In this document: positions 1-64,000 of the stretch, in pieces
Layout of the letters: the number at the start of each line of letters is the position of its first letter
Numbering within the stretch: the stretch's first letter is position 1
NCBI RefSeq assembly: GCF_006345805.1
Contig: NC_043026.1
Location: forward strand, 4,402,001 to 4,466,000
Source: Octopus sinensis
Taxonomy: Eukaryota
Reading direction: 5' to 3'
Length of the DNA stretch: 64,000 nt
The notes under the pieces: model-generated
Told to the model about the DNA's origin: nothing
Seen by the model: only the letters and a program-made list of their open reading frames with translations
Database searches by the model: none
Made by a program: the position numbers and the translations under genes

Positions 1-1270
1 ATCCGGCAGAGTTTCTACAGCTGGATGCCCTTCCTAATGCCAACCATTGAGAGTGTAGTGGGTGCTTTTACGTGTCACCGCCATGGGGCCAGTCACGCGA
101 TACTGGTAACGACCTTGCTCAAATCTTTTACACATGCCACCAGCACAGGTGCCAGGAAGGCAATGCTGGTAACTATCAAGCTCGAATAGCGACTTTTATG
201 TGCCACTGGCACGGAAGCCGGTTAGCCACTCTGTCAACGATCACACTCGTATGGTGCTCTTTGCTCCCCGCTAGCACAGATGCCAGTCATCGGATTTGAT
301 TTTGATTTCACTTGCATCAACAGGTCTTCGCAAGCAGAGTTTTAGTGTCCAAAGAAGGAAAAGGGACGCATAAGTGGGCTGGTTACACCCCTGGCATAGA
401 CCACGAGGTTATGGTTTCATGTGGCTTGCTGAGTCTTCTCACGCACGGCATATTTCCAAAAGTGTCGGTCACTAGTCATTTCCTTGGAGAGGCCTAAAGT
501 TTGAAGGTCATGCTTCACCACTTCATCCCAGGTTTTCCTGGGTCTACCTCTTCCACGGGTTCCCTCAACCGCTAGGGTGTGGCACTTTTTCACACAGCTA
601 TCCTCATCCATTCTTGTGACATGACCAAACCAGTGCAGTCGTCTTTTGCACACCCTATCTGCTGCTTCTTAGGTCCAATATTTCTCTCAAGGTACTTACA
701 CTCTGTCGAGTATGAACACTGACATTACATATCCATCAGATCATACTGGTTTCATTCCTTGCGAGCTTACGCATGTCCTCAGCAGTCACAGCCCATGTTT
801 CACTGCCATGTAGCATGGCTGTTCGTGCAAATGCATCATACAGTCTACCTTTTACTCTGAGCGAGAGGCCCTTTGTCACCAGCAAAGGTTAGAGCTCTCT
901 GAATTTTGCCCAAGCTATTCTTATTCTAGCAGCTACACTTTCAGCGCACCTCCCTGCTACTGACTTGGTCACCTAGGTAATGGAAGCTATCAACTACTTC
1001 TAGTTTTTCTCCCCGGAATGTGGCGGAAATTGTTCTCTGAACATTTTCAGTGTTTATTGCACCCGAGCATCTGCCACATACAAAAGCTATCTTCCCAGTT
1101 AGCCTTCCTTTGATATTGCTGCATCTCTTATGTGTCCATAGCTTACACTGGGTACATCTTAGAGTTTATACCTAAACCTCTACTACAGATCGAGCAGGGC
1201 CATCTACCTGAAGGGATTTGTGGTTTGCTTGCCTCCCACTTATTAGGAATTTGGTTTTAGCTAGGTTGAC
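1..1270 (-). mobile_element. RTE-clade LINE, 3' part: post-RT Cys-rich region, C-terminus and 3'UTR with internal tandem repeats; degenerate
   Basis: Minus-strand peptides GLRVNLAKTK, RWPCSIC, AARIRIAWAKFREL and ORF 417-653 (RRLHWFGHVTRM...RGRPRKTW...DR..W) are typical of RTE ORF C-termini. The sequence continues into the GGCATTAGGAAGGGCATCCAGC 3'UTR. Confidence 0.85.
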
Positions 1271-1429
1271 TCTAAGGCCCTTTGATAATATATATATATA
1301 TTATATATATTTGTTGAAATGGAAAGATGAATTTTCTTGTTACAGATTATTCAAAGTTTACCGATACCTGGGTAGCAAAAATCACAGCAGAAAAAAACAC
1401 GGTTGGAGATAAGACCATTTGGTGTTGCA

Positions 1430-1465
<36 letters not shown>

Positions 1466-1485
1466 TATATATATATATATATATA

Positions 1486-1690
1486 TTGTTATATTTCGGA
1501 ATGGTCATTCTGCCAGTTTAGCCAATAAAACACACGCACTATATATTTGGTGTTATTTTGCTTCATGTTATTTATTTTTACATTAATCTTAATCTTATTT
1601 CGGGCAGAGTTCTTTCGTCACACTCCTGTGACCGCATCAGTGGTCCTTTATTGGCTAAACTGGCAAAATGACCATTTCGAAATATAACAA
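1486..1690. mobile_element. MITE with ~45-bp terminal inverted repeats and TA flanks
   Basis: TTGTTATATTTCGGAATGGTCATTCTGCCAGTTTAGCCAATAAA at the left end is the reverse complement (2 mismatches) of 1646-1690; TA on both sides, within a (TA)n tract. Confidence 0.75.
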
Positions 1691-1741
1691 TATCTGTTTC
1701 AACACACGACTTCACATAAAAAATCTTGCACAACAAATATT

Positions 1742-1775
<34 letters not shown>

Positions 1776-2199
1776 TATTTAGCAGAAGTAACAAAGTGAC
1801 CCAAAATCCGAAAGTTTTGTTTATTAGCATTTATCAAACTGGTTCTTTGGAGGTATATTCCCAGACCTCAAAAACCAGTTTGATGAGTGTCAACTCTCAG
1901 ACCTTGAGTCCCTACTGTCACGTCCCTATCACCCCTACCTCTATCTTTCATCTCTCAATCACTCTCTCTTCTTCTTTTTACTCTATCTTACTGCTGTGAC
2001 AAAGATTGGCAGTAAATCTCTTCTCTTCACCATTCTTCCAATGAAACTAGGGATGTTACTGGACCTACCTGAGTCTCTCCCCAACACTCAGCCACTCCTT
2101 TTCATATATTTATTACCCTAGATCTCTCACACATCCCAGGGTATATGTCACACCCAGAGATTGAGGGGAACCTTTAGTTTTGTCAAGGACATGGCAATT

Positions 2200-2370
2200 G
2201 TCTCTAGTGACGGTGCCATAAGATGCACCCAGTGCACATTGTGCAGTGGTTGGTGTCAGGAAGTGCATCCAGCTGTGGAAAGAAAACCAGAAAATGTAAC
2301 TTCAGGCAAGATATTCTCTGAACCATCCAACCCATTCCAGCATGGAAAGTGGGGGTAAAATGATGATCAT
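2200..2370 (+). mobile_element. Degenerate copy of the RTE 3'UTR-type repeat
   Basis: GTGGTTGGTGTCAGGAAGTGCATCCAGCTGTGGAAA ... CCAGCATGGAAAGTGG then ATGATGAT resembles the younger copies at 13.0 and 16.6 kb. Confidence 0.6.
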
Positions 2371-3831
2371 CATACATACATACAGACGTATGGATGTATA
2401 AATATACATATGTGCATCTTTCTTTGTCTATATATTATACACATTCATTCATATATATGTGTATGTGTATATAGATACAAACACAATTAGATTGAAGTCT
2501 AATATAATTATTATGAAGGGTTTTGTAGGTTTTTCTTCCCCAAAGTAAACCAAGTAGAATGGCACAAGTGAAACATAAACATTCATTCCAATTTAATTTT
2601 ACAATAGAAATATTGGCAATTATCTGGTTTTCTCTTTATAAACTTTGTTGTCAACAACAACAGCAATAACAACAACATATCCTTATCCAGCTTTTCTCCA
2701 AAATATGTTGTTTAGTCCATGTATATTCAAAGAGCTGACATCCTGAAGAAGGATGATGATGATGGGTCACCAGAATGTCATTAAACACCCCCACCAATAT
2801 TTCCTAATCCACCTCATTAAACCCCCAATACTTCATAATAAACTACACCAAGTTATAACTCCTCACCTAACACAAAACAAAACACACTTCACCTGCCAAA
2901 CCCTTTTTCATACAAACACATCTTTCTCATTGCTACCCAAACATTGTCCCTTATATTAAAGATAATTAAGATGAACCTACCTTTCATTAATTGGGCTTAT
3001 TCATTAACCAATCTTTATGATCTCAATCAGCAACAAATAATAATGATCCTCTCAACATGCTGTCTATCAGTGTGATTATATGAAAGCCCATCTTTGGATA
3101 AGCTTTCTGAGTTAATCAATGTTGTGTGTGATAATTGTGTGGATTATATTGAAATGTCAAGAGATTTACAGCATTTTTCAGATTAAGAACAGTTTCATCT
3201 CCAGCTTTATTCGTATTTGCTAATCCAGGTAAATATGATGGAAACCAAGCCAACCATGACTGTCCCATCATTTTAAGTACATATAATCATTAGTAATACT
3301 TATATTCCATCTAACTAGCAAAATGTTCTGTCTGTCTTGTATCTGACAAATGTCTATGAAACATAATAAAGTCTATGTTTTGCTAATTGTTCCATGTTAA
3401 CGAAGTTTGAACATGATTGCTGTGTGTTGGGACATAATATAGCATGTACACCAATTAAAATTAATTTTCTCTACAGCTTAGAGTGTCTCGTTATAGAGTG
3501 CTTTTAGAGCAGGGGAATCTCTTTGACTAATTATCGTTAAATAAATCTAAACCACACATGACTATTTCTTTGTGATGTTGAGAGCAAATATCATTTCCAG
3601 TGAAAATAATTATTTCTAATATTTAGACTCCATGTAATTAATGAAACTTAATACATCTTAGAATAGATTGTAATAAGTTGTTTAAATATTAATTAGACAA
3701 GATTAATTCACTGACAGAAATACATAAATGTTTTGTTTGTGTTTTTCAATGATGAGCAAACATCATCTTCCTGAAACTTTAATATTTTCACAAAGCTAAA
3801 TGTTTTCCTTATATTTCTTTACAGATTCACT

Positions 3832-6800
3832 ATGGAAGACCAGACTGAAAATACTAGTGTTATTTCAGAGAGAGAATCAGCAGTGAAGGCCATATCTGGA
3901 GACAAAGAAAGCACAAAAGAAATAGTTGCTAAAATACAGAGGATTTGTCTTCAATATGATCGCTGCATGATGTTTATGGAGCATATAGTTAAGGAGAGCA
4001 AACATTATGAAAGTCTGGGATTAAGTGCCAATCGTATTTTAGAAAAGGTCAAAGAGAGACTTGGAATTTTGCTGAAAAATACTAAAGAACAGAATATTTC
4101 TATTGAGCAGGACCTCGAATGGTTTCAACAAAGACTCTTTGACATTTATGTCACCAGCAATCTATACAGATGGAAGACCATTCAGACACCAAAAATAACC
4201 AAAAATAAATTTCGGCCTCTTCAGACAGTTGTGACTAGAGAAGCAAATATCAAGGAATCTGGAGAAGAATTTGAAGAAATCCCAATAATATCCAATATTG
4301 TCATCGTAGAGGAGGGAGTGATGACATATTCCCACCATTGTAAGATAATAAGTTTAGTAACAAGAGACAGTGACAGAATTGATGTCTATTGTCCATCTTC
4401 TGTGACCAGTTTCACAAGAATCAATGAAGACATGGTTCTGGCAACCCTCCCCTTCCAAGAAACGATTCTTATTATCAGCCCCAAAACCTTTAAAATCAAA
4501 AGGATACAGTTGGGTTTACATATGGTGAGTTACTTGGAAGATTCTACACTTATAGGTGTAGAAATGTTTGGTAAGACTGTTTACCAATTTGATTGGGAGG
4601 ATAATACCATTAACTATCAATTTATTACCAAAGAAACCCCTACAGATATTGCTGTAGGGGTCCAGAATATACTTGTAATTACATTCGCCAGCATCAACAG
4701 AGTAATCTGTTACAAACTGGATGGCCAACAGTTATGGGAGGTAGAGACCCATTCTCTGCACCTCCCAAGTAAAATCTCTCTCTACCAAAATTATTTCTAT
4801 GTCCTCCAGGGACAAATAATTTATAGAATTTCAGCTAAAGGTGGTGTAACAAGGAGGGACATTGGCAGGAAATGCCGCTCTATTTCTGTTGGTAAAGATA
4901 CCATTTTGGTAACAGATTATTGCGGCAAACCACATGGTATTCAAATGAATAAAGACTTTTGGCCCAAATTGTCATACAACCACCAGCTACATACCCCCAG
5001 TTTAAAAGACTATATTGATATTGAGGACTGCTACAACATTACAAATATTCTACCTATGTCTACATCTTCTATATTAATAATTTACAAAAACAAGAAAGCT
5101 AAATTATTCACTGATAACGGGGAAATAATTAACCAAAATAATTCAGTTTTCCTTCAGCTTCCTTCTTTCTGTTGTAGAATAAACGCAAACAGATTCCTGG
5201 TATTTTATTGTGAAAAGAAAGGGTTTCAGTATATCACATGTCCTGAACTAAGAAAAGGCCCTTTAATAAAGGTGCAAACTGGTTACATGAAAATATGTCA
5301 TATTGTATCAAATAAGTGTCTGGCTGTGACCACCACTGAAAACAAAAGCGAGGTCCATATCCTCTTGATCCACAAATATAAAGTTGACATTGCAGAAAGA
5401 ATTTCTCTTGGACATCATAATGTCAGCATTGCTGCAACTCCAATTAATTTTGTAGTCGTAGATGGAAGCGAAAATAAAATGGTATTTTATTCCACATGTG
5501 GAGAAAAACTTTTTCAAAAATACCTTCCATTCTATGGCTACCCTCATCACATCTACTCTGATAATGTTTATATCTATGTCCTCTCCAGGAGACACTCTAT
5601 TCTCAGATGTTACGATCTATATGGACAAATGAAATGGCAGTGGGAACTGCCTTTCCCTGTTCACCCTGACATTGCTGTTTTCCAAGGAACACTTTATGTC
5701 CCGGACACTCAACTCAACAGGGTTCTTCTTTACAAGTATCAAGACCGGTCGTCTGGCTGTCGTTTACCCACGAAAAATCCTTATATCAGAAATCTAAATC
5801 TACGACTCAAAGAAAAGGAGAATGACCAAAAACTTGTCATTGGTGAAATATGTAATCTGGCCAATGGACAGTTGGTGGTGTCTGACATCAATCATGATTG
5901 CTTGTTGTACATTTCTCAGGGAGGAGACATTGTGTCCAGATTATCTCTGCCGTCTACAGCCACAGATATATGTCGATGGGATTTTAATCATATAGGGGTC
6001 ACATTACCCCTACAGAAACAATTAAGGGTCATCGGAAACCTATCAAAGAGAGTGAGAAGTGTATCATTAGGGCAGCCTTATGTACGGATGTGTAAGATGG
6101 GTGAATGTGAAATTGTTTGTTATTGTGATAAACCATCACATTTAGATATTTTAGCCATCAATAATTATAATCAAGTTCAAGTAATTAAGACAATTAATAT
6201 CCCTGTGTTTGTGAAATCATTATCAATAGACAAGAAAACAGAAAAGCTATTAATTGTTACTAGGGGAAAAGCTTTTCAGTACAACACTAGAATAGGTGGT
6301 GGTGGTCATGGCAGCACACATCGTCAGAGTGGTGGAAGTGATGGTAGTATTAGTAGTGGTGATGGTAGTATTAGTAGTAGTGATGGTATGGTTTCCAGTG
6401 ATTCAGAGTCCGAAACAGAAGCTTTCTTCAAGGACATTAGTGGTGGTGGTCATGGCGGTCGTCAGATGGTCCCCAGTGTTTTAATGTCCCAAGTGAAACG
6501 TCCCCTCAGTCTCCAAGGTGGATCTATTGACCAAACGTCTGTTTATCTGATAGACAGAAGCCGTATGTTTGCCATAAACGATCAGAATTTGTTGGTTAAT
6601 GATCTCGTTACTAATAATCAACTTAATTATTATATCGACCTGGTGGATGTATTTTCCAGACACATTTCTCTCAGTGAAATGTTGTCTTCCACTTTATATC
6701 TACAGGACCTGACAGTTTCTGATAAAGCCAGACATATTCCTCTCCCTAAACATTTGGGAGACAAAGAACCAGCGGAGATTAATCGTTTGGTTCTTACTGA

Positions 6801-9267
6801 AAATAATCTGATTGCAGGATATGACAGGAAGAACGGAAACATTAAGATATTCACATTGGATGGTCAGCTTTTGGATTCAATCAAAGTGAATGTTTATGAT
6901 TATATTAAAATGTGTCGATGGCAGTCAAACACACTGGTCATTAAGAATAGGGATCGTTTAAAGAAACACCAACTGTTGACATTAAAAGTGGAATTTCCAC
7001 TGTTGTTGGTAATTTACAAAACGAGAAATAATTATGAATGTGTGGCTTCTTTATCAAACAATCAACTGGTTTTGAGTGAACGGAAAGATGGAAGACATTT
7101 GCATTTTGTTGATATTGATGAAATACATTCGAATGTGAAGGAAATAAATAAAATAGACATACCTGAACCATTAATAAGGAGAGACGAAGATGGAAATTAT
7201 TCTGATAGAATCCAGGATATTAAAGTTACTGCTGAAGATGTCATCATTGTCTTCAACTGGAGATTCATCATTTTCTTCAACAGTGGTGGTCAATATTTAC
7301 ATTCAGTCAGACACTACATGGAGTATTATCTTGGTGATGATGACAGGATGACAATTGATGACAGTTTTTTGTACATTCATGGTGGGTGGGAGAAATGTTT
7401 AAGTTCATCTGAATATGGAAACATTTTGTGTTTGACCCAGAATGGGGAATACAAGAGAATATTTTTAAATGAAAGAATTTATAAAGATAAAGTAGAATTC
7501 TCCAGTATAGACTGTAAAGGACCAAGGCTTGTTGGAAGCCGTAGGAGTGAATGGAGGAGAGAGAATGAATTGTATGTTGAAGGGTTGTTTATGGTGAATC
7601 GAGACAGCTTCCCGGTTGCTCGTTTACAAACAGACGAATGTCCTGTTCAAGTAAAAGATTTTGATGTCTCTGAGGAAGGAAAGACAGTTGTGTGTGAAAA
7701 AGCCAATAATGGAAATGTTAAAATATTCGATGAAGACGGCCAGTTGCTATGTCACAGAAATGTTGCAAGTTTAGTTGGTGGTGCGTGTTTTACACAAGAA
7801 TCACACATAATGGCCACGGTTCCTAAAAGGAAAGAAATATTTCAACTGAATGGAGAAGATTTGCAGACATCTCAAGTTTGGTCGAGTCTCATCCCTTATG
7901 GTGTATTATGGAGAAAAGTGGCGGGTATTTACTGGTGTGTACATATTGAATTGATTGAATGTCATTGCATAAAGATTGATGGGGACCAAGCGAACATTCT
8001 GGAATCTGTGTCATCATTAAATCTTGATTCTGGTCTTCGTTTCCCTTCCATTACATCTGAAACGAACAAGGAAATATTCAGTAATGAATTAATTAATAAA
8101 TTGGAATACAGAGGAGGAGATGGAGAAGGAGGAGGAAGAAGAAGAGGTAAATCAGGTGAAATAATTGGTAAAGGTAGATTAAAGGTGAGATGTGGTAATT
8201 ACATAGCGGAGATTAATAATTCAGGAATTGATGAAATATCAGTGAAGAGACTTCCATATAGGACAGCAATGGTCCCTTTTTCCATTCCTGCATTCAAGGA
8301 ACCTGTTGATTATGATTGTGGGGACATTAGGGACCGGAACAGTAAACTAATTAAGTTAGATGAGAATGTGAGTGTGTTGATGTTTCGAGAAAGTGTCACA
8401 TTAATCAGAACAACAACAACAACAGTGGACATACTTCAACATGAACAACAACAACGACCACCACTGGACATATGTCGGTGGACAGAGGAATGTTTCATTG
8501 TCACCTTTGGGAGAGAAATGAGGGTCTTCAACAGGGATCTCCGTTGTTTAAAAACCATCAGAACTGAGAAATACTACAACAGGATTTATATATACAACGA
8601 GAATCAACTCGTGTGTGGTGGTCATTATATTAGAGACATAACTCAAGAAGAGAGACACAAGAAATACCGAAGAATATGGAAGAACAACAAGTATTACTAT
8701 CTTTGCAAAGACCACTACATCTTTGACCGTTATTATGTGGATGTGGTTGATATCAAAGATGGGAAATGTAAAGATGAAGTGTGTCGTGGGAAGATGAGGA
8801 GATTGGGAAGGTGGGAGGGATATGAAGTGGTGGAAGATGTGGGAGTCACATCTTTTGGTGATGTTGTTGTTTTAAGGAGGGAGATGAAGGGGTCTGGAAT
8901 TTGGGAAGATTTTTGTTTTGTGGAATGGTTCAGGGAAAAGTCTTTGGTGAGGAGGATAAGAATAGAAGAAACGTTTTATGTTCCGGAATATTATATTGCA
9001 AGACCTCGTCTGACCATAATTGGTGAATGTGTTTATATAACAGATAAAAAAAACAATATTTACGAAATACCTCGACATATTGAAGAGGAAACATCTGAAG
9101 ATGATGAAATCCTGGGATTTGGATATAATCCAAAATATTTACTCCTCAGAGAGGATGATAATGAAGTCGTTGAAGTTCTTGGTTTGGATGTTTCAGACAA
9201 TTCTTTGATGGTTTTTGGAATTATTCCTGGACGTCAATCTTTTGCTTTCTTTTATTTTGACAAATAA
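3832..9267 (+). CDS. 1811-aa single-exon protein: N-terminal helical/coiled-coil segment plus about six tandem beta-propeller (NHL-like) modules; resembles the C-terminal part of TRIM-NHL/B-box proteins but multiplied
   Basis: Uninterrupted 5.4-kb ORF in AT-rich DNA. Polypyrimidine tract plus AG acceptor at 3823-3824 lies 7 nt before the ATG, with an open frame upstream, so an N-terminal exon is possible. Recurrent blades such as DICRW...V, and ...IKIFTLDGQLL / ...VKIFDEDGQLL. The fold is inferred from sequence pattern only. Confidence 0.85.
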   Translation: MEDQTENTSVISERESAVKAISGDKESTKEIVAKIQRICLQYDRCMMFMEHIVKESKHYESLGLSANRILEKVKERLGILLKNTKEQNISIEQDLEWFQQRLFDIYVTSNLYRWKTIQTPKITKNKFRPLQTVVTREANIKESGEEFEEIPIISNIVIVEEGVMTYSHHCKIISLVTRDSDRIDVYCPSSVTSFTRINEDMVLATLPFQETILIISPKTFKIKRIQLGLHMVSYLEDSTLIGVEMFGKTVYQFDWEDNTINYQFITKETPTDIAVGVQNILVITFASINRVICYKLDGQQLWEVETHSLHLPSKISLYQNYFYVLQGQIIYRISAKGGVTRRDIGRKCRSISVGKDTILVTDYCGKPHGIQMNKDFWPKLSYNHQLHTPSLKDYIDIEDCYNITNILPMSTSSILIIYKNKKAKLFTDNGEIINQNNSVFLQLPSFCCRINANRFLVFYCEKKGFQYITCPELRKGPLIKVQTGYMKICHIVSNKCLAVTTTENKSEVHILLIHKYKVDIAERISLGHHNVSIAATPINFVVVDGSENKMVFYSTCGEKLFQKYLPFYGYPHHIYSDNVYIYVLSRRHSILRCYDLYGQMKWQWELPFPVHPDIAVFQGTLYVPDTQLNRVLLYKYQDRSSGCRLPTKNPYIRNLNLRLKEKENDQKLVIGEICNLANGQLVVSDINHDCLLYISQGGDIVSRLSLPSTATDICRWDFNHIGVTLPLQKQLRVIGNLSKRVRSVSLGQPYVRMCKMGECEIVCYCDKPSHLDILAINNYNQVQVIKTINIPVFVKSLSIDKKTEKLLIVTRGKAFQYNTRIGGGGHGSTHRQSGGSDGSISSGDGSISSSDGMVSSDSESETEAFFKDISGGGHGGRQMVPSVLMSQVKRPLSLQGGSIDQTSVYLIDRSRMFAINDQNLLVNDLVTNNQLNYYIDLVDVFSRHISLSEMLSSTLYLQDLTVSDKARHIPLPKHLGDKEPAEINRLVLTENNLIAGYDRKNGNIKIFTLDGQLLDSIKVNVYDYIKMCRWQSNTLVIKNRDRLKKHQLLTLKVEFPLLLVIYKTRNNYECVASLSNNQLVLSERKDGRHLHFVDIDEIHSNVKEINKIDIPEPLIRRDEDGNYSDRIQDIKVTAEDVIIVFNWRFIIFFNSGGQYLHSVRHYMEYYLGDDDRMTIDDSFLYIHGGWEKCLSSSEYGNILCLTQNGEYKRIFLNERIYKDKVEFSSIDCKGPRLVGSRRSEWRRENELYVEGLFMVNRDSFPVARLQTDECPVQVKDFDVSEEGKTVVCEKANNGNVKIFDEDGQLLCHRNVASLVGGACFTQESHIMATVPKRKEIFQLNGEDLQTSQVWSSLIPYGVLWRKVAGIYWCVHIELIECHCIKIDGDQANILESVSSLNLDSGLRFPSITSETNKEIFSNELINKLEYRGGDGEGGGRRRGKSGEIIGKGRLKVRCGNYIAEINNSGIDEISVKRLPYRTAMVPFSIPAFKEPVDYDCGDIRDRNSKLIKLDENVSVLMFRESVTLIRTTTTTVDILQHEQQQRPPLDICRWTEECFIVTFGREMRVFNRDLRCLKTIRTEKYYNRIYIYNENQLVCGGHYIRDITQEERHKKYRRIWKNNKYYYLCKDHYIFDRYYVDVVDIKDGKCKDEVCRGKMRRLGRWEGYEVVEDVGVTSFGDVVVLRREMKGSGIWEDFCFVEWFREKSLVRRIRIEETFYVPEYYIARPRLTIIGECVYITDKKNNIYEIPRHIEEETSEDDEILGFGYNPKYLLLREDDNEVVEVLGLDVSDNSLMVFGIIPGRQSFAFFYFDK

Positions 9268-9289
9268 ATATTTCCAGAAATATTAAACT

Positions 9290-9965
9290 TCAATCTTCTT
9301 CTTCTTATTGTTGTTGTTGTTGTAAATGGCTTCGCCCCGGAATTGAATCTGCATCGCATACATTGCATTCTACACACTAACAATTATTGTTGTAACATTC
9401 CTCAACACACTCTCTTTGTGTGTGTGTGTGTATATTTATATACAGTATATATACATGTGTTTATATATATATATACACACACATATTTAGGCATGTGTGT
9501 ATAGAAATAAGGCTATAAGTATGTATGTTTGTGTGTGTGTATATACGCATGTATATATATGTATATGTATATATACGCATGCATGTATGTATAGGAATGT
9601 CTTCTCCGAAACCAGAGACTTTCATAATCATTGATTCTCCATTAAAAGGCAGACGACCAACAACAACAACAATAACAACAGCAGACGACAACCGCCACCA
9701 CCATCATCATCGTCATCATCATCATCGTCATCATCATCATCGTGATCATCCTCATCATCATCATCATCCTCATCACCATCATCATCATCATCCTCATTAT
9801 CATCGTCATCAGCGTTGTGTGTGCGTGTGTGCAGTCTGCATCTGAAAATTTTTAACGTTTAATAAGAATAGATTGTTGTTGTTGTTGTTGCAGTGACATT
9901 CCAACTGCACACACGCAAAAACATTGCCTTTCGTCCTCGTAGGGTCGTTGTTGTTGTTGTTGCTG
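9290..9965. repeat. Microsatellite cluster: (GTT)n, (TG)n, (TA)n, (CAA)n, (CAT)n at ~9702-9810
   Basis: Directly visible simple repeats. The overlapping His-rich ORF 9525-9845 is a by-product. Confidence 0.95.
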
Positions 9966-10773
9966 TTGGGGGTTCATAAAAAAAGAGAAGGACACTTTAA
10001 GAAGCATTCAGTAAAAGCTTTCCCATAGCTGGTCATTTTTCATGCTAGAAATAGAAACCACTTTATTTTTCATATAAATTTTGAAGGACAGTTAAGAACC
10101 TTTTAAAAATGAAATTGGCCTGTATATGGTCTCATTTCATGCTAGAAAGAGCCACAAAAACCTTCACACTTTTGTTTCATCACAAATAAAAATCGAAGGA
10201 CAATTTACAAAGAATCCATGTCAAATATTGTCCTATAGATGGCCTAACATCATGCTAGAAATAACAGCCAAATACTCTGAAATTTGTATCGTTTGTCAAC
10301 AAAAAGTGAAGGACACTTTAAGAAGCAACTCTGAAAATATTGTTCTGTGGCGGTTTAAGTGTAAAATATTATAAAAGTATGCATCTATGAGTTTTATGTG
10401 TTTAAAAAACATAGCAAAGACATGTGTGTATATGTAGGTATATATAAATATACGTGTGTATAAATGTTCCTTGATGATGTATATGCTTCTTCCCTAATAA
10501 CTTGCAGAGAAATGGATATTTTTCATGGAATTTCCTACAAATATGCTTCAGATGGTGTAGATTCCGATTCTATGGGGATTATTGGGAAAACTTTTTTTCT
10601 TTCATAACAAAAGCAAATCTTGTGAATTTTGTAAAACTGCTTTTCCCACCAAGGGACAAACGGTTTTCACAATGAATTCCGATTTAATCGGAATCTAAAC
10701 AATCTGAAGAATATTTGTAGAAAATTTCATTAAAAAACATTTAATTTTGCGAAAGTTGTGAGGAAGCAAATTC

Positions 10774-12176
10774 GGCATAACTACAGATATATACCCCACT
10801 GACTTTGTTTCCTCATAACTTGCAGAAAAATGCATATTTTTTAAAGGAAACTTTCAACAAATAATCGCTTAGATCCTGTAGATTGAGATTTTGTAAGGAT
10901 TTGTTGGAAAAACATTTTCTGAAGGGTTGCGGAAAGGAGTTTCACGAAATTCACACAACCAGACATTTTCCCTCCTCATAAATTTCAGGAAAATGGGTAT
11001 TTTTGAATGAAATTTGGTAGAAATAACTTTCAAACGATGTAGATTACGATTAAAAAGAAATTTGTTGGCAAAATGTTTTGTAAGGGGTCAAGGGAAAAAG
11101 TGTGTGATTTAAGGGAGATTTGGCTGTTGTTTCTAGCACACCACCCTCCTAGTCTTCTTTTTTTCTCATTCAATGTTTTTGATGTTTTTCAATATTTTCC
11201 CTCAGAAACACATTTATGTTATAAAAAAATAAAAAGAATATTTTTAAAATCTCTGATTATTTTAGCCCCACTTCCTGGCCCCCGATTCTTCTCTTTATAT
11301 AATTGTAAAATATTGGAGAGCCTGAGAAGATTTTGCTGGGAATTATCCACAGGGATTTAAATAAGAGCTTTGTAAAAGAGGATTTCTTTTGAGAGCATCC
11401 TTTTCTCTTAGAAAATGCTTTCTTTTCTTACACACACGGCCTCGCTTGGTTGCGATTCGAACAAAAATCGAAATTACCATTTTGTCTTTTCTCTTAGCTT
11501 ATTATATCGCAGCAATGGACCAGGCGTGTGTTACTTTGGCATCATCATTCCATAAAATGTGTTTCTGGGGAGAGAAAATATTGAAAAGCATCAATAGATG
11601 TGAGATTGAGAAAGAAACGAGGAGGGAGGTGTTGGGATGTGCTAGAAATAACAGTCACACCTCCCTCAAATCAAACATTTTCCTCTCAAATTATTAACAA
11701 TTTTTGCTAAATTTTGGTAAGGACACCCACAAGATTTTCACCAAGAAAAAGAAACCCGAGTTTTTCTTTTTTCTTAGTGAAAATCGCAGGGTTTTCTTAC
11801 CAAAGTTTACCTTTTTAAGAGAAAATGTTTCTCTCACGTTTTTAAGGACCCCTAAAAACATTTTGCTTTGGATGTATTTTGAGGAATGGCTAAGTTTCGT
11901 TTTCTAGCATTTTACATGGTTCAACCTAAACAAGTGAATGTGAGAAAAACAAAATAGGGATTTTGGAAGAAGTTTCTATAAAACTAGTTTTAAACATCGT
12001 ATGGATTCAATGGGGGTCCATCTGAGGAAAATAGTAATTAAAGGGGTCCGTAGATAAAGAAATAGTCGGGAACCCATGATTTGAAAGGTATTTCTATAAA
12101 ATTTCATTAAAAACACCGATTTTCACGAAAGTTATGAGGAAACAAAGTCGATGGGGTGTATATCTGTAGTTATGCC
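10774..12176. mobile_element. Putative non-autonomous DNA element bounded by ~50-bp inverted repeats
   Basis: GGCATAACTACAGATATATACCCCACTGACTTTGTTTCCTCATAACTT at 10774 is the reverse complement of 12129-12176. No TSD seen. Confidence 0.55.
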
Positions 12177-12305
12177 ACAGGATGTATATATATATATATA
12201 TATTACAGTAATCTCTATTATTGTAAGCAGTTGTATGTATGATGCATGTCTTTATTTCTGTATGCAGTATCTATTCATATAGATGTATGACTATCAACTA
12301 TTAAC

Positions 12306-12670
12306 GGAGGTGCAATGGCCCAGTAGTTAGGGCAGCGGACTCGCAGTTATAGGATTGCTGTTTTGATTCCAAGCTGGGCGTTGTGAGTATTATTGAGCAA
12401 AAACACCTAAATCTCCATGAAGCGCTGGCAGGGGGTGGTGGCGAACCCTGCTGTATTCTTTCACCACCACTTTCTTCCTTCCTGTTTCTGTTCTACCTGT
12501 ATTTCAAAGGGCCAGCCTTGTCACACTCTGTGTCACGCTGAATCTCCCCGAGAACTACGTTAAGGGTACACATGTCTGTGGAGTACTCAGCCACTTGCAT
12601 GTCAATTCCATGGGCAGGCTGTTTCGTTGATCGGATCAACTGGAACTCTCGTCCTAACTGACAGAGTGCC
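12306..12670 (+). mobile_element. tRNA-derived SINE (family with GGGCCAGCCTTGTCACA ... CTCAGCCACTT central domain)
   Basis: Pol III A-box-like head GGAGGTGCAATGGCCCAGTAGTTAGGGCAGCGG. The central domain is shared with 22855-23115 and 43385-43645. Confidence 0.7.
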
Positions 12671-13008
12671 ACAAATATTAACCAAATATAAGCAAATTAA
12701 CCAAATACAAGCATTTCTATGAACTGCTAATTTAACGGTAAATTTGCAACTGCTGCGATAATTATCAACTGATAATTGAATGGTAAACATGTATTTTTAT
12801 ATACCTTGAACTTGCCACCTCATTATTTATTGTCAAGAGTTTCACCTCCAGCGATTCATTATGTCAGTCAATACACATACACTGACATACCATTCTGCTG
12901 TCATGGCCGTAAAGACAGAAGGTTGCCAATGGATAATGCCATTCACATTGGGATATAATTCGAATTAAAAGTAGAAGAATAAAAATGAAACAAAATTACA
13001 TGACATTC

Positions 13009-13535
13009 CGTTGAGGCAAGTGGAAATCAGAAATCAGAACCAAAATTGAAGTCGATCAACATCAATGGAAATTGCAGCTGTGATACCAGTGCAGGTGGCA
13101 CATAAAAACCACCACCTGATTGTGGCCGTTGCCAGCCTCGCCTGGCCACCGTGCAGGTGGCACGTAAGAAGCACCTTCCGATTCGTGGCCGTTGCCAGCC
13201 TCGCCTGGCCACCATGCCGGTGGCACATAAAAAGCACCATCAGAACATGGCCGTTGCCAGCGCTCCCCGACTGGCCTCCATGCCAGTGCCATGTAAAAAG
13301 AACCATCTGTCCGTGGCCGTTTGCCAGCCCCGTCTGGCACCTGTGCCGGTGGCATGTAAAAAGCACCCACTACACTCACGGAGTGGTTGGCGTTAGGAAG
13401 GGCATCCAGCCGTAGAAACATTGCCAGATCAGACTGGGCCTGACGCAGCCTTCTGGCCTCAGAGACCCCAGTTGAACCGTCCAACCCATGCCAGCATGGA
13501 AAGCGGATACTAAATGATGATGATGATGATGATGA
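13009..13535 (+). mobile_element. 5'-truncated RTE LINE 3'UTR (or SINE sharing it) with ~55-60-bp internal tandem repeats and (GAT)n tail
   Basis: Repeating GCCGGTGGCAC(G/A)TAAAAAGCACC...GTGGCCGTTGCCAGC units, GGCGTTAGGAAGGGCATCCAGCC and a (GAT)n tail. The 5' end matches the 3'UTR adjoining the RTE ORF stop at ~300-420. Confidence 0.8.
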
Positions 13536-13864
13536 ATAGAGATGTTATTCTTTCACTTTTGACATGAAATGCCAAACCATTGCCAATGTTATATTGTTTT
13601 AATGCAAATGAACCAAAAAAAAAAAAAGTTACATGTTGACACTCACAGGGTCTGATACTATTATCGTGTAAAATTTGATTTAATTTGGTTGAGCTGTCTG
13701 AGAATGCATTGGGAACAGACAGGCAAAGAATTTTATATAAATAGATTATATAATTGCCATTACTGCATTGATAAATAATAACACGTGCAAGTCACTTATG
13801 TTATCGTATAATAAACAAACAGAAATTCATCTTTTTCCTACTTCATTATTGCATGTTTTTCTCT

Positions 13865-14436
13865 GATGACACACAAGCATCTGTCTGACTCATACACTGT
13901 TCACTTCCCAGACATTTGTACATTACTGCATATGCTTTATACGCACTTTCTGACAAGGTGTGGTGCACCTGAGCACTGTATACAATAATTTCATTATTTT
14001 TTATGAGTGAAACAAAACAAGTACAATAAAGTATATACACATACATAATATACATATACATGTACACAATATATAACAACACACATACATAATATATGTT
14101 TATATAAAAGAAGGGAATGTTAAGTTGGCATTTAGAAGGAGACAGGGAAAGAGAGAAGAAAGTAAAAGAGAAGGACATATGAAGGATATAAAATAGGAAA
14201 GGGAGGGTTGTTATTATTATTGTCGGAGCACTGCATCCTTCAAAACTTCCATGCTTCCTGAGATTCGCCAACACTACACCTGATTTTCTCCCCTCCATAC
14301 ACACAAGCAAGCATGTATCTGACTCATACATTGTTCGCTTTCCAGACATTTGTACATTACTGCATATGCTTTATACGCACTTTTGACAAGTTGTGGTGCA
14401 CCCGAGCACTGTATACAATAATTTCATTATTATTAT
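13865..14436 (+). mobile_element. Two CR1/L2-type LINE 3'-end fragments (13865-14000, 14222-14436)
   Basis: Both match 23690-23895 (…TGTGGTGCACC.GAGCACTGTATACAATAATTTCATTATT tail), which is attached to a CR1-like C-terminal peptide. Confidence 0.7.
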
Positions 14437-14580
14437 TATCAATAATTGCCATTACTGGATTGATAAATACAATAACTCATAAAATTCATTTATTATTGTC
14501 ATGTAACAAACAAACAGAAGTTCATGCATAAAATTTATCTTTTTTCTAATTCAATTATTACATATTTTTTATTATAAAAA

Positions 14581-14976
14581 CTAGCAGTATCGCCCGGCGT
14601 TGCTCGGGTTTGTAAGGGAAATAACTATATAAGCATTTTTAGAGAGTTATAGCCAAAAAATAGGAAAAAAATGCATTAAAAATGGAAAAAAAATTAAGGT
14701 AAATTTCTTTTTAAATCGTTGACACATCGTAGATATTTTTAGAGAGTTACTTCCCTTATATAATAGCGAAAAAATGCATTAAAATGGAAAAATATGATGG
14801 TAAATTTTTTTAAATCGTAGACACATCGTAGATGCGCGCTAATACCCAGAAGGGCTCGATATGACTCACAACTATAAGATACCCGGTTTTGGTTACACTG
14901 CACCGCAAAATGTGGGAGTAGTTAGGAATCTAAATCGTAGGAGACAGACACACAACTTCACTCTTATATATAAAGA
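14581..14976 (-). mobile_element. Non-autonomous Helitron, ~396 bp
   Basis: On the minus strand it starts A|TCTTTATATATAAGAG and ends CCCGAGCAACGCCGGG (hairpin) CGATACTGCTAG|T. This gives a TC 5' end, a CTAG 3' end, a subterminal hairpin, an A|T target and no TSD. Confidence 0.9.
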
Positions 14977-16202
14977 TATATAAAGATATAACACATACTT
15001 TGTTATATACACATTCTTAAAAGAAAATGTTATTTTGAATACAACATTTATAAAGAATAAAATATTTCTTTGGTTTTTCTTAACCCTTTCTTTACTATAT
15101 TTCTGATCAAAATACACCCCTTATGTGTTTCAATTAATTTCTAACGTAATCATAAATTTAGTCTGGTTTCATTAAACAACAATAACTTTTTTATTTATTA
15201 ATATATTAACGTGAATTTTGGAAGATAATTTAATGAAATGTACTCAACCAATTCTATACTATAATTTTTGTCAGAAAGTGACTCTAATTGCAGGTAGATA
15301 CAGGTAAATTCAACAATATATAAAATTATTAAAATTTTGTTCAAACATCGCTATAGAAAATGGGTTGTTAGCTAATATTCAGTTGGGTATACGACAAAAT
15401 TTTACAATATAATTTGTTATTCTGGGTAACTTTCTGATACCCATAATAATATTTATGGCAAAATAGGCCTTAATTTCATTTAAGGTTGTGGGAAATAACA
15501 AACTATCATTTCTTTCGTTTTGTTTACGTTTAGCGTAATGATTTCAAATAGGCTCATTCGAAAAAGTAAGTAGAAATAGTTTAAGGCTTTACTCTTCTGG
15601 GAAAGTCTGTGGCTTGGTCCAGTTTCTTCAGAAAAATCACCGAAAGAAACATTTTTTAAATTTTCACTCCATTCAGGTACCAATTCGTTTTCTTTATCGC
15701 TGTCGGATTCACTGTTTTCACTTTAATAGCTGCAAACTTGCAAAGACAAAGGAGGAGAAGGGTGATAGCATCAGTGAAACAGTTCGCCCCCTTTGTGTGT
15801 GTGTGCGTTTGTGTGTGCTGTAAACCAGACTAAGAAAAGCATTTGACATACACACCAGAATGTGAGTTTTCTGTAAATTTTGCTTAATTGGAGTTTAAAT
15901 TTTAAAAACTGGACCTGGCATGACCCGATGCTTTCTACTCTTAAAAATGCTAGGTAAATTGTAATTGAAGAAATCCTATATTGTAGATTTCTATAAGACA
16001 CAAAGGGAGGCAGATAAAATCTGCCTTTTATAATAAGAGATACACACATACAGGAGGAGTAAATTATATATATAATAATACTTTGAACGTGGCTGCCCAG
16101 AAGCAGTAAAAGTAACTCAATGACGAGCATTACTGCTACTTTATTATATATACAAGATGCCAACTTGTTGAAAGCATGTTTTCTCTTCACCCTGGAAATC
16201 GG

Positions 16203-16341
16203 TAGCCACGATAAAACTCTGAGTTTCGGATGCTGAGATGGAAATTCACGCCGCCATCTCTTCAGTTATGGCCGCATAATTGAAGAGATGGCGGTGTGAA
16301 TTTCCACCTCGGCATCCGAAACTCAGATTTTATCTTGGCCA
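16203..16341. repeat. Near-perfect ~140-bp palindrome (stem ~67 bp, loop ~4 nt)
   Basis: GCCACGATAAAACTCTGAGTTTCGGATGCTGAGATGGAAATTCACGCCGCCATCTCTTCAGTTATG is mirrored by 16275-16341. Confidence 0.9.
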
Positions 16342-16434
16342 CTGAATAATTGTCATATATTACATTTACAGATAACTTCCTCTATTTACATAATATCGAG
16401 GTCTCTTTCTTTCTTTTATCTTACCATTTTTATC

Positions 16435-16610
16435 AATCGTCCGGGTTGCAGATCCGTGGAATAAGCTGCCGGACGAGATAGTGAAGATGCCGAAGACCGC
16501 TCGGTTCAAGGTCTCTCTCGAACAGAAATGGCCTGAACTCTTTGCATGAACACCACCCTGTACATAACTCCATGTCCCCCTACATGGCCTAGCTTTTTGA
16601 GCCAAATTAA
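16435..16610 (+). mobile_element. CR1/L2-type LINE C-terminal fragment
   Basis: Translates as RVADPWNKLPDEIVKMPKTARFKVSLEQKW, matching the RV...WN.LP..V......FK..L motif. Confidence 0.7.
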
Positions 16611-16637
16611 CTTAACTTATATATATATGGAAAGGAA

Positions 16638-16975
16638 ATGGAAATTGCAGCTCTGGTACCAGTGCCGGTGGTACGTAAGAGAACCATCTGAACGTGGCCG
16701 TTGCCAGTGCTGCCCCGACTGGCCTCTGTGCTGGTGGTACGTAAAAAGCACCATCCGATCGTGGTCGTTTGCCAGCCTTGCTTGGCCCCCATGCCGGTGG
16801 CACATAAAAAGCACCCACTACACTCACGGAGTGGTTGGCGTTAGGAAGGGCATCCAGCCATAGAAACATTGCCAGATCAGACTGGGCCTGGTGCAGCCTT
16901 CTGGCTTCCCAGACCCCAGTTGAACCGTCCACCCCATGGCATGGAAGCGGACGCTAAACGATGATGATGATGATG
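16638..16975 (+). mobile_element. RTE 3'UTR-type repeat copy; donor side of the tandem-duplication junction
   Basis: Same internal repeats and (GAT)n tail as 13009-13535. Confidence 0.8.
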
Positions 16976-17269
16976 AAGTTATCAAGAAACTATATATAAG
17001 GAAAATGCTAACATAATTATCAAAGGGCAGTACCTATTCTATTGGAGTAAACTCAGTAAAGTAGACAATTACTGTAGGGTACTAAGAAAAAATTTACTCA
17101 CAGAAATTACTGCCTAGGGTGACCACCTATGGTCCACAATGGAGCAAGTCTAAGTAGAGTAGTCTCTCCAATTGGTCAATTACAATTTGAACTGAGGTCA
17201 CAAGTTAAAACCATTAGAAAGGATTCGTTTGTAAAATAAAATAAGAAAAACGTTCAGGCAGGAGAAGTT

Positions 17270-18075
<806 letters not shown>

Positions 18076-18427
18076 CCGAGGGACTGAAGACGTAATCTGA
18101 AATAAATTTCTTAATTTCGTTAATGTTTTTACTCAGTAGAGTTAAGTGGGTCGTCATAAACTGGTGTGATAAATAGTGGGTCGCAACTCTAAAAGGTTTG
18201 GGAACCACTGTTCTAGTGTTAACCGTTTAGCATTAATCAAACCAGCCACAACTGGCCAACTACACCTCTTATTTTCAAACTAACCAGAGTTGGCCTCTTA
18301 CACCTACCCTACAATGTTATTCTAAAAATACTCAATCACATCGTCATCACTTGAAAGCTGTGAGTTAATGCAGGACAAATTGAAAATAACGTGAATAAAC
18401 ATCACATTGGACAGAATGAACTACATG

Positions 18428-19548
18428 GGCGCAGGAGTGGCTGTGTGGTAAGTAGCTTGCTCACCAACCACATGGTTCCGGGTTCAGTCCCACTGCGTGG
18501 AATCTTGGGCAAGTGTCTTCTACTATAGCCTCAGGCCGACCAATGCCTTGTGAGTGGATCTGGTAGATGGAAACTGAAAGAAGCCTGTCGTATATATGTA
18601 TATATATATATATGCATAAAACTTATATATAAAAAGGGGACAAGAACACAAGCCACACAAGGAGACGACACAAAAAAACAGACGGGTCATTCGAAGCCTC
18701 TAATCTTCAGTCAGGAACCGGATCATCTTAGCAATTTCGGCTGGTTAATCCTGATATCGCTCCGATCTGGCCAGCCCCAAGGAAAAACTAAGCTGCGAGC
18801 ATTAGATTTCTTGGAAAAAGGATCGAATGTATACGAAACAAGGACAGAAAACCGGACGACTCCACACGAATATAAATACAAGAAACAAAAAGTAAAAATA
18901 AAAATAAAAAACAAAAAACAAGAATAGTAATGACAGGACAGCGGGAGTCTTACGACTTCAGACAACTGAACTTATCTTGGCTGGCGTAGTGTGAAAAAAT
19001 GCCTTTGCGGCAGACGAAGATATAACGGTGTTGACATGGCAGCGGTCAAGGGCGGAAGACCAGTTGAACAGCGGTCACATGACACGAGGGAAGAGAGAGA
19101 AAGAAAGGATCAGAGCGATATCAGGATTAACCAGCCGAAATTGCTAAGATGATCCGGTTCCTGACTGAAGATTAGAAGCTTCGAATGACCTGTCTGTTTT
19201 TTTGTGTCGTCTCTTTGTGTGGTGTGTTCTTGTCCCCTTTTTATATATAAGTTTTATACATATATTATTGCAGCGTAACGTACCCCTTTCTCCTATATAT
19301 ATATATATAATATATATATATATGTATGTGTGTGTATATGTTTGTGTGTCTGTGTTTGTCCCCTAGCATTGCTTGACAACCGATGCTGGTGTGTTTACGT
19401 CCCAGTCATTAGCGGTTCGGCAAAAGAGACTGATAGAATAAGTACTGGGCTTACAAAGAATAAGTCCTGGGGTCGATATGCTCGACTAAAGGCAGTGCTC
19501 CAGCATGGCCACAGTCAAATGACTGAAACAAGTAAAAGAGTAAAGAGT
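18428..19548 (+). mobile_element. Octopus-type tRNA-derived SINE interrupted by a MITE
   Basis: Head GGCGCAGGAGTGGCTGTGTGGTAAG...GGTTCCGGGTTCAGTCCC (A/B-box-like) and tail GACTGAAACAAGTAAAAGAG. An uninterrupted paralog lies at 39607-40001. Confidence 0.85.
18611..19262. mobile_element. Foldback element/MITE with ~157-bp TIRs inserted in the SINE's (TA)n tract
   Basis: 18611-18767 is the reverse complement of 19108-19262. It is absent from the duplicated SINE at ~39775. Confidence 0.9.
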
Positions 19549-19599
19549 ATAGTAAAGGGTTAAGTCGTCACTTACAGGGAATGTTTTAGCACAAATATC

Positions 19600-20314
19600 A
19601 GTGGGAACACTTCAGCCCTGCCATGATCTCGTTTGTGAGAAGGTAATTTGCTATTTGGAGTGAATGACTTCTTGTATGGATATGTCTGTGATCAGATAAG
19701 CGAGAACTCATAGTGAATGATTTCCCCACAGATATCATTGTGATATGGTTTCTCTTCTGTGTGAAAACGTCTGTGAGTTTCTGATTTGTCATTTCGGGAG
19801 AATTATTTACCACAGACATCACAGGAATAGGGTGTCTCAATAAATTAGCTTACTATTAAAAGAGAAATATTTGTTACAGATGCCTAGACTGGCTTCCGTG
19901 CCAGTAGCACGTAAAATGCACCAATCCGATCGTGGCCGTTGCCAGCCTCCCCTGGCACCTGTGCCGGAGGCACGTAAAGAGCACCCACTACACTCACGGG
20001 TGGTTGGCGTTAGGAAGGTCATCCAGCTGTAGAAACACTGCCAGATCAGACTGGGCCTGGTGCAGCCTTCTGGCTTCCCAGATTCCCGGTCGAACCGTCC
20101 AACCCATGCTAGCATGGAGAACGGACGTTAAACGATGATGATGATATCAGAGTCACATGGCTTCTCCCCTGTATGGACACCTTCATGAGTTAAAGCACTG
20201 ATGAAAGAGAAGAGATGTTACAGGAATATGGTGTCTCTCTTGAATGAAAATGTTTGTGAGAAGTTAAGCACTACTTTGAGAGAAGGACTTACTACAAATG
20301 ATACGGTTTCTATC
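19600..20314 (-). pseudogene. Degenerate zinc-finger tail downstream of the ZNF-A stop, split by an RTE 3'UTR insertion (19881-20145)
   Basis: Finger-like TGTGATGTCTGTGGTAAAT and linker remnants on both sides of the insertion. Confidence 0.7.
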
Positions 20315-21430
20315 CTATATGAACATGTATACGAGTACACCACAGTGATAAGGCCTCTCGCCGGCATGAATACGTTTGTGACATTTTAAAACACTTTGGT
20401 CTGAGAATGATGTACCACAGATATCACAGTGATAGGGCTTCTCTGCTGTATGAACACGTATGTGCCTAGTGAAGCTACCTTTTTGAGAGAATGATTTACC
20501 ACAAGTGTCACAGTGAAATGGCTTCTCTCCTGTGTGAACACGTTGGTGTATAGTCAAGTTATTACTTTGAGAGAAATATTTACCACAGATGTCACAGTGA
20601 AATGGCTTCTCTCCTGTATGAACACGTATGTGAGACTCCAAGGCATTTTGCTGAGAGAATGATGTACTGCAGACATTACAGTGAAACGGCTTTTCTCCAG
20701 TATGAACACACTTATGTGAAGTCAAGCTACCTTTCTGAGGGAATGATATACCACAAATGTCACAGTCATATGGCTTATCTCCTATATGAATACGTTGGTG
20801 TTTGGTCAAGCTGTCTTTTCCCCGGAATGATTTATTAGAGATGTCACAGTGAAATGGCTTCTCTCCTGTAAGAAAACTCTTGTGAGAATCTAAAGAACTC
20901 CGCTGAGAGAATGATGTACCACAGACATCACAGTGAAATGGCTTCTCTCCTGTATGAATATGCTTGTGTATAGATAAACTACCATTTTGAGAGAATGATT
21001 TAGAACAGATGTCACAGTGATATGGCTTCTCTCCAGTATGAATGCGTTTGTGTTGAGTCAGTGAAACATTTATAGAGAATGATTTACCACAAGTGTCACA
21101 GTGAAATGGCTTCTCCCCTCTATGAACACGTATATGAGAATTTAAAGCATTGTGGTCAGAGAATGACCTACTACAGACATTACAGTGAAATGGTTTCTGT
21201 CCTGTATGAATACGTTTGTGTCTAGTCAAGTTACAACTCTGAGAGAATGATTTATCACAAATGTCACAGTGATAGGGCTTCTCTCCTCTATGAATATGTT
21301 TGTGCGTATTCAAGCTGCTCTTTTGAGAGAAAGACTTTTTACAGACATCACACTCATGTGACAATTTTTGTCTCTCTTTTTCTCTATTTTCTGGAAAAAT
21401 CAGTTTCTTTATTTTCTCACTCTTTTCCAT
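20315..21430 (-). CDS. C2H2 zinc-finger protein ZNF-A, copy 1 (371 aa, 12 fingers, fingers 6 and 7 broken)
   Basis: [12 protein letters not shown]... with TGEKP linkers. Finger 6 reads SHKSFLTG (His lost) and finger 7 reads CDISNK (Cys lost). Splice acceptor at 21789-21791. Confidence 0.9.
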   Translation of the reverse strand: MEKSEKIKKLIFPENREKERQKLSHECDVCKKSFSQKSSLNTHKHIHRGEKPYHCDICDKSFSQSCNLTRHKRIHTGQKPFHCNVCSRSFSDHNALNSHIRVHRGEKPFHCDTCGKSFSINVSLTQHKRIHTGEKPYHCDICSKSFSQNGSLSIHKHIHTGEKPFHCDVCGTSFSQRSSLDSHKSFLTGEKPFHCDISNKSFRGKDSLTKHQRIHIGDKPYDCDICGISFPQKGSLTSHKCVHTGEKPFHCNVCSTSFSQQNALESHIRVHTGEKPFHCDICGKYFSQSNNLTIHQRVHTGEKPFHCDTCGKSFSQKGSFTRHIRVHTAEKPYHCDICGTSFSDQSVLKCHKRIHAGERPYHCGVLVYMFI

Positions 21431-22230
21431 TATTTTACTTCAAAAATCACAGTATATAATCTTTTTACACCTTTTTGATTTTATAGTCTTTTGTTTCCAA
21501 ATACTTCGACTGCTCTATTTCTGTCCATTATCACCTTTGTCCAAAAGTTCTTTAGTAAATTTATCCAAGTTTAATTTGCACAAAGACTCATCTTGTAGAC
21601 ACTCCAGCCAGTGATGTCCAGAAGGTTTGCTAATAACACATTTCAGAGTAAATATATCAGAGGAATTCCACCATAGATTTATAGAAACATTCTTATATAT
21701 CTGTTCTGTACAATATTTCCATTTTGGTCTTTGAAAGATGATAAATAATGAGAATGTATCTTCAGTTATGCCAATGTCATCTGATATTCTGAAATAATAA
21801 AGAAACAACAGTGTAAGATAGAGAGGCTACTTAAAAAAATACAGATTCAACATTACTAAAGAGATAAACACAAGAAATAAACATTTAACTGAACAACAGA
21901 ACTTTCTAATTTATTAGAATTTACATGAGAAAATCTTCTGTGAAGCTAACAGATTTCTAAACTCCAGCTACACATTCAGACACACATATATATATATATA
22001 TACTTTTCCTTGTGTCAGTTGTTTTGGCTGTGGCCATACTGGAGCATAACCTTAGAGGGTTTTAGTTGATCAAATCAACCCTAGGACTTCATTTTTGAGC
22101 CTAGTACTTATATTGGCCTCTTTTGTGAAACCACTAAATTATGGGGACATAAACACACCAACACTGGTTATCAAGTGTTGGTGGGGCGTCAAACAGTCAC
22201 AAAGACACACACACATATATAACTCTGAAC

Positions 22231-22624
22231 TCTCTCTTTTAATTGTTTCAGTCATTTGACTGCGGCCATGCTGGAGCACCGCCTTTAGTCGAGCAAATCG
22301 ACCCCGGGACTTATTCTTTGTAAGCCAAGTACTTATTCTGTCGGTCTCTTTTGCCGAACCGCTAAGGGACGGGGACGTAAACACACCAGCATCAGTTGTC
22401 AAGCGATATTGGAGGGGCAAACACAGACACACAAACACACACATATATATATACATATATACGACAGGCTTCTTTCAGTTTCCGTCTACCAAATCCACTC
22501 ACAAGGCATTGGTCGGCCCGGGGCTATAGCAGAAGACACTTGCCCAAGATGCCACGCAGTGGGACTGAACCCGGAACCATGTGGTTGGTTAGCAAGCTAC
22601 TTACCACACAGCCACACCTGCGCC
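22231..22624 (-). mobile_element. Octopus-type tRNA-derived SINE, full length
   Basis: Reverse complement of the 39607-40001 and 27114-27556 type. Partial copies flank it (22010-22200, 22680-22790). Confidence 0.85.
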
Positions 22625-22854
22625 TATGTATAACACACATAAATAATCATTAATATATACTATATATATATATATTGGGCTTCTTTCAGTTTCTATCTAC
22701 CAAATCCAATCACAAGGATTTGGTCGGCTAATGTCTTGTATAAAATACTTGCCTAAGTAGGTTCGCAGGGGACTGAACCTGGAACCATATATATATATGC
22801 TTACACGTTAATATATATGTATGTGTATATATATACATGTGTGTGTATGTGAAG

Positions 22855-23115
22855 GTATTGGGGTTAGTGGTGTGAGCAATCAGCCCCTAATAAGGTCATA
22901 ATTCCAATTCCCAGCAGCGTGCTGTGTTGTTGAGCAAGACATGTTGCTCCGGGTTCACTCAGCTGACAAAACTGAATTGTACCAGTAATTTGAAGGGCCA
23001 GCCTTATCACATGGTCACATGCTTAATATGTGAGAGCTCCGTTATGGGTGAGCGTGTCTGTGGGGTGCTCAGCCACTTAAATGTTAATTTGAAGAGTAGG
23101 CTGTTGTGTTGATTG
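22855..23115 (+). mobile_element. Degenerate SINE of the 12306 family
   Basis: GGGCCAGCCTTATCACA...GTCTGTGGGGTGCTCAGCCACTTAAATGTTAATTT. Confidence 0.6.
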
Positions 23116-23499
23116 GAATTAGAAAAGCCTGACAGGGAAAGAGGGGTCATTATCCCATTGTAGGAAGGTAAAGGGGACTACCACAACTGCAACAATAAAA
23201 AGGGCTGTTTCTCTCCTCTCAGCAGTCAGGTTTCCCACCAAAGAGGTCAATACTGAAAACGCAAGGACTTTAAAGGCTGAAGGAAAAAATACCAAAAAAA
23301 AACAAAAGAAATAAATTACTCATTTTGCCCCACTTACTTATTTTTGTTCCCTTTCTCTATATCAAGAGATAAACATTCGATGCAGAAAGTGGTGTAGATG
23401 TTCTTCGGTTTCTATTTGGCTGTCTTCATATTTATTATGGTTGAATGAGATATTCCCACAAAGATATTATATTTAAATTGACCTAATATGTTGGGACTG

Positions 23500-23895
23500 A
23501 CATGTGCCCTTCATTTTACCATCTTACAAACAATAACTCTGAGCACCTTTTCGAACTCCACCTGTCTAACACCCGTGGACATGTTTATAAAATCAGAAAA
23601 CAGCACAGCTCTCATGACTTTAGGAAACATTTTTTCACGCTGAGAGTTGCTGAAGCATGGAACAAACTGCCGGCATCAGTTGTTAGTTGTTGGAGCACTG
23701 CATCCTTCAAAACTTCCATGCTTCCTGAGATTCGCCAACACTACACCTGATTTTCTCCCCTCCATATACACGCAAGCATGTATCTGACTCATACATTGTT
23801 CGCTTCCCAGACATTTGTACATCACTGCATACACTTCATTACACACTTTTGACAAGTTGTGGTGCACCTGAACACTGTATACAATAATTTCATTA
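23500..23895 (+). mobile_element. CR1-type LINE 3' end
   Basis: ORF 23502-23750 reads NTRGHVYKI...RKHFFTLRVAEAWNKLP..VV....ASFK, followed by the 3'UTR and an ATT tail. Confidence 0.85.
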
Positions 23896-24717
23896 TTATA
23901 ACTTAAACCTGATTTCTTTTACTACTTGCTGTTGATAAAATGACAAGAGCGGTCAAATACCTTTCCTGGAGACGTATTAAAGCGTCAATTCCAAAGATAT
24001 TTTCATTTGGTTCTCGTTCATTTTTCCAAATTCAATTCCATATAAATACTTGAGAGTAATTTCCCTTCGTCATAAAAGATCCAGGTGATTAAACGGGAAG
24101 GCGGCCCTAAATTCCGGTCTGAAAGCTATGTCCCACAGAGATGACAAGAATTAAAGCACCTCTCTGTTTCGTTCAGACAAATCTGAAGCTAGTACAAGAC
24201 TTATGACGGCATTCCTTCGACATAACTCGACAAAAATCAAAACATTTCACTTCGGATATTTCCGTGGAAGCAAATGACAGTTCGATTCTGTTTGGAAATT
24301 TGCGGATTTTACATACACACATGAAACGGGTGTAGAACGAATATGCAAGGCTTTCTTTCTTCGAGGTTATACCCTTATGACTTCTGGTCATTATCGAGGA
24401 AAGCAACGTCGGGTATCTTTAATTTTACAACAAGAACTGTATGTGGGAATGAGTAGCTTCCAGAAAGCACGCGATCCACTAAGTAAAAATTGGAAAAAAA
24501 GGCCCAGGATTTCATAACATCCCACGGAAGTTTCCAGAAATGTCCATTAGAATAATTCTGGCTAAAACCTACAATAATTTCAGTTTAAATCTTTCTAACC
24601 AATGTCATAATGGTGAGAAAATAAGGAGAAATTACTCATTTTGCCCCGCTTACTTATTTCGTCCCCTTCCTTGTATCAAGAAACGAACATTCGATAAATT
24701 ATAATAAAACATTCGTT

Positions 24718-24843
24718 TCTCAACATTTCTGGGGTTGGAGTTTATTTTAAGAATATTTCTCCAACTAAAACACACAACAAACAAACGTGGAAACGATGGA
24801 GCGTGTAGAAGGTTGCCGCCATAGCTAGAAATAGCAGCCAAAT
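24718..24843 (-). promoter_or_regulatory. Conserved upstream block of ZNF-A, probably a 5' exon/promoter-proximal element; contains ATTTGGCTGCTATTTCTAGCTATGGCGGC
   Basis: Nearly identical block upstream of ZNF-B at 33281-33396 and 46510-46625, same orientation relative to the gene. Function is inferred. Confidence 0.5.
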
Positions 24844-25225
24844 GTGGAACAAAATCTGATACACAAAGTATTGAAAGATTAAATGTTTCCATTGTTTAAT
24901 ACTTACGGAAATGTCTTTATAAAGGATGGTGTTGTTGTTGTTGTTATGAGGGCGTCGGGTGGTAGAGAAATGTTTTAGAAATGTATTGCCGAGTGAATTA
25001 ATAGAAATTCTGGCGCCAAACAAGCTTGTCAAGATGTAATGAATAGAAGCGGAAATAGGCTTAGTGCGCATGCGTATGTAATAGGTGTGTGTGATATTCA
25101 CATTTTGGCACAAGGCCAGCAATTTCAGGGGAGGGGAGGGTGCGTAAGTCGATTGCCGCGGACCTCAGTTGTTAACTGGTATTTATTTTATTGAACCCCA
25201 GCAAAAAGGTGAAAGGCAAACTTTA

Positions 25226-25972
25226 TTTCGATCTTTTCGCTTTGACCGGCAGATTTTTAAAATAATTTCCACGTAACTAAACACTTTTAAACTTCGTATA
25301 CTGGTAGAATGTGTTTATAAAACAACCTTTTTCTCTTGGCTTTCTTGAGAAAATTCTGTAGTTTGTAAGCTAATTGTTGTTTAATTTCTTGCATTTCGGC
25401 AATTTCAACCAATCAATGACGTCTATTGAGGTGAATTCAATTTCTGCCGTAAACATTTTCTGGCGGTGTCATATGAAAATGTCCCTGTTATTTATGAGAA
25501 AAAAGATACCCTGTGGCCATAAACTGAGGGGTCACTCGTAAACAGAGCTGGATAACAAAAGTGTTCCCTCTTTAGTGTCCACCCATAATTATGACCCTAG
25601 TTTCGATCTATTGCATTTCAATCTGTTTTAGGGTTAGGGTTAGGGTTAGATTTGGGTGAGGGTTAGGATTAGGGGTGGGGGGAAGGGTATCTTTTTTTCT
25701 TCAGGAATGTAAATAAACCCAATCTGTTTCTTAAATGAATATATAATATGTAATGTGTGTATCTGTGCAACAGAGAGGGAAATTAAAACTGCTTCTGTTG
25801 TGAACTTAGAATATGTGTTATTAATAAAAGTTTAATAACGATAATCTTTTATTCATACGAACTTCACTGATACGCAAATATGTCATAAATAACAGTGACA
25901 AATTCGTATGACACGGCCAGAAAATGTTGTTGACACACTTATGGCAGAAATTGAATTCACCTCGATAGACGT
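25226..25972. mobile_element. Non-autonomous DNA-element remnant with inner inverted arms (25419-25492 / 25888-25972) and a short (TTAGGG)n core
   Basis: The arms are reverse complements. The outer segment 25226-25370 matches the reverse complement of 36320-36457 and 50100-50240. Confidence 0.65.
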
Positions 25973-26399
25973 TTGTAATCTATGACATTTGGAAGATATT
26001 TATATCAAATTTCATTTAGAAAAACCCACTTTCCTAAAAGTTATGAGGCAAAAACTTGCATCTTGTGAATTTTCCCAACTACTCACCTGTTGCTTTCCGC
26101 GCATTTTTGTTTTCATATTCCTTTCCTACACATTTTTTTACACCTGTTGCACAATTTTTTCTTTTTTTTCCCTTTCCTGGTAATATTGTAAACATTAATC
26201 AAAGACCCTTTTGCAGAAAGTGTGCGTGAAGTTTCTGAAAATTTGCAAACGTTAGGTTTTGTTTCTCGTAAATTTCAGAGAAAATAAGAAAATATTCTAT
26301 AGCTACTTTCCAGAGTGTGTAGATTAGATTATATTGGACTTTAATAACAAAAATTCAAGAAATCTGGTTGGCTCCTATACATGATGGCTGCCCCCTCGT

Positions 26400-26770
26400 T
26401 ATCGAGTATGGCCATTGCACGAAGCTTAACTGTTACCGGTGCTGTGATCAGATGTGACTTTTTAGCCCAGCTAAAGATCTACAATGTCTTGTACAGAATT
26501 GGCAGCCAAAACCTTTACCGGCAATAGCCGGCTGTAGTTGTAACTGGGCTTCATGTACCTTTGCATGTCGTTTAAGTCCTCCTGCCGAATTACTCTCTCT
26601 TCCACATGCCTGACAGATATATGATTAGAATGGTGTGTTACACCACCACCACCAGTGGCCAGGTTGTCACTCATTTGTCTTGCTTTATGACTACGAACAT
26701 GACACTTGAGTCCAGCTTTACTGAGGCAGGGTCTTGCACAGACACTGCATGTCAGCATCATAGGAAGACC
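26400..26770 (-). mobile_element. Probable LINE (RTE-like) C-terminal zinc-finger fragment
   Basis: LTCSVCARPCLSKAGLKCHVRSH plus a second CxxC..GGLKRH motif. No TGEKP linkers, unlike the cluster ZNFs. Confidence 0.45.
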
Positions 26771-27113
26771 CTATACCCTATAGGCTCCTATACATACATA
26801 GGAAGACCCTATACCCTATAGGCTCTTATACATACATCACAATTTTTTTCGAAATTTCTAGTTTTATTGTAAGGTATGTGTTAGTAAGTATAGATCTCAT
26901 CTTGCATAAGAAAATCTGATATAATTGTAATCTACACCATCTGAAGGGCATTTCTAGAAAATTTCCTGAAGAATTACCTATTTTTCGGAATGTTATGATG
27001 AAAGAAATGCAACAAGTGTTCTTTCCCGAAACACATACGCCACCCTCAGAAAATACATTTTCTAAACAAATTCTGAGATAATCAGAATCTACATTATCTG
27101 AATAGTATTTATA

Positions 27114-27290
27114 GGCGCAGGAGTGGCGGTGGGTGTGGTAAGTAGCTTGCTAACCAACCACATGGTTCCGGGTTCAGTCCCACTGCGTGGCATCTTGGGC
27201 AAGTGTCTTCTGCTATAGCCCCGGGCCGACCAAAGCCTTGTGAGTGGATTTGGTAGACGGAAACTGAAAGAAGCCGTCGTCGTATATATG

Positions 27291-27325
<35 letters not shown>

Positions 27326-27556
27326 ATATATCTGTATGTGTGTATGTTTTGTGTCTGTGTTTGTCTGTTAGCATTGCTTGACAACCGATGCTGGTGTGTT
27401 TACGTCCCCGTAACTTAGCGGTTCGGCAAAAGAGACCGATAGAATAAGTACTGGGCTTACAAAGAATAAGTCCCGGGGTCGATTTGCTCGACTAAAGGCG
27501 GTGCTCCAGCATGGCCGCAGTCAAATGACTGAAACAAGTAAAAGAGTAAAAAGAGA
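27114..27556 (+). mobile_element. Octopus-type tRNA-derived SINE, full length
   Basis: Same head, (TA)n middle and AAAAGAG tail as the other copies. Confidence 0.9.
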
Positions 27557-27875
27557 GAGTATAGAAAGTTTAATTAAAAATTATCACTTTCTGTGGAAGT
27601 TGTGAGGAAACAAAGGGGGGGCGGGGCATACATTTGTAGGTGGGCTGGAATTTGAACTCAAATGGACGAAATACTGCTTAGCATTTTCATTGCAGATAGC
27701 AGGGTCACACAAATGACCCCTGTGTCAGTGGCACGTAAATGCACCCATTACACTCTTGGAAAAGTTGGCATCCAGCTGTTGAAACCCTGCCAAATAAGAC
27801 TGGAGTCAGGTGCTGCCTTCCATTTCACTAGCCCCACTCCAACCCAATCCATCATGGACAACAGATGTTAAAAGA

Positions 27876-27948
<73 letters not shown>

Positions 27949-28377
27949 AGAGATATAAGAAAATTATTGACAAACATCCTTACAGCTGTTTCAATTACGG
28001 ATGTTCAGAAAATTAATAAAATTAAAAATCATTGGGAAGTCGAATTTCCTCTGCAGTCATTTACTCAATAAATCAGTAATTGAATGCCTATTTTCTATAA
28101 CGAGATTCGACTTTCAAATAATCTTTAATTTTATTGATTACTTTTCTGAAGGTTTGGAATCGAAACAGCTGTAAGGGATGTTTGTCATTTTTCAATTCAA
28201 AAATAATAACTTATTAATTACCTCTCTATCTTCTTACAATGAATAAATATATATAAACCACGGTTTATATAGTTGCTTGCAGTTGAGTATTAAATGTAAT
28301 GATCAACATTCCTTGTATCGGTAACTAACCAGTGCTTTCATAGGATTTTGCTATCCCTTAATGAGGTTTCTAACCTT

Positions 28378-28440
<63 letters not shown>

Positions 28441-28469
28441 ATATATATATATATAGGTATATATTTATA

Positions 28470-28790
28470 GACATCATCATCATCATTGTTCGAGACAATG
28501 GAATTTACTGTGTTTCGCCAGACTTCACGGTCCATCATAGCATTACGGATGGTCCTGTTGCTGGATGCCTGTATCCCTGGAGATTACATCAGGGTAGGAG
28601 AGTGTGCGCCCTCTGGTATCGCAAGCAGATGGCTTCCAGAGGAGAAGAGTAGAAATTCCCTCGTTTTCAGCTCTACAACAATGTCCAGCCAACTGGACTC
28701 TTCTACTTTCACAAGAGATGACACAGGTGGTAGTTTCCCATATATTTGCACTTTGGTTGGATGACGCTTCCACCAGAGATTTTGATTTTT
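28470..28790 (-). mobile_element. RTE/RTE-X-like LINE 3' end with (GAT)n tail
   Basis: RRVQLAGHCCRA...STLLLWKPS...RGRTLSYPDVISRDTG...NAMMDREVWRNTVNSI. Confidence 0.75.
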
Positions 28791-30789
28791 ACAGACATAC
28801 ACATACAAGCACAAGGGTGTTGTCTATAAGGACTTTGCACGTAGGAGTAACTTCATCACCACACACCACTGCCATGGGCTGTAATCTTCTCAACCGTATT
28901 CTACCCTCCCACTTCAACGGGTCCAATATTAAACTGCTTCCCTTTTTCATATCATTCCCATTGTTTCAATACCCCAACCCATTTTCATTTACCCAAAGAA
29001 CTGCACCCCTCATGAACCCTCCCACCCGTACCCCATATTCTTCTTCTTGTCCACTTCAATACAGATTCAGCTCAGCATATATTGACCTCATCCAGTTGCT
29101 CTTAACCCTTTTGTCACTAACTCGGCCAGCCCCGGCTCTGGCTCTGTGGTAAAATGTCTTCTTTTCGTAAGTTCTGAATTAAAATCTTCCACCAAACCTT
29201 AGTCACAATTTATATTCCTAACACTAGCTTAATGATAACTAAGTTATTTTACTAAATTCTTTGTTATATTCAAAATAATTGAAAGAAACTCAGAGCATCT
29301 CAAAATAAATACAGTAACGAAGGAGTTAATTTTGCATCATCTTTGTTTGTGTTGCTGTGTGTTTCTTTCATCTTTTAATTCTTTCAGTCATTTGGCTGTG
29401 GCCATGCTGGGGCACCGCCTCGAAGAGATTTTATTCAAATAAATCCACCCTAGTACTTGTCTTTTTGTTAAGCCTGGTGCATATTCTATCAGTCCCTTTT
29501 GCTGAACTGCTATGTCACGAGAACGCACACAGACCACCACCAGTTGTCAAGCAATACTGAAAGACAAACACAAAGATGTATATAGATACGTATATATATA
29601 TATATATATATATATAATGAGTGTTGGTTATGAGTTTTATTTAAGTTAGCTGTGGCTGGTTCATCTTGATGTAGCTGTGTGTTGGTTCTGCATTAACTGG
29701 TCTAGTCTGTCTGCCTGGGGTTACCTTTATATAAACAAATGACAAGAAGAACCAGGTAAATTCAATGCAACTGTTTTTTATTACAACCCTTTATAAAAAT
29801 ACATGGCAAATGTCTTACAAATTGTGAAGTAACAGGTTTTGCAAGCTTTAACGAACTCTATCTGGAACAGTGGGAGTTGTATCACAGTTGAAATTCTGTA
29901 GCATTTTCATGGCTTGGTTCTGTTTGTTGTGCAGCATCGGTTATTCCGATCTCATCTCTCCTTTCTTCTCTCCGCTAAAGGCGTGAGGGACCATTCCTTA
30001 TGTAATGACTTGTGGACAGGAAGAGAATTTTTCTGTACTGGGATAAAAACTGTTGCTCAAACACCGGTTGGGTGGATAAGGCCCTTTGACATTTGGAACA
30101 GATTTAGTCCAACCCTAATCGCATGATCAATGTTGACAATACTGAAATACACACATCATCCAATGTCCGTTGTCCATTTTGGCGTGGGTTGCATAGTTTG
30201 ACCAGGGTTGGCAAGCAGGAAGGCTGGACCGGACACTAATCTAAGTTGGCATGATTGCTACGGATGAATACTCTTCCTAACACCAACCACTCTGAGAGTG
30301 TAATGGATGCCTTAGACCACCAACACCAGTCTCTGCCACAACACCAATTTCGCTTGGCTTGATAGGTCTTCTTCTCAGTTGACCTCGGTGCCACACAGTT
30401 TCATAACAAGATTCAAAATCTGGAAAAAGCTACTTCTATTAAAAAAAGGAACCCACAGTCTTTTTACGTGTTGTGACATAAACTACAGAGTTGGGAGATG
30501 GTTGCCACACACTGTTCTACCTCCTCTCTGGTGTGAATACATTTACAGTTAGAAAGATTGTCCCTTTTATTTTTTCTTCTTTGGCATAGAAGGAACTCTT
30601 ACAATTACAGCAATTCCCAATTCCCTGATGAATAGCTTGGTTATTGCCATGGAGAAAGCCCACAACAGTACCACCAATTTAGGAGGAGCTGAAAATGCTT
30701 ATGGTTCTTAAAATGGTCACATTGGTAGTCATACATCTATACCAATAGTTATACATTTAGTTAACACCAAAAGTACTGAGCAGTCATTT

Positions 30790-32332
<1,543 letters not shown>

Positions 32333-32904
32333 TATTTTTCTTCAAAAATCACAGTATATAATCTTTTTACACCTTTTTGATTCTATAGTCTTTTGTTTCC
32401 AAATATTTCGACTGCTCTATTTCTGTCCATTATCACCTTTGTCCCAAAGCTCTTTAGTAAATTTATCCAAGTTTAATTTGCACAAAGACTCATCTTGTAG
32501 ACACTCCAGCCAGTGATGTCCAGAAGGTTTGCTAATAACACCTTTCAGAGTAAATATATCAGAGGAATTCCACTGTAGATTTAGAGAAACAATCTTATAT
32601 ATCTGTTCTCTACAATATTTCCATTTTGGTCTTTAAAAGATGATAAATAATGAGAATGTATCTTCAGTTATGCCGATGTCATCTGATATTCTGAAATAAT
32701 AAAGAAACAACAGTGTAAGATAGAGAGGCTACTTAAAATATACAGATTCAACATTACTAAAGAGATAAACACAAGAAATAAACATTTAAATGAACAACAG
32801 AACTTTCTAATTTATTAAAATTTACATCAGAAAATCTTTTGTGAAGCTAACAGATTTCTAAACTCCAGCTACACATTCACACACACACACATATATTGGG
32901 CTTC

Positions 32905-33270
32905 TTCCAGTTTCTTATTTCTTTACTACCCACAAGGGGCTAAACACAAAGGGGACAAACAAGGACAGTCAAACGGATTAAGTTGATTACATCGACTCCA
33001 GTGCGTAAATGGTACTTATTTAATCGACCCCGAAAGGATGAAAGGCAAAGTCAACCCTGGCGGAATTTGAACTCAGAACGTAGCAGCAGACGAAATACCT
33101 ATTTCTTTACTAGCCACAAGGGGTTAAACACAGAGAGGTCAGATAAATGGATTAAGTCGATTACATCGACCCCAGTGCGTAACTGGTACTTATTTAATCG
33201 ATCCCAGTGCGTAATTGGTACTTATTTAATCGACCCCGAAAGGCAAAGTCGACCCTGGTGGAATTTTTCT
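32905..33270 (-). mobile_element. Two tandem partial copies of a third SINE family (ATCGACCCCGAAAGGATGAAAGGCAAAGTC type)
   Basis: Recurs at 46140-46490, 35740-35845, 49525-49630 and 25145-25225. Confidence 0.7.
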
Positions 33271-34762
33271 CAATTGTTTTCTCAACATTTCTGGGGTTGG
33301 AGATTATTTTAAGAATATTCTCCATCTAAAACACACAACAAACAAACGATGGAGCGTGTAGAAGGTTGCCGCCATAGCTAGAAATAGCAGCCAAATAACC
33401 GTAAGATTGCCTAGATAAAGATAAATAGACAGAGATAGGATGAGAGAGATAGAGATAGAGGGAGAGATGGTAGGTCTACTGTTTAGTGCCCCACTGAATT
33501 TTTTCCTCATAATTTTCAGAAAAATACATATTATTAACGAAATTTTGAAGAAATACATTTTAAAGTCGTTTTGAATGATAATATTCCTTTTACGGCCTTA
33601 TTCCGCTGTATTTTGTTTAATAAAATATGTAAGAAAAAAAATGTGGAGCAAGATTTAGATGTTTCAGCTTCATCCGAGCCTACAATTCCGAAAGTAGACA
33701 CACACCGAAAAGAAACAAACAGATTTTGACAAATTTTCTAAAAGGAAAAACAAATTAAAAGAACATAAAATATGCTTAATTTTTTGTTGCTTCATCGAAA
33801 TAAAAATTTCTTTACACAAACTTAATTGGAGCTCATTTTTCTCAATAATGTGCTCAAGGTTTTCTCAGTAGGATGTGCTTACTTTGAGATGGTAAATATG
33901 TTGTAAAGGTTTATTATTCGTCAAAAAGAAAAAACAATACATTCGTACAAACTTTTGTTGTCCAATAAAACACCCTCCACACAAAGCAAACTTTGTGGGG
34001 TTGCCGGTTTAGTCCCTGACAGCCCGACCATGCAAAAGGTTGTACTGGGTTACATGTTACCAGTAGCACTCGAAAGTCACCTGGCACACATATGTATATA
34101 TATATATATATTGATTTGAAAACCCCACTAAAATGGGAGAAAGCGCAAATACATGATCTAAGTTATATGATGTATAAAAACATGAAATATACAAATAAAT
34201 ATCTGTAAATATAAACCATCCGATTTTCTGAGTACCTCATTTCTTCTAATATAAAATACCTGTACATCATCTCCAAACCTTCCAATATATATATATATAT
34301 ATAAAGCATACCACTGGTATTTGAGTACTCTTTTTTCCACCTTGTTTCACATTTATGTGTTTACTCCGGTATATATATATATATATACATGTATGTATGT
34401 ATACACATATCCACACAAACTAATCTCTGTTGGTATTCGAGATACTTTCTTCCATTTTGCAGTTTCATGAAACAGTTCATCGAAATAAAAATCACTTTAC
34501 ACAAACTTAATTGGCGCTCATTTTTCTCAATAAAATGCTGCAAGTCTTCTCGATATGAGATCCTAAATAAAGCTGTGTAGGGTTTATACTCATGAAAAGA
34601 AAACCAAAAATTCCTTTGAAATGGGAAGGAACGAAAATTTGAGAAATTCTGGAAAAGAAGAAGAATAAAATAAAAGGCTTACCTTAATTATTTGTTGCCT
34701 CTTTCCTCGGTCGACATTTGAAAATCTTTGCAAGTTTTGAGAAGATGTCGTCTGCTCTGAAA

Positions 34763-34772
34763 GTCACGTGAC
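34763..34772. promoter_or_regulatory. Palindromic E-box GTCACGTGAC between the divergent ZNF-B and ZNF-C genes
   Basis: Exact match to the USF/TFE (CLEAR-type) extended E-box; retained in copy 2 at 48472-48481. Function untested. Confidence 0.35.
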
Positions 34773-35051
34773 ACTTAACACGCGCTTCCCCTCTCCCACT
34801 TCCACTTCTATTCTCACTCCCACTTCCACTCTCACTCCTTCCCTTACACGGGGTATGATGTGGGTAGTATACATATGGTGTATATTATATATTATATATA
34901 TATATATATATGTATGTATGTGTACATATATAATATATATATTATATATATATATATTATATATAATATATATATATATATGTATGTATATATATACGTA
35001 TATTTATGTCTGTCTGTATGTATCTCTTATTATAATATATATATATAAATA

Positions 35052-35246
35052 GTGGAACATGCCGTTTTATGGGGTACACTCGCTTTCTCGCTCATAAAGG
35101 GCTTAGCCTCACGGCGTATCTTCAGGCTCCAGAATAACTTAAAGAGGTCTCAGGCCAGCTGTGTTTAGGGTCTGAAGATACGCCGTAAGGTTAAAACCCT
35201 TATGAGCGAGAAACCCAGGGTAACCTTATAAACCAGCCTACCCCAC
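35052..35246. mobile_element. ~195-bp foldback MITE with TA flanks
   Basis: TTTCTCGCTCATAA.GGG...ACGGCGTATCTTCAG is mirrored across a ~40-nt loop; ends TA|GTGG ... CCAC|TA. Duplicate at 48884-49077. Confidence 0.7.
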
Positions 35247-35339
35247 TATAATATTAACTTAGAGCGCGGTTCTCCTTCGGGTTTATGTATTTCTATAAAC
35301 GAACCTATACACACATACATACACACATACATACATACA

Positions 35340-35371
<32 letters not shown>

Positions 35372-35852
35372 GACATACATAGATACATACACACACACAC
35401 ACATATATAAAACAGTACTGATGCATCATTATATATATATATATATACAATATATAATCTATATATCTCCATATCTAAATATCTGTATACCAATATACAC
35501 GTATCTAGGGTTATGGAAAAAAAGGAAAAATTAAGAAATGCGGAAAGTGGGTGCGAAATTTATGAATGCCAATTATTGGCAATTTTCCAGAATTTCCTTA
35601 TCCGAAAACGGGGTTTTTTGGCAAAAAATAAGAAAAAAAAAGGGAGAAAATTGGGGGTAGGGACGGGGGGAAGTCTTTCCTTCTTTTCTACTCTAGGCAC
35701 AAGGCCCCAAATTTTTCTTGGGTGGGTGGGGGGGGGGGCAGTCGATTAGATCGATCACCGTACACAACTTGTATTTAATGTATAGACTCCGAAAGGATGA
35801 AAGGAAAAGTCGTCCTTGGCGGGATTTGAACTCAAAACAGACAGACGAAATA

Positions 35853-35892
35853 CCGCATGCGCACAATCATACTTCCGTTTCCGTCATCAGCT
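35853..35892 (+). promoter_or_regulatory. Candidate core promoter cluster for ZNF-C: NRF1-like CGCATGCGCA, ETS-like CTTCCGTTTCCG, CRE half-site CGTCA
   Basis: CpG-containing motifs packed into 40 bp of otherwise CpG-poor DNA; duplicated at ~49636-49675. A similar GTGCGCATGCG lies at ~25065, upstream of ZNF-A. Confidence 0.35.
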
Positions 35893-36128
35893 GAAAAGTG
35901 TTCTTGTCATCAATATTTTGTAATATTTACAATTACACATTTATAATAACATGGCTCAACCACCACACACACACTTACAACAACTTCATCCTTTATAAAG
36001 AAGAAGATTTCCCTAAGTATTAAACTCGGAAAATATTCAATGTTTTTAAATCTGTAGACGATCGTTTGTTTGTTTTTTTTTGTCTCTTCTGTGTTTTATG
36101 GAAGAGAGACATCTTTGATTTGTGCGGG

Positions 36129-36290
36129 ATTTGGCTGCTATTTCTAGCTGTGGATGAGAGATGTTCACGATTTGTTCGAGATTTGGCTGCTATTTCTAGC
36201 TATGGATGAGAGACGTTCACGATCTGTTCGAGATTTGGCTGCTATTTCTAGCTGCGGATGAGAGATGTTCACGATCTGTTCGAGATTTGC
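36129..36290 (+). repeat. 52-bp minisatellite with core ATTTGGCTGCTATTTCTAGC (3 full units plus a partial)
   Basis: Cores at 36129, 36181 and 36233. Duplicate at ~49910-50070. Confidence 0.95.
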
Positions 36291-36820
36291 CGAAATGCTC
36301 GAAATTTCAGACGAAATATCTTACAAACTATAGAATTTTCTCAATAAAGCCAAGAGAAAATGATGTTTTATAAACACATTCTACCAGTATACGAAGTTTA
36401 AAAGTGTTTAGTTACCTAGAAATTATGTTACAAAGTGCCGTTCAAAAGGAAAAGATCCTTGGCTGCTATTTCTAGAATTATTTCTGCATTAGATTTCCGA
36501 ATGGGAAATCGGTGTCAGATAGTTGATTCGGTCATTGCTGTTCGTGACTTGACACAAAGAAACTCTATTCTTAGTGAGATTCGAGTCATAACAAATAGCA
36601 TGACATCGATTATGGAATTCCTTGCGTCTGTAGGACGAATACGAAATTCATCCGAGTGCTACAACGACTGGACGTTCCTGACACCGAGGAAAGGAACGTC
36701 CGAAGGAATGATGTGAAAACGTCCGGCTTGCAGGCGCAATCACAGTTTAAGAGAAAATCCATTGGACAGTATTATACTGCTTAATTATACTATGAATTCC
36801 ATAAAATTCAGTGTATAGTC

Positions 36821-37047
36821 GGTACTACTAGCGAACAGTGGTCCCGGTGCGCGCAGTCACGCATCCGCACTAGCTAGTCGTAAGTAGTCGATCCTACAAC
36901 GACTACCTAGCAAAGTAAATAAAACACAAAATAAATAATTTTTGTTAAACAAAGTAAATAAAACACAAAAACACAAAGTAAGGATCGGCTAGTCACGACT
37001 AGCTAGCGCGAGTGCCTGCACCGGGACCACTCTTCTTAAGTAGTACC
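36821..37047. mobile_element. MITE with GGTACTACT...CAGTGGTCCCGGTGC TIRs
   Basis: Imperfect ~60-bp inverted termini; related copies at 50621-50819 and 60752-61053. Confidence 0.8.
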
Positions 37048-37066
37048 TATCCATGATTTGTGCGAG

Positions 37067-37250
37067 ATTTGGCTGCTATTTCTAGAAATGTAAAGAGAGA
37101 TGTCTTTGTTTTGTGCGAGATTTGGCTGCTATTTTTAGCAATGGAAGAGAGATGTCTTTGTTTTGGGCGAGATTTGGCTGCTATTTCTAGCAATGTAAAG
37201 AGAGATGTCTTTGTTTTGTGCGAGATTTGGCTGCTATTTCTAGCTATGGA
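37067..37250 (+). repeat. 52-53-bp minisatellite with the same 20-bp core (4 units)
   Basis: Cores at 37067, 37120, 37172 and 37225. Confidence 0.95.
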
Positions 37251-37502
37251 TGTTATTACCTGCTCTTCTGCAGTTTAATCCAAATAATCTTACACAATGT
37301 GAAGGTGTAGCTGTGGTTTACAAATATGTAAGCTACACACAAGATTCTGGGATGTAAATTTTAATACATTAAAAAGTTCAGTTGTTCGGGTAAATGCTTA
37401 TTTCTAAAGTTTATCTCTGTAGAAATGTTGTCAATTTTCCACTGTTGAATCTGTATTTTGAAAGCAGCTTCTTTATCTTACACTGTTGTTTCTTTATTAG
37501 TT

Positions 37503-37833
37503 CAGAATATCGGATGACATTGGAATAACAGAAGATCTATTCTCAGTATTTATCATCTTTTGAAACTGAAAGAAAATTCTATACAAATTCTATAACACTT
37601 TCTATATATATGCTGTGAATTTCTGTGAAATATTTGTTCTAATCTGATGTGATTAGCAAAAGTTTTGCACATCACTGTCTGCAGTGCCGAGAAGATGAGT
37701 TTGTGTGCTTGGATACGTTTACATAAATGTTATTAGAGCAGGGAAACAATGGAGAGAAAATCAGGAGTGGAAGAATTTGTGAGATTAAACGATAAGAAGA
37801 AAAACAAGAAAAGTATATTTACATTGTGATTTG
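37503..37833 (+). pseudogene. Orphan ZNF-C leader exon cut off about 12 nt before its ATG by the duplication junction
   Basis: Acceptor TTCAG|AATATCGGATGAC and leader match 51382-51709, then the sequence switches to RTE 3'UTR. Confidence 0.85.
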
Positions 37834-38444
37834 CCGGTGGTACGTAAGAGAACCACCTGAACGTGGCCGTTGCCAGCGCTGCCCCGACTGGCCCCTGTGC
37901 CGGTGGCACGTAAAAAGCACCATCCGATTGTGGTCGTTTGCCAGCCTTGCTTGGCCCCCATGCCGGTGGCACATAAAAAGCACCCTCTACGCTCACGGAG
38001 TAGTAGGCGTTAGGAAGGGCATCCAGCCGTAGAAACATTGCCAGATCAGACTGGGCCTGGTGCAGCCTTCTGGCTTCCCAGACCCCAGTTGAACCGTCCA
38101 ACCCATGCTAGCATGGAAAGCGGACGCTAAACGATGATGATGATGATGAAGTTATCAAGAAACTATATATAAGGAAAATACTAACATAATTATCAAAGGG
38201 CAGTACCTATTCTATTGTAGTAAACTCAAGTAAAAGTAGACAATTACTGTAGGGTATCTAAGAAAAATTTACTCACAGAAATTACTGCCTAGGGTGCCAC
38301 CTATGGTCCACAATGGAGCAAGTCTAAGTAGAGTAGTCTCTCCAATTGGTCAATTACAATTTGAACTGAGGTCACAAGTTAAAACCATTAGAAAGGATTT
38401 GTTTGTAAAATAAAATAAGAAAAACGTTAAGGCAGGAGAAGTTA

Positions 38445-39250
38445 ATGATTTACCACAGATATTACAGGAATATGTCTCTCTTGAATGAACATGTTTGTGA
38501 GAAGTTTAAGTACTACTTTGATAGAATGATGTACCACAGATATTACAGTGATATGGCTTCTATCCTGTATGGACACATTTGTGTGTAGTCAAGATATTAC
38601 TTCGAGAGAATGATTTACCACAAATGTGACAATTTAAGGCACTTTGCTGAGAGAATGATGTACCACAGATATCACAATGATATGGCTTCTCTCCTGTATG
38701 AATACGTGTATGTCTAGTCAATGTAGCACTTATGGAGAATGACTTGCCACAGAATTCACAGTGAAATGGCCTTTCCCCTGTATAAACACGTATGTGAGAA
38801 TTTAAAGCACTTCGGTCAGAGAATGATGTACCACAGACATCACAGTGATAAGGCTTCTCTCCTGTATGAAGACGTTTGTGTCTATGCAAGTCACATTTTT
38901 GAAAGAATGATTTACTACAGATGTCACAGTGAAATGGCTTCTTCCCCGTATGGAAACGCATGTGTGAATTAAAAGCACTTTGATGAGAGAATGACATAAA
39001 ACAGACATCACAATGATAAGGTTTCTCCCCTGTATGAATGTTTGTGTGTAGTCAAGCTAATGTTTTTAGAGAAAGATTTCTCACAAATCATCATCATTAT
39101 CACCGTTACAGTGAAATGGCTTCTCCCCTGTATGAACACTTTGTATGTAAGACTTTAAGGCACTTTGGTCAGAGAATGATGTGCTGCAGACATCACAGTG
39201 GTAAGACTTCTCTCTAGTATGAATACGTTTGTGTGTAATCAAGTTACTAC
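38445..39250 (-). pseudogene. Degenerate C2H2 array (duplicate of 17270-18075)
   Basis: ORF 38560-38997 holds about 5 fingers; frameshifts on both sides. Confidence 0.85.
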
Positions 39251-39606
39251 ACTGAGGGACTGAAGACGTAATCTGAAATAAATTTCTTAATTTCGTTAAT
39301 GTTTTTACTCAGTAGAGTTAAGTGGGTCGTCATAAACTGGTGTGATAAATAGTGGGTCACGACTCTGAAAGGTTTGGGGACCACTGTTCTAGTGTTAACC
39401 GTTTAGCATTTAAACCAGCCACAACTGGCCCAAATATGCTACCTCTTTTATTTTCAAACTAACCAGAGTTGGCCTCTTACACCTACCCTACAATGTTATT
39501 CTAAAAATACTCAATCACATCGTCATCACTTGAAAGCTGTGAGTTAATGCAGGACAAATTGAAAATAACGTGAATAAACATCACATTGGACAGAATGAAC
39601 TACATG

Positions 39607-40001
39607 GGCGCAGGAGTGGCTGTGTGGTAAGTAGCTTGCTCACCAACCACATGGTTCCGGGTTCAGTCCCACTGCGTGGAATCTTGGGCAAGTGTCTTCT
39701 ACTATAGCCACAGGCCAACCAATGCCTTGTGAGTGGATCTGGTAGATGGAAACTGAAAGAAGCCTGTCGTATATATGTATGTGTGTGTATATGTTTGTGT
39801 GTCTGTGTTTGTCCCCTAGCATTGCTTGACAACCGATGCTAGTGTGTTTACGTGCCCGTCACTTAGTGGTTCGGCAAAAGAGACTGATAGAATAAGTACT
39901 GGGCTTACGAAGAATAAGTCCCGGGGTCGATATGCTCGACTAAAGGCAGTGCTCCAGCATGGCCGCAGTCAAATGACTGAAACAAGTAAAAGAGTAAAGA
40001 G
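39607..40001 (+). mobile_element. Octopus-type tRNA-derived SINE (no MITE insertion)
   Basis: Paralog of 18428-19548 at the same position in the duplicated block. Confidence 0.9.
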
Positions 40002-40337
40002 TATAGTAAAGGGTTAAGTCGTCACTTACAGGGAATGTTTTAGCACAAATATCAGTGGGAACACTTCAGCCCTGCCATGATCTCGTTTGTGAGAAGGTAA
40101 TTTGCTATTTTGAGTGAATGACTTCTTGTATGGATATGTCTGTGATCAGATAAGCGAGAACTCATAGTGAATGATTTCCCCACAGATATCATTGTGATAT
40201 GGTTTCTTTTCTGTGTGAATACGTCTGTGAGTTTCTGATTTGTCATTTCGGGAGAATTATTTACCACAGACATCACAGGAATAGGGTGTCTCAATAAATT
40301 AGCTTACTATTAAAAGAGAAATATTTGTTACAGATGC

Positions 40338-40676
40338 CTAGACTGGCTTCCGTGCCGGTGGCACTTAAAAAGCATCATCCAAATAGTGGCCGATGCCAGC
40401 GCTGCCCTGACTGGCTTCCGTGCCAGTAGCACGTAAAATGCACCAATCTGATCGTGGCCGTTGCCAGCCTCCCCTGGCACCTGTGCCGGTGGCACGTAAA
40501 GAGCACCCACTACACTCACGGAGTGGTTGGCGTTAGGAAGGGCATCCAGCTGTAGAAACACTGCCAGATCAGACTGGAGCCTGGTGCAGCCTTCTGGCTT
40601 CCCAGATTCCCGGTCGAACCGTCCAACCCATGCTAGCATGGAGAACGGACGTTAAACGATGATGATGATGATGATG
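40338..40676 (+). mobile_element. RTE 3'UTR-type repeat copy
   Basis: One internal repeat unit longer than its paralog at 19881-20145; (GAT)n tail. Confidence 0.8.
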
Positions 40677-40844
40677 TCACAGTCACATGGCTTCTCACCT
40701 GTATGGACACCTTCATGAGTTAAAGCACTGATGAAAGAGAAGAGATGTTACAGGAATATGGTGTCTCTCTTGAATGAAAATGTTTGTGAGAAGTTAAGCA
40801 CTACTTTGAGAGAAGGATTTACTACAAATGATACAGTTTCTATC

Positions 40845-41960
40845 CTATATGAACATGTATACGAGTACACCACAGTGATAAGGCCTCTCGCCGGCATGAA
40901 TACGTTTGTGACATTTTAAAACACTTTGGTCTGAGAATGATGTACCACAGATATCACAGTGATAGGGCTTCTCTGCTGTATGAACACGTAAGTGCCTAGT
41001 GAAGCTACCTTTTTGAGAGAATGATTTACCACAAGTGTCACAGTGAAGTGGCTTCTCTCCTGTGTGAACACGTTGGTGTATAGTCAAGTTATTACTTTGA
41101 GAGAAATATTTACCACAGATGTCACAGTGAAATAGCTTCTCTCCTGTATGAACACGTATGTGAGACTCCAAGGCATTTTGCTGAGAGAATGATGTACTGC
41201 AGACATTACAGTGAAACGGCTTTTCTCCAGTATGAACACGTTTGTGTGAAGTCAAGCTACCTTTCTGAGGGAATGATATACCACAAATGTCACAGTCATA
41301 TGGCTTATCTCCTATATGAATACGTTGGTGTTTGGTCAAGCTGTCTTTTCCCCGGAATGATTTATCACAGATGTCACAGTGAAATGGCTTCTCTCCTGTA
41401 TGAAAACGCTTGTGAGAATCTAAAGAACTCCGCTGAGAGAATGATGTACCACAGACATCACAGTGAAATGGCTTCTCTCCTGTATGAATATGCTTGTGTA
41501 TAGATAAACTACCATTTTGAGAGATTGATTTAGAACAGATGTCACAGTGATATGGCTTCTCTCCAGTATGAATACGTTTGTGTTGAGTCAGTGAAACATT
41601 TATAGAGAATGATTTACCACAAGTGTCACAGTGAAATGGCTTCTCCCCTGTATGGACACGTATATGAGAATTTAAAGCATTGTGGTCAGAGAATGACCTA
41701 CTACAGACATTACAGTGAAATGGTTTCTCTCCTGTATGAATACGTTTGTGTCTAGTCAAGTTACAACTCTGAGAGAATGATTTATCACAAATGTCACAGT
41801 GATAGGGCTTCTCTCCTCTATGAATATGTTTGTGCGTATTCAAGCTGCTCTTTTGAGAGAAAGACTTTTTACATACATCACACTCATGTGACAATTTTTG
41901 TCTCCCTTTTCCTCTATTTTCTGGAAAAATCAGTTTCTTTTTTTTCTCACTCTTTTCCAT
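40845..41960 (-). CDS. C2H2 zinc-finger protein ZNF-A, copy 2 (371 aa, 12 intact fingers)
   Basis: All Cys/His ligands present; acceptor near 42320. Confidence 0.9.
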
Positions 41961-42499
41961 TATTTTACTTCAAAAATCACAGTATATAATCTTTTTACAC
42001 CTTTTTGATTCTATAGTCTTTTGTTTCCAAATATTTCGACTGCTCTATTTCTGTCCATTATCACCTTTGTCCCAAAGTTCTTTAGTAAATTTATCCAAGT
42101 TTAATTTGCACAAAGACTCATCTTGTAGACACTCCAGCCAGTGATGTCCAGAAGGTTTGCTAATAATACATTTCAGAGTAAATATATCAGAGGAATTCTG
42201 CCATAGATTTATAGAAACAATCTTATATATCTGTTCTGTACAATATTTCCATTTTGGTCTTTGAAAGATGATAAATAATGAGAATGTATCTTCAGTTATG
42301 CCAATGTCATCTGATATTCTGAAATAATAAAGAAACAGTGTAAGATAGAGAGGCTACTTAAAAAAATACAGATTCATCATTTCTATAGAGATAAACTCTA
42401 GAAATAAACATTTAACTGAACAACAGAACTTTCTAATTTATTAGAATTTACATCAGAAAATCTTCTGTGAAGCTAACATATTTTTAAACTCCAGCTACA

Positions 42500-42547
<48 letters not shown>

Positions 42548-42774
42548 CTTTTCCTTGTGTCAGTTGTTTTGGCTGTGGCCATACTGGAGCATAACCTTAG
42601 AGAGTTTTAGTTGATCAAATCAACCCTAGGACTTCATTTTTGAGCCTAGTACTTATATTGGCCTCTTTTGTGAAACCACTAAATTATGGGGACATAAACA
42701 CACCAACACTGGTTATCAAGTGTTGGTGGGGCGTCAAACAGTCACAAAGACACACACACATATATAACTCTAAC

Positions 42775-43155
42775 TCTCTCTTTTAATTGTTTCAGTCATT
42801 TGACTGCGGCCATGCTGGAGCACCGCCTTTAGTCGAGCAAATCAACCCCGGGACTTATTCTTTGTAAGCCCAGTACTTATTCTATCGGTCTCTTTTGCCG
42901 AACCACTAAGTGATGGGGACGTAAACACACCAGCATCAGTTGTCAAGCGATATTGGAGGGGCAAACACAGACACACACATAAATATATATATATATATGC
43001 GACAGGCTTCTTTCAGTTTCCGTCTACCAAATCCACTCACAAGGCATTGGTTGGCCCGGGACTATAGCAGAAGACACTTGCCCAAGATGCCACACATGAA
43101 CCCGGAACCATGTGGTTGGTTAGCAAGCTACTTACCACACAGCCACACCTGCGCC
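42775..43155 (-). mobile_element. Octopus-type tRNA-derived SINE
   Basis: Paralog of 22231-22624. Confidence 0.85.
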
Positions 43156-44073
43156 TATGTATATACACATAAATACTCATTAATATACATATATATATAT
43201 TGGGCTTCTTTCAGTTTCCATCTACCAAATCCAATCACAAGGATTTGGTCGGCTAATGTCTGTTGTATAAAATACTTGCCTAAGTAGGTTCGCAGTGGGA
43301 CTGAACCTGGAAACATATATATATATGCTTACACGTTAATATATATGTGTGTGTATATATATACATGTGTGTGTATGTGAAGGTATTGGGGTTAGTGGTG
43401 TGAGCAATCAGCCCCTAATAAGGTCATAAATCCAATTCCCAGCAGCGTGCTGTGTTCTTGAGCAAGACATGTTGCTCCGGGTTCACTCAGCTGACAAAAC
43501 TGAATTGTACCAGTAATTTGAAGGGCCAGCCTTATCAAATGGTCACATGCTTAATATGTGAGAGCTCCGTTATGGGTGAGCGTGTCTGTGGGGTGCTCAG
43601 CCACTTAAATGTTAATTTCAAGAGTAGGCTGTTGTGTTGATTGGAATTAGAAAAGCCTGACAGGGAAAGAGGTGTCATTATACCATTGTAGGAAGGTAAA
43701 GGGGACTACCACAACTGCAACAATAAAAAGGGCTGCTTCTCTCCTCTCAGTTGCCACTAAGTCATCTGCTTGCTTCTCAGCAGTCAGGTTTCCCACCAAA
43801 GAGGCCAATACTGAAAACGTAAGGTCTTTAAAGTCTGAAGGAGAAAATACAAAAAAAAAGAAAGAAAGAAAGAAAGAAATTACTCATTTTGCCCCTCTAC
43901 TTATTTTTGTTCCCTTTCTCTATATCAAGAGATAAACATTCGATGCAGAAAGTGGTGTAGATGTTCTTCGGTTTTTATTTGGCTGTCTTCATATTTATTA
44001 TGGTTGAATGAGATATTCCCACAAAGATATTATATTTAAATTGACCTAATATGTTGGGACTGACATGTTCCCT

Positions 44074-45561
44074 TCATTTAACCATCTTACAAACGATAAC
44101 TCTGAGCACCTTTTCGAACTCCACCTGTCTAACATCACATCGATAAGGCTTCTCTCCAGTATGAATACATTTGTGTCTAGTTAATGTAATGCTTACAGAG
44201 AATGATTTACCACAGATGTCACACTGGAATGGTTTCTCCCCTGTATGAATACGTTTGTGTCTAGTCAAGCTACCTTTTTGGAAGAATGATTTACCACAGA
44301 TGTCACAATGAAATGGCTTCTCCCCTGTATGAATACGTTGGTGTGTAGTCAAGTTATTACGTTGAGGGAATGATTTACCACAGATGTCACAGTGAAATGG
44401 CTTCTCCCCTGTATGAATACGTTGGTGTGTAGTCAAGTTATTACGTTGAGGGAATGATTTACCACAGATGTCACAGTGAAATGGCTTCTCCCCTGTATGA
44501 ATACGTTGGTGTGTAGTCAAGTTATTACGTTGAGGGAATGATTTACCACAGATGTCACAGTGAAATGGCTTCTCCCCTGTATGAATACGTTGGTGTGTAG
44601 TCAAGTTATTACGTTGAGGGAATGATTTACCACAGATGTCACAGTGAAATGGCTTCTCCCCTGTATGAATACGTTGGTGTGTAGTCAAGTTATTACGTTG
44701 AGGGAATGATTTACCACAGATGTCACAGTGAAATGGCTTCTCCCCTGTATGAATACGTTGGTGTGTAGTCAAGTTATTACGTTGGGGGAATAATTTACCA
44801 CAGATGTTACAGTGAAATGGCTTCTTCTCTATATGAATACGTTGGTGTGTAGCCAAGTTATTACGTTGAGGGAATGATTTACCACAGATGTCACAGTGAA
44901 ATGGTTTCTCCCATGCATGAATACGTTGGTGTGTAGTCAAGTTATTACGTTGAGGGAATGATTTACCACAGATGTCACAGTGAAATGGCTTCTCCCCTGT
45001 ATGAATACGTTTGTGTGTAGTCAAGTTACTTTTTTGAGGGAATGATTTACCACAGATGTCACAGTGAAATGGCTTCTTCCCTGTATGAATACGTTTGTGT
45101 CTAGTCAAGTTACTTTTTTGAGAGAATGATTTACCACAGATGTCACAGTGAAATGGCTTCTCCCCTGTATGAATACGTTGGTGTGTAGTCAAGTTATTAC
45201 GTTGAGGGAATGATTTACCACAGATGTCACAGCGAAATGGCTTCTCCCCTGTATGAATACGTTTGTGTGTTGTCAAGTTATTACTTTGAGGGAATGATTT
45301 ACCACAGATGTCACAGTGAAATGGCTTCTCCCCTGTATGAATACGTTGGTGTGTAGTCAAGTTATTACTTTGAGGGAATGATTTACCACAGATGTCACAG
45401 TGAAATGGTTTCTCCCCTGTATGAATACGCTTGTGCATACTTAAGTGACCTTTTCGAGAGAATGACCTTTTACAGACATCACACTCATGGGACAATTTTT
45501 GTCTCCCTTTTCCTCTATTTTCTGGAAAAATCAGTTTCTTTATTTTCTCACTCTTTTCCAT
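44074..45561 (-). CDS. ZNF-B copy 2 (495 aa, 16 fingers, mostly [10 protein letters not shown]); last ~19 aa come from antisense CR1 sequence after a deletion
   Basis: 24 + 16x28 + 23 aa = 495. The ORF runs across the 44132-44134 junction and ends [19 protein letters not shown]. Confidence 0.9.
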
Positions 45562-47314
45562 TATTTTTCTTCAAAAATCACAGTATATAATCTTTTTACA
45601 CCTTTTTGATTCTATAGTCTTTTGTTTCCAAATATTTCGACTGCTCTATTTCTGTCCATTATCACCTTTGTCCCAAAGCTCTTTAGTAAATTTATCCAAG
45701 TTTAATTTGCACAAAGACTCATCTTGTAGACACTCCAGCCAGTGATGTCCAGAAGGTTTGCTAATAACACATTTCAGAGTAAATATATCAGAGGAATTCC
45801 ACTGTAGATTTAGAGAAACAATCTTATATATCTGTTCTCTACAATATTTCCATTTTGGTCTTTAAAAGATGATAAATAATGAGAATGTATCTTCAGTTAT
45901 GCCGATGTCATCTGATATTCTGAAATAATAAAGAAACAACAGTGTAAGATAGAGAGGCTACTTAAAAAATACAGATTCAACATTACTAAAGAGATAAACA
46001 CAAGAAATAAACATTTAAATGAACAACAGAACTTTCTAATTTATTAAAATTTACATCAGAAAATCTTTTGTGAAGCTAACAGATTTCTAAACTCCAGCTA
46101 CACATTCACACACACACACATATATTGGGCTTCTTCCAGTTTCTTATTTCTTTACTACCCACAAGGGGCTAAACACAAAGGGGACAAACAAGGACAGTCA
46201 AACGGATTAAGTTGATTACATCGACTCCAGTGCGTAAATGGTACTTATTTAATCGACCCCGAAAGGATGAAAGGCAAAGTCAACCCTGGCGGAATTTGAA
46301 CTCAGAACGTAGCAGCAGACGAAATACCTATTTCTTTACTAGCCACAAGGGGTTAAACACAGAGAGGTCAGATAAATGGATTAAGTCGATTACATCGACC
46401 CCAGTGCGTAACTGGTACTTATTTAATCGACCCCAGTGCGTAATTGGTACTTATTTAATCGACCCCGAAAGGCAAAGTCGACCCTGGTGGAATTTTTCTC
46501 AATTGTTTTCTCAACATTTCTGGGGTTGGAGATTATTTTAAGAATATTCTCCATCTAAAACACACAACAAACAAACGATGGAGCGTGTAGAAGGTTGCCG
46601 CTATAGCTAGAAATAGCAGCCAAATAACCGTAAGATTGCCTAGATAAAGATAAATAGACAGAGATAGGATGAGAAAGATAGAGATAGAGGGAGAGATGGT
46701 AGGTCTACTGTTTAGTGCCCCACTGAATTTTTTCCTCATAATTTTCAGAAAAATACATATTATTAAGGAAATTTTGAAGAAATACATTTTAAAGTCGTTT
46801 TGAATGATAATATTCCTTTTACGGCCTTATTCCGCTGTATTTTGTTGAATAAAATATGTAAGAGAAAAAATGTGGAGCAAGATTTAGATGTTTCAGCTTC
46901 ATCCGAGCCTACAATTCCGAAAGTAGACACACACCGAAAAGAAACAAACAGATTTTGACAAATTTTCTAAAAGGAAAAACAAATTAAAAGAACATAAAAT
47001 ATGCTTAATTTTTTGTTGCTTCATCGAAATAAAAATTTCTTTACACAAACTTAATTGTCGCTCATTTTTCTCAATAATGTGCTCAAGGTTTTCTCAGTAG
47101 GATGTGCTTACTTTGAGATGGTAAATAAGTTGTAAAGGTTTATTATTCGTCAAAAAGAAAAAAACAATACATTCGTACAAACTTTTGTTGTCCAATAAAA
47201 CACCCTCCAAACAAAGCAAACTTTGTGGGGTGCCGGTTTAGTCCCTGACGGCCCGACCATGCAAAGGGTTGTACTGGACTACATGTTACCAGTAGCACTC
47301 GAAAGTCACCTGGT

Positions 47315-47346
<32 letters not shown>

Positions 47347-47606
47347 TGATTTGAAAACCCCACTAGAATGGGAGAAAGCTCTAATACATGATCTAAGTTA
47401 TATGATGTATAAAAACATGTAATATACAAATAAATATCTGTAAATATAAACCATCCGATTTTCTGAGTACCTCATTTCTTCTAATATAAAATACCTGTAC
47501 ATCATCTCCAAACCTTCCAATATATATATATATATATATATAAAGCATACCACTGGTATTTGAGTACTCTTTTTTCCACCTTGTTTCACATTTATGTGTT
47601 TACTCC

Positions 47607-47689
<83 letters not shown>

Positions 47690-48763
47690 ACAATAATTGT
47701 TTCTTGTCAGGAACAAAAAAAGGTTTAATAGGACTGCAATAGAAGTGCTCTATTGGAAGAGACAAAAATATCAAACTAGAATCATTGAACAAGCAAATAC
47801 AAAGTCAACCGCATGTCATTTCATAATTCGAACATTTAATTATAGAATAAACATATAACCCGCAAGATGGAACAAAATTCATATGTACAGCACGTAATAA
47901 TAATAATATGGTATGGTGCGAGAAAAATTCTTATCATTAAAACCTAGAATTAATATTCTAGCGATTCAAAGAGAATACATTTATAAAAGGACGTAGAAAG
48001 TAAAATATAATATAAGTAATATATAAAAATATATAGGTATATAAAAATATAGACATATAAAAATATATAAAACATATATAAATATATATACATATAGGAG
48101 CATATAAAAAATATAATATAAATGTATATATCGTGTAAATAAAGTAAAATAAGGTTCATCGTTTAGAAATCTTAATCAGGTAAAATAAGCCGTATATATA
48201 AGAAGGAAATCATGTTTACTTATCCCTATGGCCATTTCAGGGGTGTATTATGTGTAAAGCACTAGGGTGCATTCAGATAATACCTCCTTCGTCAGGGAAA
48301 AAAAAAATATATATATATATATAAACGCAAAGATAGCCATCACGCACCAGAGAAATTCTGGAAAAGAAGAAGAATAAAATAAAAGGCTTACCTTAATTAT
48401 TTGTTGCCTCTTTCCTCGGTCGACATTTGAAAATCTTTGCAAGTTTTGAGAAGATGTCGTCTGCTCTGAAAGTCACGTGACACTTAACACGCGCTTTCCC
48501 CCTCCCACTTCCACTTCTATTCTCACTCCCACTTCCACTCTCACTCATTCCTTTACACGGGGTATGATGTGGGTAGTATGCATATGCGTGTGTATTTCGT
48601 TTTCCGTTTTCTTGTTTTTTGTTTTTTGGCTTTTTCTGTTTCTACGTCTTATTGTGATGTCCTGTACTTCCGTATAATTATTTATATATGCATGTATATA
48701 TACATGTAGATGTAGGTACGTACATATATGTTTGTATGTATGCATATATTTTTATTTATCTCC

Positions 48764-48825
<62 letters not shown>

Positions 48826-50838
48826 CGTACATATTCATGTCTGTCTGTCTGTATATGTATATATATATATATATATATAAATAGTGGGACAGGCCGTTTT
48901 ATGGGTTACACTCGCTTTTCTCGCTCATAAAGGGCTTAGCCTCACGGCGTATCTTCAAGCCCCAGAATAACTTAAAGAGGTCTCAGGCCAGCTGTGCTTG
49001 GGGTCTGAAGATACACCGTAAGATACACCCTTATGAGCGAGAAACCCAGGGTAACCTTATAAACCAGCCTACCCCACAATAATATTAACTTAGAGCGCGG
49101 GTCTCCTTCGGGTTTATGTATTTCTATAAACGAACCTATACATACATACATACGTACATACGTACATACATATAGACATACATACACACACACACACATA
49201 TAAAACAGTACTGATGCATCATTATATATAGATACAATATATAATCTATATATCTCCATATCCAAATATCTGTATACCAATATACACGTATCTAGGGTTA
49301 TGGAAAAAAAGGAAAAATTAAGAAATGCGGGAATTGGGTGCGAAATTTAAGAATGCCAAATATTGGCAATTTTCCAGAATTTCCTTATCCCAAAACGGGG
49401 GTTTTTTGCAAAAAAATAAGGAAAAAAAAAAGGGAGAAAATTGGGGGTAGGGACGGGGGAAAGTCTTTCCTTCTTTTCTACTCTAGGCACAAGGCCCGAA
49501 ATTTTTTTTTGGTGGGGAGGGCAGTCGATTAGATCGACTACCGTACACAACTTGTATTTAATGTATCGACTCCGAAAGGATGAAAGGAAAAGTCGTCCTT
49601 GGCGGGATTTGAGCTCAAAACAGACAGACGAAATACCGCATGCGCACAATCATACTTCCGTTTCCGTCATCAGCTGAAAAGTGTTCTTGTCATCAATATT
49701 TTGTAATATTTACAATTACACATTTATAATAACATGGCTCAACCACCACACACACACTTACAACAACTTCATCCTTTATAAAGAAGAAGATTTCCCTAAG
49801 TATTAAACTCGGAAAATATTCAATGTTTTTAAATCTGTAGACGATCGTTTGTTTGTTTTTTTTTGTCTCTTCTGTGTTTTATGGAAGAGAGACATCTTTG
49901 ATTTGTGCGGGATTTAGCTGCTATTTCTAGCTGCGGATGAGAGACGTTCACGATTTGTTCGAGATTTGGCTGCTATTTCTAGCTATGGATGAGAGACGTT
50001 CACGATCTGTTCGAGATTTGGCTGCTATTTCTAGCTGCGGATGAGAGATGTTCACGATCTGTTCGAGATTTGCCGAAATGCTCGAAATTTCAGACGAAAT
50101 ATCTTACAAACTATAGAATTTTCTCAATAAAGCCAAGAGAAAATGATGTTTTATAAACACATTCTACCAGTATACGAAGTTTAAAAGTGTTTAGTTACCT
50201 AGAAATTATGTTACAAAGTGCCGTTCAAAAGGAAAAGATCCTTGGCTGCTATTTCTAGAATTATTTCTGCATTAGATTTCCGAATGGGAAATCGGTGTCA
50301 GATAGTTGATTCGGTCATTGCTGTTCGTGACTTGACACAAAGAAACTATATTCTTAGTGAGATTCGAGTCATAACAAATAGCATGACATCGATTATGGAA
50401 TTCCTTGCGTCTGTAGGACGAATACGAAATTCATCCGAGTGCTACAACGACTGGACGTTCCTGACACCGAGGAAATGAACGTCCGAAGGAATGATGTGAA
50501 AACGTCCGGCTTGCAGGCGCAATCACAGTTTAAGAGAAAATCCATTAGACAGTATTATACTGCTTAATTCACCACTTCAGAAATGTCTTTTATGAATCCC
50601 ATAAAATGCAGTGTATAGTCGGTACTACTAGCGAACAGGGGTCCCGGTGCGCACGCATCCATGCTAGCTACACGTGACTAGTCAATCCTACGACTACATA
50701 GCAAAGTAAATAAATAATTTTTTTTAAAACAAAGGAAATCAAACACAAAGTAAGGATCGACTAGTCACGACTAGCTAGCGCGAGTGCCTGCACCGGGACC
50801 ACTCTTCTTAAGTAGTACCTATCCATGATTTGTGCGAG

Positions 50839-51125
50839 ATTTGGCTGCTATTTCTAGAAATGTAAAGAGAGATGTCTTTGTTTTGTGCGAGATTTGGCTG
50901 CTATTTCTAGCAATGGAAGAGAGATGTCTTTGTTTTGTGCGAGATTTGGCTGCTATTTCTAGAAATGTAAAGAGAGATGTCTTTGTTTTGTCCGAGATTT
51001 GGCTGCTATTTCTAGCAATGTAAGAGAGATGTCTTTGTTTTGTGCGAGATTTGGCTGCTATTTCTAGCAATGTAAAGAGCGATGTCTTTGTTCTGTACGA
51101 GATTTGGCTGCTATTTCTAGCAATG
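50839..51125 (+). repeat. 52-53-bp minisatellite, 6 units (4 in the paralog)
   Basis: Cores at about 50839, 50892, 50944, 50997, 51049 and 51102. Confidence 0.95.
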
Positions 51126-51721
51126 GATGTTATTCCCTGCTCTTCTGCAGTTTAATCTAAATAATCTTACACAATGTGAAGGTGTAGCTGTGGTTTACAA
51201 ATATGTAAGCTACACACAGATTCTGGGATGTAAATTTTAATACATTAAAAAGTTCAGTTGTTCGGGTAAATGCTTATTTCTAAAGTTTATCTCTGTAGAA
51301 ATGTTGTCAATTTTCCACTGTTGAATCTGTATTTTGAAAGCAGCTTCTTTATCTTACACTGTTGTTTCTTTATTAGTTCAGAATATCGGATGACATTGGA
51401 ATAACAGAAGATCTATTCTCAGTATTTATCATCTTTTGAAACTGAAAGAAAATTCTATACAAATTCTATAACACTTTCTATATATATGCTGTGAATTTCT
51501 GTGAAATATTTGTTCTAATCTGATGTGATTAGCAAAAGTTTTGCACATCACTGTCTGCAGTGCCGAGAAGATGAGTTTGTGTGCTTGGATACGTTTACAT
51601 AAATGTTATTAGAGCAGGGAAACAATGGAGAGAAAATCAGGAGTGGAAGTATTTGTGAGATTAAACGATAAGAAGAAAAACAAGAAAAGTATATTTACAT
51701 TGTGATTTGAGAGAAATAATA

Positions 51722-58696
<6,975 letters not shown>

Positions 58697-59339
58697 TTTC
58701 TAATTGTTTCTTCGGTTCTTTTTCTTAATATTCCTGTTTTTCATGTAATGGAAATTACAATTCTGAAAATAAAGATTTTCCCAAAATTCCAGTTTTTTTA
58801 TTTTGTCTTTCATACCTTTTCACACAAGCCTCACTTCCATGCTCTTTTCATTTCCCATGATGTAGGGACCCCTATACTGAAACTTCTCCTTCAACCCTAC
58901 ACATTGTTCTTTGTTGAATACCACTTCCCCAATTTACTATATATATATTTATTTGTTTTTTATTAGCTTTTAAATGCTTCTCAAATATGTTAATGGTAGC
59001 ACAAGTCATGGCTTTTTCAAACACACGGATGCAGTAAAGTTGTCAAATATATACATAAACAATGACCTCCTGTACAAAATGGAAGAAACCACAAGAGAAG
59101 AATATTCCTCATAACAATAGTTTAGTGCCCCACAACAGACTGTCTACTCATAACCTACTTATCGTTGTTTAAATTAAATTTTGCAGAGATAAGTGTTTGA
59201 GGGTCTAGACTACAATTACCTTACTAAAATTGAGGAATGAAATTTTTGTTTGAGATTCTGACCGTTCTTGACGCCCCCCTCTTTTTGTGAGGCTCATAGC
59301 TCAGCTAATTAGGAAGAGAGAGAAACAGATGCAGTTTGG

Positions 59340-60175
59340 CTTTGTGTTATGTAGAAGCACTACTGATGTTTTCTTCTTTGTAAGACCAGTACTGAGAAGA
59401 ATTTAGTAAAAATTAAACCTCTATACTTGACATTGAGAAAGCCTTTGACAGGTTCCCCCACTTCCTTATTCAGTGGTTAATGCAGAAGCTAGGGATAGAG
59501 TTGTTGGTGTGAGCCATACAAACTGTGTACAGGGATGCTGTCAGTAAGAGGAAAGTTGGTAATGTGTGTAGCAATGAATTTAGTAAGCAAGTAGGAGTTC
59601 CCGAAGGATCAATTCTCACTCCCCTCTTATTTATCATAGACCTTCTAGCCATAGCAGAGGAATTTAAGACTGGATGCCCTTGAGAGCTCCACTATGATGA
59701 TAACCTTGTTCTTATAGCGGAATTTCTACAAGAGTTAGAGAATGAATATAAAGTGTGGATGCAGCGTCTGCAATTCGAGGGACTTAGACTTAATTTAGCA
59801 AAACCCATAGCACTAGCATGTAGGAAAGCAGACAAGTCACTAATTTCTTCAAGGAGATGGCCTTGATTGATCTGACTTGATTCTTACTGGATTGACTTCA
59901 TTCTTACTTGAAAATGAGATACTTGTGAATGTGAAGTCTTTCCATGGTGATGAATGTACAACTCAACATAGGTTAGTGGTTTGTGATTTGAAACTTAGAG
60001 CTAGAAGGTTTCCGAGAAATAGGTCATTCCAGAAAACGACAATATATAAATTCAAACACTCAACAAAAACAGTAAGAAATTTTGTGAAATTCTATTTGAA
60101 GCATTTAAAATAGAGATGTATAGCATATTGGACAACTGGAAGTCCCTGCAGGACAATCTACTGAGGGACACAGAC
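59340..60175 (+). mobile_element. Degenerate RTE LINE pieces: RT domain (59340-59865) followed by endonuclease-end piece (59880-60175)
   Basis: EKAFDR, GVPEGSILTPLLF, HYDDNLV (YADD equivalent), GLRLNLAK, then WIDFILT and QHRLVVCDL. Confidence 0.75.
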
Positions 60176-60563
60176 AGTTCACTCAAATAATACCAAGAAG
60201 TTTTTAAAATATTTTATACGTCTGACGTTTTTCGCATGCCTTCCAACAAATTATCGGCCAAAGTTGAGGTCCCCAGGAACAGAAAGATAGTAACAAGAGT
60301 CAGCTACCGTGGTTTCTGTAAAACCCACGCACGAGATATATTTCCATTTCCATGTTGACATTAATTGAATTGTTGGTTGAATGAATTTCTATTCCTTAAC
60401 TTTTAATACATTTCTCATCTATTACAAATGCACTTATAACAACGTTATCCTTTATGAAACTTTTCCGTGAGTATTTCATCAGTAGACGTTCAATATTTGA
60501 CTTTTCGATTGGTTGTGTTTCTCCAATTTTTTATGTATCAGAGATGTCTATGAATTGTACAAG

Positions 60564-60750
60564 ATTTGGCTGCTATTTCTAGCTATGGAAGAGAGTTATC
60601 TATGATTTAAGCGAGATTTGGCTGCTATTTCTAGCTATGGAAGAGAAATGTCTATGATTAGTGCGATATCTGGCTGCTATTTCTAGCTATGGATGAGAGA
60701 TGTCTATTATTTGAACAAGATTTGGCTGCTATTTCTGGCTATAGAAGAGA
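60564..60750 (+). repeat. 52-bp minisatellite with the 20-bp core (4 units), upstream of ZNF-D
   Basis: Cores at 60564, 60616, 60668 and 60720. Confidence 0.95.
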
Positions 60751-60751
60751 A

Positions 60752-61053
60752 ATGGGTACTACTAGTGAACAGTGGTCCCGGTGCGCGCACTCGCTAGCCA
60801 GTCGTAATTAGTCGATCCTACGACTTTTTAACCCTAACCTCAGTTTGTTTTAAAAAATAATTTATTTACTTAGTTTAAAAAATTATTTACTTTGCGTTTT
60901 ATTTACTTTGTTGGAAAAATATTATTTAATTTTCTTTGATATGGATTCAGCCTTGAAATACAAAGATACGCGCAGGTCGTTGTAGGATCGACTACTTACG
61001 TCTAGCTAGCGCGAGTGCGCGCACCGGGACCACTGTTCGCTAGTAATACCCAT
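60752..61053. mobile_element. MITE with long near-perfect TIRs (ATGGGTA.TACTAG.GAACAGTGGTCCCGGTGCGCGCACTCGCTAGC)
   Basis: Left and right ~70 bp are reverse complements around an AT-rich spacer. Confidence 0.85.
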
Positions 61054-61849
61054 ATTCTTTACCTCCGCCAAATAAATTGCCTACATTTGCTGTAAAATGA
61101 GAGTAAAGTGGCTTCCTTAATTTTTATTGTAAAATCAGTATAATTATTTTTGTCATGTCCCTGTAAGAGAACTTCCGGTTTAGTTTGCAATGAAGCCCAT
61201 CTCTGCCACCGCATCCCACAGTTCGTTTTCCCTGTCTCTATATGTGTGTCTGTGCACGCATACATTCGTTCTCAACATGTTATTTGTTTCGACTTCATTC
61301 CCAATACCCTCCCCATCTATCGGTCCCTTTTTCTGTACTTGTGAGCCAGGGAGGAGAGAGAGTTTTTAACAAGAAAGAGGGGATGCCTGGTTATCTAGCC
61401 GGAAAGAAGATCAGAGAAAGAGAGAGGCTGCTCAAGAAAGAGGGCAGGAACAGGTCCGTTGCTGAAGACGAGATGTGCGGTTATCCTGAGGGAGAGAGAG
61501 AGAGAGTTAACATGAAAGACGCCAGGAGCAATTGTAAAGAAGATAGATACATGGTTACCTGGCCATATTCCTACCGCTCTATGTTACGCTGGTGAGACCC
61601 ATATTGGAGTAGGGGATTCAAGCCTCTTCTCCTTATCTCCAGAGATAAGAGCAAGAGAAGAATGGAGAGAGAGATTAAGAATGAGGGCAGAAACTGTAGA
61701 AGAGGTACATAGCCAGTCAAGGAAAGAGCAAAAGAAAGAGATTAGGGGACAACAAGAGAGTAGGAGAGAGAAGGCAACGAAGGGCCAGGGTATACATGCA
61801 AGGAGCAGGGATCAAAGCATAGATGGGATGAGAGACTAAGGAACAGAGG

Positions 61850-62020
61850 GGTGTATATATACATACATATATATATGCATATATACATACGTATATGTGC
61901 ATACCTACATATATATGCATATATACCTACTTATATGTACATACCTACATCTATATGTATATATACATGCATATATGTGCATACCTACATCTATATGTAT
62001 ATATACATGCATATATGGAT
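61850..62020. repeat. AT-rich minisatellite of ~40-bp units (ATATATACATGCATATATGTGCATACCTACATCTATATGT)
   Basis: About 3-4 imperfect tandem copies; a related reverse sequence lies at ~48680-48740. Confidence 0.75.
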
Positions 62021-62727
62021 ACAGGACATCAAAAAAATGTTGAACACAATGAGAAACGAAAACATAAAAACAAAAATATAGAAACGATCTTTTTTTGTAA
62101 ACAACAGAAAAAAAACAGAGAAACGAGACATACAACGCATGGAATATTCCCCTTCTTCAGTTGTCCCTTCTTCATTACCCCACATTTCGAAAGTAAGGAC
62201 AGTTTAATAAGAAATTGAAAAGAAAAGTTCAGTTGTTTACTTCTAGAATTTCTCTCTGTAGACATGTAGTAAGAGTTGCACTGTTGCATGTCTGCTATTA
62301 AAATATCCTCTTGTATCTTATGCTGTTGTTTCTCTCTTATTTCAGAATATCAGACAACTGTGACATCAAAGAATTGCTTTCATCAGATTCATCATCAACA
62401 TCTGTTATCTTTTAAAGACCAAAGAAAAACGTTACATGCGACAAATATATAAACTCTGTGAAATATTTCTTCTGAACGGAGATTAATGGCAGCGTTTCCC
62501 TACTCTACAGTCTGCAGTATGTACAAGATGAATTTGCTTACTTGTAATTAAATTTGGATGAAAATCAGAGTTGATGAGAAAATAGCTGTAAAACATTTGA
62601 AATAAATGAACAATAAAAAGTGAAAGAAGGAAATAAATTTATATTGTTCTGGGAGAAGAGAAAAACTATTGAAACAATGGATAATGTTACAGACTTAAAG
62701 GATTGATTTATTATTTTGTTGAAGAGA

Positions 62728-63950
<1,223 letters not shown>

Positions 63951-64000
63951 CAAGACAATTTTTTTATTCGCTGAAGCAATATCTACCCTCGACTTTTCCT

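Follow-up and report, generated by a model that had tools for sequence, protein, structure and literature searches.

The window analysed here, 64,000 nucleotides of Octopus sinensis DNA (NC_043026.1, positions 4,402,001 to 4,466,000), contains an uninterrupted open reading frame of 1811 codons, for which a preliminary description made from the letters alone had proposed an intronless protein built from six tandem beta-propeller modules. The locus therefore raises the question of whether the encoded chain consists of six related modules, to which fold they belong, and what a protein of this kind might do. The gene itself is defined by the following features.

3832..9267, plus strand: complete CDS in a single exon, with an ATG start, encoding 1811 aa without internal stop
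3805..3824, plus strand: polypyrimidine tract and CAG splice acceptor, TTTTCCTTATATTTCTTTACAG then ATTCACTATG
276..11598, no strand assigned: segmental-duplication unit bearing the gene, from blastn of the window against the loci L001, L003 and L004

A mass of 209 kDa and a pI of 7.2 were computed from the 1811-aa ORF, and neither a signal peptide nor a TM segment was predicted in the protein. The CDS of the paralogs P0003, P0022 and P0037 is likewise contained in one exon. The ATG of the window gene lies 7 nt past the CAG acceptor, whose sequence shows no difference in the paralogous loci L003 and L004 and is also conserved at locus L005 of O. bimaculoides. In the gene model of the sister gene P0002, an exon 11.5 kb upstream is spliced to the same acceptor, matching the upstream exon that had already been suspected. 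The acceptor at 3824 thus marks a 5′-UTR intron with its upstream exon beyond the window, and the term intronless holds for the CDS and not for the 5′ UTR. Note that all family members in the databases come from genome annotation, and none from transcriptome assemblies.

Six modules and their kinship with NHL propellers

The protein was divided into an N-terminal region and six modules (M1 to M6) as listed below, where strands and helices are AlphaFold predictions.

3832..4248, plus strand: N-terminal region (aa 1-139), a variable hydrophilic head, three predicted helices and a linker
4249..5013, plus strand: M1 (aa 140-394), putative NHL-type propeller with 23 predicted strands
5014..5796, plus strand: M2 (aa 395-655), putative NHL-type propeller with 22 predicted strands, pLDDT 60-80
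5797..6756, plus strand: M3 (aa 656-975), putative NHL-type propeller, pLDDT 70-80 for aa 669-819
6289-6510, plus strand: Gly/Ser-rich disordered insert of M3 (aa 820-893), of varying length among paralogs
6757..7617, plus strand: M4 (aa 976-1262), putative NHL-type propeller in which the NHL signature is best retained of all modules
7618..8316, plus strand: M5 (aa 1263-1495), propeller-like, pLDDT <50 and least confidently modelled
8317..9264, plus strand: M6 (aa 1496-1811), putative NHL-type propeller with long-strand insertions, pLDDT 70-87

The helical N-terminus described previously was recovered as about 110 aa of predicted helices before the modules (aa 26-62, 66-86 and 92-108), with low confidence (pLDDT <60), and the N-terminal region ends with a conserved KFRPL..VVTREA..EESGE linker. 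The modules are 233-320 aa long, with 20-25 short predicted strands each, at a mean pLDDT of 54-55. The six motifs that had been quoted as equivalent second blades start at aa 191, 445, 711, 1025, 1316 and 1545, corresponding to spacings of 254, 266, 314, 291 and 229 aa. In AlphaFold secondary structure, the motif follows exactly four strands in every module and forms the first two strands of the blade after blade 1, so that its equivalence was borne out. Furthermore, when the whole protein was compared with itself, the off-diagonal offsets (519, 313, 292, 521 and ~1100) agreed with the blade-2 motif spacings, placing the proposed period of ~230-315 aa in the same register as motif spacings of 229-314 aa. 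The motif of M5, GGxCF..IMxTVP, is conserved across all clades.

Self-BLASTP (word size 2, E≤10) detected no internal repeat, indicating that the six-fold repeat is invisible at the single-sequence level and becomes visible with family profiles only. Module profiles were cut from a 23-sequence family alignment and compared profile against profile. Matches were obtained between M1 and M2 (P=2.4e-6 over 232 columns), M2 and M3 (P=1.1e-6), M2 and M4 (P=1.7e-7), M3 and M4 (P=6.6e-6), M3 and M6 (P=9.8e-9), M4 and M5 (P=2.6e-7), and M4 and M6 (P=3.7e-8), with 160-258 aligned columns across the module-module matches. Each of the other five modules was connected with M4 at P≤7e-6, either by a direct match or through an intermediate module, and the lowest P among 36 forward-versus-reversed controls was 0.0056. 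Argonauta and the deepest Octopus paralog both conserve all six motifs, in the same register. These profile matches (P 1e-5 to 1e-8), with their reversed controls, support the claimed six-module repeat and the mutual homology of the modules; the same six-module layout in Argonauta supports an old internal multiplication, as earlier proposed.

Pfam assigned no domain to the window protein, the single sub-threshold match being insignificant; specifically, the NHL repeat (PF01436) gave no match even at E≤10, RING gave no match, and neither a B-box nor a filamin repeat was found. Only 2 Cys are present in the N-terminal 139 aa. The best family member for Pfam NHL was P0050, with 18.5 bits and E=0.002 against a gathering threshold of 20 bits, and a sub-threshold NHL match was found in 2 of 10 M4 segments. 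The NHL signature has thus eroded below the Pfam threshold in this family, hereafter hexa-NHL.

On the profile level, M4 matched the NHL domain of P0066, a cuttlefish RING-B-box-NHL protein (Acanthosepion pharaonis CAE1315789.1) whose own NHL passes Pfam at 29.1 bits. The hhalign comparison gave P=1.5e-10 and 97% probability over 236 columns and spanned the whole NHL domain, whereas the reversed control gave P=0.87; the blade-2 motif ICxW...VTLP is common to the hexa-NHL family and P0066. No PDB sequence match was obtained for the full-length window protein, and a multi-module profile gave insignificant PDB matches only, so that a single-module profile was needed. With the M4-only profile, the top 12 PDB matches were all NHL propellers, and the matches comprised Brat (E 9.3e-5), Thin (9.4e-5), TRIM71 (3.8e-3) and TRIM2/TRIM3 (~5e-3). 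These results support the view that the modules are propeller-sized and related to the propellers of TRIM-NHL and molluscan B-box-NHL proteins, a kinship that the preliminary description had named and that agrees with the molluscan NHL proteins matched outside the family. Of the domains named there for checking, both NHL and B-box were negative at the Pfam threshold, and the NHL homology held at the profile level.

The N-terminal helices were also considered as a remnant of the TRIM coiled coil or B-box; this found no support, as a profile comparison with aa 1-400 of P0066 gave P=0.14, and aa 26-108 (pLDDT <60) have no detectable similarity to the P0066 coiled coil.

The AlphaFold models of the chain have a mean pLDDT of 54-55 and a pTM of 0.32-0.46, with M5 and the inter-module arrangement essentially unmodelled. 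After the helices, the predicted secondary structure is a near-unbroken run of 5-7-residue strands. When both protein halves were submitted to Foldseek, multi-propeller proteins were the sole matches (E ~1e-16, TM-scores 0.15-0.23, identity 8-12%). The models are therefore all-beta and propeller-like at this low confidence, in line with the repeated propellers originally proposed, and we infer from homology and strand counts that the modules may close into six discrete six-bladed propellers.

Among solved structures, M4 is most closely related to the NHL domains of Brat and TRIM71, both of which bind RNA. This raises the idea of a multivalent RNA-binding post-transcriptional regulator, in which every propeller would bind an RNA motif in the manner of Brat or LIN-41/TRIM71, so that the protein would cluster or scaffold mRNAs, e.g., in neuronal or germline granules. 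Consistent with this, the protein has the Gly/Ser-rich insert (aa 820-893) and an RGG-like stretch (~aa 1420-1450) within a disordered M5 loop (~aa 1395-1449), and a basic pI (9.0) was computed for M2 and the initial part of M3. However, the protein-binding NHL domains of TRIM2, TRIM3 and Thin score nearly equally, and the overall pI of M1, M4, M5 and M6 is acidic (5.5-6.3); we regard such a regulator as unlikely.

Octopod family, expansion and selection

An exhaustive homolog search of 1.84 billion representatives found the six-module architecture in Octopus species and Argonauta only. Outside the family, the sole matches in this set were molluscan NHL-bearing and RING/B-box proteins, and no well-annotated ortholog was found outside octopods. 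The preliminary description had called the architecture unusual unless orthologs were widespread among metazoans, and it proved to be confined to Octopus and Argonauta. The window protein aligns end to end with the Argonauta protein at 38% identity and with the deep paralog P0050 at 29%.

In the tree, the window gene is nested in an O. vulgaris clade. Two deep clades contain single-copy genes that are 1:1:1 orthologs; sequences of O. vulgaris and O. bimaculoides are 92-94% identical in the deep clades and 64-70% identical in the expanded clade. The flanks of the duplication unit share 90-97% identity with paralogous loci of the 29.19-Mb chromosome of O. vulgaris; the duplicated units are at least 11 kb long, and the expansion lies mainly on one O. 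vulgaris chromosome. A frame-broken copy (pseudogene) is present nearby in O. vulgaris, and gene conversion appears to have acted within the expanding lineage. As far as sequence comparison shows, the family comprises two slow single-copy lineages and one lineage expanding by segmental duplication. Nucleotide alignments of the window gene to its paralogs are interrupted at 6312-6440, within the M3 insert, and a 48-aa indel is present. At least two types of N-terminus occur among paralogs, and dS is 0.73 in the N-terminal region versus ~0.06 across the remaining gene, indicating a mosaic history of this region.

The window gene is physically interleaved with a C2H2 zinc-finger gene cluster, a co-location that may be coincidental. 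In addition, family members are joined to neighbours in some gene models, namely ZNF and DUF4371 (P0004 and P0010) or MIB2-like ankyrin and RING (P0063 and P0111). The ZNF, hAT-like DUF4371 and MIB2 fusions were rejected as functional evidence because they are probable annotation chimeras with adjoining genes. In the papers searched, neither the LOC identifiers nor a family of octopus NHL proteins is mentioned, and a paper on cephalopod C2H2 zinc fingers contains nothing on the window gene (PMC12513265).

A multi-copy, single-exon ORF whose duplicated unit includes its flanks might belong to a large transposable or other selfish element, and the models joining family members to hAT-like DUF4371 would fit such an origin. 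On the other hand, no LTRs or TIRs were found around the duplication unit, and Pfam detected no transposase, RT, integrase or other TE domain; the copies are clustered like tandem or segmental duplicates, the two deep clades have their single-copy orthologs, and the spliced 5′ UTR is conserved. We consider a selfish element extremely improbable, and a transposon origin was rejected since terminal repeats and TE domains are absent.

Selection was then evaluated within the gene. Between the window gene and P0002, 12.4 stops were expected under neutrality and 0 were seen (P=4e-6), and the 12-14 indels are all in frame, indicating that selection keeps the ORF open. Overall dN/dS is ~0.5, and it is 0.82-0.87 among the youngest copies. 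Values for M1-M3 are 0.25-0.5, M1 being the most constrained (0.25-0.48), while M4 reached 1.4-2.3 among the three youngest copies and M6 1.4-2.9 among the youngest copies. The heterogeneity between modules is significant (Fisher p 6e-7 to 3e-3), as is purifying selection on M1-M3 even among the youngest copies (p 5.6e-5 to 0.005); ω>1 in M4 and M6 is significant in 1 of 3 non-independent pairs. These estimates show M1-M3 as constrained and M4 and M6 as apparently evolving at or above the neutral rate.

The identity of the window gene to its closest paralogs is 94-96% in the CDS and 95-97% in the flanks. With the dN/dS of the youngest copies, this flank-like divergence is also compatible with much relaxed constraint. 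The window copy might then be a redundant young duplicate drifting to a pseudogene, like the frame-broken copy in O. vulgaris, with the old single-copy clades holding the real function. Nevertheless, the absence of the ~12 expected stops, the in-frame indels, and the significant purifying selection on M1-M3 argue against this, and we judge it quite improbable.

NHL-like regions of some TRIMs, e.g., TRIM56, bind viral RNA. By analogy with TRIM expansions, hexa-NHL proteins could be diversifying intracellular receptors for immunity or genome defence, though without an E3 ligase of their own: M4 and M6 would recognise fast-evolving viral or transposon RNA or protein, and the N-terminal helices would serve for effector recruitment or oligomerisation. 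The lineage-specific tandem expansion, birth-and-death turnover as seen in the pseudogene copy, gene conversion, elevated M4/M6 dN/dS (1.4-2.9) beside constrained M1-M3, descent from TRIM-NHL-like proteins, and the position inside a C2H2 zinc-finger cluster all fit this receptor. However, ω>1 reached significance in one pair only and could reflect relaxed constraint, conservation of the two deep single-copy clades at 92-94% suggests a housekeeping core function, and the ZNF co-location may be chance. We consider a receptor of this kind somewhat unlikely. The evolutionary pattern is compatible with an immune, anti-TE or RNA-binding role, as earlier suggested, but does not prove any of them.

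Proposed explanation and comparison with known systems

The explanation that we favour, and that is probably correct as a whole, is that hexa-NHL is a soluble, intracellular protein made of a helical N-terminus and six tandem NHL six-bladed propellers, acting as a non-catalytic multivalent binder or scaffold, and that the window carries a young and still intact copy from an octopod expansion. In this scenario, the RING/B-box part of a TRIM-NHL-like molluscan ancestor would have been lost or never carried over, and a single propeller would have been multiplied six-fold within one exon before the Octopus-Argonauta split. The resulting hexa-NHL gene would then have given rise to the octopod-specific family, in which one lineage presumably expanded through segmental duplications, with gene conversion and pseudogene formation alongside. 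An NHL propeller is a platform with one face for binding RNA or protein ligands, and six of them without a catalytic domain would make a non-enzymatic multivalent binder or scaffold. M1-M3 may serve a constant function, e.g., partner docking or assembly, while paralog-specific target or effector specificity may come from the fast M4 and M6 together with the variable N-terminus. The ORF, the homology of the modules, their NHL relationship, the taxonomic restriction, the mode of duplication and the selection pattern are shown by the analyses above; the closure into six propellers, the ligand binding and this division of labour among modules are inferred.

A bolder form, which we put forward as speculative and somewhat unlikely, is an octopod diversifying recognition system, with an M1-M3 core, M4/M6 specificity propellers and interchangeable heads tracking viral, transposon or RNA targets. 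If true, it would constitute a RING-less multivalent counterpart of TRIM restriction factors and a new class of invertebrate receptor for innate immunity or genome defence. The octopod restriction, the conserved single-copy lineages and the fast cluster make the family a candidate lineage-specific innovation beside the known protocadherin, C2H2-ZNF and GPCR expansions, and a tractable case of a new multi-domain architecture arising through internal duplication. Without Pfam detection, ~40-60 octopus genes sit in databases as 'uncharacterized'; the practical yield of this work is an annotation as six NHL-like modules, module boundaries for constructs, and the hypothesis of a constant core with variable modules.

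Among known systems, the modules have their homologue in the six-bladed NHL propeller of TRIM-NHL proteins (Brat, Mei-P26, Thin/TRIM32, LIN-41/TRIM71, TRIM2 and TRIM3), and like these, hexa-NHL is probably cytoplasmic and probably acts via ligands on its propeller faces. However, TRIM-NHL proteins carry one C-terminal propeller whereas hexa-NHL has six tandem modules, and since hexa-NHL lacks a RING, it would not itself act as an E3 ligase.

Cephalopod expansions of C2H2-ZNF, protocadherin and GPCR genes likewise consist of clustered tandem or segmental duplicates with single-exon coding bodies, but their folds and architectures are unrelated to hexa-NHL.

Multivalent docking by several propellers on one chain is found in DDB1/CPSF160/SF3B3, which have three 7-bladed propellers, and in LRP1/LRP2/LRP4-6, which have arrays of YWTD six-bladed propellers; EML5 and EML6 have three tandem atypical propeller pairs. 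For both halves of the window protein, Foldseek placed DDB1/CPSF160/SF3B3- and LRP-type proteins as the best matches, whereas neither the DDB1/CPSF160 nor the LRP families were matched in sequence or profile searches, and the likeness to them is one of architecture only. The blades of the DDB1/LRP type are WD40-like or YWTD while those of hexa-NHL are of the NHL type, and LRP propellers, unlike those of hexa-NHL, are extracellular with EGF modules between them. Furthermore, the DDB1-, LRP- and EML-type scaffolds are ancient proteins with conservation throughout eukaryotes or metazoans; hexa-NHL, by contrast, is octopod-specific. To our knowledge, NHL propellers occur one per protein in known cases, and a chain of six NHL modules without a catalytic partner domain would represent a new architecture for the NHL fold.

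Six-fold repeat and predicted fold

The window gene consists of 1811 ATG-initiated codons without a stop (3832..9267, plus strand) in a region with a G+C content of only ~37%. A Pfam search with this ORF gave nothing significant (one sub-threshold match, E=0.27), PDB sequences gave no significant match, and self-BLASTP detected no internal repeat, so that the single-sequence case for a repeat consisted of short motifs only. These are six peptides, at aa 191, 445, 711, 1025, 1316 and 1545 (successive distances 254, 266, 314, 291 and 229 aa), which a preliminary description had assigned to the second blade of six tandem propeller modules. An initial homolog search returned 41 proteins, exclusively from Octopus vulgaris, O. 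sinensis and O. bimaculoides, with 45-89% identity to the window protein and a functional name on none of the 41. Self-comparison of the whole protein with a 16-sequence family profile gave weak off-diagonal matches at offsets of 519, 313, 292, 521 and ~1100 aa, which are the spacings of the motifs. With a later alignment of 23 sequences, to which Argonauta and deep paralogs had been added, profile comparison linked all six modules (M1-M6), as had been proposed, and the lowest P in forward-versus-reversed controls (n=36) was 0.0056.

Links between modules in profile comparison
M1-M2, P 2.4e-6, 232 columns
M2-M3, P 1.1e-6
M2-M4, P 1.7e-7
M3-M4, P 6.6e-6
M3-M6, P 9.8e-9, 258 columns
M4-M5, P 2.6e-7
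M4-M6, P 3.7e-8

The window protein aligned end to end with Argonauta (38% identity) and with the deep paralog P0050 (29%), all six motifs being in register; the six-fold architecture is therefore older than the Octopus-Argonauta split, in agreement with the old multiplication suggested initially. Sequence comparison thus shows a six-fold repeat that is both real and old.

The fold was predicted by AlphaFold2 for aa 1-1000 and aa 640-1811, each with a 16-sequence alignment. Mean pLDDT was 53.8 and 55.4, respectively, representing low overall confidence, with values up to 70-87 within M2, M3, M4 and M6. These low-confidence models began with three helices (26-62, 66-86 and 92-108), after which each module had 20-25 short strands. 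In all six modules the motif came directly after four predicted strands and covered the next two, that is, strands A and B of blade 2, where the preliminary description had placed it. Foldseek searches of the PDB with both halves retrieved exclusively multi-propeller proteins (DDB1, LRP2/megalin, IFT-A, CPSF160, UTP21 and ciliary WD proteins; E ~1e-16, TM-scores 0.15-0.23), and these model-based matches appear to settle the fold class as propeller, but neither subtype nor arrangement.

Relation to NHL propellers

An exhaustive search of 1.84 billion representative proteins with a profile covering aa 125-1260 gave just 33 matches at E<=1e-3. The strong matches were Octopus family members or fragments and two proteins from Argonauta hians (1913 and 1925 aa). 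The outsiders were limited to P0066 (E=1.2e-8), a cuttlefish RING, B-box and NHL protein (Acanthosepion pharaonis, CAE1315789.1) whose NHL domain matched the M4 region; three NHL-containing metagenome/SRA proteins; one bivalve RING/B-box protein; and P0072, which has no Pfam match and aligned to M3 (P=7.7e-8) and M5 (P=6.9e-7). In profile comparison, the alignment of M4 with P0066 took in the whole NHL domain (aa 401-644; P=1.5e-10, probability 97%), versus P=0.87 for the reversed control. P0066 shares the blade-2 motif, which there reads HGICLWANYEVVVTLP. An M4-only profile, built without any outgroup sequence, retrieved NHL propellers as its 12 top PDB matches out of 12 (Brat 9.3e-5, Thin 9.4e-5, TRIM71 3.8e-3, TRIM2 and TRIM3 ~5e-3). 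Because M4 aligns to the P0066 NHL domain and retrieves NHL structures, the modules can be regarded as probable diverged NHL-type six-bladed propellers. The window protein gave no match to the Pfam NHL model, the best family member reaching 18.5 bits where the threshold is 20.

Two modules carry disordered inserts, and such loops can serve RNA binding or phase separation.

Disordered inserts
nt 6289-6510 (aa 820-893), Gly/Ser-rich insert within M3, length varying among paralogs
nt ~8014-8178 (aa ~1395-1449), loop within M5, including an RGG-like stretch around aa 1420-1450, RGGDGEGGGRRRGKSGEIIGKGR

Gene structure, genomic setting and selection

The coding sequence is a single exon in the window gene and in paralogs down to 47% identity, and to this extent the gene is intronless as first described. 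However, a strong splice acceptor, TTTTCCTTATATTTCTTTACAG, lies seven nucleotides 5' of the ATG. Two O. vulgaris paralogs have it unchanged, and it is also conserved in O. bimaculoides; the model of the sister gene P0002 connects it to an exon lying 11.5 kb further 5'. The equivalent 5' exon of the window gene would lie outside the window. The acceptor is absent from paralogs with the MEKINEENK... N-terminus, one of at least two unrelated N-terminal types in the family, the other being MEDQTENT.... The N-terminal type (3832-4248, aa 1-139) does not track the phylogeny of the remaining gene, and against the paralog P0003 dS was 0.73 in aa 1-139 and ~0.06 elsewhere, implying that 5' ends were exchanged between paralogs.

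The gene belongs to a duplicated unit that spans at least 11 kb (~276-11598). Three loci on the 29.19-Mb O. vulgaris chromosome match this unit at 90-97% identity, with flanks and CDS equally similar. The unit is not flanked by LTRs or TIRs and no TE domain was detected by Pfam, and a transposon origin was rejected. One of the three loci also holds a frame-broken copy.

Pseudogene copy
L004 3903-9010, minus strand, O. vulgaris OX597841.1 (~21.9 Mb), frame-broken

This copy has ~93% nucleotide identity to the window gene and is head-to-head with the intact paralog P0015, another paralog following ~5 kb downstream, which shows birth-and-death dynamics in the cluster. The ORFs neighbouring the window gene are C2H2 zinc-finger genes, and the hexa-NHL gene therefore lies within a C2H2-ZNF cluster. 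All four are nearly entirely zinc finger, with 10-16 fingers each, and two are exactly 371 aa.

C2H2 zinc-finger ORFs in the window
20315-21430, minus strand
30976-32332, minus strand
40845-41960, minus strand
44074-45561, minus strand

At 51757-58633 there is an 84-bp tandem array (82.4 copies, 94% matches), whose unit is exactly 28 codons, or one C2H2 zinc finger. One-base indels repeatedly break its frame (longest open stretch 349 aa), scattering 52 intact C2H2 motifs over three frames; it is either a satellite derived from zinc fingers or a poly-ZNF gene that is decaying or mis-assembled. A ~400 bp SINE- or MITE-like interspersed repeat occurs in both orientations (22233-22632, 27104-27548, 39601-39994 and 42760-43171) and has multiple copies, with 81-95% identity, in each of the paralog loci retrieved. 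Just 3' of the stop codon, (GT)n/(TA)n and (CAT)n microsatellites (9380-9850) create a spurious, His-rich reading frame of 106 aa (9525-9845), which is not a gene. Some O. vulgaris gene models join family members to C2H2 zinc fingers (P0004) or hAT-like DUF4371 (P0010), or an ankyrin and RING MIB2-like protein to the first ~110 aa of the family (P0063, P0111). These fusions are probably annotation chimeras with neighbouring genes; the RING fusion, if real, would be functionally suggestive.

A neighbour-joining tree placed the window gene inside an O. vulgaris-specific expansion, sister to P0002. The deep clades P0043 and P0050 are single-copy, with 92-94% identity between O. vulgaris and O. 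bimaculoides; O. bimaculoides relatives in the expanded clade share only 64-70% identity with the window protein. Nei-Gojobori dN/dS was ~0.5 in older pairs and 0.82-0.87 when the three youngest copies were compared with one another, and per module it was 0.25-0.48 for M1, 1.4-2.3 for M4 and 1.4-2.9 for M6. The contrast of M1-M3 versus M4 and M6 was significant (Fisher p 6e-7 to 3e-3), and ω>1 was significant in one pair only (p=0.0025). dS was strongly uneven along the gene, indicating recombination or gene conversion. In the CDS, 5.1% of the possible single-base changes create a stop, so that 12.4 stops are expected among the 241 differences from P0002; none was seen (P=4e-6), and all 12-14 indels were in frame. 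The window ORF is under selection. Its integrity and the purifying selection on M1-M3 speak against mere drift of this copy.

Possible function and comparison with known propeller proteins

Neither a signal peptide nor a TM segment was found in the window protein (top 19-residue hydropathy 1.52), and Pfam and profile comparison detected no RING, B-box or recognisable TRIM coiled coil. The protein is soluble, with six NHL-type modules and no catalytic domain. NHL domains of Brat and LIN-41/TRIM71 bind RNA and those of TRIM2, TRIM3 and TRIM32 bind proteins; all of them do so through one propeller face. The window protein may act as a multivalent, non-enzymatic binder or scaffold, in which M1-M3 would form a constant core and M4, M6 and the N-terminal head the variable, paralog-specific parts. 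These features are compatible with a putative immune/genome-defence or RNA-regulatory role. Database entries for the family are "uncharacterized" or "hypothetical", and the literature searched made no mention of hexa-NHL genes or of any octopus NHL family. The propeller fold is already known; what is new is a RING-less architecture of six propellers, together with its confinement to octopods.

Follow-up and report, generated by a model that had tools for sequence, protein, structure and literature searches.

A conserved block of about 25 bp in the 5' module of an Octopus zinc-finger gene subfamily, a candidate protein-binding element also found in 52/53-bp tandem arrays

Main finding

A sharply bounded block of about 25 bp is conserved in the 5' module of one subfamily of C2H2 zinc-finger (ZNF) genes in a 64,000-nucleotide stretch of the Octopus sinensis genome (contig NC_043026.1), the whole of which is referred to here as the window. 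With confidence that we would put at about even, the block is most likely a protein-binding cis-element, and the tandem arrays in which it also occurs are minisatellite expansions. Judged from the aligned paralogs, the conservation of its core is a true phylogenetic footprint, from which we infer protein binding, selection behind the footprint and any effect on transcription.

The block can be written as (CGAG)ATTTGGCTGCTATTTCTAGCT.TGG, or as the search string TTGGCTGYTATTTCTAG, and has at its centre the 20-mer ATTTGGCTGCTATTTCTAGC, hereafter the core. With up to three mismatches allowed, the 20-mer has 27 matches in the 64-kb window against 0.01 expected from dinucleotide-preserving shuffles, which bears out the initial annotation in describing a 20-bp motif that is almost invariant. 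All gene-linked copies share the orientation of their gene, again as had been proposed.

Arrays and single copies of the core

The arrays were delimited with Tandem Repeats Finder (TRF). The arrays, single cores and degenerate copies of the window are as follows.

36117-36289, plus strand: array A1, 52-bp unit x 3.3, with three perfect cores (36129, 36181 and 36233)
37057-37248, plus strand: array B1, 53/52-bp units (105-bp dimer) x 3.6, with four cores; heads the truncated ZNF-C'
49900-50072, plus strand: array A2, 52-bp unit x 3.3; segmental duplicate of array A1
50829-51125, plus strand: array B2, 53-bp unit x 5.6, with six cores; duplicate of array B1, about 600 bp 5' of the ZNF-C ATG (51722)
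60540-60754, plus strand: array C, 52-bp unit x 4.1; older and more diverged, with the last unit split by a MITE
24824-24843, minus strand: single perfect core of the ZNF-A1 5' module, 3.4 kb from the ORF with an intron-like segment of about 2.7 kb between
33377-33396, minus strand: single perfect core of ZNF-B1, the ORF of which is broken
46606-46625, minus strand: single perfect core of ZNF-B2 (intact ORF of 495 aa); duplicate of 33377
36457-36476, plus strand: degenerate core standing alone where segment X ends, reading CCTTGGCTGCTATTTCTAGA; its duplicate is 50240-50259
10017-10272, minus strand: decayed three-unit array, spacing 97/113 bp, distant from ZNF genes; TCATGCTAGAAA is invariant in all three units
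11118 (plus) and 11641 (minus): inverted pair of degenerate units in arms 11097-11140 and 11638-11681 (44 nt, 84% complementary), distant from ZNF genes

The TRF periods are 52 and 53 bp, with every array on the plus strand, in agreement with the 52–53 bp reported earlier; units match at 82–94% and number 3.3–5.6 per array. Cores are 52 bp apart in the A and C arrays, while in the B arrays the distance alternates between 53 and 52 bp, so that these arrays consist of 105-bp dimers of two alternating subunits. Array C is the positional homolog of array A, within the 5' region of ZNF-D. The three single copies placed by the initial annotation at 24823, 33377 and 46606 are indeed perfect singles on the minus strand, the first position being corrected to 24824.

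The count of four units in one duplicate and six in the other was confirmed: there are four cores at 37.1 kb and six at 50.8 kb, a difference of one 105-bp dimer between duplicates that are 94–98% identical. Units of 52/53 bp arranged head-to-tail, with a copy number that shifts between close copies, are what defines a minisatellite or VNTR. The period had also been equated with about five helical turns, which would put all sites on one face of the DNA. The arithmetic stands (52/10.5 = 4.95; 52–53 bp correspond to 4.95–5.05 turns), but it carries no evidence, because the spacing of every tandem repeat is constant by nature. Of periods chosen arbitrarily, about 3 in 10 would come to no more than 1 bp from some multiple of 10.5.

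Segmental duplication and the number of independent copies

The regions 16663-37833 and 37832-51709 form a tandem segmental duplication with an identity of 94–98%, the second copy missing 7.3 kb (23571-30905). The arrays at 49.9 and 50.8 kb are therefore copies of those at 36.1 and 37.1 kb, and the single core at 46606 is a copy of that at 33377. All five arrays first listed (36.1, 37.1, 49.9, 50.8 and 60.6 kb) are present, but only three are independent. The independent lineages comprise array types A, B and C, the ZNF-A1 core, the ZNF-B core, the solo core at 36457 (equivalent to 50240) and the degenerate units at 10.0–11.7 kb; the paralog comparison rests on four independent lineages, all within one 64-kb window.

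The duplication junction at 37833 severs ZNF-C' 12 bp short of its ATG, leaving no coding exon behind the arrays of the interval originally reported (36129-37250), and the next ZNF sequence beyond them is on the opposite strand. The statement that the arrays lie upstream of ZNF genes is right in that they occupy the 5' regions of ZNF paralogs. It has to be amended in two respects: the arrays at 36129-37250 head no ZNF coding exon, and the gene-linked core is 0.6–3.4 kb away from the coding exon, with an intron-like segment between.

The ZNF genes and their state

The ZNF loci of the window are listed below.

20315-21430, minus strand: ZNF-A1, open ORF of 371 aa
40845-41960: ZNF-A2, duplicate of ZNF-A1, the 5' module of which went with the 7.3-kb deletion
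19898-21352 and 40896-41882, minus strand: fingers of the two ZNF-A copies
30850-32254 (broken) and 44161-45483 (intact, 495 aa), minus strand: fingers of the two ZNF-B copies
17.4 and 38.6 kb, minus strand: degenerate ZNF pair
51722-58633, plus strand: ZNF-C, in which some 82 out-of-frame finger units of 84/82 bp (fingers 51769-58588) come after the ATG
62727-63998, plus strand: ZNF-D (fingers from 62844), a pseudogene with two in-frame stops in the finger linkers followed by a frameshift

In ZNF-C the first finger is not in frame with the ATG (51722), and no open stretch exceeds 349 aa. Its finger units include 49 of 84 bp, 19 of an amplified, frameshifted 82-bp variant and five of 83 bp. 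ZNF-A and ZNF-B have in common an N-terminus of 16 residues. A search with the N-terminus only matched two Octopus proteins, one O. bimaculoides protein being its sole database relative; searches with the full-length ZNF proteins were dominated by vertebrate KZFPs. ZNF-A1 and ZNF-B2 had no exact match in public assemblies, among them assemblies of RNA-seq data, and eight ORFs of the window were likewise absent from a collection of 15 billion proteins. A neighbouring ORF of 1,811 aa has its closest relatives in O. sinensis (86–92%), O. vulgaris (74–89%) and O. bimaculoides (48–77%), which puts the window in the O. vulgaris/sinensis group or close to it.

Arrays occur only at ZNF-C, its truncated duplicate ZNF-C' and ZNF-D, whereas the intact ORFs of ZNF-A1 and ZNF-B2 have one core each. 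Since the arrays are thus confined to broken or truncated copies, the proposal of a copy-number-tunable module was not supported, although this association, with two lineages on each side, is only suggestive as an argument against tuning. Because they mark dead copies, the arrays make better sense as a site-bearing segment that grew in minisatellite fashion than as a tuning device. The core is missing from ZNF-A2, where it was deleted, and from the pseudo-ZNFs at 17.4/38.6 kb.

Layout of the 5' module

The segments that make up the module, apart from the core, are given here.

35824-36071, plus strand: flank U of ZNF-C', holding the CGCATGCGCA palindrome and a TATA-like/splice-donor-like block; duplicate at 49607-49854
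24874-25103 (minus strand, ZNF-A1) and 60328-60540 (plus strand, ZNF-D): homologs of flank U, identity 59–64%
24711-24823, minus strand: segment of about 110 bp just 3' of the core, 90–91% identical between ZNF-A1 and ZNF-B (33273-33376); candidate first exon
45555-46125, minus strand: 3' end of the ZNF-B2 intron, acceptor, 5' UTR and ATG, with tttcag/AATATCAGA at about 45921
32326-32896 (minus), 21424-21995 (minus), 37300-37833 (plus), 51177-51749 (plus) and about 62234-62726 (plus): homologs of the ZNF-B2 intron-end/5' UTR segment

The anatomy of the module and the paralogy of its copies are directly observed. The 230–350 bp 5' of the core, or of the first array unit, are collinear in ZNF-A1, ZNF-C and ZNF-D (Smith-Waterman z = 14.8 and 26.7 against shuffles), with concordant results from BLAST and MAFFT. 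Between ZNF-A1 and ZNF-B, homology begins at the first base of the core and continues for 120–128 bp at 91% identity, with none 5' of the core; it then lapses and is found again over 572 bp (96%) at the end of the intron and in exon 2. Homology at both the core and exon 2 assigns the copy at 24824 to the 5' module of ZNF-A1 across the intervening 2.7 kb or so. ZNF-B retains only the core and about 110 bp downstream of it. Its intron-like stretch contains SINE-like insertions and closes with a polypyrimidine tract and tttcag/AATATCAGA; from there a 5' UTR of about 360 bp, interrupted by in-frame stops, leads to the ATG. The core thus has a homologous place in the collinear 5' modules of ZNF-A1, ZNF-B, ZNF-C and ZNF-D. 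Since single cores stand in ZNF-A1 and ZNF-B where ZNF-C and ZNF-D carry arrays, the arrays reached their places by descent with the gene, not by separate insertion.

Farther 5', the CGCATGCGCA palindrome lies about 270 bp ahead of the core (25065, 35854 and 49637; 0.56 expected). The sequence CATCCTTTATAAAG...TTTCC/GTAAGT is situated 78 nt 5' of the core, with GTGAGT in ZNF-D and CTAAGT in ZNF-C in place of the final hexamer. If this block is a TATA box, the core would come to lie at around +45 of the transcript, in the 5' UTR; if it is a splice donor, the core would fall in intron 1. The TATA-like and donor-like cues conflict, and the core may belong to the promoter, the 5' UTR or intron 1. 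Crude scoring of splice donors around the core was too blunt to separate exon from intron. That ZNF-B has no recognisable flank homology would fit a transcription start near the core.

These cues also bear on whether the element might act in RNA, the core lying in the first exon or first intron and serving as a translational/uORF signal, as a splicing element or as a target of small RNAs. Such a role would agree with the fixed orientation relative to the gene, with the Kozak-like ATG (AGCTATGG) that follows the core in most copies, with a TATA-like box 78 nt upstream that would bring the core to about +45, and with the donor-like GTAAGT/GTGAGT that would bring it into intron 1. The ATG, however, is lost at the copy of the intact ZNF-B2 (ATA at 46606) and in the A-type units (TGTGG/TGCGG), the 52-bp period is not a multiple of three, fold z-scores range from -1.2 to +1.4 over both strands, and there were no Rfam hits at gathering score. 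We consider a function in RNA quite improbable.

Conservation of the core

The comparison of core and spacer used 17 complete units, aligned with gaps. Across the three array types, none of the 20 core columns is variable against 15 of the 33 spacer columns, and the invariant run extends over 24 columns (CGAG plus the core; scan statistic P~4e-4, with post hoc choice allowed for). Within the young arrays the difference is non-significant, variable columns numbering 1/20 (core) and 4/33 (spacer) in type A and 2/20 and 6/33 in type B. Inside the older array C the figures are 1/20 and 11/33 (p = 0.02). The initial annotation's contrast of a kept core with diverged spacers consequently applies between array types and to array C, but not inside young arrays A and B.

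The same signal is found outside the arrays. In the flanks of ZNF-A1, ZNF-C and ZNF-D, 47% of the columns are invariant, and a run of 21 invariant columns falls at the core (P~5e-6); adding ZNF-B to the test gives an upper bound of 2e-10. Because the block is letter-perfect while its surroundings have fallen to about 60% identity, it is probably a protein-binding control element.

A different account would make the arrays a neutral minisatellite, the core being invariant for non-selective reasons such as recent ancestry, short-tract gene conversion or a low local mutation rate. The restriction of arrays to dead or truncated genes, the differing copy number of near-identical duplicates and the equal variability of core and spacer inside arrays A and B are all as expected under neutrality, and the core contains no CpG. 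This last property explains little, as no more than 3 of the roughly 24 variable sites can be put down to CpG transitions. Gene conversion is disfavoured because the edges of the block are sharp, and conversion, working in tracts, would homogenise the flanks too. Neither the retention of the core in the old, diverged array C nor a 21-bp invariant run set in flanks of 59–64% identity is easily reconciled with neutral drift, and we judge this account to be rather unlikely. One counter-point to selection should be stated: well-kept cores are also found at pseudogenes and at the truncated fragment, where selection on a promoter is not expected. They would be expected there only if gene death was recent or if the element is independent of the coding sequence.

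Relation to mobile elements

Two copies of a MITE-like family lie at the edges of arrays.

36821-37047: MITE-like element with TIRs of about 75 bp, adjoining array B1; duplicate at about 50621-50819
60755-61050: second MITE copy, an independent insertion of opposite orientation that interrupts the final unit of array C

That two such insertions arose independently at the edges of arrays hints at a site preference. A composite element made up of MITE and array was considered and rejected, the junctions being different and the orientations relative to the array opposite. A short element beside the degenerate units at 10.0–11.7 kb is related to sequence upstream of ZNF-A1. Given this resemblance, the decayed units may be relics of a lost 5' module.

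The unit could alternatively derive from a mobile element or satellite, for instance from a non-autonomous DNA element in which it was a subterminal repeat bound by the transposase or a tandem repeat of the interior. In that case the 5' region of the ZNF genes would be TE-derived, with the core conserved for its past service to the element or through recent insertion. Several observations are in keeping with such an origin: the decayed units far from ZNF genes, among them the three-unit array at 10017-10272; the inverted arms at 11097-11140 and 11638-11681 (84%), which hold the core plus spacer-like flank; the homology of ZNF-A1 and ZNF-B, which begins exactly at the 5' edge of the core; the MITE family that adjoins arrays at two independent sites; and the start of flank U at almost one point in three paralogs. 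Against it, the position of the arrays within collinear paralogous flanks means that they were passed on with the gene, and every strong copy in the window is part of a ZNF 5' module. None of the arrays is bounded by TIRs or by a target-site duplication (TSD), the only TIR structures found being the separate MITE and one inverted degenerate pair without a visible TSD. Further octopod ZNF loci, about 50 kb in all, contained no related copy, nor did a scan of 241 million metagenome records. An origin from a mobile element or satellite is on this evidence unlikely, if well worth keeping in view.

Candidate binding proteins and distribution

Part of the core, CTATTTCTAG, is one mismatch from the MEF2 consensus CTA(A/T)4TAG, and the unit at 37129 matches it perfectly, from which the core might be taken as a MEF2 site and the arrays as helically phased MEF2 clusters. 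The resemblance, pointed out in the initial annotation, occurs at chance frequency in AT-rich DNA: the window has 64 matches to CTAWWWWTAG with at most one mismatch, where 47 +/- 7 would be expected, and the core itself supplies 27 of them. The rule of a central A/T stretch in YTA(A/T)4TAR is moreover broken by a C at position 7 that is fixed in all copies except 37129, and conservation runs about 10 bp past the decamer (TTGGCTG), which is more than MEF2 needs. Identity as a MEF2 site is accordingly very improbable.

Binding by a ZNF protein encoded in the cluster had been suggested as well. Applied to ZNF-A1, ZNF-A2, ZNF-B2, ZNF-C and ZNF-D, a crude canonical recognition code gave no match to the block above shuffled controls.

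An extension to the ZNF clusters of cephalopods in general did not hold in the loci scanned, as no copy with four or fewer mismatches was present in the ZNF loci of O. vulgaris (L001) and Argonauta hians (L007) or in a Logan contig (L008). The O. vulgaris locus is a fair within-group negative control. A core-like site in it, with three mismatches and at the right distance, is weak and was dismissed as chance. Matches to the exact 20-mer in metagenomes were confined to five contigs representing two unrelated sequences without flank homology, and were likewise put down to chance. The core sequence is not printed in any paper of the searchable literature.

Proposed history and function

The block would be part of the 5' module in a single C2H2-ZNF subfamily that is young and specific to Octopus and whose proteins begin with the 16-residue N-terminus mentioned above. 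The module appears to have spread by gene and segmental duplication; because of that mode of spread, the motif copies would be related by descent and not separately acquired. As reconstructed, the module begins with the flank containing the CGCATGCGCA palindrome and the TATA-like/donor-like block, followed after about 80 bp by the core and then by about 110 bp of well conserved sequence. Next would come a variable, TE-laden, intron-like stretch, the acceptor, the 5' UTR and a single coding exon. Within the module the block may act as a sequence-specific protein-binding site, in the capacity of a promoter-proximal or first-intron cis-regulatory element, with purifying selection holding it while the flanks drift. 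At 17–25 bp, the footprint would fit a multi-finger protein or a composite site more readily than one small factor. A short segment bearing the block was probably amplified, by unequal exchange or slippage, in the ancestor that ZNF-C and ZNF-D have in common; the resulting 52/53-bp minisatellite is still shifting in copy number (4 versus 6).

A more specific version would have the block as the docking site of a dedicated multi-zinc-finger regulator acting over the whole ZNF subfamily, either in promoter choice of the kind known for CTCF at the protocadherin CSE or as a nucleator of repressive chromatin across the cluster. The arrays would on that model be binding-site sinks or boundary elements and not promoters, and for this reason the cores of dead copies would have stayed intact. 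We regard a dedicated regulator of this kind as a long shot.

Comparison with known systems

The conserved sequence element (CSE) of the clustered protocadherin (Pcdh) promoters is about 22 bp in length, is bound by the 11-zinc-finger protein CTCF and is needed for transcription (PMC3333863). It resembles the octopus block as a core of about 22 bp at a fixed 5' place in the paralogs of a tandem family, conserved far above its neighbours and with a footprint of a length that suits a multi-finger protein. The two sequences are unrelated, and CTCF binding and the need for transcription were demonstrated for the CSE, whereas the octopus block is a putative binding site. Unlike the octopus arrays, the CSE occurs once per promoter, and the octopus element, unlike the CSE, is missing from two of six ZNF loci.

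The FiNZ-ZNF genes of zebrafish chromosome 4 share TATA-box/sharp-TSS promoters that are tied to early zygotic waves of expression, according to a passage of Wells et al. 2023 (PMC10547256) citing Hadzhiev et al. As portrayed in that passage, they too are a lineage-specific, fast-duplicating ZNF family in which a promoter design was inherited by duplication (PMC10547256). The design as given there consists of a TATA box and a sharp TSS, whereas the octopus feature is a specific block of about 25 bp.

Promoter minisatellites or VNTRs include the MAOA uVNTR and the INS VNTR, and minisatellites of the Jeffreys type have a shared core; human promoter VNTRs have measured effects on transcription. 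The octopus arrays agree with promoter VNTRs in having head-to-tail units of tens of bp near the 5' end of a gene, a copy number that shifts between close copies and a short core common to arrays that otherwise differ in unit sequence. They differ from the human cases by standing at pseudogenes, and an effect on expression is unlikely to matter for those copies.

In mollusc DNA transposons and elements of the MITE/Helitron type, subterminal or internal tandem repeats have been described. The regular period of a short motif, the one inverted pair of units and the MITEs close by are reminiscent of such subterminal repeat arrays; in contrast to these, the octopus arrays are without TIR or TSD and lie within collinear paralogous gene flanks.

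Significance

The value of these observations is local, covering one subfamily in one window. The expansion of C2H2-ZNF genes in octopus is among the largest outside the vertebrates and, to our knowledge, almost nothing is known of how these genes are controlled. The arrays at dead copies raise the question of why their cores stay intact. The case shows regulatory sequence, if the block is such, travelling with segmental duplication, and the element of about 25 bp would provide a concrete, testable handle on the control of octopus ZNF genes.

Tandem duplication of the ZNF region

Part of the window has arisen in two copies showing 94–98% identity:
16663–37833 versus 37832–51709, tandem segmental duplication

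The duplicated unit measures 14–21 kb, its second copy being without 7.3 kb (23571–30905), a loss that includes the 5' module of ZNF-A, i.e. the core-bearing region upstream of the coding exon. The junction lies 12 bp upstream of the start codon of ZNF-C. An interstitial telomere-like repeat, (TTAGGG)x8, is located at 25628–25674 in the segment found only in copy 1.

Zinc-finger repeats

Among the zinc-finger gene copies, ZNF-B and ZNF-C contain the following arrays:
44147–45429 and 30897–32200 (-), ZNF-B finger repeats, 84-bp units
51722–58633 (+), ZNF-C finger-unit repeat

ZNF-B possesses about 15 near-identical units (92–93%), the fingers having been amplified recently inside this gene. Thirteen of its helices have the form Q(R/S/K)(N/S)NL(T/A)T; under the simple recognition code, such helices are predicted to bind a (TAA)n-like target. 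The intron between the core, the conserved 20-bp motif, and exon 2 is occupied by SINE-like insertions (GGGGTCGATTAAATAAGTACCAGTTACGCACTGG...; 33165–33237, 46160–46530, minus strand), and a piece resembling these interrupts segment X where it lies upstream of ZNF-A1.

ZNF-C comprises some 82 units with 94% identity; their lengths include 84 bp (n=49), 82 bp (n=19; an amplified, frameshifting variant) and 83 bp (n=5). The first finger is not in frame with the ATG, the reading frame stays open for 349 aa at most, and ZNF-C looks like a satellite derived from zinc-finger sequence.

Upstream flanks

Two further elements were found in or related to the ZNF 5' flanks:
25065–25074, 35854–35863 and 49637–49646, perfect CGCATGCGCA palindrome, ZNF-A1 and ZNF-C flanks
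10487–11100, ~80-bp repeated element, spacing 160–320 bp

In the flanks of both genes, the palindrome is kept at ~270 bp upstream of the core; at no more than one mismatch, it gave 5 matches against 0.56 expected. It resembles an NRF1-type site and is a candidate for the actual promoter.

The ~80-bp element lies directly upstream of an orphan, degenerate core at 11118. Since two repeats upstream of ZNF-A1 (25419–25497; 25883–25972) are related to it (81%), this kinship suggests that the 10–11.7 kb region may be a relic ZNF 5' module.

Other repeats

36821–37047, about 50621–50819 and 60755–61050, MITE-like element with terminal inverted repeats (TIRs)
13089–13367 and 40341–40507, 63–68-bp tandem element with GTGCCGGTGGCACGTAAAAAGCACC

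The MITE-like element is 227–296 bp long, with TIRs of ~75 bp beginning GGTACTACTAG...AGTGGTCCCGGTGC. The window's two independent insertions, in opposite orientations, both lie at the edge of or within a 52-bp array of core-bearing units; no clear target-site duplication was seen for them.

The 63–68-bp element is probably a SINE-like repeat common across Octopus. The O. vulgaris ZNF locus L001 contains a related unit (17745–17899), and the duplication unit opens with related sequence (16663/37833).

A large orphan ORF

3832–9267 (+), uninterrupted ORF of 1,811 aa

This ORF has no Pfam or PDB match and just 26 relatives among 1.84 billion representatives. The seven closest were looked up, all being "uncharacterized" Octopus proteins, with identities of 86–92% in O. 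sinensis, 74–89% in O. vulgaris and 48–77% in O. bimaculoides. Its predicted product is a member of an orphan family of very large proteins limited to the genus Octopus.
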